DNA of 40,285 bases from the NCBI GenBank assembly GCA_002366995.1, contig DFCM01000137.1, positions 1 through 40,285 on the forward strand, written 5' to 3'. The stretch comes from a bacterium UBP3_UBA3054 (GTDB lineage: Bacteria; Auribacterota; UBA3054). The notes below the pieces were generated by a model. That model was given only the letters and a program-made list of their open reading frames with translations, was not told the origin of the DNA and searched no databases. Shown here piece after piece: positions 1 to 40,285 of this stretch; the stretch's first letter is position 1, and the number at the start of each line of letters is the position of its first letter. The translations under genes were made by a program, and so were the position numbers.

Positions 1-231
1 TATCGGCTCTTACTGGCATTTGATGAAGTCTACCATTCCGCAACGGAAGCGGAACAGAAAGAGTTTATGAAAGCCTTTATCGAGCGAATTGAAATGTTCC
101 CGGAGAAAAGGAAAGACGGAAGCTGGATAAAGAAGATCGTATTCAATTTCCCTGTGCCTGTTGATGGCGAGGAAGTGAAAGAACTTCCCTTGGAAACTGA
201 AACAACTGTCGACCTCGTGATTCTTGGGCCA
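1..231 (+). CDS. 3' fragment of a large serine recombinase gene (5' end outside the window, true 3' end uncertain); probable edge of an integrated mobile element
   Basis: Frame +1 from nt 1 reads YRLLLAFDEVYHSATEAEQKEFMKAFIERIEMFPEKRKDGSWIKKIVFNFPVPVDGEEVKELPLETETTVDLVIL. From memory this matches the conserved C-terminal tail of large serine recombinases (FIERIE..PE...I.F.FPV...ETVVLL). The stretch is AT-richer by eye than the rest of the window. There is no in-frame stop until 1122, so the end is placed where recognisable similarity stops. Confidence 0.5.
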
Positions 232-1385
232 TTGCGCTCCCTTCGTATCGCCTCTCAGGTCATTGTAGCAAAGGTATTCGGCCGGAAGCGTGTCGCCGCT
301 GTGGACGACAGGAAGATTTTTCCTTCCTGTGACATATTCGAACTGCTTCTGGGTGGTCTCGAAAACGCCGATATAATAAGGCTCGGTAATTGTGACGGAA
401 TGCTGCGTCTCGTCGGTGTCTCTGCCCAGCTCGCCAGAAGGAGAGCCCATCTGGAAATTGCCAGGCTCGATCCTTCTCATCCAAAGCTCCTTCGTGCGGC
501 AGTCGTCGCTGGAAAGATCTGGACCTACGGAAGAAGTTCGCACGCCGGAAGTCGTAAGATCGAAGACAAGATAATCGGCCGCGCTCGTGGCGTCCGTCGC
601 GCTGACTTTGATCTTAAGATTGTTGGATTTGAGAGTCAGGTTGGCAGCGGGAGTCCAAATAACTTTGTGCGTCCCAGCTTCGAAGAGCACGCCGTTGGCG
701 CCGTCTTTTTCCAATGTTCCGCGGTCGCTGAGCTTGAAGACCGTTTCGCCGTCGTCGAATGTGCCGTAGAAGTCGACAGTAAAGACCGGCATGACGCTTT
801 GGGTGTCGGAAGCGAGAGTGTAGTTGATCACGACGCTTCTCTTAAAAGGCCAGGCCTGCTGAGCGTTGACGGAGGTGACCGTAACGTCCGCGAAGGCGCC
901 CAAGGATGCGACCGTAAAAACGAGCAGCACAAGCGCGCCTTTTTTGCGAGCGATCAAAAGGCCGCCCAAAATGGCGAACAGCGCGAGGCAAGCGGGCTCG
1001 GGCAGGATCTTGACGCTGCGGGTCAGAACGACCGTCTCTTCAGAGGTCGTGATGGTTTCCTTAAGTTCATAAATGTCGCTCTTGGAAAAATCATCATACG
1101 TTGGATCTTCATAGTTCCATAAGACCGTGCCTTCCACCGCGGTCTTGGAATCGTCGGAGAAAAGCTCAGCGACCTTCGCGGAATCAACCGTGTCCGTAGC
1201 GGTAAGCTCGAGGGATCTGGGATCGCCGTCCGCCAGGGCGCTGCTGTAAAAGATCTTGTCCGCGGGAAGGAGCGTTATAGTGGAAGATGTGTCGCTTCCG
1301 TCAAACGCGACAGCGTCGGACCAAAGCTCATTTCCCAAAACAGACGCGCATAAAAGCGCGCAAAGTAAGAATAATAATTTTTCAT
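10..1385 (-). pseudogene. Degraded FGE/SUMF1-domain protein with an internal PEP-CTERM motif; paralog of 1644-3377; frameshifted at the start and truncated at the 3' end
   Basis: It is collinear with the 577-aa neighbour through ...IEPGNFQMGSPSGELGRDTDETQHSVTITEPYYIGVFETTQKQF...WPKNHEVD. Similarity then stops at about nt 208, and the roughly 170 aa C-terminal half of the FGE domain is missing. The ATG at 1383-1385 is out of frame with the signal peptide (KKHEKLLLFLLCALLCASVLG, in the ORF frame). One extra T in the T5 run at 1378-1382 would give MKKLLLFLLCALLCAS, like the paralog's MKKMLLFFAAALFC. Confidence 0.6.
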
Positions 1386-1401
1386 GTTTTTTTAGGATAA
1401 A

Positions 1402-1430
1402 ATTTTAAAAAGAGGCCAAAAGTTTATCAA
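1402..1430 (-). promoter_or_regulatory. Candidate sigma70-type promoter for the 10-1385 gene
   Basis: On the minus strand: TTGATA (1430-1425), 17-nt spacer, TAAAAT (1407-1402). It lies about 17 nt upstream of the ATG at 1385, in an AT-rich gap downstream of the long hairpin. Confidence 0.35.
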
Positions 1431-1522
1431 AACGGCATTTGAAATTCAAGCAAGTTTTATATTCCGAGCAAATCCATCTGCAATATCGGGCATAAAAACG
1501 CCCAAGGGCCCCACTATATAAA

Positions 1523-1619
1523 CGCAAAGAGAGCAATACCCCTAAGCATTCCTCACGGAGGACGCTAATCAAGGCCATGCACGCGTAGTCCGTGAGCAAG
1601 GGGTATTGCTCTCTTTGTG
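1523..1619. repeat. Long imperfect inverted repeat (hairpin of about 97 nt); possible terminator of 1644-3377, or a structured RNA or MITE-like element
   Basis: Outer arms GCAAAGAGAGCAATACCCCT (1524-1543) and AGGGGTATTGCTCTCTTTG (1599-1617) are perfectly complementary over 19 bp. Inner arms are CTCACGGA (1552-1559) and TCCGTGAG (1589-1596), plus ACGC (1562-1565) and GCGT (1583-1586). The element begins 25 nt past the stop of the upstream minus-strand gene. Confidence 0.7.
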
Positions 1620-1643
1620 CGGATTTATGAGCGGAAAGGATTT

Positions 1644-3377
1644 TTACTGGATTATTGCCAGACGGAAGCCTGTTCTCCTGCCGTGGAACAGCGGATTGCA
1701 GCGCACACGCTGGGCCGAACGGATATCACCGGCATCAAGGCCGCAGTTTCCGCTTTTTAGAATATTGTCTCCGGAATCCGCGCCGATTGGATCGATCTGG
1801 GGATCGGGGCCAAGATCATAGATATATTTGTCCAGGCAAAATTCCGCCACGTTGCCGTGCATGTCGTAAAGCCCCCAGTTGTTCACCTTGTAGCTGCCAA
1901 CGGTGGTGTGCTCGGTGTTGTAGTCGCCGTGCCCGTCGTTCCAGTCGTATTCATACCTTCCGACCTCGTTCGCCTCTGAGCATTGTATATAGCTGGATAT
2001 GTTTTTGCCGCTGTTCAAAGCCGTCGTCGTTCCCGCGCGGCAGGCGTACTCCCACTGAGCCTCGGTGGGGAGATCCAAAGGCAAGGCTATTTTAGAGCGC
2101 AGAATGCCCATGACAGAGGTCGGATCGACGTGCTTGTTCTTCGGGAAGGACAAGCCTTCGTCCGTCCCGCGGATCCGCTCGTAAGAAATTCTCTCGACAG
2201 GCCGTTCGTCGCCAACGAATTCCGAAGGATTGTCCCCGGTTATAAGCTGATACTGTTTCTGCGTCACTTCGAAAACGCCGATATAGAAACTCTTCGTCAA
2301 AGTGACCTGATGCTGCGTTTCGTGTTCCAGGCGTCCTTCCTCGTCCTCCGGACTGCCCATCATGAAAGTGCCGGGCTCTATAAGGCGCAGCACAAGCTTG
2401 GTGGTCTTGTACTGACTGGTCCATTCGTAAGGCGCTTCGGAAGCGGAAAGGAATTCCACCGGATAATTCGTCGCCTCGGGGCCCTCGGAAAGGTCTATGA
2501 CCATGTATCTGACGTCGTCCTTGTCCCTCTCGATGGCGTCGACCCTTATCCGGAAGGTGTCCGTGTTCACATTTTCCAGCCTGCTGTCGGTCGGTGTCCA
2601 GATAGCGGTGTGCTTGCCGATGCCGAAGACCTGGCCTTCCGTTCCCTCCGGGGCGTCTTGATAGAAGCCCAGGAACTCCGCGCCTTCGCCTTTAAGCTTT
2701 CCCTTAGACGACAGCCTGAAAACTTCCACTCCGTCCAGCGTTCCGTAAAAGCGCACGTCGTACAAAGCGGACCCTTTGGTGGAATCGCCTATCGTATAGT
2801 TTATGGTGACGCTTCTGTCAAAAGGCCAGTTCTGATGAATGCTGACAGACGTAACGTGATTGTTGTCGGCGTATGAGCTCATCGCGCCAAGCGCGGCGAC
2901 TGCCAAAACGACAACAACGCTTATAGTGCGGCGGCGCAGAAGCAGCGCGCCCGCGATGCCGATCAACAGAAAGCCGAAGGGCTCCGGCAGTATCGTCACG
3001 TAACGGCTGAGCGTTTTCGTTTCCACGTCGGTCGTTATCGTTTCCTTAAGAGCATAAGTTTCGTTCTTGGGAAGCGAGGCATATTCGGAATCGTAGTAAT
3101 CCCAGCACACCGCGCCTTCCGCTTCGTCGGAAGTCGTGTCGGAAAATATAAGACCGTACTGCTCCGGATCGGAAGCGACCTCCGCCTTTATCACAAGAGA
3201 CTTCATGTTGCCGCCAGCCAGAGCGCTGCAGTAATAAAGCTCGTCAGTATGCAAAAGCAGGATGGGCTCGTCCGTTATGGGAGCGCCGTTGAACGAGGCG
3301 TTGCTTGACCAGCAATCCTCGCAGAACGCCGCGCCGCAAAAGAGCGCGGCCGCAAAAAACAAAAGCATCTTTTTCAC
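1644..3377 (-). CDS. Exported FGE/SUMF1-domain (formylglycine-generating-enzyme fold) protein with an internal PEP-CTERM-like motif and a second signal-like helix
   Basis: 577-aa ORF with signal peptide MKKMLLFFAAALFCGAAFC. Internal ILPEPFGFLLIGIAGALLLRRR (aa 129-150) is followed by TISVVVVLAVAALGAMSSYA. Next comes a beta-rich module (QNWPFDRSVTINYT). The FGE-type domain has LIEPGTFMMGSP...HQVTLTKSFYIGVFEVTQKQY...LPTEAQWEYACRAGTTT...WGLYDMHGNVAEFC...GFRLA. Confidence 0.85.
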   Translation of the reverse strand: MKKMLLFFAAALFCGAAFCEDCWSSNASFNGAPITDEPILLLHTDELYYCSALAGGNMKSLVIKAEVASDPEQYGLIFSDTTSDEAEGAVCWDYYDSEYASLPKNETYALKETITTDVETKTLSRYVTILPEPFGFLLIGIAGALLLRRRTISVVVVLAVAALGAMSSYADNNHVTSVSIHQNWPFDRSVTINYTIGDSTKGSALYDVRFYGTLDGVEVFRLSSKGKLKGEGAEFLGFYQDAPEGTEGQVFGIGKHTAIWTPTDSRLENVNTDTFRIRVDAIERDKDDVRYMVIDLSEGPEATNYPVEFLSASEAPYEWTSQYKTTKLVLRLIEPGTFMMGSPEDEEGRLEHETQHQVTLTKSFYIGVFEVTQKQYQLITGDNPSEFVGDERPVERISYERIRGTDEGLSFPKNKHVDPTSVMGILRSKIALPLDLPTEAQWEYACRAGTTTALNSGKNISSYIQCSEANEVGRYEYDWNDGHGDYNTEHTTVGSYKVNNWGLYDMHGNVAEFCLDKYIYDLGPDPQIDPIGADSGDNILKSGNCGLDAGDIRSAQRVRCNPLFHGRRTGFRLAIIQ

Positions 3378-3390
3378 TGGTTTTCTTCCT

Positions 3391-5316
3391 TTATGTTGTC
3401 TTTGCGTTCATAAAATCTTCCCAGGCGGCGTAGAGGTCGTTTAGCTCTTTCTGAGCCTGCTCTTTTTCCTGGGTGAGGGTGCGGCCGAGTTCGTGGTCCG
3501 CTTTGGCGAAGGCGTCGGCGATCTGCTTGTCGAGGTCTTCGATCTTTTGTTCGAGCTGCTCTATTTTGCCGGTGAGCTCGGCTTCCTGTTTGGCCAGTTT
3601 CTGCCTGGCGTTGTTGGAAAGCGGTTTGGCAGCGTTGTTCTCTGTTTTGGGTTTGGGCTGCTCTTTTTTATTCTGCTTGCTTTCCTTGGCTTCTTTCTGT
3701 TCCCTTTCCTTTTTATGGAACCAGAATTCGGAATAAGAGCCGGGGTAGGAGTGAAGCTTGCGCCCCTCGACCTCCACGATGCGGGTGGCCAGCTTATCCA
3801 GGAAGTAGCGGTCGTGGGAGACGACTATGAGCGTGCCTTTGTAGTCGCTTAGCGCTTCTTCCACGGCTTCGCAGGTCTGGATGTCGAGGTGGTTGGTGGG
3901 CTCGTCGAGGATCAGCGTATTGGGATTGATAAGCATCAATTTCGCAAGCTGGAGGCGGTTCTTTTCGCCGCCGGAAAGATCCTTGATCTTTTTCTTCAGG
4001 TCATCCTTGAAAAAGAGGAATCTCGCCAAAAGATCGTAGGCCTGTTTTTCGTTGGTGATGCCCGAGATGGCGATCTCCTCGAAGACCGTGTTGTCAGGGT
4101 TCAAGGTCTCCTGCTGCTGGGAGCAGTAGCCGATCGTGATGGAGGGGCCGACTCTTAAGGTGGGATTCTCCCAGTGGCCGTCGTTCATGATGGCTTTTAT
4201 AAGCGTGCTCTTGCCGCTGCCGTTGGGGCCGACCAAAGCGATGCGTTCCCCGGAGGAGATGTCGAGGTCGACGTTGTCGAGGACTTGTCTTCCGTCAAAA
4301 CTGGCGGAGAAGCCTCTGACCTGAATGGCGATGTTGGCGTGGCTGGATTCTCCCTGGAAGCGGATACTCGCTTTCTTATCCTCTTTTTCCGGAGCCTGCA
4401 CGGCCGTTTGCTTCAGCTGCTCGATCTTCGATTCCCTCGAACGTATCATTTTTCCCCAGCGTTTGTCGTCGTAGACCTGGGCGAAATTGCGGATCCTTAA
4501 GATCATGGCTTCCAGGCTGGCCAGGCGCTTTTCATAAGCGGCGTGCTCTTTTTCCTGGCGTATCTGCTGCTCGAGTTTCTGGGCCCTGTAGTCGGAGTAG
4601 TTGCCCGGGAAATATGAGATCTTGCCGTTCCTCAATTCCAGTATGCCGTTGCAGGTCTGGTCGAGGAGATAGCGGTTGTGGGAGACAAGAAGAATAGCGC
4701 CTTTGTATTTCTTGAGGAAATCTTCCAACCAGGCGATGCCCACGTAGTCCAGGTGGTTGGCGGGCTCGTCCAGAATCAGCAGGTCGGGACGGTTGAGAAG
4801 CGCGCCGGTCAAGGAGACGAGGTTCCTTTCCCCGCCGGAAAGCGACATGACGGTCTGCTTGGTCCTGTTGGCGAGGCCAAAGGCCGCCAGCATGCGCTCT
4901 GCCTGCACGGCGTAGTTGTCGCCGCCCTGCTCTTCGAAAAGGTCCCTCGCCCTCTGAAAGGCGTTGAGCTTTTTGTCGAGGTCTTCGGGGGCGCACTCGG
5001 CAAGCTGCTTCTCGGCTTCCCTTAAGCGTTTTTCGACTTTGTTGTGCTCTTTTAGGAGGTAATCTAAGATCGTTACGTCGTCGGGGCAGATCACAGTCTG
5101 CGGAACGTAGCCGATCCTCGCTTCTTCGTCAAAAATAAAAGATCCTCCGGAGGATTTCTCTTCCCCCACGAGGATCTTTAAAAGCGTGGTCTTGCCGCAG
5201 CCGTTGGCGCCGACCAGGCCCCATTTGTCGCATGGGTTGATCTCGAAGGAAACTCCGTCCAAAAGGACTTGCAGTCCGTATTCCTTCCTGAGGCCGTTGA
5301 CGCGGAGAAGGGCCAT
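3391..5316 (-). CDS. ABC-F family ATPase (two ABC cassettes, no TM domain, C-terminal coiled-coil; Uup-like)
   Basis: Two Walker A motifs (GANGCGKTT, GPNGSGKST), two ABC signatures (LSGGERN, LSGGEKN), two Walker B motifs (LLILDEP, TLILDEP) and a K/E-rich coiled-coil tail. Confidence 0.9.
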   Translation of the reverse strand: MALLRVNGLRKEYGLQVLLDGVSFEINPCDKWGLVGANGCGKTTLLKILVGEEKSSGGSFIFDEEARIGYVPQTVICPDDVTILDYLLKEHNKVEKRLREAEKQLAECAPEDLDKKLNAFQRARDLFEEQGGDNYAVQAERMLAAFGLANRTKQTVMSLSGGERNLVSLTGALLNRPDLLILDEPANHLDYVGIAWLEDFLKKYKGAILLVSHNRYLLDQTCNGILELRNGKISYFPGNYSDYRAQKLEQQIRQEKEHAAYEKRLASLEAMILRIRNFAQVYDDKRWGKMIRSRESKIEQLKQTAVQAPEKEDKKASIRFQGESSHANIAIQVRGFSASFDGRQVLDNVDLDISSGERIALVGPNGSGKSTLIKAIMNDGHWENPTLRVGPSITIGYCSQQQETLNPDNTVFEEIAISGITNEKQAYDLLARFLFFKDDLKKKIKDLSGGEKNRLQLAKLMLINPNTLILDEPTNHLDIQTCEAVEEALSDYKGTLIVVSHDRYFLDKLATRIVEVEGRKLHSYPGSYSEFWFHKKEREQKEAKESKQNKKEQPKPKTENNAAKPLSNNARQKLAKQEAELTGKIEQLEQKIEDLDKQIADAFAKADHELGRTLTQEKEQAQKELNDLYAAWEDFMNAKTT

Positions 5317-5326
5317 TTTTTAGCCC

Positions 5327-7279
5327 TTATTCTCCTTTTTCCTCTGCCGGGGCGGTGCTTTCCACTTTGACATCGCCGCGGGCGGAGCCGCCTTTCTTCA
5401 AGCTCTTGGAGACGTTCTTCTTCACTTCTTCCACCGTCTTTTTCGGCTTGTCCTTCTCGGCTTTCTTGGCGGCTTCCAAGGTCTCCTGTTTGGCTTTTTC
5501 AGCGTTGCGGATCCTGTCTCTTTCGGCCTTCTCCTCTCTTTCCTTGGCTTCCCTTTCCCTTTCGGCGTCGGCTAAAGCTTTTTCAGCGATCTTTTTCGCT
5601 TTGGCTTCGGCTTCCGCTTTGGCTTTGGCCTGGTATTCTTCCCAGAGTTGTCCGCTTTCGACGTCTACCCGCTGCATTTTGAGGGTCGATTTATCCTCGG
5701 GGGCGGGCATGAGGCGCCACTCGACTTTGCGGCCGTCTATGACTTCCGTTTGCGGAGCGGAAGGAGGCGTTGAGGGGTTGGAGACTATTACGGGCGCGCC
5801 GCTGGTGTCCTTTTTTACGACCGTCATGGTCATTTCGTTCTGCTTAGGCTGCTGCGGAGTTGTCGGCTGGACAGTTTTGGCAGGCTGCGCCGCGGTCTGG
5901 GCCGTTTGCGCGGCCGGCGCGGAAGTGGCTGTCTGCTTCGGCTGCTGAGCCTGGCCTTGCTTGGCGGCGGCCATCTGCCTGAGGTAAGCGTCGAAATAAT
6001 TGTAGGTCGGCTTGGCGGTCGCGGGCCTGGGGCCGGAAACCGTCTCGCCCTTTACGAGCTTTATGATGATGTCGAGGGCCTGGGGCATGCAGAAGTAGCC
6101 GAGGTGCGAGCCGTGGTCGAGCATGACGAGACGGTCGCCCATGGCGCGCTTGAGCCAGTTGCGGTCGTAGTCGTTCAACAGGAAGTCGTCGGCGGTGTGC
6201 AAACAGACGATGTTTTGGTTCTGCCTGAGCTCGTTGGCCATGGCCGGGAGGCTGCAGATGCCGTTGACGTGCTTGAAAGGCTCGCTGGTCGCGAAGATCG
6301 TGGGATGCGCTTCCTTGAGGAAGGTGTCGACGTAGCGCTGGAAGCCGTAGCGTTCCAGCTGCTTCTCGAACTCCTGCTGCTTCCAGCTGGAGACCTCGCC
6401 GAAGATCTCCATGGGATGGCGCTCGATGATCTTTTTCATAACGTCGCCCAAAGACATCCTGAACGTGAAACCGATGACGAACGAAGCCTGCTCTTCCGTG
6501 ACGGGAAGATAGGAGTCGGTCTTCAGGGCGCCGTAGGAATAGCCTTTGTAGAAACCGACCGCCATGTTGCGGTTGTTGGTCAGAGTCACGGCGTCCCAGT
6601 TTTTCCAAATGCCGTAGTATTTGTCCAGAGTCGTCAGACCGTAGATGAGGTTGACGGGCGGGCTAAGGAGCACGTAGCGCTTGACGTTCAGACGGTGCTC
6701 TATAACGTCGTTGCGGGTAAGGAAAGCCGCCTGCAGGGCGCCCAGAGAATAGCCGACGATGGAGATGTCCTTGACCTTCCCCGGATGCTCCTCGTTGATG
6801 TCGTCGAGAACGCGGGCGATGTGATGGTAAAGGTCCTTGGCGTCGGCTCTGGTGTAGCCCGGAGCCATGCTGGTCAGCGCGGACTGCGTGAATTCCCAGC
6901 AGAAGGGGTTCGATATGATCGCCACCGAGTATCCGGCATTGTAGATGGCTTCCGCCAAAAGCGCGGCCTGCGAATTGCGGTAATGGTCGCCCAAGCCCGG
7001 AACGATGAAGACGAGGTCCGCCGGCTCTTTCTGCATCCAGACGCTGTAGCGGGAATCCATCTTTTCCTCGACGTCGCCTATTTTCTGGGTGAATTTCACC
7101 TTGCCTTTCTCAACGTCGAAATAGAAGTCGTTGTCCTTGAAGTTCGCCAGCTTGTAGCGGAAGGAGTCGACGACGGGGCCCTGGGCCGGGAAGTTGGTCA
7201 GAGCGATGTAAATTTCGCAATTGGCGCTAAGAGCGCTCAGCGCTATGAGCGCGAAAATTAGGAACAGTGCTTTTTTCAT
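5327..7279 (-). CDS. Secreted alpha/beta-hydrolase (esterase/lipase-like) with a long Q/A/P/T-rich and K/E/A-rich C-terminal tail
   Basis: Signal peptide MKKALFLIFALIALSALSA, nucleophile elbow GYSLGA, and candidate acid/His in HTADDF and HGSHLGY. About 200 aa of low complexity follow (PAAQTAQTAAQPAKT..., AKAKAEAEAKAKKIAEKALADAEREREAKEREEKAE). The start overlaps the upstream stop as ATGA (7276-7279). Confidence 0.7.
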   Translation of the reverse strand: MKKALFLIFALIALSALSANCEIYIALTNFPAQGPVVDSFRYKLANFKDNDFYFDVEKGKVKFTQKIGDVEEKMDSRYSVWMQKEPADLVFIVPGLGDHYRNSQAALLAEAIYNAGYSVAIISNPFCWEFTQSALTSMAPGYTRADAKDLYHHIARVLDDINEEHPGKVKDISIVGYSLGALQAAFLTRNDVIEHRLNVKRYVLLSPPVNLIYGLTTLDKYYGIWKNWDAVTLTNNRNMAVGFYKGYSYGALKTDSYLPVTEEQASFVIGFTFRMSLGDVMKKIIERHPMEIFGEVSSWKQQEFEKQLERYGFQRYVDTFLKEAHPTIFATSEPFKHVNGICSLPAMANELRQNQNIVCLHTADDFLLNDYDRNWLKRAMGDRLVMLDHGSHLGYFCMPQALDIIIKLVKGETVSGPRPATAKPTYNYFDAYLRQMAAAKQGQAQQPKQTATSAPAAQTAQTAAQPAKTVQPTTPQQPKQNEMTMTVVKKDTSGAPVIVSNPSTPPSAPQTEVIDGRKVEWRLMPAPEDKSTLKMQRVDVESGQLWEEYQAKAKAEAEAKAKKIAEKALADAEREREAKEREEKAERDRIRNAEKAKQETLEAAKKAEKDKPKKTVEEVKKNVSKSLKKGGSARGDVKVESTAPAEEKGE

Positions 7280-8484
7280 TCGTCGATCTCCGCGCTTCTC
7301 TTAAGGTACCACATGTCTCTGGCGAAGGAGTAGGGATCGCCGTTGTCTATGAGCATGCTGTCGATGGAATCGACCTGAAGGCTGATGTTGTTCATGACCA
7401 TGAAGGTCTTGACCATGCCGCCGAAGGGCAGATACGTCCTCGGGTCCATGGCCTCGTCAAATATCAAACCGACTGTGTCGCGGGCGGTCAAAGGACCGGC
7501 GATGGGCAGGAAGATATAGCAGCCGGGGCCGATGCCGTAATAGCCGAAGGTCTGCCCGGTGTCCTCGTCGTATTTTTCAAGATCGAACCAGGCTTTGGCG
7601 GGATCGAAAAGACCGCCGATGCCGACGGAAGTGTTGATGAGGAAGCGGGCGGTCTCGACGCCGGCTCCTTTGAATTTAGCCTGAGCGAGGTTGTTTATGA
7701 GTCTTTTGGGCCAGACGATGTTGTGGTCCATTTGCGAGATGCACTCTCTGGCCACGGTGGGAACGACGAACCGGTACCCTTTGCAGACCGGGCCGATAAA
7801 GTAGGTGTAAGCGTAGTCGTTGACGACGAACATGCAGCGGTTGAAGCGCTCGATGGGGTCGTCGACGAAAAGTTCGTCGGAAAGAAGCGGAGCGGAGTCG
7901 TCCGCGTCATAGTCGTGGGAGATCTGGCTGTAATCCATGTAGTCTACATAATCGCCGCCCACAACATTCTGCGGAGGGAGCTCAACAGTTTCCTGTTTGG
8001 GCGGCTTGGGAGGGTCCAGGTCCCGGAGCGTCACTTTCGGCAGAGCTTCAATAAGCTCCACCATATCCGGAGTGTCCAGCTTCGGTGGGTTGACCTTCAT
8101 GTAGACCTTGTGGTCCAGTTCCTTGTACGGCGTGTAGAAGACCACGTTCGTCGTATAGTTCGTAACGCTGACGTTGATGAAATAATCTTTCGTTTCGAAG
8201 CGCCTGACGCCGCCTGTGACCGTCACGGTCTCAATGGCCAGCTTGTAGTAGACGGAATCGGGAAGATTGGCGTCCACTCTTTCCCAGTTGGAACTGGAGT
8301 TCATGACAACGTTCGTAACGTAGCGCGCCACGCTCATGGTCTGCGTCTGCGCGGAGATCTGTCCGGGCGTAACAGTCTGCATCGTAACTTCGGCGTAAGC
8401 GAAAGCGCCGAAGAGGGCCGCGGCGGCCAAAAGCCCGAGGCGGAACCTTAGATCCTTTTTGTTTTCTCTCATTTTTATTCTCAA
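7276..8484 (-). CDS. mlaA: MlaA/VacJ-family protein with a roughly 200-aa N-terminal extension
   Basis: The C-terminal half reads IERFNRCMFVVNDYAYTYFIGPVCKGYRFVVP...INTSVGIGGLFDPAKAWFDLEKYDEDTGQTFGYYGIGPGCYIFLPIAGPLTARDTVG, typical of MlaA/VacJ. The signal peptide ends AFAYA with no lipobox Cys. Confidence 0.8.
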   Translation of the reverse strand: MRIKMRENKKDLRFRLGLLAAAALFGAFAYAEVTMQTVTPGQISAQTQTMSVARYVTNVVMNSSSNWERVDANLPDSVYYKLAIETVTVTGGVRRFETKDYFINVSVTNYTTNVVFYTPYKELDHKVYMKVNPPKLDTPDMVELIEALPKVTLRDLDPPKPPKQETVELPPQNVVGGDYVDYMDYSQISHDYDADDSAPLLSDELFVDDPIERFNRCMFVVNDYAYTYFIGPVCKGYRFVVPTVARECISQMDHNIVWPKRLINNLAQAKFKGAGVETARFLINTSVGIGGLFDPAKAWFDLEKYDEDTGQTFGYYGIGPGCYIFLPIAGPLTARDTVGLIFDEAMDPRTYLPFGGMVKTFMVMNNISLQVDSIDSMLIDNGDPYSFARDMWYLKRSAEIDE

Positions 8485-8550
8485 AATGGTGATAGATATC
8501 CAATTTAAGGGAAGGTTATATTAACAAAAAGGGCTTTTTTTTGCAAAAGA

Positions 8551-8576
8551 AAAGGCCGCCCGGGCGGGCGGCCTTT
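8551..8576 (-). terminator. Rho-independent terminator after the PEP-CTERM gene
   Basis: GC-rich hairpin AAAGGCCGCCCG/CGGGCGGCCTTT, followed on the minus strand by TCTTTTGC. It lies 24 nt past the stop at 8600. Confidence 0.7.
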
Positions 8577-8599
8577 CTTAACCGTTCTTTCAGACTCGC

Positions 8600-10300
8600 T
8601 TAGCGCCGCTTAATGGCGGCGAAGAGGCCGATGAGGGCCAGGATGCCGAGGAAAGCGGGCTCGGGCAGCGTGCCGGACTTGATCAGCTCGACCTTCAGGT
8701 TGTCGATGTAGTAGCCGTCGGAACCGGAGAAGGTGTAGTTGCGGAACTGCAGGAAGTTCTCGTTGTCGCCGGCGGCGCCGGGAACGTACTCGTTGTCAAA
8801 ATGGTAGGTCTCGCCGTCGAATTCAGCGTAGTGCAGAACAAAGGGGCGGGTCTCGTCGCTGGCAAGGCCGATGGTGAATGTGTAGGCCACGTTGAACCAC
8901 TGGCCGTAGGGGGCCAGATTGGGAACGTCGACGTTCTTGAAGGGTTCGCCGCCCAACTTGATGCCGCCTTCCGTGTGGCTCATGCTGACTTCGCCCATCC
9001 TGTGGCCGAGGTCGGTGCCGAAGACCAGGTACGGCGTGACACCTTCGGGATAGTACATATCCATGGAGACGCGGACGTCGTAGGTGGGATAGATAACGTC
9101 GGGCATGTTGACCGCGGTGTGGATTTGTCCGGCGCCCGTGATCTTCAGGCACTGGTTGTCGGGATCCTCGGGGTCGACCGCGATCGCATTGGCGGCGCCG
9201 GTCTCGCCCCAAGCGGGCTGGAGCTTGACATCGCCGCCCAGGGGCATTCTCTCGAAGTCGGTGGCGTAGAGCGCCCAGCCTAAGCCTTTGTTGCCGTTCT
9301 GAGCCACGACGGAATGCGTGAAGGATTTGTCTTCTTCGCCGTTATAATAGGAATAGGTGATGGTGGCCGCGGGCATGTTGCGGACTTGTTCGGGCAGATT
9401 GGCGGTAAGTCCGATGGAAACGGGTTCGCCGGGGGCGACTTCGACCTGCTTGGCGAATTCGCCGTCCATGGAGAGCCAGTTGTTGTCGGAATCGACCGTA
9501 ACGTCGACCGTGGCGCTGTTGCCGGTGGCGGAGATCACGGTTTCAAGGCCCAAAGTTTCGCCGAGCTTCACGACGCCAGGGGCTGTGGCGGTCACGTTGG
9601 CGGTGGGCGGAACGTCGACGAATTCGCATTTCAGATCATCGACGTAGAAGTGGCCCTGGCCGCCCCAAATGAAGAAGCGCAGACGACGGAATTTGTCGGG
9701 AGCCGTCTGGCTGCCGATGGGGATGTTCAGCCCGGTGTAGGTCTCGTCGCCGAAGGTGCATTCGCGGAGGAAGGCGCCGTTGGCGGTGGTGTTGATAGTG
9801 TAGCTGAAGTAGACCCATTCGTCGCGGGGCTCGGAATTGGCAACGGTGTACTGCGGAGAGCAGGCGGAGAAGCGGACGCCGAACTGACCGTCCTTCTTGA
9901 TGAAGTGGTTCTCGCCCAAGCCGTCGTTGCTGCCGAAGATGATGTCGCCGGTGTATTCGCCGGACTCGTCATACTTCTGCGTCGGGCGCTTGACCATCAT
10001 GGACACCTTGTAGTCGTACTTGGCCGACTGTCCGCCAGTGTTGTCGATGTTCCAGTGAATGCCGAACAGGCCGCTCGCGTTGACATGCAAACACTTGTCG
10101 CTGTCGTAGCCGCCTTCTTCGACGAGGGCGTTGCCGTCCGTGCCGGGGGTGCCGTAGGCGGTGGTCCAGCCGTTCTGGCCGATAACGTTCGTGCCGACCG
10201 CGTAGCCTTCGAAGTTATCTTCGACGATCGTGGTGGGGTCAGCCTGCGCCATGGCCGCGCAAAGCAGAAGCGCGGTGGTTAAAACTAGAGCTTTTTTCAT
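8600..10300 (-). CDS. Secreted PEP-CTERM-anchored protein with two lectin-like (ConA/LamG-like) modules
   Basis: Signal peptide MKKALVLTTALLLCAAMAQA and C-terminal TLPEPAFLGILALIGLFAAIKRR-stop, a classic PEP-CTERM. There is an internal duplication: EDNFEGYAVG...HFYVDDLKCEF and ATDFERMPLG...GYYIDNLKVEL. Confidence 0.85.
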   Translation of the reverse strand: MKKALVLTTALLLCAAMAQADPTTIVEDNFEGYAVGTNVIGQNGWTTAYGTPGTDGNALVEEGGYDSDKCLHVNASGLFGIHWNIDNTGGQSAKYDYKVSMMVKRPTQKYDESGEYTGDIIFGSNDGLGENHFIKKDGQFGVRFSACSPQYTVANSEPRDEWVYFSYTINTTANGAFLRECTFGDETYTGLNIPIGSQTAPDKFRRLRFFIWGGQGHFYVDDLKCEFVDVPPTANVTATAPGVVKLGETLGLETVISATGNSATVDVTVDSDNNWLSMDGEFAKQVEVAPGEPVSIGLTANLPEQVRNMPAATITYSYYNGEEDKSFTHSVVAQNGNKGLGWALYATDFERMPLGGDVKLQPAWGETGAANAIAVDPEDPDNQCLKITGAGQIHTAVNMPDVIYPTYDVRVSMDMYYPEGVTPYLVFGTDLGHRMGEVSMSHTEGGIKLGGEPFKNVDVPNLAPYGQWFNVAYTFTIGLASDETRPFVLHYAEFDGETYHFDNEYVPGAAGDNENFLQFRNYTFSGSDGYYIDNLKVELIKSGTLPEPAFLGILALIGLFAAIKRR

Positions 10301-10455
10301 TATGATGTTTCCCTTCCCTTGACAGGGGGTTGCGATTAATTAGGATCTTCGTTCATTTTGCTTTGGGAGATTCAGTTTATCACAGTGTTATCATTTTTGC
10401 AACTCGGCCTGTTTCTTTAGGGAAGGTCTCGGGGGAGAAAAAGGACGTTGGCTTT

Positions 10456-10464
10456 TGGTATAAT
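10456..10464 (+). promoter_or_regulatory. Extended -10 promoter element (TGGTATAAT) for the STAS/phosphatase/kinase operon
   Basis: TGnTATAAT at 10456-10464, AAGGAG Shine-Dalgarno at 10483-10488 and ATG at 10493. Confidence 0.45.
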
Positions 10465-10492
10465 TAGGTGAATCTTTTCACAAAGGAGCTTT

Positions 10493-10792
10493 ATGACTTA
10501 CGAGATCACCTCTCCTCCTCCGGATCTGACGGTCACCGTCCAGGGCCGCCTCGACACGCTTACCTCCCCCAAACTGGAAAGCGAACTGGAGCCGAGCATC
10601 GCCCAGGCCAAGAACCTTGTCTTGGATATGAACGGCGTGGATTATCTGTCCAGCGCCGGACTGCGTCTGCTTCTGACTCTGCAGAAACGCTTCAAAAAGG
10701 AAGGCGGCACCTTCAAGCTTCGCGGCATCCAGCCGGGCGTGATGGAGATCCTCCGCATGACGGGCTTTCTGAAGATCCTATCCATCGAATAA
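10493..10792 (+). CDS. STAS-domain anti-sigma-factor antagonist (SpoIIAA/RsbV-like)
   Basis: 99 aa with LVLDMNGVDYLSSAGLRLLLTLQKRFKKEGGTFKLRGIQPGVMEILRMTGF, including the phosphorylatable Ser motif DYLSSAGL. Confidence 0.85.
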   Translation: MTYEITSPPPDLTVTVQGRLDTLTSPKLESELEPSIAQAKNLVLDMNGVDYLSSAGLRLLLTLQKRFKKEGGTFKLRGIQPGVMEILRMTGFLKILSIE

Positions 10793-10802
10793 GCCTTTCT
10801 TT

Positions 10803-12665
10803 ATGCGCAGATCATTCCAATTGTGGCTTTTTGTTTCCGTGGCGCTCGCTTTCGCCGCGCTCTTTTATCTGACTTACTATCTTCAGACAAGGGAGGCTTT
10901 CGATTCCGCGGAAGCCATGATCGAGCTGAGGATGGAAGACGCCAAGAAACAGATATCCATAAACGAGAACAACCTTAAAGCCGTGCTTGACATCTGCAAC
11001 GCCTCGATGGCCAACGACATCAAGACCGTGGCTTATATCCTAGCCTGCGCGCCGGTCTTCGCCACCAACTCCTACAAGTTGGAAGAACTGCGCCGCGTCA
11101 TGGGCTACGACGAGATCCACGTCATCAACAAGCACGGGCTTATCGAGAACTGCGCTATCGATCCCGTCATTGGCAACGCCGAAACTTACATCGGCTTCAA
11201 CCTTAAGCTTCACGCCCAGTCCGAGCCCTTCGTCCACGGGATCGGCAAAAAAGATTTCGTGCTGGTCCAGCCGCCCCTCCCCAGGGGAATGGACCGCAAG
11301 CTCTTCCAGTACGGCGGCGCTTCCAGACTCGATGACGAAGGCATCGTGCAGCTGGGCATCTCCGTCAGCTTCCTGGAAAGGGCGATGGAGAACAACTCCC
11401 TGGCGACTTTGTCCCCCGGATTGCGCATCGGCGTCGGCGGCGAGATATTGATAGTGCGCGGCGAAAAGATCGTCGGTGCCGCCAGAGTCGATCTTGAAGG
11501 CCGCACGTTAACTTCCGTGGGCTTCGACCCCAAGCTCATCTCCGAGCTCCATCAGGGCGAAGGCTCTTTTTCCGCCGAGATAGACGGCGTGGATTTCTTC
11601 GGTTTGTATGTTCAGAGCGGCGACCTTACGCTCCTCGGCGTCATGCCGAATTACGAAATTACGAAGAAAAGGAACAGCATCGCCATTCAGCTTGTCATTT
11701 CCGCCCTGGTCTTGATGCTGGTCGTCTTCCTCTCCGTGTCGAAGCTCGTCCAGGTCATAGTGATCGACGGCATCGACCGCATCAACGCCTCGCTTGGGCG
11801 CATCACGGCCGGACACCTCGACGAGAAAGTTACGGAAAACCGCTCCAAGGAATTTGAGGAGCTTTCCGGCGGCATCAACACGACGGTGGAAGCCCTGAAG
11901 GGCGCCATCGCCGCTGAGAAGACAAGGCTGAACAGCGAACTGGAGTTCGCCAGAGCCGTCCAGGTCTCCGCGCTGCCCCAGATCCACGACGACCCGAGGT
12001 TCGAGATCTACGCCTCCATGGAAGCCGCGAAGGAAGTCGGCGGCGACTTCTACGACTTCTTCATCGTTGACGAGTCGCACCTCGCCTTCCTTATCGCCGA
12101 CGTTTCCGGCAAAGGCATCCCGGCCGCCATGTTCATGATGAACGCCAAGGCGCAGCTGAAATCGAACATTCTGAACAATCCCCAGAAGCCGCTGAGCGAA
12201 GTGATCTATGAGGTCAACAACAGCATCTGCGAAGGCAACGACGCCTGCATGTTCGTGACCGTCTTCGTCGGAGTTTTGGATCTGAGGACCGGGCTCATGA
12301 ACTACGTCAACGCCGGCCACAACGCGCCCATATTGAGGCGCGCCAACGGCGACGCCTCCTGGCTGCCCGTTGAGAACGGCTTCGTGATAGGCGGCATGGA
12401 CAGCGTCGACTACATCCAGGAATCCATCACCTTGTCTTCCGGCGACGGCATACTCCTTTATACCGACGGCGTGACGGAGGCTATGAACCGCCAGCTCGCC
12501 CTCTACGGGGACGACAGGCTGATAAACCTCATGGACGGCCCCATTATGCGCTCCGCGCCGGCTGACTGCATTCTTTGCGAACTGAAGAGCGACGTTCTGG
12601 CCTATGCCGACGGCGCCCCGCAATCCGACGATATAACTATGCTCTTCCTGCATTATTTGGGATAA
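10803..12665 (+). CDS. Membrane sensor PP2C/SpoIIE-family phosphatase (RsbU-like): TM, periplasmic sensor domain, TM, HAMP, PP2C
   Basis: TM1 is WLFVSVALAFAALFYLTYYL and TM2 is IAIQLVISALVLMLVVFLSV, with about 270 aa between them. A HAMP-like segment (INASLGRITAGHLDEKV...EFEELSGGINTTVEAL) is followed by SpoIIE motifs (EVGGDFYDFF, LIADVSGKGIPAAMFM, LLYTDGVTEA, SDDITML). Confidence 0.85.
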   Translation: MRRSFQLWLFVSVALAFAALFYLTYYLQTREAFDSAEAMIELRMEDAKKQISINENNLKAVLDICNASMANDIKTVAYILACAPVFATNSYKLEELRRVMGYDEIHVINKHGLIENCAIDPVIGNAETYIGFNLKLHAQSEPFVHGIGKKDFVLVQPPLPRGMDRKLFQYGGASRLDDEGIVQLGISVSFLERAMENNSLATLSPGLRIGVGGEILIVRGEKIVGAARVDLEGRTLTSVGFDPKLISELHQGEGSFSAEIDGVDFFGLYVQSGDLTLLGVMPNYEITKKRNSIAIQLVISALVLMLVVFLSVSKLVQVIVIDGIDRINASLGRITAGHLDEKVTENRSKEFEELSGGINTTVEALKGAIAAEKTRLNSELEFARAVQVSALPQIHDDPRFEIYASMEAAKEVGGDFYDFFIVDESHLAFLIADVSGKGIPAAMFMMNAKAQLKSNILNNPQKPLSEVIYEVNNSICEGNDACMFVTVFVGVLDLRTGLMNYVNAGHNAPILRRANGDASWLPVENGFVIGGMDSVDYIQESITLSSGDGILLYTDGVTEAMNRQLALYGDDRLINLMDGPIMRSAPADCILCELKSDVLAYADGAPQSDDITMLFLHYLG

Positions 12666-12680
12666 ACAAGGAAACGACCT

Positions 12681-13091
12681 ATGAACGTAGCTGTAACTCT
12701 GCAATTCTCGGCTGAAACCAAGAACCTCCCCAATGTTCTGGAACAACTGGACACCCAGCTTCTTGCCGCGGGCTGTCCGGAGGACGCCAGGATGCAGCTG
12801 GCCGTGGCGGTGGAGGAGATCTTCGTCAACATCGCCAACTACGCCTACGAAGGCAAGCTGGGCTCCGCTACCATAAACATCAAGGCCGACGCCCACAAGG
12901 CTACCGTTTCTTTCGCCGACAGCGGCTTCCCCTACGATCCCCTGAAGAAGGAAGACCCCAACATCGAGCAGGCCGCGGAGGATCGTCCGATAGGAGGACT
13001 CGGCATCTTCCTTGTCAAGGAAATGTGCGACGAGGTCCATTACGAGCGCCGCGGCGACATGAACATTTTGACCATCGTCAAAAAATACTGA
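12681..13091 (+). CDS. Anti-sigma regulatory factor, GHKL Ser/Thr kinase (RsbW/SpoIIAB-like)
   Basis: 136 aa with N-box-like AVEEIFVNIANYAY and G-box-like GGLGIFLVKEMCDEV. It completes an antagonist/phosphatase/kinase partner-switching set. Confidence 0.8.
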   Translation: MNVAVTLQFSAETKNLPNVLEQLDTQLLAAGCPEDARMQLAVAVEEIFVNIANYAYEGKLGSATINIKADAHKATVSFADSGFPYDPLKKEDPNIEQAAEDRPIGGLGIFLVKEMCDEVHYERRGDMNILTIVKKY

Positions 13092-13094
13092 CCG

Positions 13095-14069
13095 TCATTC
13101 CACTTCGCGGAATTCTCCTTTTCCGTGGGACGCCACTCTTTTTAAAAAGGCGCAGCCCCTCTCCGCTTTTTCCCTTCTCTTTACGCTCCCGTCCCTGGCC
13201 GGCCTGTAGGCGATAGCGTTTATCTGCGTCGCTTTTTCCCTTCTGCTTTCGTCGATCAGGGCCATTATCCTTCTTTCGTGGACGATTTCGTCCTCTCCCT
13301 GCAGGTACGGCGGGTCATCGCTTATCAACACGACCGCGTCGGGCTTGAGGGAGAGCGCGAACTCCAGGGCTTTTATGGGCGTTGAGCCGCTGGTGTCGGG
13401 GTCGTTGCCGCGGTTGACTTTCATTTCCTTGGCAAGCCAGGAGGAGAGTTCCCTTTTGGCGCTTTTGGTGGCGAAGCAGAGGTTCGTCCGGAAAGGGAAC
13501 TTCCCGTCCGTAAAGAGCACGACGTTAAAGAGCGTGTCGGGATGGAACAGCTCCACGGTCTTCTCGGCCTCTTTCCTCACCGCCTCGAAAACGCCCTTCT
13601 GGACGATCGAGGAGGAGGAGTCCACCAGAATGACGATCGACCGCGCGGCGATCCGTTGTCCCAGGAATTCTATCTCGCCCCAGCCGTCGCCGCCCTTGGG
13701 CGCCTTGCCGAGCCCCGCGTCCCCCAGGGAAAAACTCATGTTGTCGCTGAGGGAGAGCCCTTCGCTTTCCCTCTTTACGTTGGGCTTGACCATTTCCGGT
13801 TCCGGCAGCGTCAGACTGCTCGTGTCACACTTGGCCGAGACGCGCATGTTTTTAGCCATGCTCTGCCCGTATGATGCCGCCTTCTTGCACTGCAGCCTGT
13901 GCTTCAGTTCCCTAGCCTTCAGTTTCGGCCCGGCCGCGCTCGCCGTGAAGAGCGGTTTCGGCGGCTTTACCGCCCGGTAGACTACTATCCCTCCCGCCAC
14001 GAGAAAGAGAGCAATATGGATGCCTACGCTCACGATTAGGCTGCCGTAGCGTGAAAAGTCAATCTTCAT
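13095..14069 (-). CDS. TonB/TolA-like membrane anchor fused to a periplasmic von Willebrand factor A (MIDAS) domain
   Basis: The N-terminus SLIVSVGIHIALFLVAGGIVVY carries the Ser-x3-His signature (compare E. coli TonB SVCIH), followed by KPPKP. The vWA domain has VILVDSSSS (DxSxS), GSTPIKALEFAL and AVVLISDDPP. The gene sits in the tonB position after exbB-exbD-exbD and overlaps the upstream gene by 11 nt. Confidence 0.7.
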   Translation of the reverse strand: MKIDFSRYGSLIVSVGIHIALFLVAGGIVVYRAVKPPKPLFTASAAGPKLKARELKHRLQCKKAASYGQSMAKNMRVSAKCDTSSLTLPEPEMVKPNVKRESEGLSLSDNMSFSLGDAGLGKAPKGGDGWGEIEFLGQRIAARSIVILVDSSSSIVQKGVFEAVRKEAEKTVELFHPDTLFNVVLFTDGKFPFRTNLCFATKSAKRELSSWLAKEMKVNRGNDPDTSGSTPIKALEFALSLKPDAVVLISDDPPYLQGEDEIVHERRIMALIDESRREKATQINAIAYRPARDGSVKRREKAERGCAFLKRVASHGKGEFREVE

Positions 14070-14502
14070 CTTCCCCGCAGCTGAAAGTTACGTTCGTCAG
14101 CCCCGCCTTGTGGCAGCAGTCCAAGACAAGCGCGATCCTCTCGTGGAGCGCTTCGTCATCGGCGGAGACCGAGACCAGGGCCGGGATCCTAGCGCCCCGG
14201 GAAGCCGCTTGGAAGCGCAGCAAGGTCTCTGTGAGCTCGGCGAGGTCCCGGCTTTTGGCCCTAACGAAGGTCTGCCCGTTCAGAACGACCGCTCCTTCTG
14301 GGTCGATCTCTATGACCTGCTCGTCCGGCATGACGACCGCTTCCGTCTCACGGCCTTCCCCAGGCAGGGAAAAACCCAGGTCCCCTTCCGTCTTGTTCAA
14401 AGAGCAGGCGGACATAAAATAGATCAAAAGCAGAAAGGTGCAGTCTATCATGGAGGAGATGGGAAAGCTGATCTTCCCCGTTTCTTTTTTCGCTCTTCTC
14501 AT
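14059..14502 (-). CDS. exbD: ExbD/TolR-family protein (paralog 2)
   Basis: MRRAKKETGKISFPISSMIDCTFLLLIYFM, a typical ExbD N-terminus with TM, then a periplasmic domain. The start shares 1 nt with the upstream stop (TGATG at 14500-14504). Confidence 0.85.
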   Translation of the reverse strand: MRRAKKETGKISFPISSMIDCTFLLLIYFMSACSLNKTEGDLGFSLPGEGRETEAVVMPDEQVIEIDPEGAVVLNGQTFVRAKSRDLAELTETLLRFQAASRGARIPALVSVSADDEALHERIALVLDCCHKAGLTNVTFSCGEDED

Positions 14503-14912
14503 CAGCTCTCCTCGTAAACGGAAAAGATTATTTTCGCGAGTCCCGCTTCGCCGCAGAGCTTCACAAATCTTTTCGTTACCGCGCTCTTCGCTCTTCTGTC
14601 GATCCTTAGGAGCACCGTGCCCTTGGGCGTCGCGCGCGCGAAAGTTTCCAACTCCTTCTTCGCTTCCTCAACGTCGACTTTCCTCCCGTTGATGAGGCAG
14701 CTCTCGTCACTAAGGATCGTCAGTGCGCAGAAGGCTTCCTCGCCTTCCCTCTTCCCGAAATTCTTGACTTCCGGCAGCTCCAGCTCTTCCGGAGTAGAAA
14801 GATTTTGCATGGTAGCGCTGCACATGAAGAAGATGAGAAGCAGAAAGACCATGTCGATCATGGGCGCCATGTCCAGCTCACACTCCGCTTTCTTTTTCCT
14901 TTGCCGCAGCAC
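14502..14912 (-). CDS. exbD: ExbD/TolR-family protein (paralog 1)
   Basis: MLRQRKKKAECELDMAPMIDMVFLLLIFFM. The gene overlaps the exbB 3' end by 35 nt. Confidence 0.85.
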   Translation of the reverse strand: MLRQRKKKAECELDMAPMIDMVFLLLIFFMCSATMQNLSTPEELELPEVKNFGKREGEEAFCALTILSDESCLINGRKVDVEEAKKELETFARATPKGTVLLRIDRRAKSAVTKRFVKLCGEAGLAKIIFSVYEES

Positions 14913-15681
14913 TTCTTCTCCTTTTCGGTTTCTCTTTTTCCTCCTCTTCCTCCAGGCCCAGCCTTATCCTAACTTTCTCCCTGGCCAGCCCGGATCCCGC
15001 GTAAACGTCCAAGAGTTCCGTCGCCTTGGAAAGCAGCTCCCTTTCCCTGATGTCGAAGCGGCTCTTCAGAACGAAGAAAAAGACCATGGCCGGGATGCCG
15101 ACGACCAACCCGGCGGCAGTCGTAAGCAGCGCCTCGCCGATGTCGCCCGCCAGCAGTTCCGGCTTTCCCATGCCGCCCAAGCCGATCTTGGAAAAGGCTT
15201 TTATCATGCCGCTTACCGTTCCCAACAACCCCAGCATCGGGGAGAGCGCGGCGATCGTCGAGAGCAGGTTGAACCAGAACTGCATCACGATGCTTTTTCC
15301 CTCCCACTTTTCGATTATCGCCTCCTCCGCCTGTTGCCGCTCCTCCTTGTCGAGAGGATACTTCAGCTTCTCTACTCCCGGTGTCAAAACGAGCGCCAGA
15401 ACGCTTTTTCCGATCGCCAAAAGGTCCAGCGCCGCCTTCAGATCGCGCCTGTAAAGCGCCTCTTCCAGGCGCTCCGGAAGCCCTTTGGGAATAAACTTTC
15501 CTTTGCGCGTCTCGAAGAAACTGTAGACGGTAAGCCAAACTACCACGCAGGAACAGAGCGCCAGAGGGTACATGAGAGGCCCTCCCGTCTTGAAAAGCCC
15601 CAAAGCGGTGGTGGATAAAGACTCCTCTTCCCCGAAAGCGGAAAGGGAGAAAAAAGCAAGTAAAACAAGCAAAACTCTCAC
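14878..15681 (-). CDS. exbB: MotA/TolQ/ExbB-family proton channel subunit
   Basis: SPMLGLLGTVSGMIKAF and IGEALLTTAAGLVVGIPAMVFF motifs, an N-terminal signal-like segment, and a GTG start overlapping the upstream TGA (15678-15681). Confidence 0.9.
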   Translation of the reverse strand: MRVLLVLLAFFSLSAFGEEESLSTTALGLFKTGGPLMYPLALCSCVVVWLTVYSFFETRKGKFIPKGLPERLEEALYRRDLKAALDLLAIGKSVLALVLTPGVEKLKYPLDKEERQQAEEAIIEKWEGKSIVMQFWFNLLSTIAALSPMLGLLGTVSGMIKAFSKIGLGGMGKPELLAGDIGEALLTTAAGLVVGIPAMVFFFVLKSRFDIRERELLSKATELLDVYAGSGLAREKVRIRLGLEEEEEKEKPKRRRSAAAKEKESGV

Positions 15682-16517
15682 GGCAGCAGCTCCTCGGTGT
15701 AATTATTTATCAAATGCGTTTTGGTATAGCGGTTTCCAATCTCCAGCCAGCGCAGGACTAGCTTCCTGTGGCGGCGGAACTCGACTTCCTTGTATTCGTT
15801 GGTCAGGATGCCGGCCAAGCGCACGGCAGTTTCCATATCGCCTGACCTTAAGGCGCAGACGCTCCCCAAGAAAAGGCAGTCCGCCCCGACTTTCCTTTCC
15901 AACGCGAAGAAAAGATGCGGCGGAAGAAGGTAAAAGAGCGCGTTCCTATAGTCCTCCTCCCGGTGCAGGATCCGGCCCATATAGTAATGCCAGAGCGCCG
16001 CCGCTTCGTCTCCTCCAGCCTCCCAAGCATACTTTTCCAAAAACGCCCTGGCTTTTTTGTGATCTCCTGTCTTCCAGTGGCAGATTCCCAGATACAATCC
16101 CGCCATTTCGTCATGACTCTTTAAAAAATAGCGCTTGGCTTCCTGATAGCGAGAGCAGTTGAAAAGCAGTTTCCCGTAGACGAAATACGGCGCCTCCGCT
16201 CCGCCCGGCCAGCTTTCGGCCCAGGAATAAAGCTCCCACAATTCATGCCCCCTTTCCAGCGCCCGCTTTTGTTTCGGCCCTCTGCGGTAAACCATTTCCG
16301 AAAGCTCACGAAGCTCTACCGGATCGCTTAGCCTCAATTTCGTCACCTGCTCCTTTTTCGCCCGACACTTCATAAGGGATCCGTCCTTGGCGTAGCGCTC
16401 GTAGACGATCGCGTTCTCTTCGTGCTCCAGCAATCTTCCGCTGAAGCTCTGCCCGGACTGCAGCGTCAGTCTGATAGGCAGAAGCACTGACAAAAATAAA
16501 AGGCATTTTCTTTTCAT
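15678..16517 (-). CDS. Secreted helical-repeat (TPR-like) protein, 279 aa
   Basis: I start it at MKRKCLLFLSVLLPIRL, the ATG at 16515-16517, which forms an ATGA overlap with the upstream stop. The helical repeats are rich in Y/W/A/L (YQEAKRYFLKS, HKKARAFLEKY). The 14-aa longer track ORF was rejected. Confidence 0.65.
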   Translation of the reverse strand: MKRKCLLFLSVLLPIRLTLQSGQSFSGRLLEHEENAIVYERYAKDGSLMKCRAKKEQVTKLRLSDPVELRELSEMVYRRGPKQKRALERGHELWELYSWAESWPGGAEAPYFVYGKLLFNCSRYQEAKRYFLKSHDEMAGLYLGICHWKTGDHKKARAFLEKYAWEAGGDEAAALWHYYMGRILHREEDYRNALFYLLPPHLFFALERKVGADCLFLGSVCALRSGDMETAVRLAGILTNEYKEVEFRRHRKLVLRWLEIGNRYTKTHLINNYTEELLP

Positions 16518-19003
16518 AAATACCCTTTCTCCTTGGCTTCCTTTTCCGTCGCGGCCCAATCGTTCGTCCTTCCCAGCGCCCGAAAGCAGAGAATGCTCTT
16601 CTCATAGGCTTTCCCAACTTCAGCCTTTTCCCCCTGGTACATGACGTAAACGCGCTGGTAATAGCCGAGCGCTTCGCCGTATTTTTTCTCCAGGAAATAG
16701 CAGTCTCCCGCCAGCAGAAGCAAAGCGGCTTTCTTTTCCGGCGCCAATCCTTTTTGCCCCAAAAGCGCGAGAAACTTCTGAAGCGCATCTTCTCTTTTGC
16801 CCTGCTTGAAAAGCGCAAGCCCTGAAAGCTCGTCCCTGCGGAAAATATCCTCCAGGCGCTGGAAGGAATCTTCGCCTTCCTCCAAATACGTTTCCATCTC
16901 CCGATAGCGCTCCTTGCCAAGACTTGTCTCAGCCAAAAAGAGCCAGCCCTCGGAGGCCGCCGGATCTTTTGGGAACTCTTCCGTCAAAAATTCCGCCAGT
17001 TCCTCCGCCTCCTTCCCCTTCTTTTCCTCCGACAGGATGAGCCGGCGCCTTAAACCCTCCGGCCCCAGGGAACGAAACTTAAGTTTAACCAGCTTCGCGT
17101 CGTCCTTTAAAAACAGGCAGGCTTTGGAAAAAGCTCCGGTCCGGCCTCTTTCCAATTCTAATTGCGCTTCCTTCCTGAGCGCTTCCTTGTACTCCGATGC
17201 GTCAACCGCTAACTTAAGCCCAACTTCCAGCGCGCTCAGCGCTTCCCGCTCAACTATGTCGTCTTTCGTCTTCAGCCAGAGTTTGCGCGCCGCAACTCTG
17301 CCTTTTTCCGTTTCACCCATAAGCTTGCAGGCCTCCAGATAATTCTGCAGCGCCTCGCCCCTGAAACCCGGCGTTCCCTCCGACAGCAGGTACGGTTCCA
17401 GCAATTCCATTTCCAGCCGGGGCCTTCCCAGGACCTTGTAGATCTCCGCGGCTTTCAAAAGCGCGTAGCAGGCGAAATTGTCCGGCCGCTCATCGCCCTC
17501 GGGCAGATTCTCCCTGTAGGCCGCGAGCGCTTCCGCAAGCTCCCCCAGAGCGCCCAGGGCGTCGCCTAAGGTGTTCTTCACCTCTTTAGCGTTATCGTAC
17601 TCGGGGTAGCGCTCCAAGACCGCTCTTAGGGCCTTCTGGGCCCCCAAATAGTCCTCCGCCCGGTAGAGTATGGCCGCCAGACGGAACTCCACGTCCGCCA
17701 AATGAGTGTTCTTGGGATATTTCTTCTTGAAAGCAGAGAATGTTTCCCGCGCCGTTTCGTCCAACCCTTGGTAATATTCCAGCATGCCTTTCCAATACGT
17801 CGCCTCGCCCGACAGCTTGTGCTCTTCCCCAAATTCCGCCAGCCATTTCTCCATTTCCCCTAAAGCCGCCTTCTCCTCCCCCATGAAACCCAGGGCGCAG
17901 GCGGCGTAAAGTTTTGCCTCGCCCAGCAAAGAGGATCCCTTATATTTTTCCGCGTAGGCCAAAAAACGCTCCCGCGCCCGCAAATATTCCCCCGAGCGCA
18001 TGGCGCCCTGAGCCGGCAGCAACGCCAGCGCTTCCGTTTCATCGTCCTTCAGCTTTTCTTTTAACAGCTCCTCCACGCCCCTGTCCAGACGATCCAGGTA
18101 TCCGCCCTGCAGACAGGCGTAGCAGCCAAGTTTTCTTAAACCGACCTTCACGAAATCGTTGGTCGTTATCCTTATCCCTTCCTCGCAATAGACCGCGCAT
18201 TCGGGATAATACGAGGCGTCGTAGCAGGCCCTGGCCAATCTCGCCAGCCTCGCCTCTCCGCAGGAACTCTTGTCCGCCAGGCGGTAAGCGCTAAGCGCGC
18301 CCGCGAAATTATTGCTCATGTACATGACGTCACCCAGCCGCAGCGCCAAATAATGCCTCAGCGTTTCCGCTTCTTCCCTTTTGTTCAGCGCCAAGCCTTC
18401 CCGCAGATACGCAAGCGCCGGGTCCGCCTTCCCTGTTTCCAAAAGGCACCAGGCCAGATGCAGACTAGAGTGCGCCCGGAACTTCTTTTCGTCCTTCACC
18501 TCTTCCCAATAGGGCAGGGCCTCCTCGTAGCGCCCCGCCTTCGTCAGAGCCAGGGCCAAATTAGCTTTCACCTCCGCCGCCTCGCCAACGCCCTCAGACA
18601 AAAGCGCGCGGAAAACATCCGCGGCGGACACAAAACGCCCGAGCTCCATTTCCGCCAGGCCGAATCCGAAGCGCGCCTTCCCCGCTTCCGAAAAATCAGG
18701 ATAAGCCTTCCCGACTTTATCGAAAAGCTCCGCCGCGTCCTCGAACCGCCTGATCCTGTAGGCCGCCACGCCTCCGAAATAAGTCATGCGAGGAAAATAA
18801 TTCGACATCGCCTCCTCTTCCCCGTAGCGCTCCAAAAACGCCCGCGCCGCCAGAAAGGCGTTGGTCGCCTCTCCTCTTTTCAGCGAAACGTAAGTAAAAC
18901 GAAAAAGTCCCGCCGAGTCGAGATCGTCAAGCTCTCCCCCAAAAACAAGGCCGAGCCACAGGACACTTATTCCAATAGCGATAATAATTTTCTGACCGCG
19001 CAT
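16514..19003 (-). CDS. Large TPR-repeat protein (829 aa) with an N-terminal signal/anchor
   Basis: The N-terminus is MRGQKIIIAIGISVLWLGLVFG. Many TPR-like helix pairs follow throughout (AYRIRRFEDAAELFDKVGKAYP, GRYEEALPYWEEV, AILYRAEDYLGAQKALRAVLERYP and others). Confidence 0.8.
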   Translation of the reverse strand: MRGQKIIIAIGISVLWLGLVFGGELDDLDSAGLFRFTYVSLKRGEATNAFLAARAFLERYGEEEAMSNYFPRMTYFGGVAAYRIRRFEDAAELFDKVGKAYPDFSEAGKARFGFGLAEMELGRFVSAADVFRALLSEGVGEAAEVKANLALALTKAGRYEEALPYWEEVKDEKKFRAHSSLHLAWCLLETGKADPALAYLREGLALNKREEAETLRHYLALRLGDVMYMSNNFAGALSAYRLADKSSCGEARLARLARACYDASYYPECAVYCEEGIRITTNDFVKVGLRKLGCYACLQGGYLDRLDRGVEELLKEKLKDDETEALALLPAQGAMRSGEYLRARERFLAYAEKYKGSSLLGEAKLYAACALGFMGEEKAALGEMEKWLAEFGEEHKLSGEATYWKGMLEYYQGLDETARETFSAFKKKYPKNTHLADVEFRLAAILYRAEDYLGAQKALRAVLERYPEYDNAKEVKNTLGDALGALGELAEALAAYRENLPEGDERPDNFACYALLKAAEIYKVLGRPRLEMELLEPYLLSEGTPGFRGEALQNYLEACKLMGETEKGRVAARKLWLKTKDDIVEREALSALEVGLKLAVDASEYKEALRKEAQLELERGRTGAFSKACLFLKDDAKLVKLKFRSLGPEGLRRRLILSEEKKGKEAEELAEFLTEEFPKDPAASEGWLFLAETSLGKERYREMETYLEEGEDSFQRLEDIFRRDELSGLALFKQGKREDALQKFLALLGQKGLAPEKKAALLLLAGDCYFLEKKYGEALGYYQRVYVMYQGEKAEVGKAYEKSILCFRALGRTNDWAATEKEAKEKGYL

Positions 19004-19054
19004 ATATTGCTCCCAATATATAAGCGGTCGCGAAAACGAAAAAATTGCGTTAGC

Positions 19055-22000
19055 TTATTTAAAACGCCCTATGGTAAAGGAAAGCGAGTAACTGCGTGCG
19101 GTGTCGATTATGTCGCGCTGCATGGGCGGAGGTCCGCAGCTAGCGCCTCCCAATCCCCTGGTCTCGGCGTAGATCCCGAACTCCGTCTTCCCTGAAGGCG
19201 GTAATTCCGGCGGATGGGTGTATTCTATCAGTTCCAAAGGCGAATAAGGGTTGACGCAGATCGCGAAAGGCTTGCCCAAAGAAGCAAAGTTAAGCGCACC
19301 GCTTTCTGTCTTAAAAGTGATCTCCCGGACGTCCTCTCTGTTGCCGCTCTCCTGGTTGCGGGCGTAGGGGAAGTAGAAATCCTTCGCCTTCAGAGAATAG
19401 CGGCCCAAAAAGGCGCCGGACTTCCTGTCGCGGTAGTTCTCATAAGGCCCCGCACCGTAATATTCCACTTCCGGATCTTCGGTGTCCAAAACAAAATGAT
19501 AGCCGATCCTGGTGAGCTCGATTTTCGTTCCGGAGGGTTTTATCTCGCTTTCGCAAACAAGCTTTCCGTCTTCCCTGATCGTCCACTTGGTCGTGACCTC
19601 GAAGGAAATGTCGTTTAAAGCTTCGCCGCAATATACAAGCTCGGCCTTCACGCCTCCGTAATTATTGAGTTCCCAGCTGCTCCCTCCCCTCCAGCGAACC
19701 ACCGACTTGAAGGAAAAGCCGTCTTCTTCGCAGGAGGGTATAGAGATCGATCTCACCTCCGGTTTCGGTTCGATCAATCCCAGTTTTGCCAATTCCCGGC
19801 CCAAGCCTTCCTCGTTAGAGCTGGGCGCGCGGAAAACATCCAGCGTCATTGGCGCCTTAAGCCATTCTTTGTCCAGCTTTTCTCCGGTTCTAACGGACGA
19901 AAGGGTGCCGGTCCTCATACTGAACGCGTAGCGAACGCCCGGCCGGGTGAAAATATATTCCTCCGGGGAGAAAGTAAAGTCCAGCTTGTTTGTTTCCGAG
20001 TTTGGCAGTTTCGGCAAACCTTCGGCTTTGCGCGCGGGATAGTCGATCTGGTCCTCAGCCAGACAAACCAAGTCTTTCACGAATCTCACCCTAAGCGAGA
20101 CCTCGCCAGGTTTTTCCAAAAGATCTATAACCTCAGGCGGAACGTCCGTAATCTTCGTCTCGCCAGGACCCAGCGGCCCGTCCAACGTTAAGCTTCCCTC
20201 CGCTTCCTTCCGTCCATCCCGGAAAGCCGTCCAGACGTAGGCCACGCCCCGGTCGTCCACGAAATAGTTTTTGTTTTTCAGCGCGATCTTGCTTGGATCG
20301 TTCGTGGCGAAGGCCGCCCAGTTCTGAAACACGTGGCGGATCTCGTAATAGCCGGGCTCCTTTGTGCGGTCGGACAAAACGCAGCCGTTCATCACGAACT
20401 GCCCGTCGTTGGGATAATCGCCGAAATCGCCGCCGAAGGCAATAATGCGCTTCCCGTCCTTGTCCATGTAAAGCCCCTGGTCCACCCAGTCCCAAATAGT
20501 GGCGCCCATTATGACGTCCGAGCTTTCTATGGCGTCCTGGTAGTCCTTCAAATTCCCCATGGCGTTGCCCATGTTGTGGGCGTATTCGCAGATGTAGAAA
20601 GGCTTTTGGGCGTTGACGTCCGCGGCCTTCTTCCGCACCCAATCGACGCTGGGGTACATACAGCTTTCAAGGTCGGCGCAGGACCAGTCCCGCTCGTAGT
20701 GAACGGGACGCGTGGTGTCGCGTTTCTTGATGGCCGCGTAGGCCGCGGCGAAATTCTCGCCGGGTCCCGCTTCGTTGCCCATGCTCCAGATGATGACGGC
20801 GGGATGGTTCTTGTTCCTTTCCACCGCGGCCAGGTTGCGGTCCACCGTGGCCTTTTCCCATTCCTTGCAGTGCGAGAGCGAGCTTTCCCCGTAGCCGTAG
20901 CCGTGGGATTCCACGTTGGCTTCGTCCACAAGATAGATCCCGTTCACATCGCAAAGATAATACCAGTAGTCGTCCTGGGGATAGTGGGAATTGCGCACAC
21001 AGTTGCAGTTCGCGCCCTTTAGTTCGCGGATATCCAGTTCCTGCGTTTCAGGCGGCACGTAGTGCCCGTACATCGGGTGCGTCTCGTGGCGGTTCGCGCC
21101 TTTCAGTTTTATTTTCTTACCGTTCAGGCAATAACGCCCGTCCTTGATCTCGCTCACGCGGAAGCCAAACAAGGAAGAAACGAATTCAGCTCCGTTCCCC
21201 AGTACGATCTTGTAGCAGTTGGGCTCCTCCGCGCTCCAAAGCCGAGGCTTCTCAACCACGAAGCTTTTTTCTTTTCCGCTGTAAACAAGCTTGTCGTCAA
21301 AGGTGTACAAATAAACCGTCACGTCCGCGTCGCAATCGACCTTAACGCGCCAGTCGCCGGAAAACGCCCCTTCCTTAACGGGCGCGGCAGTCACGAAGAA
21401 ATCGCGGATCCTCTCTTTCGGCCGGCGCAGCAGCCAGGCGGAGCGGAAAATTCCCGAAAGCCGGAACATGTCCTGGTCCTCGAGATAGCTGCCGTCCGAA
21501 TAGCGGTACACTTCCAAAGCAACCACGTTGCTGCCCGGATGCACGAAGGGTGTCACGTTGAATTCCGCCGGAGAGCGGCTGTTCTTGGAGAAGCCGACGT
21601 ATTCTCCGTTCACCCAAAGATAGAAGAAACTGTCGACGCCGTCGAATTTGAGAAAAACATCATCTTTTTCCCAACCCTCAGGCAGATCGAAGTCGCGCCT
21701 GTAGCTTCCGACGGGATTGCGCGCGGAATAGTTGGTGTACTCTTTGGGCGGTTCCCCCATGACACACGATCCGCCCGGCCTGTCTATCGCAAAGGGATAG
21801 CGGATGTTCGTGTAGAGCGGCGTTCCCCAGCCGCCTTTCCCGTTGGCGCCCATGGCCTGCCAGGAGCAGGGTACCTTGATGACGGGCCACTCCGAAACGT
21901 CGTATTCCGGCTTGTAAAAATCCTTGGGCCTGGAATCAGGATCCTTGGCCCAGTTGAACCGCCAATCGCTGTCGGAATCCAAGCATAATTGCCGGTCGGA

Positions 22001-22189
22001 ACTGCGCGGTAAAATTTTGAGCGCTCCCTCCAGCGTGGAAAAAGATGAAAAAGACGCGCGGACCGCTTCCCTGCCAAAAGAAAGCGCTTGATTGTCCTGC
22101 CATTCGTCGCCGCGTGGCAACGAGCCTATAGTGGTTAGCGTGCTGATCATAACCGTGGTAAAGAATAAAGCTGCTCTCATGGAGAGCAT
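19055..22189 (-). CDS. lacZ: GH2 beta-galactosidase (LacZ-like), exported
   Basis: 1044 aa with IIWSMGNEAG (acid/base Glu) and YICEYAHNMGNAMG (nucleophile Glu), matching LacZ motifs IIWSLGNESG and CEYAHAMGNS. It has a C-terminal Bgal_small_N-like region and an N-terminal hydrophobic signal. Confidence 0.9.
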   Translation of the reverse strand: MLSMRAALFFTTVMISTLTTIGSLPRGDEWQDNQALSFGREAVRASFSSFSTLEGALKILPRSSDRQLCLDSDSDWRFNWAKDPDSRPKDFYKPEYDVSEWPVIKVPCSWQAMGANGKGGWGTPLYTNIRYPFAIDRPGGSCVMGEPPKEYTNYSARNPVGSYRRDFDLPEGWEKDDVFLKFDGVDSFFYLWVNGEYVGFSKNSRSPAEFNVTPFVHPGSNVVALEVYRYSDGSYLEDQDMFRLSGIFRSAWLLRRPKERIRDFFVTAAPVKEGAFSGDWRVKVDCDADVTVYLYTFDDKLVYSGKEKSFVVEKPRLWSAEEPNCYKIVLGNGAEFVSSLFGFRVSEIKDGRYCLNGKKIKLKGANRHETHPMYGHYVPPETQELDIRELKGANCNCVRNSHYPQDDYWYYLCDVNGIYLVDEANVESHGYGYGESSLSHCKEWEKATVDRNLAAVERNKNHPAVIIWSMGNEAGPGENFAAAYAAIKKRDTTRPVHYERDWSCADLESCMYPSVDWVRKKAADVNAQKPFYICEYAHNMGNAMGNLKDYQDAIESSDVIMGATIWDWVDQGLYMDKDGKRIIAFGGDFGDYPNDGQFVMNGCVLSDRTKEPGYYEIRHVFQNWAAFATNDPSKIALKNKNYFVDDRGVAYVWTAFRDGRKEAEGSLTLDGPLGPGETKITDVPPEVIDLLEKPGEVSLRVRFVKDLVCLAEDQIDYPARKAEGLPKLPNSETNKLDFTFSPEEYIFTRPGVRYAFSMRTGTLSSVRTGEKLDKEWLKAPMTLDVFRAPSSNEEGLGRELAKLGLIEPKPEVRSISIPSCEEDGFSFKSVVRWRGGSSWELNNYGGVKAELVYCGEALNDISFEVTTKWTIREDGKLVCESEIKPSGTKIELTRIGYHFVLDTEDPEVEYYGAGPYENYRDRKSGAFLGRYSLKAKDFYFPYARNQESGNREDVREITFKTESGALNFASLGKPFAICVNPYSPLELIEYTHPPELPPSGKTEFGIYAETRGLGGASCGPPPMQRDIIDTARSYSLSFTIGRFK

Positions 22190-22206
22190 TTTACCATACC
22201 TTTGAT

Positions 22207-22235
22207 TTGACTTTCAACCTAAGAAGTGCTAACAT
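22207..22235 (+). promoter_or_regulatory. Candidate sigma70 promoter for tRNA-Arg
   Basis: TTGACT (22207-22212), 17-nt spacer, TAACAT (22230-22235), about 20 nt upstream of the tRNA 5' end. Confidence 0.4.
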
Positions 22236-22256
22236 ATCTCGCACAAAATGAAAAAC

Positions 22257-22333
22257 GCGCCCGTGGCTCAATTGGATAGAGCGTTTGGCTACGGACCAGA
22301 AGGTTAGGGGTTCGAGTCCCTTCGGGCGTACCA
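22257..22333 (+). tRNA. tRNA-Arg (anticodon ACG)
   Basis: Cloverleaf folded by hand: acceptor GCGCCCG/CGGGCGT (G1-U72 wobble), D arm GCTC-AATTGGAT-AGAGC, anticodon stem TTTGG/CCAGA with loop CTACGGA, T arm AGGGG-TTCGAGT-CCCTT, and encoded CCA. It closely resembles E. coli tRNA-Arg(ACG). Confidence 0.9.
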
Positions 22334-22339
22334 TATTTT

Positions 22340-22369
22340 CCGCCGGAGTTTCCACTCCGGCGGTTTTTT
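22340..22369 (+). terminator. Rho-independent terminator after the tRNA
   Basis: CCGCCGGAG, loop TTTCCA, CTCCGGCGG, followed by TTTTTT. Confidence 0.8.
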
Positions 22370-22376
22370 ATTAAAA

Positions 22377-23543
22377 TTACCGGCTGCAGATCTCTTCCAC
22401 AGCGTTCACGAAGTGCTCCCGGCCTTCGCTGATCTTTAGGGCGACTTTCAAATAGTAGACAGGGGGCGGATCGAGTTCGACGCCGGCCCGCTTGGAGAAG
22501 CGGACCGCGTCTTTTTCCGTGATGAGAATGGCCTTGACTTCAAATTGTTTCGCGGTCTCGTAGATTTCCTCGATCTCGTAGCGTCTGAAGCGGTGGTGGT
22601 CGGGGAAGAAGCGCTTGCAAACGATGTTCGCGCCTTGAGTTTCCAATGTTTTGACAAAGCCTTCGGGCTGGGCGATGCCGGTCACGACCATAACTGGCAG
22701 ATCTTGCAGAAGCGACAGGGGGAAGCGGCTTTCCGTATGCACGCTAATCAATTCCGAGGGTTCGTAATAGCTCACGAGGATGTCGGCTTTCTCGTTGTAC
22801 TTTCTGATCTCCTCCACGAGCTCTTCTTTCTTTTCCGGCGTCAGGTCGCGGGCTTTCGTGATGAGGATGTGATCGGCTCTTTGCAGCTCTTCGATGGGCT
22901 CCCTGAGAAGACCGGCGGGAAGCATCCTTTCATAACCGAAGGGACAGTTGGCGTCGATCAGCACCACGTCTTTCTGGCGGCGCAGACGCATATGCTGCAT
23001 GCCGTCGTCGAGGATGATCGTGTCGACGCCGAATTCCCGCATGGCGTAGCGGGCGCCTCTCACTCTGTCGGGATCGGTTATGACAACGACGTTCTTAAGA
23101 TCCTGGGCAAGCATGTAGGGCTCGTCGCCGGCTATCCTGGGACTTAAGAGCAATTCTTTGCCGTCGCAGACGACCTTGGTCTTGTTGCTGAAATCTTTGT
23201 ATTTCCAACGGAAGCGCCAGCTGGGGGAATGCGATTTGTAGCCGCGGCTGACGATGGCCACTTTTCTGCCGCCTTTGCTGAGCGCGCGGGCCAGCTCCGC
23301 CACCACAGGCGTCTTGCCGGTGCCGCCGACGGTTATGTTGCCGACGCTGATGACGTAGCAGCCCGGCCAGTAGCGCTTCTTGTAGCCCTTTCTGTAAAGC
23401 CAGTTGCGGATGCCAATTATAACGCCGTAAACTTTTCCCAAGAGGATGAGAACGGGAAGAATGATATATTTCCGCCAGCTAGTGTCGCCGCCGGAAATAA
23501 GTCTTTTCCATTTCTGCTCTCTCGAGAGTTTGTTTTTTCTCAT
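22377..23543 (-). CDS. lpxK: Tetraacyldisaccharide 4'-kinase
   Basis: ISVGNITVGGTGKTPVVAELARAL...VAIVSRGY...DDGMQH motifs. The start forms an ATGA overlap with the coaB stop. Confidence 0.9.
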   Translation of the reverse strand: MRKNKLSREQKWKRLISGGDTSWRKYIILPVLILLGKVYGVIIGIRNWLYRKGYKKRYWPGCYVISVGNITVGGTGKTPVVAELARALSKGGRKVAIVSRGYKSHSPSWRFRWKYKDFSNKTKVVCDGKELLLSPRIAGDEPYMLAQDLKNVVVITDPDRVRGARYAMREFGVDTIILDDGMQHMRLRRQKDVVLIDANCPFGYERMLPAGLLREPIEELQRADHILITKARDLTPEKKEELVEEIRKYNEKADILVSYYEPSELISVHTESRFPLSLLQDLPVMVVTGIAQPEGFVKTLETQGANIVCKRFFPDHHRFRRYEIEEIYETAKQFEVKAILITEKDAVRFSKRAGVELDPPPVYYLKVALKISEGREHFVNAVEEICSR

Positions 23544-24184
23544 TTATTCTTGGCTTCCTGTTCCGCGAAATCTATGAGTTTTCTGGCGACGGATGCTTTG
23601 CTGATAAGGCCGAGGCGTTCCTTTTCCTTCTTGGGATAAAGGAAGGTGGCGTTCAGTTTTCCTACCGCGAAACCGGCCAAGGGCTTGGAGACGTCGTTGG
23701 CGACGATCATGTCGAGGCCCTTGACGAAGAGCTTTCTTTTGCCGGAGGCTTCGAGATCGTTGGTCTCCGCGGCGAAGCCGATGACGATCCTTTTCCCTTT
23801 GTCGGGGGAGAGGGATTTCAGGATGTCTTTCGTGCGGACTAATTCCAGGATCGATTTCTCGGCGATCTTGTGTTCCTTTTGCTTCAGGGTCTTGGCGGGC
23901 TTGAAATCGCTGACGGCCGCGGTCATGATAAGGACGTCGCAACTTGCGAATTCCTTTTTTATGGCTTGGTACATGTCCTCAGCGGAAACGACGGGGATGA
24001 ATCTGCAGCCCTTGGGCGGCCTTAAGTTGACGGGCCCGCTCACCAGAACGCACTCATAGCCGCGCTTTACCGCCTCTTTGGCGACGGCGAAACCCATTTT
24101 GCCGGAGCTGGGATTGGAAAGGAAGCGGACCGGGTCGATGTATTCCCTGGTCGGTCCCGCGCTGACTAAAAATTTCAAGGGCAT
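23540..24184 (-). CDS. coaB: Phosphopantothenate-cysteine ligase (stand-alone CoaB)
   Basis: I start it at [35 protein letters not shown], the ATG at 24182-24184. The Arg-rich 99-aa upstream extension in the track ORF overlaps coaC in another frame and was rejected. Confidence 0.85.
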
Positions 24185-24186
24185 GT

Positions 24187-24711
24187 TTATTTCTTGACGA
24201 TCTTCAAAATGTCTTCCAGAGGAGCGAGTCTGCCTAAGCCCGCTTTCCCGCAGGCCAGTTCTCCTTCCGTGGGATAAACGACTTCGACGCCTCGACTCTG
24301 CAGCTTTTGGATGTTTTCTTTTGTTGCGGGGGCTTCCCACATGCCGTCGTTCATGGCGGGGGCCACGATCTTTCTGCCCCTGTGGGCGAGCATGACGGAA
24401 CTGGGACCGTCGTCGGCAAAACCGTAGGCCATCTTGGCGATGAAATCGGCGGAGGCCGGCAGAACTATTGCCGTTTCGCAAAGCTCGGCCAAGGCTACGT
24501 GCTCGGGGCGCCAGTCAAGCGGCTGGGCGAACTGGTCGATGTAGACAGGATTCCTGGAGAGGGTCCTGAAAGTCACTTCGCCGACGAATTTCGTCGCGGC
24601 TTCCGTCATCGCCACATGCACGTTGAAGCCTTCCTTTATGAGAAGACGCGTGAATTCGCAGGCCTTGTAGGCCGCGATCGATCCTGTTACGACTAAAAGA
24701 ATGTCTTTCAT
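24187..24711 (-). CDS. coaC: Phosphopantothenoylcysteine decarboxylase flavoprotein (stand-alone CoaC)
   Basis: [43 protein letters not shown]...PAMNDGMW. The TAA stop lies 2 nt before the coaB ATG. Confidence 0.85.
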
Positions 24712-25274
24712 TTGTTACCTCCGTAGATGAGAGCTTCCAGCTCTTGCGCGGCTCTGTCGGCGTCGTCGTTTATGACGGTGTGGTCGAACCAGACGTGCTC
24801 CGCCATCTCGCTTTTGGCTTTGGCTAATCTTTTCGCGATCACTTCCTCGCTGTCGGTGCCGCGGCCCCTCAATCTTCTCTCCAGCTCCTCATATGAGGGC
24901 GGCATGATGAAGATGAGGTGCGCCTCCGGCATCTTTTCGTGCACGGATCTTGCGCCCTGCACGTCAATGTCCAGCAGAACGTAGTAGCCTTCCTTGAGCT
25001 GGCGCTCCACCGCCTCTCTGGGCGTGCCGTAATAATTGCCGTGCACAGTGGCATGCTCTAAGAAGCGGTCCTCTTTGAGCCAGGTCTGGAAAGTCTCCAC
25101 GGAAAGGAAAAAGTAATCCTTTCCCTCGATTTCGCCTACTCTCGGCGGCCGCGTGGTCGCTGAGACGGAGAATCTCAGATCATCGTGCCTCGCCATGAGC
25201 TTGGCGACGATGGTGGATTTTCCCGCGCCGGAAGGACCGGTCAGGACAAACGCTCTGCACTTGGGATCAGCCAT
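24708..25274 (-). CDS. gmk: Guanylate kinase
   Basis: P-loop LTGPSGAGKST and the ATTRPPRVGEIEGKDYFF signature. Confidence 0.92.
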   Translation of the reverse strand: MADPKCRAFVLTGPSGAGKSTIVAKLMARHDDLRFSVSATTRPPRVGEIEGKDYFFLSVETFQTWLKEDRFLEHATVHGNYYGTPREAVERQLKEGYYVLLDIDVQGARSVHEKMPEAHLIFIMPPSYEELERRLRGRGTDSEEVIAKRLAKAKSEMAEHVWFDHTVINDDADRAAQELEALIYGGNK

Positions 25275-25756
25275 TATTTTTTCGTTTTGGTCGTCTTTTT
25301 GGCGGCGGGTTTTTTCGCGGGCTTTTTCGCGGGCTTTTCTTCTTTGGGTTCCTCTTTGGCTTTTTTGGGCGCGGCTTTCTTGGCCGGGACCAGATCCTCG
25401 AAGAAGGTCTCCCTGTTGGCCCAGATCTCCTCGATGTTGTATTCCGCCCTGGCTTCTTCCGTGAAGAGGTGGACGATCACGTCGACAAGGTCGACCGCCA
25501 CCCAGTTGTTGCCGGAGAGCGTTTCGTCCGCGCTGTAGGGCTTGACGCCCATGCCTTTCAGCTCTTTCAGAAGATTCTGCCCGGCCGCCTGCATCTGCCT
25601 TTCGTTCCTGACGGAACCGACGATGAAGAAGTCCGTGATGGGAGAGAAGCCTCTGACGTCATAGATCTTGATGTCGCTGACCTGCTTGTCTTCCAGAAGC
25701 GAGCGGTAGGTGAAAACGATCTCGGGGAGGTTGGGATTTTTTGCGGTTTTTGCCAT
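25274..25756 (-). CDS. rsfS: Ribosome silencing factor RsfS (iojap family) with a Lys-rich C-terminal tail
   Basis: DIKIYDVRGFSPITDFFIVGSVRNERQMQA...WVAVDLVDVIVHLF, then PAKKAAPKKAKEEPKEEKPAKKPAKKPAAKKTTKTKK. Confidence 0.85.
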   Translation of the reverse strand: MAKTAKNPNLPEIVFTYRSLLEDKQVSDIKIYDVRGFSPITDFFIVGSVRNERQMQAAGQNLLKELKGMGVKPYSADETLSGNNWVAVDLVDVIVHLFTEEARAEYNIEEIWANRETFFEDLVPAKKAAPKKAKEEPKEEKPAKKPAKKPAAKKTTKTKK

Positions 25757-25757
25757 G

Positions 25758-26993
25758 TTATTTTCCTGTATAAAGTTTTTTGCTTTTTATTAGCTTCGCT
25801 ACAGAAGCGGGAATATCTTTCTTATCTATCTTACCTTCTTTCAGCTTTTGACGCAAAGCGGTGGAAGAAACGTCGGTGGCGGGACCCTTTATCAGGATGT
25901 CAGGGGGCTTTATTTTCGCCGCTTCTCCCTTGCGCTGGTAAACAGCCAGCTTTGCCAGTTTCTTGATCTTTTCGGGTTCGCGCCAGGTGCCGAAACCCAA
26001 GTAATTGTCGGAGCCCAGAAGGAAGTAGAGCTCGCAGGGCGCGAATCTTTTTTTCAGCGTTTGCAGCGTTTCCACGGTGTAGGAGACGCCGCCTCTTGTT
26101 AGTTCGCAGCTTTCCAGCCTGAAGGCGGGCTCCTTTCTCAGCGCGGCGCTGATCAGTTCGCAGCGAGCTTTGTTGTCGGCGTAGATCTTGTCCCTTTTGT
26201 GCGGCGCGATGTAGGCCGGCACGAAAAGCGTAAGATCGAGTCCGAGCTGCTTCTTGGCCCTTTTGGCGATGGCTAAGTGCGTTTTGTGCACGGGATCGAA
26301 GGATCCTCCGAAAACGCCTATCTTCAGTTTCGCCCTCCTGGGCTTCAAAAGTTTTACGATGTCCCCTGTCTTCTCTGCGTAGAGTTCCGGATTGTAGGGC
26401 GCGACGTCTTCCTTGTCGCGGAAGCCCCAGGCGACGGCCATTACCGGGATCTTGGCGTTCCTGGCGGTCTGCATGTCCACCTCGGAATCTCCGATGTAGA
26501 CCGCTTCCTCAGGCTTGGCGCCGAGCTGCCTTAGGGCTTCCCAGACGGCGTCCGGAGCGGGTTTCCTGTCCCGTCCCGCCTTGTCGCCCAAGGCGGCGTC
26601 CCAAAGGCCCGGGAAGAAACGCTTGGCGAGTTTTCTGACCGCGCGCTCGGGTTTGTTGGAGACGATGGCAATCTTAAAGCCAAGCTCTCTTAATTTTCGC
26701 AGCGCTTCCGGGATCCCGGGATAGGGCTTGGTTTTTACGACGGTATGCGCCGCGTAGTAGCGGCGCATATCCGCCAGTATTTCCGGATACTCCGGATCGC
26801 GCAGGCCTTCTTTTAGCGAGCGCTCCACGAGCTTGCCCACGCCGTTTCCGACGTAGCGCCTGGCCTCGCCGAGCGTGATAGGAGGCCTGCTATGTTTGCT
26901 CAAGGCGAAATTGACGGCGGTCTGAAGATCGATCAGGGTGTCCAAAAGCGTCCCGTCAAGATCGAAGACCGCGCATTTGATGGTCTTGCCCAT
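25758..26993 (-). CDS. nadD: Fusion of a HAD-superfamily phosphatase (Gph-like) and nicotinate-nucleotide adenylyltransferase
   Basis: I start it at MGKTIKCAVFDLDGTLLDT, HAD motif I, with the ATG at 26991-26993. The HAD part also has IVSNK and YIGDSEVDM. The C-terminal half has IGVFGGSFDPVHKTHLAIA...VPAYIAPHK...SSTALR, which are NadD motifs. Confidence 0.85.
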   Translation of the reverse strand: MGKTIKCAVFDLDGTLLDTLIDLQTAVNFALSKHSRPPITLGEARRYVGNGVGKLVERSLKEGLRDPEYPEILADMRRYYAAHTVVKTKPYPGIPEALRKLRELGFKIAIVSNKPERAVRKLAKRFFPGLWDAALGDKAGRDRKPAPDAVWEALRQLGAKPEEAVYIGDSEVDMQTARNAKIPVMAVAWGFRDKEDVAPYNPELYAEKTGDIVKLLKPRRAKLKIGVFGGSFDPVHKTHLAIAKRAKKQLGLDLTLFVPAYIAPHKRDKIYADNKARCELISAALRKEPAFRLESCELTRGGVSYTVETLQTLKKRFAPCELYFLLGSDNYLGFGTWREPEKIKKLAKLAVYQRKGEAAKIKPPDILIKGPATDVSSTALRQKLKEGKIDKKDIPASVAKLIKSKKLYTGK

Positions 26994-27958
26994 CAATTCC
27001 ACCAGAGCTCGCCCTCCATTTTTTCCCTGATCATGTTGCGCTTCAAAAAGCCGATGGCGCTTTCCAAGCCTTCCCTGGGCGTCATGAGGCTGTCTTCGTG
27101 CTCGATAGAAAGGGCGTAGTCGTAGCCTTCCATCCTGAGCGCGCCGAAGATCTGCTTCCACTGCTGCTCGCTCATGCCGTGGCCGACGGTCCTGAAGAGC
27201 CAGGCGCGGTCTCTTTCCTTGTCGAAGGGTTTCGTTTCAAGCACGCCTGCCCTGGCGACCACTTCCGGATGCATCTCGGTGTCCTTGGCGTGGAAGAAAT
27301 GGATGGCCTTGCCGAGGTAGCGGATGACGGAAACGATGTCCATGCCCTGCCAGATGAGGTGCGAGGGGTCAAGGTTGGCGCCCACGATGTCGCCTACGGC
27401 CGATCTGAGCCGCATGAGCGTCTCGGGGTTGTAGACGCAGAAGCCCGGGTGCATTTCCAGGCCGACGTACTTGACGCCGCCGTTCTCCGCGATCTTCGCG
27501 GCCTTCTGCCAGTACGGGATCAGAACTTCGTTCCACTGGTAGTCGAGAACTTTCCGGTACTCCGTGGGCCAGGTGCATGTCACCCAGTTGGGCTGGTCGC
27601 CCTTGCCGTCGCCGGGGCAGCCGGAGAAGGTCACAAGGTGGTCGACGCCCAATTGTCCGCAAAGCTCGCAGGCCGCCTCAAAGTCCGCTTCGAACTTCGC
27701 GGCGATCTCGGGGTCGGGATGCACGCAGTTGCCGTGCACCGAGAGGCAGACGAGGTTTATCTCGTGCTTCTTGAAAGTGTCTAAGAGTTCCTGCCTGGCC
27801 TTAGGATCCTTGACGAGCTTCTTGGCGTCCGCGTGAGCGGTGCCGGGGTAGCCGCCGACGCCCAGTTCCAGGGCGTCCACGCCCAGGCCTTTCAGATAAG
27901 AGAGGGCGGCGTCAAGGCTCATGTCGGCCAGAGCCGGGCTGAATACGCAAAGCTGCAT
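26993..27958 (-). CDS. Sugar phosphate isomerase/epimerase (xylose-isomerase-like TIM barrel)
   Basis: 321 aa with LGVDALELGVGGYPG...INLVCLSVHGN...VGLEMHPG...SIEHED, typical of the AP_endonuc_2/TIM-barrel family. Confidence 0.8.
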   Translation of the reverse strand: MQLCVFSPALADMSLDAALSYLKGLGVDALELGVGGYPGTAHADAKKLVKDPKARQELLDTFKKHEINLVCLSVHGNCVHPDPEIAAKFEADFEAACELCGQLGVDHLVTFSGCPGDGKGDQPNWVTCTWPTEYRKVLDYQWNEVLIPYWQKAAKIAENGGVKYVGLEMHPGFCVYNPETLMRLRSAVGDIVGANLDPSHLIWQGMDIVSVIRYLGKAIHFFHAKDTEMHPEVVARAGVLETKPFDKERDRAWLFRTVGHGMSEQQWKQIFGALRMEGYDYALSIEHEDSLMTPREGLESAIGFLKRNMIREKMEGELWWN

Positions 27959-27967
27959 ATTGCCTCC

Positions 27968-29068
27968 TTATTTTTTGGAGCTTTTCTGTTTCTTGAAGTA
28001 GAAGGGTTTGCCGGTCTTGGCGGATTCGTAGATGCCTTCCAGGATCTGCGTGACAACGTAGGCCTGTTCGGCTTTGACCACCAGTTCGCCTTTGCCGAGG
28101 ACGGCCTGCGTGAAGACGCGGGCTTCCCTGTCTTCCGAAGTCTCGGAGTGGCCGTCGTAGAAGGCGACGCCGCTGGCCTTTAGGTCGGGCTTAAGGACGT
28201 AGCGGGCGTTGTTCTTGATGCCGTTGATCCTGAGGCCGTCCTTCATGTCGGCGCCGGCTAAGGTTCCGGAAAATTCCGTGCAGGCTTCGCCGGTGGAGAG
28301 CGTGTTAAGCGCCCAGCTCGATTCCACGATGATGGTGGCGCCGTTCTTCATGACGACGAAACCGAAGGCGCTGTCTTCCACCGTGAACTTCTTGGGATCC
28401 CAGTCGCCCCAGGCGTTGCCCTGGTCGGTCTGCTTGTTGAGCTTGTGGTACGTCGTGCCGACGGCGTAGGCGGGCTCGTAGTTGTTGAGCATGTAGAGCG
28501 TCAGGTCGAGGGTGTGCGTCGCGATGTCGATCAGCGGACCGCCGCCCTGCTGCTTCTCATCAAGGAAGACGCCCCAGGTCGGGACGGCTCTGCGGCGGAT
28601 AGCCTGGGCTTTGGCGTAGTAGATGTCGCCGAAGGTGCCCTTCTCGCATTCCTTCTTCAAAAAGATGGCCTGCGGAGTGTAGCGGCTCTGATAGCCGATG
28701 GTGAGGATGCGTTTATACTTCTTGGCGGCGTCCAGCATCTTCTTCGCTTCTTTGGAATTGATGGCCATGGGCTTTTCGCACATGACGTGCTTGCCGGCTT
28801 TCATGGCGTCCACGGAAATGAAGCTGTGGGCGAGGTTCGGGGTCAGGACCAAAACCGCTTCGATGCTCTTGTCTTTCAAAAGCTCCTTGTAGTCTTTGTA
28901 GACCTTGGCGCCGGGAACGCCGTATTCCTTGGCGGCCTTTTCGGCTCTTTCCACGATGATGTCGCAGAAAGCGACCAATTCGGAATCAGGATTGTGCTTG
29001 TGGGCCGGAAGGTGCTTGCCGTTGGCAATGCCGCCGCAGCCGATGACGCCGATGCGAACTTTTTTCAT
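27968..29068 (-). CDS. Gfo/Idh/MocA-family NAD(P)-dependent oxidoreductase
   Basis: MKKVRIGVIGCGGIANGKHLPA Rossmann N-terminus, plus VMCEKPMA. Confidence 0.88.
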   Translation of the reverse strand: MKKVRIGVIGCGGIANGKHLPAHKHNPDSELVAFCDIIVERAEKAAKEYGVPGAKVYKDYKELLKDKSIEAVLVLTPNLAHSFISVDAMKAGKHVMCEKPMAINSKEAKKMLDAAKKYKRILTIGYQSRYTPQAIFLKKECEKGTFGDIYYAKAQAIRRRAVPTWGVFLDEKQQGGGPLIDIATHTLDLTLYMLNNYEPAYAVGTTYHKLNKQTDQGNAWGDWDPKKFTVEDSAFGFVVMKNGATIIVESSWALNTLSTGEACTEFSGTLAGADMKDGLRINGIKNNARYVLKPDLKASGVAFYDGHSETSEDREARVFTQAVLGKGELVVKAEQAYVVTQILEGIYESAKTGKPFYFKKQKSSKK

Positions 29069-29098
29069 TTTTTCTCCTTTGAGGGGTGTTATATTTAT

Positions 29099-29830
29099 TT
29101 AATTTTCTGCGATGGGTTCCAGAGGCTTAACATTGGGGCAGTCGATCTCCGTTAGCCACTTGTCGGGCTTCACGAATTCCGCGATGTTCGTTAAAAGCTT
29201 CTGGATCTTGGGATCCTGGTAAACGGGATAGGTCTCGTGTCCGGGCTGGAAATAAATTACCTTGCCGTAGTAACGCTTGAAGAAAGCAATCGAGCGGAAG
29301 ACTTCCCCGCCCTGGAACCAGCCGATGGCCAGAAGCCTGTCGGGCTGCGGGATGCCGAAAGGCTCGCCGTACATCTCTTCGTGCGGGATCTCGAGGTATT
29401 CGCCATCAAGGCCTTCAAAGATCTGGTGATTGGGCTCCACGAACCACAGTCTTTCCTTTTCGGCCACCTCTCTCCACTTCAGCGTGCAGGGGCCGCCCAC
29501 CAGGGCGCGGAAGGGTTTGGACAAGTGCGCGGAATGCAGAAAGACTATGCCCATGCCTTTCCAGACTCTTCTCACGATCTTCTTAACGAGTTCGTCGTTT
29601 ACTTTGCCGTGATAGCAGTGTCCCCACCAGAAGAGGACGTCGGTAGATTCAAGGAGCTCGTCGGTCAGACCCGCTCCGTCGTCGCCTTCATTCTGCAGCA
29701 CGACGGTCGTCTTGTTGCCGGCTTTCTCAAGGAAAGCGGCGATGGTCTCGCCCATGCCGATGGGATACGCTTCCTTGACTCTGCCTTCGCGCATCTGCTT
29801 GTAGTTTTCGCACCAAATGGTGATGTTCAT
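29099..29830 (-). CDS. ThuA-domain protein (trehalose-utilisation-like; class I glutamine amidotransferase-like fold)
   Basis: MNITIWCENYKQMREGRVKEAYPIGMGETIAAFL...DVLFWWGHCYHGKV...VFLHSAH matches the ThuA family as I remember it. Confidence 0.7.
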   Translation of the reverse strand: MNITIWCENYKQMREGRVKEAYPIGMGETIAAFLEKAGNKTTVVLQNEGDDGAGLTDELLESTDVLFWWGHCYHGKVNDELVKKIVRRVWKGMGIVFLHSAHLSKPFRALVGGPCTLKWREVAEKERLWFVEPNHQIFEGLDGEYLEIPHEEMYGEPFGIPQPDRLLAIGWFQGGEVFRSIAFFKRYYGKVIYFQPGHETYPVYQDPKIQKLLTNIAEFVKPDKWLTEIDCPNVKPLEPIAEN

Positions 29831-29851
29831 AATGTTTCCCCCGCTGTTGGT

Positions 29852-30904
29852 TTAAAAATCTATTTCGACCACTTTGTTTTCCGCGGCTGATTTGGCGGCG
29901 GCGGTCATGATCTTCAGCACGCGCAGGACTTCCCAGTTCTTGACGTAGGGCTCCTCTTCCTTTCTCATCGCCTTGATGAAATGCTTGTAGAAAGCGAAAG
30001 GCTCGGGCTTGACGATCTCCAAGGGCAGCGTCTCCACCGTGTCGTGCGGACGGTAGGCCATGGTCTTCGTGAAGCCGTTGCCGGCCTTGATGCCGGTTAT
30101 CTCCCGCGGTTTTTCCGTGTAGATGGGGCGGACCATTTTGCCGTTCAGATCCCAGTCCTCGACTACCGCCGTGCCGTCGTGGCCGTAGACCACCCAGCGC
30201 GGCAGCGGCGTGAAGCAGTTGGTGTCCACCACGACCTCAACGCACTTGTTGCCACTGAAGACCAGCTCCAGCTTGAAGGCGTCGTCGCAGTCGTAGCCCG
30301 CTTCGAAAGAATACTGGCAGTAAAGATGCAGAAGCTTTTCCTTCATCATGAACATGATCTGGTCGATCATGTGCACGCCCCAGTCGAGCATCATGCCGCC
30401 GCCTTTGATCTTCTCGCAGCGCCAGCCGCTAGGTACGCCGTTTGCGCCCTGCACTCTCGACTCTATGCGGCCGATGGGGCCCAGAAGATTCTTCTCATAA
30501 ATGTTTTTGACGATCAGGTAATCGTCGTCCCAGCGCCTGTTCTGATGCACCATCAGAAGCGTGCCGCATTCGTCGGCGGTCTCCGCCATGTCCTCGAAAA
30601 GGCTCGGCGTGATGGCGGCGGGCTTTTCGCAGATGACGCCTTTGCCGGCTTTGGCGCAGGCTTTGGCGTAAAAGGGATGCCAGTCGTTGGGCGTCGCGAT
30701 CAAGACCGCTTCCAGTTCCGGATCGGCCAAAAGATCCTCGTAATTCTTGTAAACGACGAGGCCGTTTTCGGCCGCTCTTTTCTGACTCTTGGGATCAATG
30801 TCATAGATGCCTTTCGCTTCGATTATTCCGCTTTTGGCCATATGTTTGACATGGTATCCGCCCATGCCTCCGTAACCGATGACGCCGACCTTTACCGTGC
30901 TCAT
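29852..30904 (-). CDS. Gfo/Idh/MocA-family oxidoreductase
   Basis: VKVGVIGYGGMGGYHVKH...VICEKPAA. Confidence 0.88.
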   Translation of the reverse strand: MSTVKVGVIGYGGMGGYHVKHMAKSGIIEAKGIYDIDPKSQKRAAENGLVVYKNYEDLLADPELEAVLIATPNDWHPFYAKACAKAGKGVICEKPAAITPSLFEDMAETADECGTLLMVHQNRRWDDDYLIVKNIYEKNLLGPIGRIESRVQGANGVPSGWRCEKIKGGGMMLDWGVHMIDQIMFMMKEKLLHLYCQYSFEAGYDCDDAFKLELVFSGNKCVEVVVDTNCFTPLPRWVVYGHDGTAVVEDWDLNGKMVRPIYTEKPREITGIKAGNGFTKTMAYRPHDTVETLPLEIVKPEPFAFYKHFIKAMRKEEEPYVKNWEVLRVLKIMTAAAKSAAENKVVEIDF

Positions 30905-30968
30905 AGCTTTTTGTTTTTTTCTCCTGATGTTTTTAAGTGATTGATGTTTTTATATTTTATTATTTTTT

Positions 30969-31886
30969 CTAACTCATGGCGCGCAGCCTCGCCACCCTTT
31001 TCGCGATGGGCGGGTGAGTGGAGAAAAGCGAGTCGGCGCTGAAAAAGGATTTTTTGAAAGGCTCGGAAATGAAAAGCGCGCTGGTGGCGCCGGAGGCGGC
31101 CTTGACTTCCCCGGGATCCGCCGCTATCTTTTCCAGAGCGCTGGCCAGCCCTTCCGGGTTCCTGGTGAGGGCGACGGCCCCCGCGTCCGCCAGATATTCC
31201 CTTTCCCTGGAAATGGCTAGCTGCACGATGGTGGAAAGTATGGGGGCGAAGATCATCAGCGCCAGGGCGACTATCAGGATCAGCGCCTGCCCCTGCCCGG
31301 CTTTCCGGGAAGAGGATCGCCTTCCGCCCCCAAAGAGCATGAAGCGCCAGGCGAAGCGGGCGATCATGGCCACCGCGCCAACCATGAAGCAGACCAGGGT
31401 CGAAAACAGAATGTCGTAGTGCCTGATGTGGGAAAGCTCGTGAGCTATGACGCCTTGCAGTTCGTTTCTGTTCAGCTTCATGAGCAATCCCCTGGTGACC
31501 GCCACCGCGCTGTCTTTGGGATCGCGGCCGGTGGCGAAGGCGTTGGGCGCCGCCTCTTCCATGATGTAAACTTTCGGCATGGGCAGCCCGCCGGCGATAG
31601 CCATCTCCTCCACAACGTTGTAAAGCTGCCGCTCACTTTTGGGATCCGCCTCTTTGGCTCCGCTCAAGGCCATGATGGCCGCGCTGCCCTTAAAATACCC
31701 GAAGAAGATGTAGACCGCGACGAAGATCAGGGAAAGAACAATGACGGCGCCCTGCTCCTCTTTCGGAAAAAAACCGGAAAGCGACGCGCACAAAACCGTC
31801 AAAAGGATCGCCAGAAGCGCGACGAAGAAAACGGATTTCCGCTTGTTGGACCTGATGCAGTCGTGAATGCTTTTTCTTTCCGTCAT
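30969..31886 (-). CDS. htpX: M48-family zinc metalloprotease HtpX
   Basis: Four TM segments, HELSHIRHYD (HExxH) and EREYLADAGA. Confidence 0.9.
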   Translation of the reverse strand: MTERKSIHDCIRSNKRKSVFFVALLAILLTVLCASLSGFFPKEEQGAVIVLSLIFVAVYIFFGYFKGSAAIMALSGAKEADPKSERQLYNVVEEMAIAGGLPMPKVYIMEEAAPNAFATGRDPKDSAVAVTRGLLMKLNRNELQGVIAHELSHIRHYDILFSTLVCFMVGAVAMIARFAWRFMLFGGGRRSSSRKAGQGQALILIVALALMIFAPILSTIVQLAISREREYLADAGAVALTRNPEGLASALEKIAADPGEVKAASGATSALFISEPFKKSFFSADSLFSTHPPIAKRVARLRAMS

Positions 31887-31898
31887 TCGCGGTCCCTT

Positions 31899-32441
31899 TT
31901 AGAACTTCACGTTGGGAGCGGCTTCCTCCGCTTCCGAGACCTGGAAATATTCGTAGGGCTTGAAGGAAAAGATCTTCGCTATTATGACGCTGGGGAAGCT
32001 TTCGCAGCGGGTGTTGAAAGTCATGATGCTGTCGTTGTAATGCTGCCTGGCGAAAGCCACTTTGTTTTCGGTGGCCGTCAGCTCTTCCTGCAAAGAGAGC
32101 ATGTTGGCGTTGGCTTTCAGCTCCGGATATCTTTCCACCACCGCCAAAAGGCCGTGCAGCGAATCCGTCAGCTTGTTCTCCGCGGCGACGGAATCGCGGA
32201 CGCCTTTGGCGTTCAGGGCCAGGTTGCGGGCTTCTATGACTTTTTCCAGAGTTTCCTTCTCGTACTGCATGTAGCCTTTGACGCACTCCACCAGATTGGG
32301 GATCAGTTCATGCCGTCTTTTAAGCTGCACGGAGATCTGGCCCCAGGCGTTCTTGATCTCGTTGGTTCCGCGGACAAATCCGTTGTAGGAAAGGACGGCC
32401 CAGGAGACGAGGATCACAAGCAGGATAATGGTGATCAGCAT
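31899..32441 (-). CDS. lemA: LemA-family membrane protein
   Basis: An N-terminal TM, then YNGFVRGTNEIKNAWGQISVQLKRRHELIPNLVECVKGYMQYEKETL, typical of LemA. Confidence 0.88.
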   Translation of the reverse strand: MLITIILLVILVSWAVLSYNGFVRGTNEIKNAWGQISVQLKRRHELIPNLVECVKGYMQYEKETLEKVIEARNLALNAKGVRDSVAAENKLTDSLHGLLAVVERYPELKANANMLSLQEELTATENKVAFARQHYNDSIMTFNTRCESFPSVIIAKIFSFKPYEYFQVSEAEEAAPNVKF

Positions 32442-32533
32442 AGTTGTTCCTGTTTTTGAATTGGTTATTTGTCTGTCTTTTTACAAGTATATTGTAGCAA
32501 AAGGAAAATGCTTTTAATTAAAGGCGATTCAGG

Positions 32534-32542
32534 CGTGGATAA
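32534..32542 (-). promoter_or_regulatory. DnaA box (TTATCCACG, 1 mismatch)
   Basis: The plus strand reads CGTGGATAA. Confidence 0.6.
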
Positions 32543-32582
32543 TTCATTTTTTCAACAAACTTGCAAACATGTTGCTGACAAG

Positions 32583-32591
32583 TTATCCACA
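32583..32591 (+). promoter_or_regulatory. DnaA box (TTATCCACA, perfect consensus)
   Basis: Exact 9-mer read directly from the sequence. Confidence 0.75.
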
Positions 32592-33035
32592 ATTTTGCAA
32601 AAGGGTGCCGGCGCGCTTTCCGCACACGCTTTTCCGCTTCCGAAAAAGGGCGCTTTTTACGGCCCGGCCGGATGATCGGAAGTTTTTTTCACACCGTTAT
32701 TCACTTTTATATAACCATATTGTAATCAGAGTGTTATATTAAGCCAAGCCGCGCCTCTTGCTTTTCTCGCCCGGGTTTGCTACATTTTTCCCCGTATCAT
32801 TTACCAAAAAGTCTCCTGAACAGGTCTTCTTCGACAAGATATCAACATGCCGTTGTGACTTTTTCAGAAAAACCGTCTTTACAAACGGAGAGGATTATGG
32901 TAAAGTGGTGCCGTTCTTTTTTGCGAAAAGGTAGAAAAGAATGACTGGAAAGAGCGCTGTGCCCTTTTTGGTGTGTGTAAAGAAGCATTTATCGGGCTAA
33001 CCCCCGTGTAACAATATTTCGTGTAAGGTTTTTTC

Positions 33036-34403
33036 GTGAACGATTATCAGAGAATGTGGGAGAAAGTCCTGGAGCTGGTGAAGCATTCCACCGATCCAAT
33101 GGTCTTTTCGGCTTTCTTCTCTTCTGTTGAACCTGTGAGTTTTGCGGACGGCCTCTTTTCTATTCGTACCAACAACGCTTTGACCGCGGAGTACGTGAAG
33201 AAGAACCTGGGTTCCTTCATCGAGGATAATCTCTCGAAGGAAGCGGGATCTTCTGTCACTTTGAAAGTTATCGTCAACGGCGAACCGGAAGAAGAGAGCG
33301 TCACAAGTCCGGCTCCGGAAGAAAAAGAAAGCGGCAATAAAGTTCTGCGCGCCCAGGAGCCCCCGAAACTGAACCGCAATTACGTTTTCTCCAATTTCAT
33401 AATCGGTCCTTCGAACCAGTACGCTCACGCTGCCGCTTACGACGTGGCCAACAATCCCGGAACTTCCTACAATCCGCTCTTCATCTACGGCGGCTCGGGA
33501 CTTGGCAAAACACACCTTATGCACGCGATCGGCAACGCCATCTACGAAAGGGACAACAGCAAAAGGATCCTCTACATTACTTGCGAGAACTTCTGCTCCG
33601 ATTTCCAGGCTTCCCTTTCCTTCAAGAACAACGTGCATCAGTTCAGGGAAAAATACCGCTCCAACTACGACGTTATTCTGATCGACGATGTGCAGCATCT
33701 CTCTTTGGTGAACCGCACTCAGGACGAGTTCTTCCAGCTCTTCGAGTATCTCTTCGCCAACAACTGCCAGATCGTCATGACCTGCGACAAATCTCCCAGG
33801 GAACTGAAGAACATCAGCGACAGGCTCATCACCCGTTTCGAGTGGGGCGTGGTCGCCGACATTCAGCCGCCTGATTTTGAGACGCGCCAGGCCATCATCA
33901 AGAAAAAATGCCAGGACCGCGGTTTCAAGATCGACGACGACGTCTGCTCTTTCCTCGCCGGCAAGATCCAGAATCATGTCAGGGAGATCGAAGGCGTGCT
34001 CACAAGGTTGAGGATCTACGCTTCCGTCCAGAACCAGCCTATTTCCATCAAGCTGGCAAAGGAATGCATGAAGGAATACGTTTCCGACCAGAACATTTCC
34101 CTGGACGTCATCAAGCGCGCTGTTGCCGCTTATTTTGACATAAGTATTTCCGACCTCACTTCCCACAGAAGACCGAAAAACATCGCGAAACCGAGGCAAT
34201 TGGCCATGTTCCTCTGCCGTTCCATGACCAACAGCTCTTTGAACGAGATAGCGGCTTCTTTCGGCGGCAAAGATCATACGACTGTTCTTTATGCCTGCAA
34301 GAAGATAGAGGAAACGAAAAACAGTGACGACGAACTTAATTTCCAAATAGACGCGTTGAAAAAGTACATTATGAAAAATCGTCGGGAAGAATCCGACAGA
34401 TAA
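33036..34403 (+). CDS. dnaA: Chromosomal replication initiator DnaA
   Basis: GTG start. Motifs are NPLFIYGGSGLGKTHLMHAIGN (Walker A), VILIDDVQ (Walker B), the sensor region, and the C-terminal DNA-binding domain RRPKNIAKPRQLAMFLCR...IAASFGGKDHTTVLYACKKI. Confidence 0.95.
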   Translation: MNDYQRMWEKVLELVKHSTDPMVFSAFFSSVEPVSFADGLFSIRTNNALTAEYVKKNLGSFIEDNLSKEAGSSVTLKVIVNGEPEEESVTSPAPEEKESGNKVLRAQEPPKLNRNYVFSNFIIGPSNQYAHAAAYDVANNPGTSYNPLFIYGGSGLGKTHLMHAIGNAIYERDNSKRILYITCENFCSDFQASLSFKNNVHQFREKYRSNYDVILIDDVQHLSLVNRTQDEFFQLFEYLFANNCQIVMTCDKSPRELKNISDRLITRFEWGVVADIQPPDFETRQAIIKKKCQDRGFKIDDDVCSFLAGKIQNHVREIEGVLTRLRIYASVQNQPISIKLAKECMKEYVSDQNISLDVIKRAVAAYFDISISDLTSHRRPKNIAKPRQLAMFLCRSMTNSSLNEIAASFGGKDHTTVLYACKKIEETKNSDDELNFQIDALKKYIMKNRREESDR

Positions 34404-34408
34404 AAAAG

Positions 34409-34437
34409 AGACCCTGAAAAACAGGGTCTTTTTTTTT
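34409..34437 (+). terminator. Rho-independent terminator after dnaA
   Basis: AGACCCTG, loop AAAAA, CAGGGTCT, followed by T8. Confidence 0.8.
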
Positions 34438-34794
34438 GACAGTTTCTTCACATGTTTTCCAATAGTTAAGAATGTATCCAATAAAGTGTGAATATTTTGC
34501 GAATAAAAAACGCTAGTTATCCACCTGTTGAAAAGAGGCCTTTTTTCCACCTTTCTACTAACATCTTCTTCAAAGCTTAAAAATGTATATCATATTTAAA
34601 AAAGCTAATTTATATAAAATTTACTCCCAACTCACAACCCATAATGATAATAATTCTTTAATAGATCAATAAATGATTTTTAATAGTTGTTTGTGTATGA
34701 ACGAGTAGGAATATAATTACACACAAGAAAAAGAAAGGGGAAATATGGTAAAATAACTTACCTTGAAAATTAACCTCAATACAAATTCAATCTT
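34438..34794. other. oriC, right (dnaA-dnaN) part: DnaA boxes plus a strongly AT-rich candidate DNA-unwinding element
   Basis: TTATCCACC (34517-34525), TTTTCCACC (34543-34551) and ATATTCACA (minus strand, 34486-34494). They are followed by about 230 nt of very AT-rich sequence (34560-34790) before dnaN. Confidence 0.6.
34517..34525 (+). promoter_or_regulatory. DnaA box (TTATCCACC, 1 mismatch)
   Basis: Read directly. A second, weaker direct copy lies 26 nt downstream. Confidence 0.6.
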
Positions 34795-35889
34795 ATGAAA
34801 TTCACTTGCGCCATCTCCGACCTGCGCGACGCCGTGCAGCTTCTGCAGCCTGTCTGTTCAAACAAACCGGCTTTCCCCATAGTAGCCAATATTCTGATCC
34901 GCGCGAAGGATAATTCCGTCGAACTTACCGGCACAGATCTTGACATCACTATAAAGACTTCCATCGAAGCTTCCGTTGAAAGCGAAGGCGAGACCACCGT
35001 TCCCGTCCGCTATATGAGAGACACTTTGATGAAGATCAAAAGCGTTGCCCAGATCAGCGTGGAAGTTGACGAAAACAACGTTATCAAAATAACGGCCGGC
35101 GAAAGGATCAAATGTAACCTGAGAGGCGTGGCCGCCGCTGATTTCCCCTCTTTCCCCGTACTTTCCGAGTGCGAATCCGTTTCCATTCCCGCCAAGGAAT
35201 TCTCGAAGATGCTCCGCTACACCGGCTACGCTATGAGCCACGACGAACAGCGCTACATCTTGAACGGCATCTGCTTCTCTTTCGGCGAACAGCTTGACGT
35301 TGTGGCGACCGACGGCAGAAGACTTGCGAAATACACCGTTTCCGAGATCAAGACCGAAAAAGCGAGCCAGATCATCATTCCCGTGAAAGCCATCAACATG
35401 ATGCAGCAGCTTCTGGTGGGCGACGATCCTGTTTCCATGCGCTTCTCTTCTTCGCAGGTCGAGATCATCGTCGGACGCAACACGCTGGTCGCTCGTCTCA
35501 TGGACGGCCATTATCCCGATTACAAACAGGTCCTGCCGAAGAACAAGACTTTCTCCCTGACTTTGAATTCCGGCGATTTCTCCAACGCGGTCGAACTCGC
35601 CTCCGTCGTCACCGACAAGAACAAACAGGGCGTCGTCAAGCTGAGCCTGGCTTCCGGAAAAATGAAAGTTTCCGCCCAGACGGCCGACATCGGTGAAAAC
35701 AGTTCCGAACTGGAGACCGAATACGCCGGCGAGCCGATGGACATTTCCTTCAACCCGACTTTCCTCCTCGACGTGTTCAGGAACATCGACGAGACGGAAG
35801 TGACGATGGACGTCATAAACCCCATCAGCCCGACCGTCATAAGAACTACGGACAACTTCATCAGCATCATCATGCCGATGCGCTTCTAG
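34795..35889 (+). CDS. dnaN: DNA polymerase III beta sliding clamp
   Basis: 364 aa with MKF.C....L...V......C.....P.L.NIL..A....VELTGTDLDI and a C-terminal PMRF-stop. The three-domain length is typical of DnaN, and the gene is adjacent to dnaA. Confidence 0.93.
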   Translation: MKFTCAISDLRDAVQLLQPVCSNKPAFPIVANILIRAKDNSVELTGTDLDITIKTSIEASVESEGETTVPVRYMRDTLMKIKSVAQISVEVDENNVIKITAGERIKCNLRGVAAADFPSFPVLSECESVSIPAKEFSKMLRYTGYAMSHDEQRYILNGICFSFGEQLDVVATDGRRLAKYTVSEIKTEKASQIIIPVKAINMMQQLLVGDDPVSMRFSSSQVEIIVGRNTLVARLMDGHYPDYKQVLPKNKTFSLTLNSGDFSNAVELASVVTDKNKQGVVKLSLASGKMKVSAQTADIGENSSELETEYAGEPMDISFNPTFLLDVFRNIDETEVTMDVINPISPTVIRTTDNFISIIMPMRF

Positions 35890-35915
35890 TTCAAAAAACC
35901 TTTTGACAAGCGAAT

Positions 35916-35941
35916 GAGAACCGCCGCAAGGCGGTTTTCTC
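35916..35941 (+). terminator. Probable rho-independent terminator after dnaN
   Basis: GAGAACCGCC, loop GCAA, GGCGGTT, followed by TTCTC. The stem has a small bulge. Confidence 0.5.
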
Positions 35942-35956
35942 ATCTATGAAGCCGAA

Positions 35957-36244
35957 ATGAAAAAACTGCCCTTCCAAAAGAGCGACGAACTGATAGACAG
36001 TTTCCTTGACAAGATCCTGGATTCCAAGAAGGGATTGCTTCTGAAAGTGAAAAACGTCTGGAGCGAGTGCGTTGGCAAAGACCTCTCCTTTCATACCGAA
36101 CCCGAGGAAGTTAACGGCGGGATCCTCTACGTCAAGGTCAAAAGCTCGCTTTGGAAAAAAGAGCTGAAGATGACCATGGGAAGGATGGTGGAAGAGAAGG
36201 TCAGGGCGGTTTTCCCGGAAATTAAAAAGATCGTCTGGCGATGA
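35957..36244 (+). CDS. DUF721-family protein (DciA-like candidate helicase loader)
   Basis: 95 aa. VKNVWSECVGKDLSFHTEPEEVNGGILYVKVKSSLWKKELKM fits the DUF721 pattern (W...vG..la.ht.p..l..g.L.v.v.ss.W..eL). It lies immediately after dnaN. Confidence 0.65.
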   Translation: MKKLPFQKSDELIDSFLDKILDSKKGLLLKVKNVWSECVGKDLSFHTEPEEVNGGILYVKVKSSLWKKELKMTMGRMVEEKVRAVFPEIKKIVWR

Positions 36245-36810
36245 TGAGATTGCTTTTTGCCTGTTTTGATTTTTTCAGGGACGAGGAAGTCTGCCTCTCG
36301 AAGGAGGCTTATGATCTTTTGTCAAAAAATAAGCAGGCCGCGGCGCGCCTGCTTCCGGTCTCCTGGGAAAAGATAGACGAAAGCGTGGAAGCTCTGATGA
36401 AGGAGGATTTCGAGGCGCTCGTCATCTTGGGAAACGGCCGGGGCGAGACGCACAAAATAGAAAAGCTTGCCGTGAACGCCCAGGGGACCAACATCCTCGA
36501 CAACAGCGGGGCGCGCTGCCAGGGGGACGCGATCTCAAAGGACGGCAAGGCGGCCTTTTTCTCGACCTGGAACGTCGAGGCTCTGAACGAAGAGATGCGA
36601 TCTTTGGGGCTTCCCTCCCAGATCTCCTATTTCTCCGGGCTTTTCCTTTGCAACGGCGCCTATTACCGCGCGCTGAGCCATGACTGCGGAAAGCTCGAAA
36701 GGCGGCCCGTCGTTCTTCTTCACCTCAGCCCCGAGCGGAACATAGCGTCCGATCTTCCCCTAATTTTAAAAGCGCTCGCATCTTCCTTGAACAGGACAAT
36801 CTTGCTATAA
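36241..36810 (+). CDS. pcp: Pyroglutamyl-peptidase I-like protein (peptidase C15 family), divergent N-terminus
   Basis: ALVILGNGRGETHKIEKLAVNAQGTNILDNSG...AAFFSTWNVEALNEEMRSLGLPSQISYFSGLFLCNGAYYRAL aligns by eye with the Pcp motifs (ERVAIN Glu, GTFVCN Cys). It has an ATGA overlap with the upstream gene. Confidence 0.55.
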   Translation: MMRLLFACFDFFRDEEVCLSKEAYDLLSKNKQAAARLLPVSWEKIDESVEALMKEDFEALVILGNGRGETHKIEKLAVNAQGTNILDNSGARCQGDAISKDGKAAFFSTWNVEALNEEMRSLGLPSQISYFSGLFLCNGAYYRALSHDCGKLERRPVVLLHLSPERNIASDLPLILKALASSLNRTILL

Positions 36811-36817
36811 TTAAGAT

Positions 36818-38380
36818 ATGTTGGATAAAAATTACGAAACGGACGTTCTCATAATCGGCTGCGGCGTCGGCGGAGCGGTCACCGCTCTGGCGGCCGCCGA
36901 CAACGGCTGCAAGGTCGTTATCCTCTCGAGGAAAGAGGGCGTCGAGGATACTTCCACGGTCCGGGCCCAGGGCGGCATCATCTATAAAGGCAAACTGCCG
37001 CCTGAGGAACTGGCCCGCGACATTCAGACCGCCGGCTGCGGACGCTGCTGGCAGGAAGCTGTCGACCATCTCACCAAGGTCGGCCCCGCTCTGGTCGACA
37101 AATGGTTGGTCCAGCGCTCGGGCGTCAAGTTCGACGAAGGCAAAGAGGGCTACGACATGACAAGGGAAGGCGGCCACGGCGAGCCGAGGATCGCGCACTG
37201 CCGCGACAAAACGGGCTACGACATCGCGCACTGTCTTTTCGACACGATCAAAAAGCATCCCAACATCACGATCCTCGAGAACGCGACCGCCATTGATCTT
37301 CTGACGACGACGCACCATTCCAGGAACCCGCAGGATCTCTACAAGCCGACCGAGTGCTTCGGAGCATACGTGCTTTTGAACAAGCCGCACGAGATCATAG
37401 AGATCTTCGCGAAGGAAACGGTCCTGGCGACAGGCGGCGTGGGCCGCATTTATCTGCACACGACGAACAACGAGAGCGCCCGCGGCGACGGCTACGCCAT
37501 GGCCTACCGCGCCGGCGCCAGACTCCTCAACATGGAGTTCGTGCAGTTCCACCCGACGACGCTGTACCTTGAGGGCGCGAAGAACTTCCTTATCACGGAA
37601 TCCCTGAGGGGCGAAGGCGCGGTTCTAAAAGACCGCCACGGCCGGACGTTCATGGAGCACTACCACGAGATGGCTTCCCTCGCTCCGAGGGACATCGTGG
37701 CCAGAGCCATCCATCACGAGATGTTAAAGGAACAGCAGAACTGCATGTACCTCGACATCTCCTTTAAGGATCCCGAATGGCTCAAAGAGCGCTTCCCGAC
37801 CATCTACCAGAACTGCCTGCAGTTCGGGATAGACATCACCAAGGAGCCGATCCCGATCGTTCCGGCCGCCCACTATTCCTGCGGCGGAGTATTGGTCGAC
37901 CTTATGGCGAGATCTTCTATTGACCGTCTCAGGGCGGTCGGCGAAGTCAGCTGCACCGGCATCCACGGCGCCAACAGGCTTGCTTCCACATCGCTTCTCG
38001 AAGCGGTAATCTGGGGCGCCTGCGCCGGCGAGGACATAGCGAAACGCGTGGCGGAAAAGAAAAACTGGGCCTTCCCCGTCATCGATCACTGGAAAGAGGA
38101 AAGGGAACCGGTCGAGCCCGCTATGCTCAAGCAGGACTGGATGACGATCAGGCAGACGATGTGGAACTACGTCGGTTTGGTGAGAAGCCCGAAGAGGCTG
38201 CACCGCGCCAAGCTGATACTTAGAGAACTGCAGAACGAAACGGAGACCTTCTACCGCAGGGCGGCCCTGACGGACGCGATAATCGGCCTCAGGAACGGAC
38301 TCCAGGCCGCCATGATCGTCCTTTACTCCGCTATTCTGAACCCCAAGAGCAGCGGCTGCCACTACATTGAAAACGATTAA
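36818..38380 (+). CDS. nadB: L-aspartate oxidase
   Basis: The FAD-binding N-terminus is DVLIIGCGVGGAVTALAAADNG. Further motifs are AQGGI, VQFHPTT, HYSCGGV and AVGEVSCTGIHGANRLASTSLLEAVIWG. Confidence 0.9.
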   Translation: MLDKNYETDVLIIGCGVGGAVTALAAADNGCKVVILSRKEGVEDTSTVRAQGGIIYKGKLPPEELARDIQTAGCGRCWQEAVDHLTKVGPALVDKWLVQRSGVKFDEGKEGYDMTREGGHGEPRIAHCRDKTGYDIAHCLFDTIKKHPNITILENATAIDLLTTTHHSRNPQDLYKPTECFGAYVLLNKPHEIIEIFAKETVLATGGVGRIYLHTTNNESARGDGYAMAYRAGARLLNMEFVQFHPTTLYLEGAKNFLITESLRGEGAVLKDRHGRTFMEHYHEMASLAPRDIVARAIHHEMLKEQQNCMYLDISFKDPEWLKERFPTIYQNCLQFGIDITKEPIPIVPAAHYSCGGVLVDLMARSSIDRLRAVGEVSCTGIHGANRLASTSLLEAVIWGACAGEDIAKRVAEKKNWAFPVIDHWKEEREPVEPAMLKQDWMTIRQTMWNYVGLVRSPKRLHRAKLILRELQNETETFYRRAALTDAIIGLRNGLQAAMIVLYSAILNPKSSGCHYIEND

Positions 38381-38404
38381 CCAACCAAACATTGGACAGA
38401 AATT

Positions 38405-39556
38405 ATGCACTACCAGATCGCGCCTCACGGCAATGAATTGATCAATCGCGTCCTCACAGGGGCGCGGCGGGATTTTTGGCAGGAAAAAGCGGAATCACTT
38501 CCGAGCATAACGCTTGACAAGCGCAAAGTCTACGACGTGATGATGATCGCGGACGGCGCCTACAGCCCCTTGGAGGGCTTCATGGGGTCTGAGGACTACA
38601 CCAGCGTTTTGAACAAGATGCGCCTGCCCAACGGCCTGCCCTGGCCCATCCCCATTGTCCTGGGCGTTCACCCCGACAGAGCCGACGAGTTCGACGTTTT
38701 CGGACACATCGCCCTGAAAGACAAGACCGGCCTGACCCTTGCCATTCTCCACCTGACGGAGAAATTCAAAGTCAACAAGGATCTCGAGCTGGCGAAAATT
38801 TACCGCACGACCAACCCCGAGCATCCGAGCGTCAAATACCTCCTGGAGGAAAGGGGCGACGTGCTTTTAGCCGGGCCCATAGACGTCATCAACCGTCCCG
38901 CCGAGGACGTCCTTGACACGCACCTTATGACGCCGGCCCAGACGAGAAGGATCTTCAAGGAACGCGGCTGGAGCCGCGTCGTCGGTTTCCAAACGCACAA
39001 CCCCATTCTGAGAAGCCACGAGTATATGATCAAAACGGCCCTGGAGCTCTGCGACGGACTGTTCCTCCATCCTCTGCGCACCACTCCGCACGAGAACGCG
39101 GTCCCGGCCGACATCAGAATGAAGTGCTACGAGACCTTCATCGAGAATTATCTGCCCGAAGAAAGAGTGCAGCTGGCGGTCTTCCCGACCACCCAGCGCT
39201 TCGCGGGCCCGAGGGAAACGGTCCTGCACGCCATCGTTCACAAGAACTACGGCTGCTCGCATTTCATCGTCGGCTACGACCACGCCGGCTGGAAGGATTA
39301 CTACAACGACATCGACACGACCAGGATCTTCAGGAACTTCGGTCCGATGGAACTAGGCATCCAGCCGATGTTCTTCGACAAGGTCGTCTACTGCAAGAAA
39401 TGCCGCGCCATGGTCACGGCCAAGACCTGCCCGCACGGAAGCGCCGACTACGTGAGCCTGACCTGCACGGAAGTGAGGGAAATGCGCCAGAAAGGCATGC
39501 CGGTCCCTGAGGAATTCATTCGCCCCGAGATCGCGGAACTTCTGCAGATAAAATAA
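38405..39556 (+). CDS. sat: Sulfate adenylyltransferase (ATP sulfurylase) homolog with substituted catalytic motifs and a retained Zn site
   Basis: It is collinear with bacterial Sat as I remember it (GFQT.NP....HEY...ALE..DGLFL.PL...PAD.RM..YE...NY.P..RV.L.VFP...R.AGPRE...HA...KN.GC.HFIVG.DHAG). However, it reads QTHNPILRSH, TTPHEN and GYDHAG where the canonical motifs are QTRNPxHRAH, GxTKxxD and GRDHAG. The C-x2-C-x8-C-x-H motif (YCKKCRAMVTAKTCPH) is present. Confidence 0.7.
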   Translation: MHYQIAPHGNELINRVLTGARRDFWQEKAESLPSITLDKRKVYDVMMIADGAYSPLEGFMGSEDYTSVLNKMRLPNGLPWPIPIVLGVHPDRADEFDVFGHIALKDKTGLTLAILHLTEKFKVNKDLELAKIYRTTNPEHPSVKYLLEERGDVLLAGPIDVINRPAEDVLDTHLMTPAQTRRIFKERGWSRVVGFQTHNPILRSHEYMIKTALELCDGLFLHPLRTTPHENAVPADIRMKCYETFIENYLPEERVQLAVFPTTQRFAGPRETVLHAIVHKNYGCSHFIVGYDHAGWKDYYNDIDTTRIFRNFGPMELGIQPMFFDKVVYCKKCRAMVTAKTCPHGSADYVSLTCTEVREMRQKGMPVPEEFIRPEIAELLQIK

Positions 39557-40285
39557 ATGCCAAAGGTCTACACTCACGCGCTAGGCTGCAAGATCAGCTA
39601 TTGTGACAATCGGGAAGCGGAGGAGCTGCTTTGCGCGAGAGGCTGGACTTTGACAAAAAACGCCAAGGAGGCTGATCTTTTTCTCCTGACCGCCTGCACG
39701 GTGACGCAAAAAGCGGACGCCGATCTAAGAAAGCTGGCGCGCCAGTTGAAAAAGCAGAATCCCGGCGCTGATCTTTGGATCTACGGCTGCTGGGCCAACG
39801 TCGCGGAAAAGCACGAGCCTTTCCCGGAGCCGGCCCTTGTCATCAAGGGGAAAGCGGAGCTTGAGGAAGCGATAGCAAAACTTTCCTGCGACACGCCTAA
39901 GGAAACCTCGCTGGAAAGGAACAGGCTTTTCGTCAAGGTCCAGGACGGCTGCGACCGTTTCTGCGCCTACTGCATCGTGCCCTTCGCCAGAGGCGTTCCC
40001 AAGAGTATGCCCTACTCCGAGATCCTCTCCCGCGTAAAAAAAGCGCGCGAAGAAGGTATCAAGGAATGCGTGCTCTCCGGGATCCACATCGCCTCCTGGA
40101 AAGAGGACGGCAAGGATATTGCCGACCTTTGCGCCGCTCTGCTCGCTGACACCGACCTACCGAGGCTCAGGGTAAGCTCCCTCGACGTGACGGGCGCCTC
40201 AGAAAAGCTGAGAAAGCTCATGATAGAGGAACCAAGGCTCATGCCGCACCTGCACATTCCCCTGCAGTCCGGCAGCGACCGCGTC
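39557..40285 (+). CDS. mtaB: MiaB/MtaB-family radical-SAM methylthiotransferase (5' part; runs off the window end)
   Basis: This ORF is not in the track because it has no stop inside the window. The ATG at 39557 directly follows the sat TAA. My translation is MPKVYTHALGCKISYCDN...LLTACTVT...IYGCWAN (the three N-domain Cys), VQDGCDRFCAYCIVPFARG (CxxxCxxC radical-SAM motif) and HIPLQSGSDRV. Confidence 0.8.
   Translation, partial: MPKVYTHALGCKISYCDNREAEELLCARGWTLTKNAKEADLFLLTACTVTQKADADLRKLARQLKKQNPGADLWIYGCWANVAEKHEPFPEPALVIKGKAELEEAIAKLSCDTPKETSLERNRLFVKVQDGCDRFCAYCIVPFARGVPKSMPYSEILSRVKKAREEGIKECVLSGIHIASWKEDGKDIADLCAALLADTDLPRLRVSSLDVTGASEKLRKLMIEEPRLMPHLHIPLQSGSDRV

Follow-up and report, generated by a model that had tools for sequence, protein, structure and literature searches.

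Conserved sorting tag and signal peptide within a bacterial FGE-fold protein suggest one precursor cut into two exported proteins

Introduction

PEP-CTERM sorting tags are C-terminal by definition, and models and annotation treat them as such. Tagged proteins carry a median of three extra residues after the tag, 87% have fewer than 10, and the rare non-terminal matches have been considered probably non-functional; in the genomes profiled, PEP-CTERM proteins and EpsH/exosortase genes correlate perfectly (Haft et al., 2006, PMC1569441). A gene in a 40,285-nt stretch of DNA from a rumen bacterium (contig DFCM01000137.1 of UBP3_UBA3054; hereafter, the window) raises the question of what such a tag does in the middle of a protein, since a whole family here keeps it internal under clear purifying selection. 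Annotation pipelines call these proteins only "formylglycine-generating enzyme family protein," and the architecture is missed.

Architecture of the fusion gene

The ORF list of the window gives a single uninterrupted reading frame of 577 aa, with no stop, at 1644..3377 on the reverse strand (Table 1). Its parts are arranged in the order signal peptide, N-terminal domain (N-domain), PEP-CTERM-like tail, signal-peptide-like helix, beta-module, and FGE-fold domain, and residues 129-174 read ILPEPFGFLLIGIAGALLLRRR-TISVVVVLAVAALGAMSSYA/DNNH. The original prediction had placed an internal PEP-CTERM motif, followed by a second signal-like helix without a stop between them, at nt 2868-2990; the unbroken frame bears this out, and the range is right to within one codon, the Pro-Glu-Pro itself (P131-E132-P133) occupying nt 2979-2987. 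The tag continues with the hydrophobic helix FGFLLIGIAGALLL and then RRR. The FGE domain likewise expected was recovered by Pfam at residues 332-574 (E 1.2e-29).

Table 1. Coordinates of the fusion gene, its parts, and the two other tagged genes of the window
Feature	Position (nt)	Strand	Evidence or remark
Fusion gene, complete, 577 aa	1644..3377	-	ORF list; two assemblies identical; >60 full-length homologs
N-terminal signal peptide, residues 1-19 (MKKMLLFFAAALFCGAAFC/EDC)	3321..3377	-	Direct sequence reading
N-domain, residues 20-128, beta-sandwich of ~108 aa	2994..3320	-	pLDDT 80-92; same domain in stand-alone proteins ending in PEP-CTERM
Internal PEP-CTERM-like tail, residues 129-150, ILPEPFGFLLIGIAGALLLRRR (ILPEP + 14 hydrophobic + RRR)	2928..2993	-	PEP at nt 2979-2987
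Second helix, residues 151-170, TISVVVVLAVAALGAMSSYA, with predicted signal-peptidase-I site SYA/D	2868..2927	-	Same register as real signal peptides of unfused relatives
Beta-sandwich module, residues 171-285, start of mature C-terminal half (VTSVSIHQNWPFDRSVTINYT)	2523..2867	-	Strands over residues 174-282, pLDDT ~78-90
FGE-sulfatase-fold (C-type-lectin-like) domain, residues 332-574	1656..2384	-	Pfam PF03781, 104.1 bits, E 1.2e-29
Disrupted paralog with same internal junction	10..1385 (ORF 10..1338)	-	PEP...KK at nt 940-1002; second helix at ~nt 889-939
Canonical PEP-CTERM protein, same organism	8600..10300	-	Tail at nt 8603-8665, ending TLPEPAFLGILALIGLFAAIKRR-stop (IKRR-stop)

The AlphaFold model contains one helix of low confidence at residues 2-17, within the N-terminal signal peptide, and gives residues 134-170 a pLDDT of 27-48 between three confident domains. 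In the alignment of homologs, the K/R start and hydrophobic core of the N-terminal signal peptide are conserved and are followed by an invariant W23 and S24; Q181, P184, and V189 are invariant in the beta-module. The sequence from the predicted mature N-terminus of the C-terminal half, D171, is DNNHVTSVSIHQNWPFDR.

Two assemblies built from separate sequencing runs (L001, SRR094428; L002, SRR5324798) give DNA sequences of the gene that are 100% identical, an argument against a sequencing frameshift. A regular expression for PEP, a hydrophobic run, and a basic cluster, applied to all six-frame ORFs of at least 60 aa in the window, matched at only three sites (the 577-aa protein, its paralog, and gene 8600..10300); chance is therefore not a good explanation of the internal motif.

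The neighbouring paralog had been described as an intact-like duplicate with the same arrangement. The tag and second helix are indeed present, the junction reading KILPEPACLALFAILGGLLIARKK-GALVLLVFTVASLGAFA/DVTV, but the gene is disrupted at both ends: at the 5' end, 1 nt is deleted behind codon 3 of the frame that starts with the ATG at 1385, and at ~nt 169 homology to intact relatives of 844 aa breaks off. By tblastn, residues 15-405 of the homolog P0057 match window positions 1344-169 at 88% identity.

Conservation of the internal tag and second helix

Taken in isolation, the tail of the window copy scores 9.8 bits on the PEP-CTERM model TIGR02595 (cut-off 16) and has no Pfam match, while the isolated tail of the paralog scores 19.6 bits and the true C-terminal tail of gene 8600..10300 scores 15.2 bits (17.7 bits on PF07589). 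Because the window copy scores only 9.8 bits, assignment of its tag rests on family-level evidence. At a threshold of E <= 0.017 (~16 bits, roughly the curated cut-off), TIGR02595 matches internal tails (36/59) no less often than true C-terminal tails of unfused relatives (10/19).

Across 62 distinct homologous junctions, with identity down to ~34%, the Pro-Glu-Pro is conserved at P 62/62, E 62/62, and P 61/62. Conservation of PEP, a test proposed with the original prediction, thus came out in its favor in 61 of 62 junctions; the exception, homolog P0011, has PES and otherwise looks intact. The motif supplies three of just 12 invariant alignment columns within the first 150 residues, its codons differ synonymously among 10 genomic copies, and helix positions beside the conserved sites are free to vary. 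All junctions share one layout, namely P-E-P, a first helix of ~14 residues (mean 14.2, range 12-16), an R/K-rich basic loop of 3-6 residues, a short second helix, and an Ala in the -1 position. By this breadth of conservation, the internal junction is evidently a family trait, neither chance nor artefact.

The second helix has the features of a Sec-type signal peptide, with the RRR as n-region, followed by ISVVVVLAVAALGA and then SYA/D. Over the 62 junctions, Ala occupies -1 in 59, A, T, V, or S occupies -3 in 58, and D, E, or N occupies +1 in 53. The h and c regions together span 15-20 residues (mean 17.7). Stable transmembrane anchors are typically ~20 or more residues long; the dimensions of both helices are signal-like and shorter than is typical of such anchors. 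The block containing the second helix is the most variable one when homologs of at least 90% identity are compared, as would be expected of a signal-peptide core. Together, these patterns indicate that tag and signal are both apparently still under selection.

Since the second helix begins at residue 151, it is not N-terminal in the precursor. An internal translation start for the C-terminal half was considered and rejected: no ATG, GTG, or TTG occurs between residues 139 and 157, and the candidate starts at 158 and 166 have neither an n-region nor a Shine-Dalgarno sequence. With no usable in-frame start upstream of the second helix, the C-terminal half cannot be made separately.

The tag resembles the established PEP-CTERM/exosortase signal (TIGR02595, PF07589) in its PEP, ~14-residue helix, and basic cluster, and in the N-terminal signal peptide of its carrier. 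As in PEP-CTERM systems, the host is a diderm, with LpxK and MlaA encoded in the window, and a canonical example lies 5 kb off: gene 8600..10300, put forward as a bona fide C-terminal case, does end in TLPEPAFLGILALIGLFAAIKRR-stop. Canonical C-terminal PEP-CTERM proteins were also found in the closest MAG relatives (contigs L009 and L012), and homologous N-domains in relatives are tagged at the true C-terminus. Unlike canonical tags, the window tag is not at the extreme C-terminus, being trailed by 427 residues after the RRR, immediately by a signal-peptide-like helix, and its own score falls below the cut-off.

An exosortase was not found in the window (Pfam on 20 ORFs), its flanks (L001, L095-L097), or ~1.2 Mb of related loci, a sample that is a small part of any genome and says nothing on the whole genome. 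The related loci were screened through their multi-TM ORFs, first by a C[ST]G motif, used as a filter for exosortases (2 candidates), and then by size alone. Twelve of the 35 multi-TM ORFs were scanned by Pfam, and three of these also by NCBIfam, none being an exosortase; the remainder were set aside as too long, too transporter-like. The canonical PEP-CTERM proteins of the window and of L009 and L012 lend indirect support to the presence of an exosortase.

Unfused relatives and origin of the fusion

Five independent metagenome loci carry a split version of the gene (L086/L087, L089/L090, L091, L092/L093, and L094). The upstream gene consists of a signal peptide, the same N-domain, and a PEP-CTERM tail, and ends LMPEPGVALGLLTLSLLFIRKK-stop (PEP, helix, RK, stop). 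After a spacer of 22-53 nt, the downstream gene opens MKLFVLTLLLAIGALA/DTVSNIKFAQRWPWNGKVDIDYTL and continues with the same RWPWNG/WPF module and FGE domain, the beta-module directly adjoining the signal peptide. The unfused operon (for example, P0157 with the downstream FGE gene in L086, or P0169 with the downstream gene in L092) thus has the same N-domain, tag, beta-module, and FGE-fold domain as the fused gene, in the same order and orientation; it differs in having a stop and a spacer with a ribosome-binding region, and each signal stands in its textbook terminal position.

The second helix is in register with the signal peptides of these downstream genes (L086, L089, L091, L092, and L094) and with that of P0059, a stand-alone C-terminal half. 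Counted by hand, the -1 Ala precedes the W of the WPF/WPW motif by 13-14 residues in P0059 and in those split loci that were examined closely, which is also the spacing in fused forms.

When 1.84 billion cluster representatives were searched by HMMER, the N-terminal profile matched 73, of which ~19 end in the tag and ~22 are fused forms; a word-index search with the same profile returned one match only, presumably reflecting a limit of the index. Full-length fused genes are present in MAGs such as RGIG7520 (JAFYXV01), RGIG7086, and RGIG9704, and assemblies GCA_978016355.1 and GCA_016295295.1 have the gene order of the window around the ATP-sulfurylase gene. Because the same N-domain ends in PEP-CTERM and a stop in ~19 representatives and in the five loci, the internal tag is, on homology, a descendant of bona fide C-terminal PEP-CTERM tails.

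That relatives encode the two halves in separate genes lying next to each other identifies the 577-aa protein, by comparison of gene order and sequence, as an in-frame fusion of an ancestral two-gene operon. The suggestion that a small PEP-CTERM protein had been fused to a secreted FGE-domain protein is thereby directly confirmed. The first ancestral gene specified a small exported protein, a beta-sandwich with a PEP-CTERM exosortase tag at its end, and the second a Sec-exported protein that combined a beta-module with a C-type-lectin-like FGE-fold domain; once the stop codon and a spacer of ~25-50 nt had been lost, the PEP-CTERM tail directly adjoined the signal peptide of the second gene. 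In a neighbor-joining tree, the fused forms P0163 and P0174 nest among stand-alone forms, and P0163 retains the downstream Met immediately after RK. Fusion seems to have taken place at least twice.

Proposed processing of the precursor

Fusion of the operon followed by excision of the hairpin by exosortase and signal peptidase I, taken as one explanation, is fairly probable. The N-terminal signal peptide would start export of the N-domain. Transfer would be halted by the 14-residue PEP-CTERM helix, with the RRR staying cytoplasmic, and the second short helix would restart translocation, N-terminus in and C-terminus out, the helix pair inserting as a hairpin. Signal peptidase I would then cut after SYA(170), and the C-terminal half, with its beta-module and FGE-fold domain, would be set free in the periplasm; exosortase would cut at or near the PEP and hand on the N-domain as for any PEP-CTERM protein; and the hairpin of ~40 residues would be thrown away. 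We infer that the two enzymes would in this way release the operon's two products, the net outcome being the same two mature proteins as from the unfused genes, in fixed 1:1 amounts. There is roughly an even chance that the protein is a true secretory polyprotein, in which a disposable transmembrane hairpin is cut out by exosortase, acting on the internal PEP tag, and by signal peptidase I, acting on the internal signal peptide, to give two exported proteins.

We favor two products over an uncleaved hairpin because the PEP and the A-x-A are conserved and both helices are of the short length typical of signals. A permanent helical hairpin, with neither site cut and two short helices that remain in the inner membrane and keep the N-domain next to the FGE-fold half on its periplasmic side, seems unlikely, though the succession of signal peptide, helix, loop of 3-6 basic residues, and helix is compatible with a hairpin whose ends both lie outside, and a fusion tethering two partner proteins could be selected in its own right. 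Atypically placed PEP-CTERM motifs were, moreover, taken as likely non-functional by Haft et al. (2006, PMC1569441), and hairpin packing or a role at the membrane interface, rather than cleavage, could in principle account for the conserved PEP and A-x-A. A plain anchor, however, needs no invariant PEP, Ala at -1, or small residue at -3 across ~34-50% identity, nor synonymous-only change at the PEP codons; both helices are still ~14 residues long and signal-like, with no lengthening relative to the unfused genes.

Processing at one site only is a rather improbable alternative. Signal peptidase I might free the C-terminal half while exosortase cannot use the internal tag, leaving the N-domain membrane-bound by the leftover hairpin, or, conversely, exosortase alone might act. 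All that signal peptidase I requires is a periplasm-facing A-x-A after a short helix, which is present; however, the invariant PEP goes unexplained if exosortase never acts. After the signal peptidase cut, the tag would lie ~20 residues from the new C-terminus, and the two cuts could therefore be ordered rather than exclusive; the remnant cut at A170 would resemble a PEP-CTERM protein with a longer tail and would likely still be a substrate.

A false joining of two ordinary genes through an error in sequencing or assembly, or production of the C-terminal half from an internal start, is highly improbable and, as regards a sequencing artefact, was rejected in agreement with the original prediction: indels do occur here, the paralog in the window being shifted in frame by 1 nt, truly or apparently, close to its start, but two independent assemblies have the same ORF sequence, the in-frame junction recurs in the 62 distinct sequences from many samples, genome copies of the gene differ from one another in DNA, and the region around the second helix has no suitable start codon.

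Related systems and implications

A partial parallel to double processing exists in the FbcH cytochrome b/c1 precursor of Bradyrhizobium japonicum, in which, as reportedly described by Thony-Meyer et al., an internal signal-peptide-like segment is cleaved to give two proteins. As proposed here, an internal signal peptide restarts translocation and is cut, and one ORF yields two mature proteins; FbcH differs in that no C-terminal-type sorting tag precedes the internal signal and its upstream product is a polytopic membrane protein rather than an exported domain. Flavivirus and alphavirus envelope polyproteins alternate stop-transfer and internal signal sequences and are cut by host signal peptidase. 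They share with the proposed precursor the succession of stop-transfer helix, short cytoplasmic loop, and signal helix, giving two ectodomains from one chain, but they act in the eukaryotic ER, are unrelated in sequence, and involve no sortase-type transpeptidase. A literature search covering internal PEP-CTERM motifs, PEP-CTERM with FGE, exosortases of Lentisphaerae or Victivallales, and internal bacterial signal peptides returned no description of the tag-signal architecture.

If the two-product reading is true, exosortase recognition would not need a C-terminal position, and a sorting tag and a signal peptide could jointly act as a self-removing linker. Fusion may be favored, since it has seemingly arisen at least twice and has been kept in dozens of paralogs; the small surface-anchored partner and the lectin-like FGE-fold protein would be delivered to one and the same membrane site in a constant 1:1 ratio. 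The family offers a natural, testable substrate for what exosortase recognizes, for the use of a Sec signal peptide as an internal restart in bacteria, and for the production of two exported proteins from one bacterial ORF by excision of a membrane hairpin, with the unfused operon relatives as a built-in control for the expected products. Gene pair and fusion also constitute Rosetta-stone evidence for cooperation between the FGE-fold protein and the small PEP-CTERM beta-sandwich protein on the envelope of rumen/gut Lentisphaeria-like bacteria.

Identity of the exported domains

The N-domain matched no Pfam or NCBIfam family, and Foldseek returned just generic Ig/FnIII/LPMO-like beta-sandwiches at E > 0.002. 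For the FGE-fold domain, Foldseek matches to FGE, PvdO, and TvpA had E values of 1e-12 to 1e-15, and the best structural and sequence matches were TvpA (2y3c), PvdO (5hha), human FGE, and PorK. Judged from a partial alignment that ends at the first Cys and was extended by hand, the window protein seems to have D at the position of human FGE Cys336 and I/R at that of Cys341 (GLDAGDIRSAQR); its NCBIfam equivalog scores are all far below the cut-offs. The alignment, partial as it is, suggests a non-enzymatic FGE fold, and a role as a binding module is more likely for the domain than one as a formylglycine-generating enzyme.

The identification of TvpA, the variable protein of a diversity-generating retroelement, as best PDB match prompted consideration of such an element here. 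The idea was dropped because the 40-kb window contains neither a template/variable repeat pair nor inverted repeats of at least 40 nt.

TvpA of Treponema denticola, PvdO, and PorK/GldK all have a C-type-lectin/FGE fold without FGE chemistry and, like the window domain, are exported or periplasmic; the window differs in having no retroelement template repeat and no T9SS context. FGE-fold proteins form large paralog families in PVC-group bacteria.

Architecture of the fusion protein

The window protein is encoded by an uninterrupted ORF in which a PEP-CTERM motif is followed, with no stop codon between, by a second hydrophobic helix, and which ends in a domain recognized by Pfam as FGE-sulfatase (see table), as the original prediction had described. 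The DNA of this gene is 100% identical in contigs L001 (bovine gut, SRR094428) and L002 (SRR5324798), assembled from separate sequencing runs; this identity argues against a sequencing frameshift and bears out the view that the arrangement is not an artefact. A motif expression applied to all six-frame ORFs of at least 60 aa in the window recovered PEP, hydrophobic run, and basic cluster at only three sites in 40 kb: in this gene, in the neighboring paralog, and in the canonical gene at 8600..10300(−), which does terminate in ...TLPEPAFLGILALIGLFAAIKRR-stop. The paralog shares the internal arrangement, but it is not intact: both ends of its ORF are disrupted. The start codon (ATG) lies at 1385, with one T lost after codon 3, so that MKN is followed by LLFLLCALL... 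in a different frame; at the other end, homology to intact relatives of 844 aa (P0057) breaks off near nt 169.

Coordinates of features in the window
Feature	Position (nt)	Strand	Residues	Details
Fusion gene	1644..3377	−	577	uninterrupted ORF
Internal PEP-CTERM-like tail	2928-2993	−	129-150	ILPEPFGFLLIGIAGALLLRRR
Second helix	2868-2927	−	151-170	TISVVVVLAVAALGAMSSYA, then DNNH
FGE-sulfatase domain			332-574	Pfam, E 1.2e-29
Paralog	1-1385	−		ORF 10..1338
dnaA	33036-34403	+
dnaN	34795-35889	+

Scored as isolated tail peptides against TIGR02595 (cut-off 16), the 577-aa copy reached 9.8 bits, the paralog 19.6, and the canonical C-terminal tail 15.2. HMM support for the window copy from its own sequence is thus weak, and the case for a PEP-CTERM tag therefore rests on comparative data. 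AlphaFold2 predicts three confident domains (beta-sandwiches at residues 21-127 and 174-282, and an FGE fold at 326-576), with pLDDT of only 27-48 for residues 134-170.

No family could be assigned to the N-terminal domain, the structural neighbors of which are generic Ig/FnIII-like folds only. The C-terminal domain has the FGE/C-type-lectin fold, with best matches to Treponema denticola variable protein TvpA, PvdO, human FGE, and PorK. Because all NCBIfam equivalog scores fall far under their cut-offs, and because the catalytic cysteine positions of human FGE are apparently not Cys (in a partial alignment extended by hand), a binding role appears more likely than formylglycine formation. TvpA, the best PDB match in both sequence and fold, is a variable protein from a diversity-generating retroelement. 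In comparisons restricted to homologs of at least 90% identity, residues 541-570 form a fairly variable block (8 of 30 columns); the last ~45 residues of the domain correspond to window positions 1656-1790. No template repeat of such a retroelement was found in the window.

Conservation of the internal tag

The full-protein search matched thousands of FGE-domain proteins. Other proteins with a non-terminal PEP-CTERM tag were found among them: 54 of the best 120 matches, with identities to the query down to 38%, carry at about residue 131 the series PEP, helix, basic cluster, second helix, and a conserved ...Q-x-W-P-F-D-R-S-V... module. These homologs take two forms, with one FGE domain (~550-580 aa) or two (~830-980 aa). 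When 18 diverse N-terminal regions are aligned, only 12 of ~150 columns prove invariant, three of them being P131, E132, and P133.

Pooling all matches yielded 62 distinct junction sequences. The first P and the E of PEP are present in 62/62 and the second P in 61/62, contrary to the possibility, raised at the outset, that these residues are not conserved. Preceding the mature C-terminal half, position −1 is Ala in 59/62 and −3 is A/T/V/S in 58/62, while +1 is D/E/N in 53/62; helix positions between these conserved sites vary freely. The PEP codons of ten genomic copies differ synonymously (CCG/CCC, GAG/GAA, CCC/CCT/CCG/CCA), which indicates that the residues are kept by purifying selection and are not merely young. 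The single exception, P0011 (873 aa, NCBI), is a 55th protein of the same layout and the only fused homolog reading PES; its first helix is unusual (VSLFTMVCIGMFIL), VNA/D is kept after the second helix, and this copy may have escaped exosortase processing.

The FGE-fold family also occurs as tandem arrays of paralogs. In two related contigs (L003 6663-12583 and L004 10001-20732), fused-type genes stand in such arrays beside other FGE-domain paralogs, some of which have no signal peptide or N-domain and begin MIDINKTTAKYLVLDL..., and beside short FGE fragments, a pattern suggestive of fast duplication and decay.

Origin by gene fusion

Both halves of the protein exist separately. P0059, a 704-aa homolog with the N-terminus MLRVAAVFLSAICIFSAYA/ENVVTDVSCLQMWPFDRSV..., has a genuine N-terminal signal peptide at the exact place of the second helix of fused proteins. 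When the 150-residue N-terminal profile was run by index-free HMMER against 1.84 billion cluster representatives, it gave 73 matches, as against 1 protein from a word-indexed search with the same profile; a negative from a word-indexed search is unreliable when the query is short and rich in hydrophobic residues. About 22 of the 73 are fused forms, and ~19 end in PEP, helix, and R/K; the latter measure 149-173 aa with one N-domain and 272-518 aa with N-domains in tandem.

At five split loci (L086/L087, L089/L090, L091, L092/L093, and L094), a co-oriented gene lies 22-53 nt downstream of the PEP-CTERM gene; it opens with a signal peptide (e.g., MKLFVLTLLLAIGALA/DTVSNIKFAQRWPWNGKVDIDYTL...) and runs into an FGE domain wherever the contig or Pfam annotation extends that far. 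Split and fused forms alike place the −1 Ala 13-14 residues ahead of the W in the WPF/WPW motif (hand count from printed sequences). Since the halves occur in relatives both alone and as adjacent gene pairs, the sequence comparisons identify the window protein as an in-frame fusion of a two-gene operon, and the earlier proposal of a small PEP-CTERM protein joined to a secreted FGE-domain protein is upheld by a solid evolutionary reconstruction. In one split lineage (L092/L093 7757-12465), an AbiEii/DUF6088 toxin-antitoxin-like pair precedes the gene pair, and two large Peptidase_S8 (subtilisin-like) genes follow it.

In a crude neighbor-joining tree of the N-domain, stand-alone forms make up one clade, with the fused homologs P0163 and P0174 nested inside. 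This nesting, together with the RWPWNGKVDI-type module of split loci in both proteins and a Met retained directly after RK in P0163, suggests a second, independent fusion. The fused clade contains a stand-alone form, P0129 (154 aa), which lies on a contig of 704 nt and may reflect fission or error.

Probable continued use and proposed processing of both signals

At about the TIGR02595 cut-off, internal tails match the model as often (36/59) as do the true C-terminal tails of unfused relatives (10/19). The first helix measures 14.2 residues from PEP to the first basic residue (range 12-16), followed by a loop of 3-6, and the h and c regions of the second span 15-20 residues. A permanent membrane anchor is expected to have roughly 20 or more residues, and neither helix has lengthened toward that size. 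When homologs of at least 90% identity are compared in 30-residue blocks, the one with the second helix shows the most variation in the protein (13 variable columns), as compared with three variable columns in the PEP...RRR block; in a signal-peptide core composition alone is constrained, so high variability is expected. The fusion gene has no ATG, GTG, or TTG between residues 139 and 157, and candidate starts at residues 158 and 166 would leave no n-region and lack a Shine-Dalgarno sequence; with no usable internal start codon, the C-terminal half must be exported within the fusion. The TIGR02595 match rate, the signal-like helix sizes, the variability of the second helix, the low-pLDDT junction, and the lack of an internal start together argue for continued use of both signals.

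A plausible processing model follows this anatomy. The N-domain would be exported via the N-terminal signal peptide until the PEP-CTERM helix halts transfer, with RRR in the cytoplasm; the second helix would then insert N-terminus in and C-terminus out, restarting translocation. Signal peptidase I would cut after A170, an exosortase would process the N-domain at PEP, and the leftover ~40-residue hairpin would be discarded, so that the two products of the ancestral operon would arise at a fixed 1:1 ratio. Chief among the rival readings is an uncleaved hairpin anchor keeping both domains at the periplasmic face. Such an anchor is compatible in topology but leaves the conserved PEP and A-x-A unexplained; partial processing is another rival.

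The closest functional analogues of the fused protein are viral envelope polyproteins and the Bradyrhizobium cytochrome b/c1 precursor, the internal signal peptide of which is cleaved. Literature searches found no account of an internal PEP-CTERM tag combined with a signal peptide. The tag has the sequence features of PEP-CTERM and homology to real C-terminal tags, but lacks the C-terminal place that defines them; the most fitting description is a PEP-CTERM tag turned internal through gene fusion. Long-tailed PEP-CTERM matches have been described as "very few" and, being more variable, as probably non-functional (Haft et al. 2006, PMC1569441); the fused family is the opposite, its internal tags being as well conserved as terminal ones.

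Exosortase and host context

No exosortase gene was found in the window, in its left flank (L001, a mobile element) or right flank (L095-L097), or among multi-TM ORFs of ~1.2 Mb of related loci (12 of 35 scanned), a small fraction of any genome. Canonical C-terminal PEP-CTERM proteins are encoded in the window and in the MAG contigs L009 and L012, which carry full-length fused genes. PEP-CTERM proteins and EpsH are perfectly correlated across the genomes profiled, Verrucomicrobium included (Haft et al. 2006, PMC1569441), and in A. muciniphila, likewise a PVC bacterium, 23 PEP-CTERM proteins occur together with an EpsH-like gene (PMC4960237). The canonical proteins, this correlation, and the A. 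muciniphila case lend indirect support to an exosortase in the host. The protein at 8600-10300(−) scores below both curated cut-offs (TIGR02595, 15.2 vs. 16; PF07589, 11.3-17.7 vs. 20.7), and PEP-CTERM proteins of this lineage are probably missed by standard annotation.

The host is a ruminant-gut bacterium whose closest genome-level relatives are "Bacterium RGIG..." MAGs, followed by Victivallales, Lentisphaerae, and Kiritimatiellae MAGs; LpxK and MlaA in the window indicate a diderm. For the paralog region (window 1-1385 and L001 3052-5553), L001 carries the sequence past the left edge of the window into an element bearing a large serine recombinase, a Mob_Pre relaxase, and a primase-like gene. 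The recombinase ORF (833 aa) apparently extends through the paralog in antisense orientation for ~318 codons (window ORF 67..1122, +). The longer ORF 32997..34550(−), antisense to the dnaA region and without a Pfam match, is probably not a gene. DciA lies 3′ of dnaA/dnaN in related contigs, G+C falls to 0.46-0.49 across 32-36 kb, and the window probably includes the chromosomal replication origin.

Follow-up and report, generated by a model that had tools for sequence, protein, structure and literature searches.

A vWA-headed candidate force transducer encoded with ExbB/ExbD-family motor subunits in a conserved six-gene cassette

Introduction

A class of proteins termed vWA force transducers was recently described from genome analysis (Mol Biol Evol 2025, msaf138; PMC12204202). 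In the PVC gene order given there, a TPR gene is followed by a tolQ-like gene, two tolR-like genes, and the vWA gene; a "stator box" was placed at about residues 55–60 of the Tichowtungia transducers, and the authors note that none of these proteins has a reported phenotype. Here, we analyze a cassette encoded in a 40,285-nt stretch of UBP3_UBA3054 DNA (the window). The initial annotation knew of no described system with this architecture, a claim that does not stand, since the same class is already present in PMC12204202.

Like the Tichowtungia aerotolerans family (TMH/SHLS type), the window transducer combines one transmembrane (TM) helix containing Ser-x3-His (S-x3-H), a motif past the helix at the place of the stator box, a disordered domain II of ~100 residues, and a vWA C-terminal domain. 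Both organisms are of PVC type, and in both the transducer gene follows a TPR gene, a single tolQ-like gene, and two tolR-like genes that differ from each other. While Tichowtungia has two tandem transducer genes (474–476 aa), the window has one, of 324 aa, without the long insertion. The founders' MIDAS reads D-A-N-K-L or D-A-D-K-R, whereas that of the window is complete (DSSSS...GST...DD). Between its TPR gene and exbB, the window has a further conserved gene, for a beta-barrel/TPR protein, which is unmentioned in the text of PMC12204202.

Several better-known systems share some of these parts. With ExbB-ExbD-TonB, the locus has in common the ExbB and ExbD families, the ExbD TM Asp, the S-x3-H helix, a flexible linker, and operon linkage of transducer and motor; it differs in having two ExbD paralogs, no TonB C-terminal domain, and no nearby TonB-dependent receptor, and a metal-dependent adhesion domain serves as its head in place of the beta-strand-exchange domain of TonB. 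The TolQ-TolR-TolA/Tol-Pal system with CpoB (YbgF) likewise has a TolQ-like channel, an S-x3-H anchor, and a TPR protein with CpoB-type repeats, but the window lacks TolA domain III, TolB, Pal, and YbgC, and its TPR protein is 829 aa long and encoded first, not last. Myxococcus Agl-Glt also unites a TolQR-type PMF motor with TonB-like proteins, TPR proteins, and a vWA/MIDAS domain; there, the vWA domain resides in a separate outer-membrane lipoprotein, CglB, among ~17 components, while in the window it is fused to an inner-membrane anchor within six conserved genes. Finally, BatA/BatB (Bacteroides aerotolerance operon) are membrane-anchored vWA proteins with MIDAS, encoded together with TPR proteins. 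Unlike the window, Bat operons contain MoxR and DUF58 genes and no ExbB/ExbD. To our knowledge, no TonB-type S-x3-H motif has been described in Bat anchors.

Results

The six minus-strand genes at positions 13095–19003 (Table 1) are chained by start/stop overlaps at all five junctions, as read directly from the sequence: ATGA between the TPR gene and the 279-aa gene (16514–16517), GTGA between the latter and exbB (15678–15681), 35 nt between exbB and exbD1 (14878–14912), TGATG between exbD1 and exbD2 (14500–14504), and 11 nt between exbD2 and the vWA gene (14059–14069). Gene coordinates and junctions agree with the initial annotation throughout. The GTG start codon of ExbD1 is supported by a Pfam ExbD match that begins at residue 6. 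Together, they make up a single cassette with coupled translation, a conserved operon of six genes.

Table 1. Positions of the cassette genes and of the transducer segments in the window
Feature	Position	Strand	Basis or remark
TPR protein, 829 aa	16514..19003	-	First cassette gene; Pfam TPR_16, TPR_2, TPR_6, YfiO
Secreted protein X, 279 aa	15678..16517	-	AF2 and Foldseek; weak Pfam TPR_2
ExbB/TolQ/MotA-family proton channel subunit, 267 aa	14878..15681	-	PF01618, 86.3 bits
ExbD/TolR paralog 1, 136 aa	14502..14912	-	PF02472, 81.3 bits
ExbD/TolR paralog 2, 147 aa	14059..14502	-	PF02472, 56.8 bits
vWA force-transducer candidate, 324 aa, whole gene	13095..14069	-	
Transducer TM helix, residues 9–33, with S14-x3-H18	13971..14045	-	AF2 helix and hydropathy
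Transducer disordered periplasmic linker, residues 34–131	13677..13970	-	AF2 pLDDT, motif conservation
Transducer vWA domain, residues 132–324	13098..13676	-	Foldseek against PDB, profile against PDB

In the AF2 model, the transducer consists of the TM helix, a disordered segment (pLDDT <50 over residues 65–132), and a vWA fold that reaches the C-terminus. The TM helix contains no Asp, and is followed by KPPKP at residues 35–39. The linker carries the motifs PPKxxF (F41), K49/R53/L55/H57, and L88-P89 and a Gly-rich stretch, while F/L-F/L-G at 135–137 lies just beyond it, at the opening of the vWA fold. In pairwise alignment, F41 matches the stator box of the Tichowtungia founders; no beta-strand was predicted at this putative motor box in the AF2 monomer. 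The MIDAS motifs are DSSSS at residues 150–154 (codons at 13608–13622), GST at 228–230, and SDD at 250–252, with D150, S152, S154, S229/T230, and D251 as the MIDAS residues. Thus, both the Ser-x3-His anchor and the complete MIDAS are found where the initial annotation had located them.

The HMM search proposed there for the vWA domain succeeded only in part: PF00092 matched, but below the Pfam threshold (E 0.0046, 17.6 bits vs. a cutoff of 23.8), and the vWA identity rests on structure and family profile, which confirmed the call. All top Foldseek matches of the AF2 model in PDB were vWA domains (ITIH1, 4fx5, integrin I-domains, ANTXR2, BatA 4jdu), and a search of PDB sequences with the family profile recovered the ITIH4 vWA domain (E 3.5e-14) as well as BatB and BatA. 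A check for TonB_C, set beforehand, gave no TonB_C or TolA domain in the Pfam search of the transducer, and no cryptic TonB_C/TolA-III fold was present in the model, where residues 132–324 form a single vWA fold.

An exhaustive family profile search yielded 1613 cluster representatives at E≤1e-3, 222 of them at E≤1e-10. Most representatives share the TM S-x3-H, F41, L-P 88–89, FFG, and DxSxS...D. The TM His was kept in 113/137 aligned representatives (82%) and Ser/Thr in 109/137, so the conservation of the anchor, on which the initial reading depended, holds for most of the family. Of the SHLS motif, Ser and His alone are kept; in the window protein, as in most of the family, Ala/Val replace the Leu and the second Ser. 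F41 was retained in 116/138 representatives (84%), P89 in 127/134 (L-P 88–89, 95%), and G137 in 138/149. For the MIDAS, which is invariant within the close subfamily, the counts were 139/149 (D150), 133/149 (S152), 119/149 (S154), and 121/143 (D251). Neither the TM His nor the MIDAS is universal, the His being missing from the nearest sister branch (P0015–P0018) and MIDAS residues from some members, the Tichowtungia founders (D-A-N-K-L) among them.

The A2 family profile matched the Tichowtungia founders of PMC12204202 at 144–154 bits, and pairwise identity between the window transducer and the Tichowtungia transducers was 23–24% over 209 residues, covering the TM helix and reaching into the vWA domain. 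On sequence grounds, the window locus belongs to the published vWA force-transducer family. Not mentioned in PMC12204202 are the complete MIDAS (degenerate in the founders), the conserved fifth gene between the TPR gene and exbB, the near-invariant linker motifs (F41, L88-P89, FFG), and the standing of the vWA gene among the most conserved genes locally.

Searches with PF01618 and PF02472 placed the channel subunit and both ExbD paralogs above the Pfam threshold, as had been anticipated. All three proteins scored far under the NCBIfam equivalog cutoffs; ExbB, which has a signal-like N-terminal segment and a charged C-terminal tail, reached no cutoff for TolQ, ExbB, or MotA, its best match being tolQ (64 bits vs. 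51 bits for the ExbB models). It is 31–48% identical to the cassette ExbB proteins of related loci L001 and L015–L017. The conserved TM Asp is kept in both ExbD1 (MIDM) and ExbD2 (MIDC). Window ExbD2 is 35–48% identical to ExbD2 of the same four loci, compared to 23–30% for their ExbD1; judged by these identities, it is the ortholog of the second ExbD in every related cassette compared, which shows that the two-ExbD arrangement is ancient.

The 829-aa TPR protein has an N-terminal hydrophobic segment (residues 6–24), a signal peptide or anchor by hydropathy. It scored 96.9 bits, as a sum of three stretches, against the NCBIfam YbgF/CpoB TPR model tol_pal_ybgF (TIGR02795; cutoff 90.1). A TPR gene of 912–946 aa fills the same slot in L001 and L015–L017, and partial tblastn matches were found there in L012 and L014. 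Protein X could start from a TTG at 16559 (293 aa); the ATG start is preferred, since its homologs are also 279 aa long. Its AF2 model (pLDDT 81.6) shows a signal-peptide-like N-terminus, a five-stranded small beta-barrel (residues 13–63), and TPR-like helical repeats; Foldseek returned TPR proteins only, the top match being the C. jejuni motor scaffold PflB (E 6e-4). The secreted helical-repeat protein of the initial annotation is thus borne out, with a beta-barrel in addition. The X slot is occupied by a 307–362-aa gene in L001 and L015–L017, and by a tblastn match in L012. Homology to protein X was detectable in L001 (E 8.5e-6) and L012 (E 2.8e-7); sequence homology to the Verrucomicrobia-type counterparts (L015–L017) was not significant.

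The six-gene order is shared with L001, L012, and L014, whose vWA proteins are 40–45% identical to that of the window, and with the Verrucomicrobia-type loci L015–L017 (21–27%); conservation of the neighborhood in relatives therefore extends to distant vWA proteins. Genes flanking the cassette in L015–L017, the loci covered by the flank comparison, are unrelated to those of the window; the contigs of L001, L012, and L014 break off a short way upstream of TPR. The cassette is widespread among Verrucomicrobiota-type genomes. In relatives from ruminant MAGs, conservation is higher for vWA, ExbB, and ExbD than for the genes around them: in L010, identities to the window are 92% (vWA), 91% (ExbB), and 86–91% (ExbD), vs. 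68–78% for SpoIIE, GH2, and TPR. The cassette lies among core genes (lpxK, coaBC, gmk, rsfS), with dnaA/dnaN 14 kb off. No TonB_C, TolA, TolB, Pal/OmpA, or TonB-dependent receptor domain was found in any long ORF of the window, in agreement with the initial annotation, which had listed the receptor, tolB, and pal as absent. The GH2/LacZ gene upstream has its stop at 19055, and 51 nt separate it from the TPR start (19003). It adjoins the cassette only in ruminant-gut MAGs with vWA proteins 92–100% identical to that of the window, and the link to glycan uptake or processing suggested from this adjacency finds no support beyond these close relatives, the flanks of L015–L017 being different.

Discussion

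The cassette probably encodes a coupled ExbB/ExbD proton motor with a vWA-headed, TonB/TolA-like transducer that converts proton flow into a pull on a partner. An ExbB pentamer would surround an ExbD1/ExbD2 pair, forming a 5:2-type motor in the inner membrane. The transducer TM helix would dock on the outside of the ExbB ring via Ser14/His18, as His docking was modeled by AF3 for other family members (PMC12204202). The short motif just past the helix (around F41) may engage the ExbD periplasmic domains, the flexible ~100-residue linker would span the periplasm, and the complete MIDAS metal site would grip an acidic residue on the partner, so that proton flow would become a pull on it. The best candidates for a scaffold or for docking partners are the pair of secreted TPR proteins from the upstream genes. 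Of the earlier proposal of a PMF-driven machine with a vWA adhesion head, the structural and mechanistic reading is supported, and none of the three refuting outcomes named for it was observed; its novelty and the GH2 link fell away. Points that count against the mechanism are the partial retention of SHLS, the missing beta-strand at the putative motor box of the AF2 monomer, and the family members without the His or MIDAS residues. As to its role, Tol-like tethering or remodeling of the outer membrane, a housekeeping function in the envelope, seems likelier than nutrient uptake or gliding motility, because the transducer and motor genes exceed their neighbors in conservation across ruminant MAGs and the cassette lies among core genes.

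A tentative possibility is a split Tol-Pal-like envelope system with the cassette as its motor half; here, the vWA transducer would replace TolA domain III in PVC lineages without findable TolA, acting on TolB/Pal or another outer-membrane tether while the CpoB-like TPR protein coordinates with cell-wall synthesis. The mechanism would be the same, this being a specific version of the preferred explanation. It is favored by the above-cutoff CpoB match of the 829-aa protein, which also matches BamD/YfiO, by the closer similarity of ExbB to TolQ, and by the housekeeping-like conservation and core-genome location; furthermore, the supplement of PMC12204202 gives tolB-pal in Kiritimatiella glycovorans while being "unable to annotate TolA", and neither TolA nor TonB was found in Tichowtungia. 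However, the generic TPR match adds up three stretches, tolB, pal, and ybgC were found neither in the window nor beside any related cassette, and TolA III engages TolB through beta-strand addition, with no metal site involved.

A role in surface (gliding-type) motility or adhesion, floated in PMC12204202, appears improbable. By analogy with Myxococcus Agl-Glt, where a TolQR-like motor works together with TonB-like GltG/J, TPR proteins, and the vWA adhesin CglB (PMC12204202, PMC9946355), the shared motor, anchor, large TPR proteins, and vWA domain could serve such a function. Yet a ~100-residue linker ties the vWA head to the inner membrane, out of reach of the cell surface; neither the window nor the related loci contain Glt-like genes for outer-membrane or periplasmic proteins; and the cassette occurs widely among Verrucomicrobiota-type genomes, conserved in a housekeeping-like manner.

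BatA and BatB structures (4jdu, 3ibs) are among the fold and sequence matches of the vWA domain, but a BatA/BatB-type aerotolerance or MoxR-associated vWA protein lying beside exbBD by chance, or a canonical system with a misread TonB, is very unlikely, and as far as sequence analysis goes is rejected: MoxR and DUF58 genes are missing from the window, the vWA gene shares an overlap with exbD2 and distant relatives retain the two genes side by side, the TonB-type helix is conserved, and the whole C-terminal half, without a TonB_C match, is a vWA fold. The vWA gene is therefore not part of a Bat-type cluster. Although a second family of PMC12204202, the TPH-vWA proteins that insert into the TolQ pentamer without ExbD, occurs in Verrucomicrobia as well, there is next to no chance that the vWA protein is such a plug or "dimer" component of the motor, since its TM helix carries S-x3-H and no Asp, and the cassette has two conserved ExbD genes, both encoding the Asp.

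Organization of the Cassette

Examination of the open reading frames and of the sequence itself bore out the proposal of the initial annotation that six coupled minus-strand genes make up one cassette; all coordinates, which are collected in the table below, and all five overlaps were reproduced. Read directly from the sequence, the junctions are ATGA at 16514–16517, GTGA at 15678–15681, a 35-nt overlap at 14878–14912, TGATG at 14500–14504, and an 11-nt overlap at 14059–14069. A gap of 51 nt separates the end of the GH2 gene from the start of the TPR gene. At the other end of the cassette, the stop codon of the vWA gene is 3 nt from that of a convergent HATPase_c_2 gene. A promoter and terminator scan of the GH2/TPR gap and of the region after the vWA gene produced no usable signal.

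Genes of the cassette and other features of the window
Feature	Position	Strand	Basis or remark
829-aa TPR protein	16514–19003	−	ORF in window
279-aa X protein	15678–16517	−	ORF in window
ExbB, 267 aa	14878–15681	−	ORF and PF01618
ExbD1, 136 aa	14502–14912	−	ORF and PF02472
ExbD2, 147 aa	14059–14502	−	ORF and PF02472
vWA transducer, 324 aa	13095–14069	−	ORF
L-P dipeptide of vWA transducer	13803–13808		residues 88–89
GH2 gene	19055–22189		upstream of TPR gene; full LacZ-type GH2 (Pfam)
Two proteins with FGE-sulfatase (SUMF1-like) domains	10–1338 and 1644–3377	−	
MlaA, 402 aa	7276–8484	−	MlaA domain only at residues 208–397
566-aa protein	8600–10300	−	no Pfam match
HAMP-SpoIIE (PP2C) phosphatase and RsbW/SpoIIAB-like HATPase_c_2 kinase	10803–13091	+	partner-switching pair
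dnaA	33036–34403	+	
dnaN	34795–35889	+	

The phosphatase and the kinase of the partner-switching pair converge on the vWA gene; with the stop codons only 3 nt apart, a terminator would not fit between the convergent units.

Motor Proteins

The ExbB protein matched the Pfam family MotA_ExbB (PF01618) with 86.3 bits, and the two ExbD proteins matched ExbD (PF02472) with 81.3 and 56.8 bits, all above the gathering score. A proton-binding Asp is found in both ExbD transmembrane (TM) helices, in MIDM and MIDC motifs. Since the ExbB and ExbD proteins are far below every NCBIfam equivalog cutoff for ExbB, TolQ, ExbD, TolR, and MotA, they can be assigned to neither of the named systems. ExbD2 is orthologous across cassettes, with 35–48% identity, versus 23–30% to the first ExbD, and the TM Asp is retained in all ExbDs of the cassettes compared. 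This pattern suggests that ExbD1 and ExbD2 are an ancient and probably heterodimeric pair.

Structure of the vWA Transducer

In an AF2 model of the 324-aa protein built on nine homologs, a TM helix at residues 9–33 is followed by a low-confidence or disordered stretch (residues 34–131) and by an alpha/beta domain (residues 132–324, pLDDT near 80). Both S14 and H18 are inside the helix. The remainder of the full SHLS motor-binding motif, i.e., Leu and the second Ser, is out of register (A25, V29).

The alpha/beta domain is a vWA domain. All top Foldseek matches in the PDB, including ITIH1, 4fx5, integrin I-domains, the anthrax toxin receptor, and the Bacteroides BatA-like protein 4jdu, are vWA structures, and neither a TonB nor a TolA C-terminal fold is among them. 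The family profile, when compared with PDB sequences, matched the vWA domain of ITIH4 (E 3.5e-14), as well as BatB and BatA. Of the HMM matches expected initially, those to PF01618 and PF02472 were obtained and TonB_C (PF03544) was absent, as predicted, with no match at E<=0.1; the vWA match in Pfam stayed below threshold (E 0.0046). No TonB_C, TolA, or named vWA subfamily was returned for this protein by Pfam or NCBIfam. Within the close subfamily, there is no variation at the MIDAS residues D150, S152, S154, S229/T230, and D251. The AF2 model, Foldseek, and the PDB profile agree that a vWA domain, whose MIDAS is complete in sequence, replaces the TonB C-terminal domain, and the possibility of a cryptic TonB_C or TolA fold, raised at the outset, found no support in Pfam, AF2, or Foldseek.

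Two known systems can be dismissed on these and related grounds. The transducer is not a canonical TonB, as it has no TonB_C and its C-terminal half has the vWA fold; the long ORFs of the window contain no Plug or TonB_dep_Rec domains, and TolA, TolB, and OmpA/Pal domains are likewise absent from the window, in line with the earlier remark that no TonB-dependent receptor, tolB, or pal is encoded there. A BatA/BatB aerotolerance cluster, which was named initially as an alternative, is excluded, for the MoxR AAA+ ATPase and DUF58 protein encoded in such operons are absent from the window, the neighbors of the vWA gene are ExbD genes, and the overlap with exbD2 is conserved.

Relationship to Published vWA Force Transducers

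The initial annotation read the operon correctly but was aware of no earlier account of its architecture. The same class was, in fact, proposed computationally in June 2025 (Mol Biol Evol 2025;42:msaf138, PMC12204202). According to that paper, members of the TM-helix type have one N-terminal TM helix with the TonB/TolA SHLS motor-binding motif, especially its His, followed by a disordered stretch with a stator box (approximately residues 55–60 in the Tichowtungia founders) and by a domain II some 100 residues long; the AF3 models of that paper place the conserved His against the motor, with the ExbB/TolQ pentamer as the predicted contact, in the same way as in complexes of TonB and TolA. The synteny reported for PVC bacteria is TPR, a tolQ-like gene, two different tolR-like genes, and vWA. 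Its authors call the function of the class unknown, note that phenotypes have yet to be reported, and put forward gliding motility as a guess; they do not mention MIDAS. A literature search revealed no other description of the class and no experimental follow-up.

We compared the window protein with the founders of the family, the two Tichowtungia aerotolerans transducers, whose sequences were transcribed from machine-read text of supplement 1, so that a few residues may be wrong. The family HMM (A2) scored the transcribed founders at 153.7 and 144.3 bits. Aligned pairwise with the founders, the window protein is 23–24% identical over 209 residues, a stretch that starts in the TM helix and reaches halfway into the vWA domain. 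The closest cluster representatives of the founders (P0053, P0117, P0152, and P0153) were retrieved by the A1 family profile with whole-library E values of 1.9e-22 to 4e-14. The S-x3-H helix is shared, and, by eye, the founders have the same mismatch at Leu and the second Ser; also shared are a vWA fold at the C-terminus, where TonB and TolA have their own C-terminal domains, and the PVC gene order. F41 of the window protein, within PPKPLF, aligns with founder residues 55–60, and the AF2 monomer has no beta-strand at this motif. Together, HMM scores, pairwise alignment, library matches, architecture, and synteny establish that the window protein belongs to the published family.

There are also differences. 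The founders are encoded by two tandem genes and are about 475 aa long, whereas the window has one gene for a 324-aa protein; at the DxSxS position, the founders have D-A-N-K-L and D-A-D-K-R, whereas the MIDAS of the window protein is complete. To the published description, our analysis adds the state of the MIDAS, the motifs of the linker, a sixth gene in the conserved unit, and a high degree of conservation.

The second family of PMC12204202, the TPH-vWA motor-dimer family (Idiomarina type), is without exbD; its vWA protein has an Asp-bearing trans-pore helix and no SHLS, and no exbD/tolR gene is adjacent. The window protein is the opposite in all three respects, having a helix without Asp, S-x3-H, and two adjacent ExbD genes, and we therefore reject this assignment.

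Conservation of the Transducer Family

An exhaustive profile search over 1.84 billion cluster representatives recovered 1613 relatives of the transducer at E<=1e-3 and 222 at E<=1e-10. Conservation was counted after aligning P0001, a one-residue variant of the window protein, and the next 149 representatives to the family HMM.

Conservation of transducer positions among aligned cluster representatives
Position	Representatives
Ser/Thr 14	109/137
H18	113/137
F41	116/138
L88	112/139
P89	127/134
F135	134/149
G137	138/149
D150	139/149
S152	133/149
S154	119/149
D251	121/143

Conservation at these positions, among them the Ser-x3-His anchor noted initially, indicates that the anchor–linker–vWA architecture defines a large, coherent family. 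D-S-S...D is retained in 99 of 130 aligned representatives, or about three quarters, so the metal site is typical of the family, from which the founders deviate. When homologs were sought by word index with a wide profile, all proteins retrieved were either labelled PVC or had no label, and Tichowtungia entries were not among them.

An L-P dipeptide with the consensus S-L-P-x-L/M-P is located in the middle of the predicted disordered linker. It is kept in about 95% of the 150 cluster representatives, compared to 82% for the motor-binding His, and the TPR proteins might dock there.

In the nearest sister branch (P0015–P0018, 31–37% identical), linker motifs and the vWA domain are kept, hydrophobic residues occupy the position of the TM His, and some members lose MIDAS serines (DKSKS, DLSYL). 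The loss of these residues suggests sub-lineages that may couple differently or lack motor coupling.

Secreted TPR Proteins

Both proteins encoded upstream of ExbB match multiple TPR families in Pfam. The 829-aa protein passes the NCBIfam YbgF/CpoB TPR model, with 96.9 bits, summed over three stretches, versus a cutoff of 90.1. In the model of the 279-aa X protein (pLDDT 81.6), a small beta-barrel of five strands precedes a set of TPR-like helices; its Foldseek matches are generic TPR proteins, with PflB, a Campylobacter flagellar motor scaffold, at the top. Homology of X is detectable only to its equivalents in the related loci L001 and L012, and profile–profile comparison with the Verrucomicrobia positional equivalents was not significant (hhalign probability below 5%). 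In distant loci, X is thus a positional equivalent and not a proven ortholog.

The relatives with a vWA protein at 45% identity have an additional 117-aa gene without a Pfam match between the TPR and X genes (L001, 2948–3301, plus strand). In the window, where the stop of the TPR gene and the start of X overlap, such a gene would not fit.

Genomic Neighborhood in Relatives

The order TPR (~900 aa), ~300-aa protein, ExbB, ExbD, ExbD, vWA is recurrent. All six genes are found in this order in L001 (vWA protein 45% identical) and in three Verrucomicrobia-type loci (L015–L017; vWA 21–27% identical), where the flanking genes are unrelated; matching partial hits were obtained in L012 (43%) and L014 (40%). 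The conserved co-occurrence of anchor–vWA genes with exbBD and TPR genes, for which a survey was proposed initially, is therefore evident in these loci. The GH2 gene, in contrast, adjoins the cassette only in ruminant-gut MAG relatives with 92–100% identical vWA proteins, in a comparison where the contigs of L001, L012, and L014 end just upstream of the TPR gene. GH2 therefore does not belong to the conserved module, and the link to glycan uptake or processing suggested by its proximity is unsupported.

In ruminant strains, vWA, ExbB, and ExbD are more conserved than neighboring genes. In L010, identities are 92% for vWA, 91% for ExbB, and 86–91% for ExbD, versus 68–78% for SpoIIE, GH2, and TPR.

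The whole region occurs in both L010 (JAFYXV010000013) and L011 (JAFYXV010000005), two contigs of one MAG, RGIG7520, with identical match statistics for each gene. This is probably assembly or binning redundancy rather than true duplication.

Possible Mechanism and Role

In the best-supported model, the parts and their conservation are shown, and we infer the stoichiometry, the docking, the transmission of force, and the ligand. An ExbB pentamer would enclose the ExbD1/ExbD2 pair, and the transducer helix would dock peripherally on the motor via S14 and H18. The F41 motif would engage the ExbD periplasmic domains, the flexible linker would span the periplasm, and the MIDAS would grip an acidic residue of a partner. 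The two secreted TPR proteins may serve as scaffold or docking partners.

A housekeeping envelope function is the role we favor, given the conservation of vWA, ExbB, and ExbD, the location of the cassette among core genes near dnaA/dnaN, and its being kept while the flanks change. A Tol-like role is attractive, as tolB-pal is present without an identifiable TolA in Kiritimatiella (PMC12204202 supplement), but it is unproven, since neither tolB nor pal is near any cassette examined. A more far-reaching version appears unlikely to us: in PVC lineages without a findable TolA or TonB, the cassette would be the only periplasmic force transducer and would provide a split Tol-Pal-like apparatus with the motor half that it otherwise lacks, with MIDAS, not beta-strand exchange, capturing an outer-membrane or cell-wall partner and the L-P motif docking the TPR scaffolds. 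If true, this would be a third, mechanistically distinct coupling of the proton gradient to the outer envelope. Anti-phage defence on MotAB-like motors, such as Zorya, is rejected, as PADLOC gave no matches except generic TPR.

For a long time, no carriers of inner-membrane proton energy to the outer envelope of diderms were known other than TonB and TolA, and the picture is broadened by a third class, which has a vWA/MIDAS domain as its head. With the class already proposed computationally in 2025, the window locus adds a member and not a concept. Three findings could guide first experiments: most of the family, the window member included, keeps an intact metal-binding site that the founders lack; the conserved unit comprises six genes, one of which encodes a second secreted protein of the beta-barrel/TPR kind; and the motor-binding His is less conserved than several short motifs of the linker. 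Because the carrier is an uncultured ruminant-gut bacterium, direct tests need a cultured relative.

Other Features of the Window

Given the presence of dnaA and dnaN and a dip in GC content (0.46–0.49 at 32–36 kb), the origin region of chromosomal replication probably falls within the window. The two proteins with FGE-sulfatase domains fit a PVC-type, sulfated-glycan-degrading organism. The 566-aa protein carries a signal peptide, and the LPEP and hydrophobic tail at its C-terminus look like a PEP-CTERM sorting signal. Its gene is directly upstream of that of the unusually long MlaA, and in L001 a 44% identical MlaA is encoded beside a ~560-aa gene, a few kb from the cassette.
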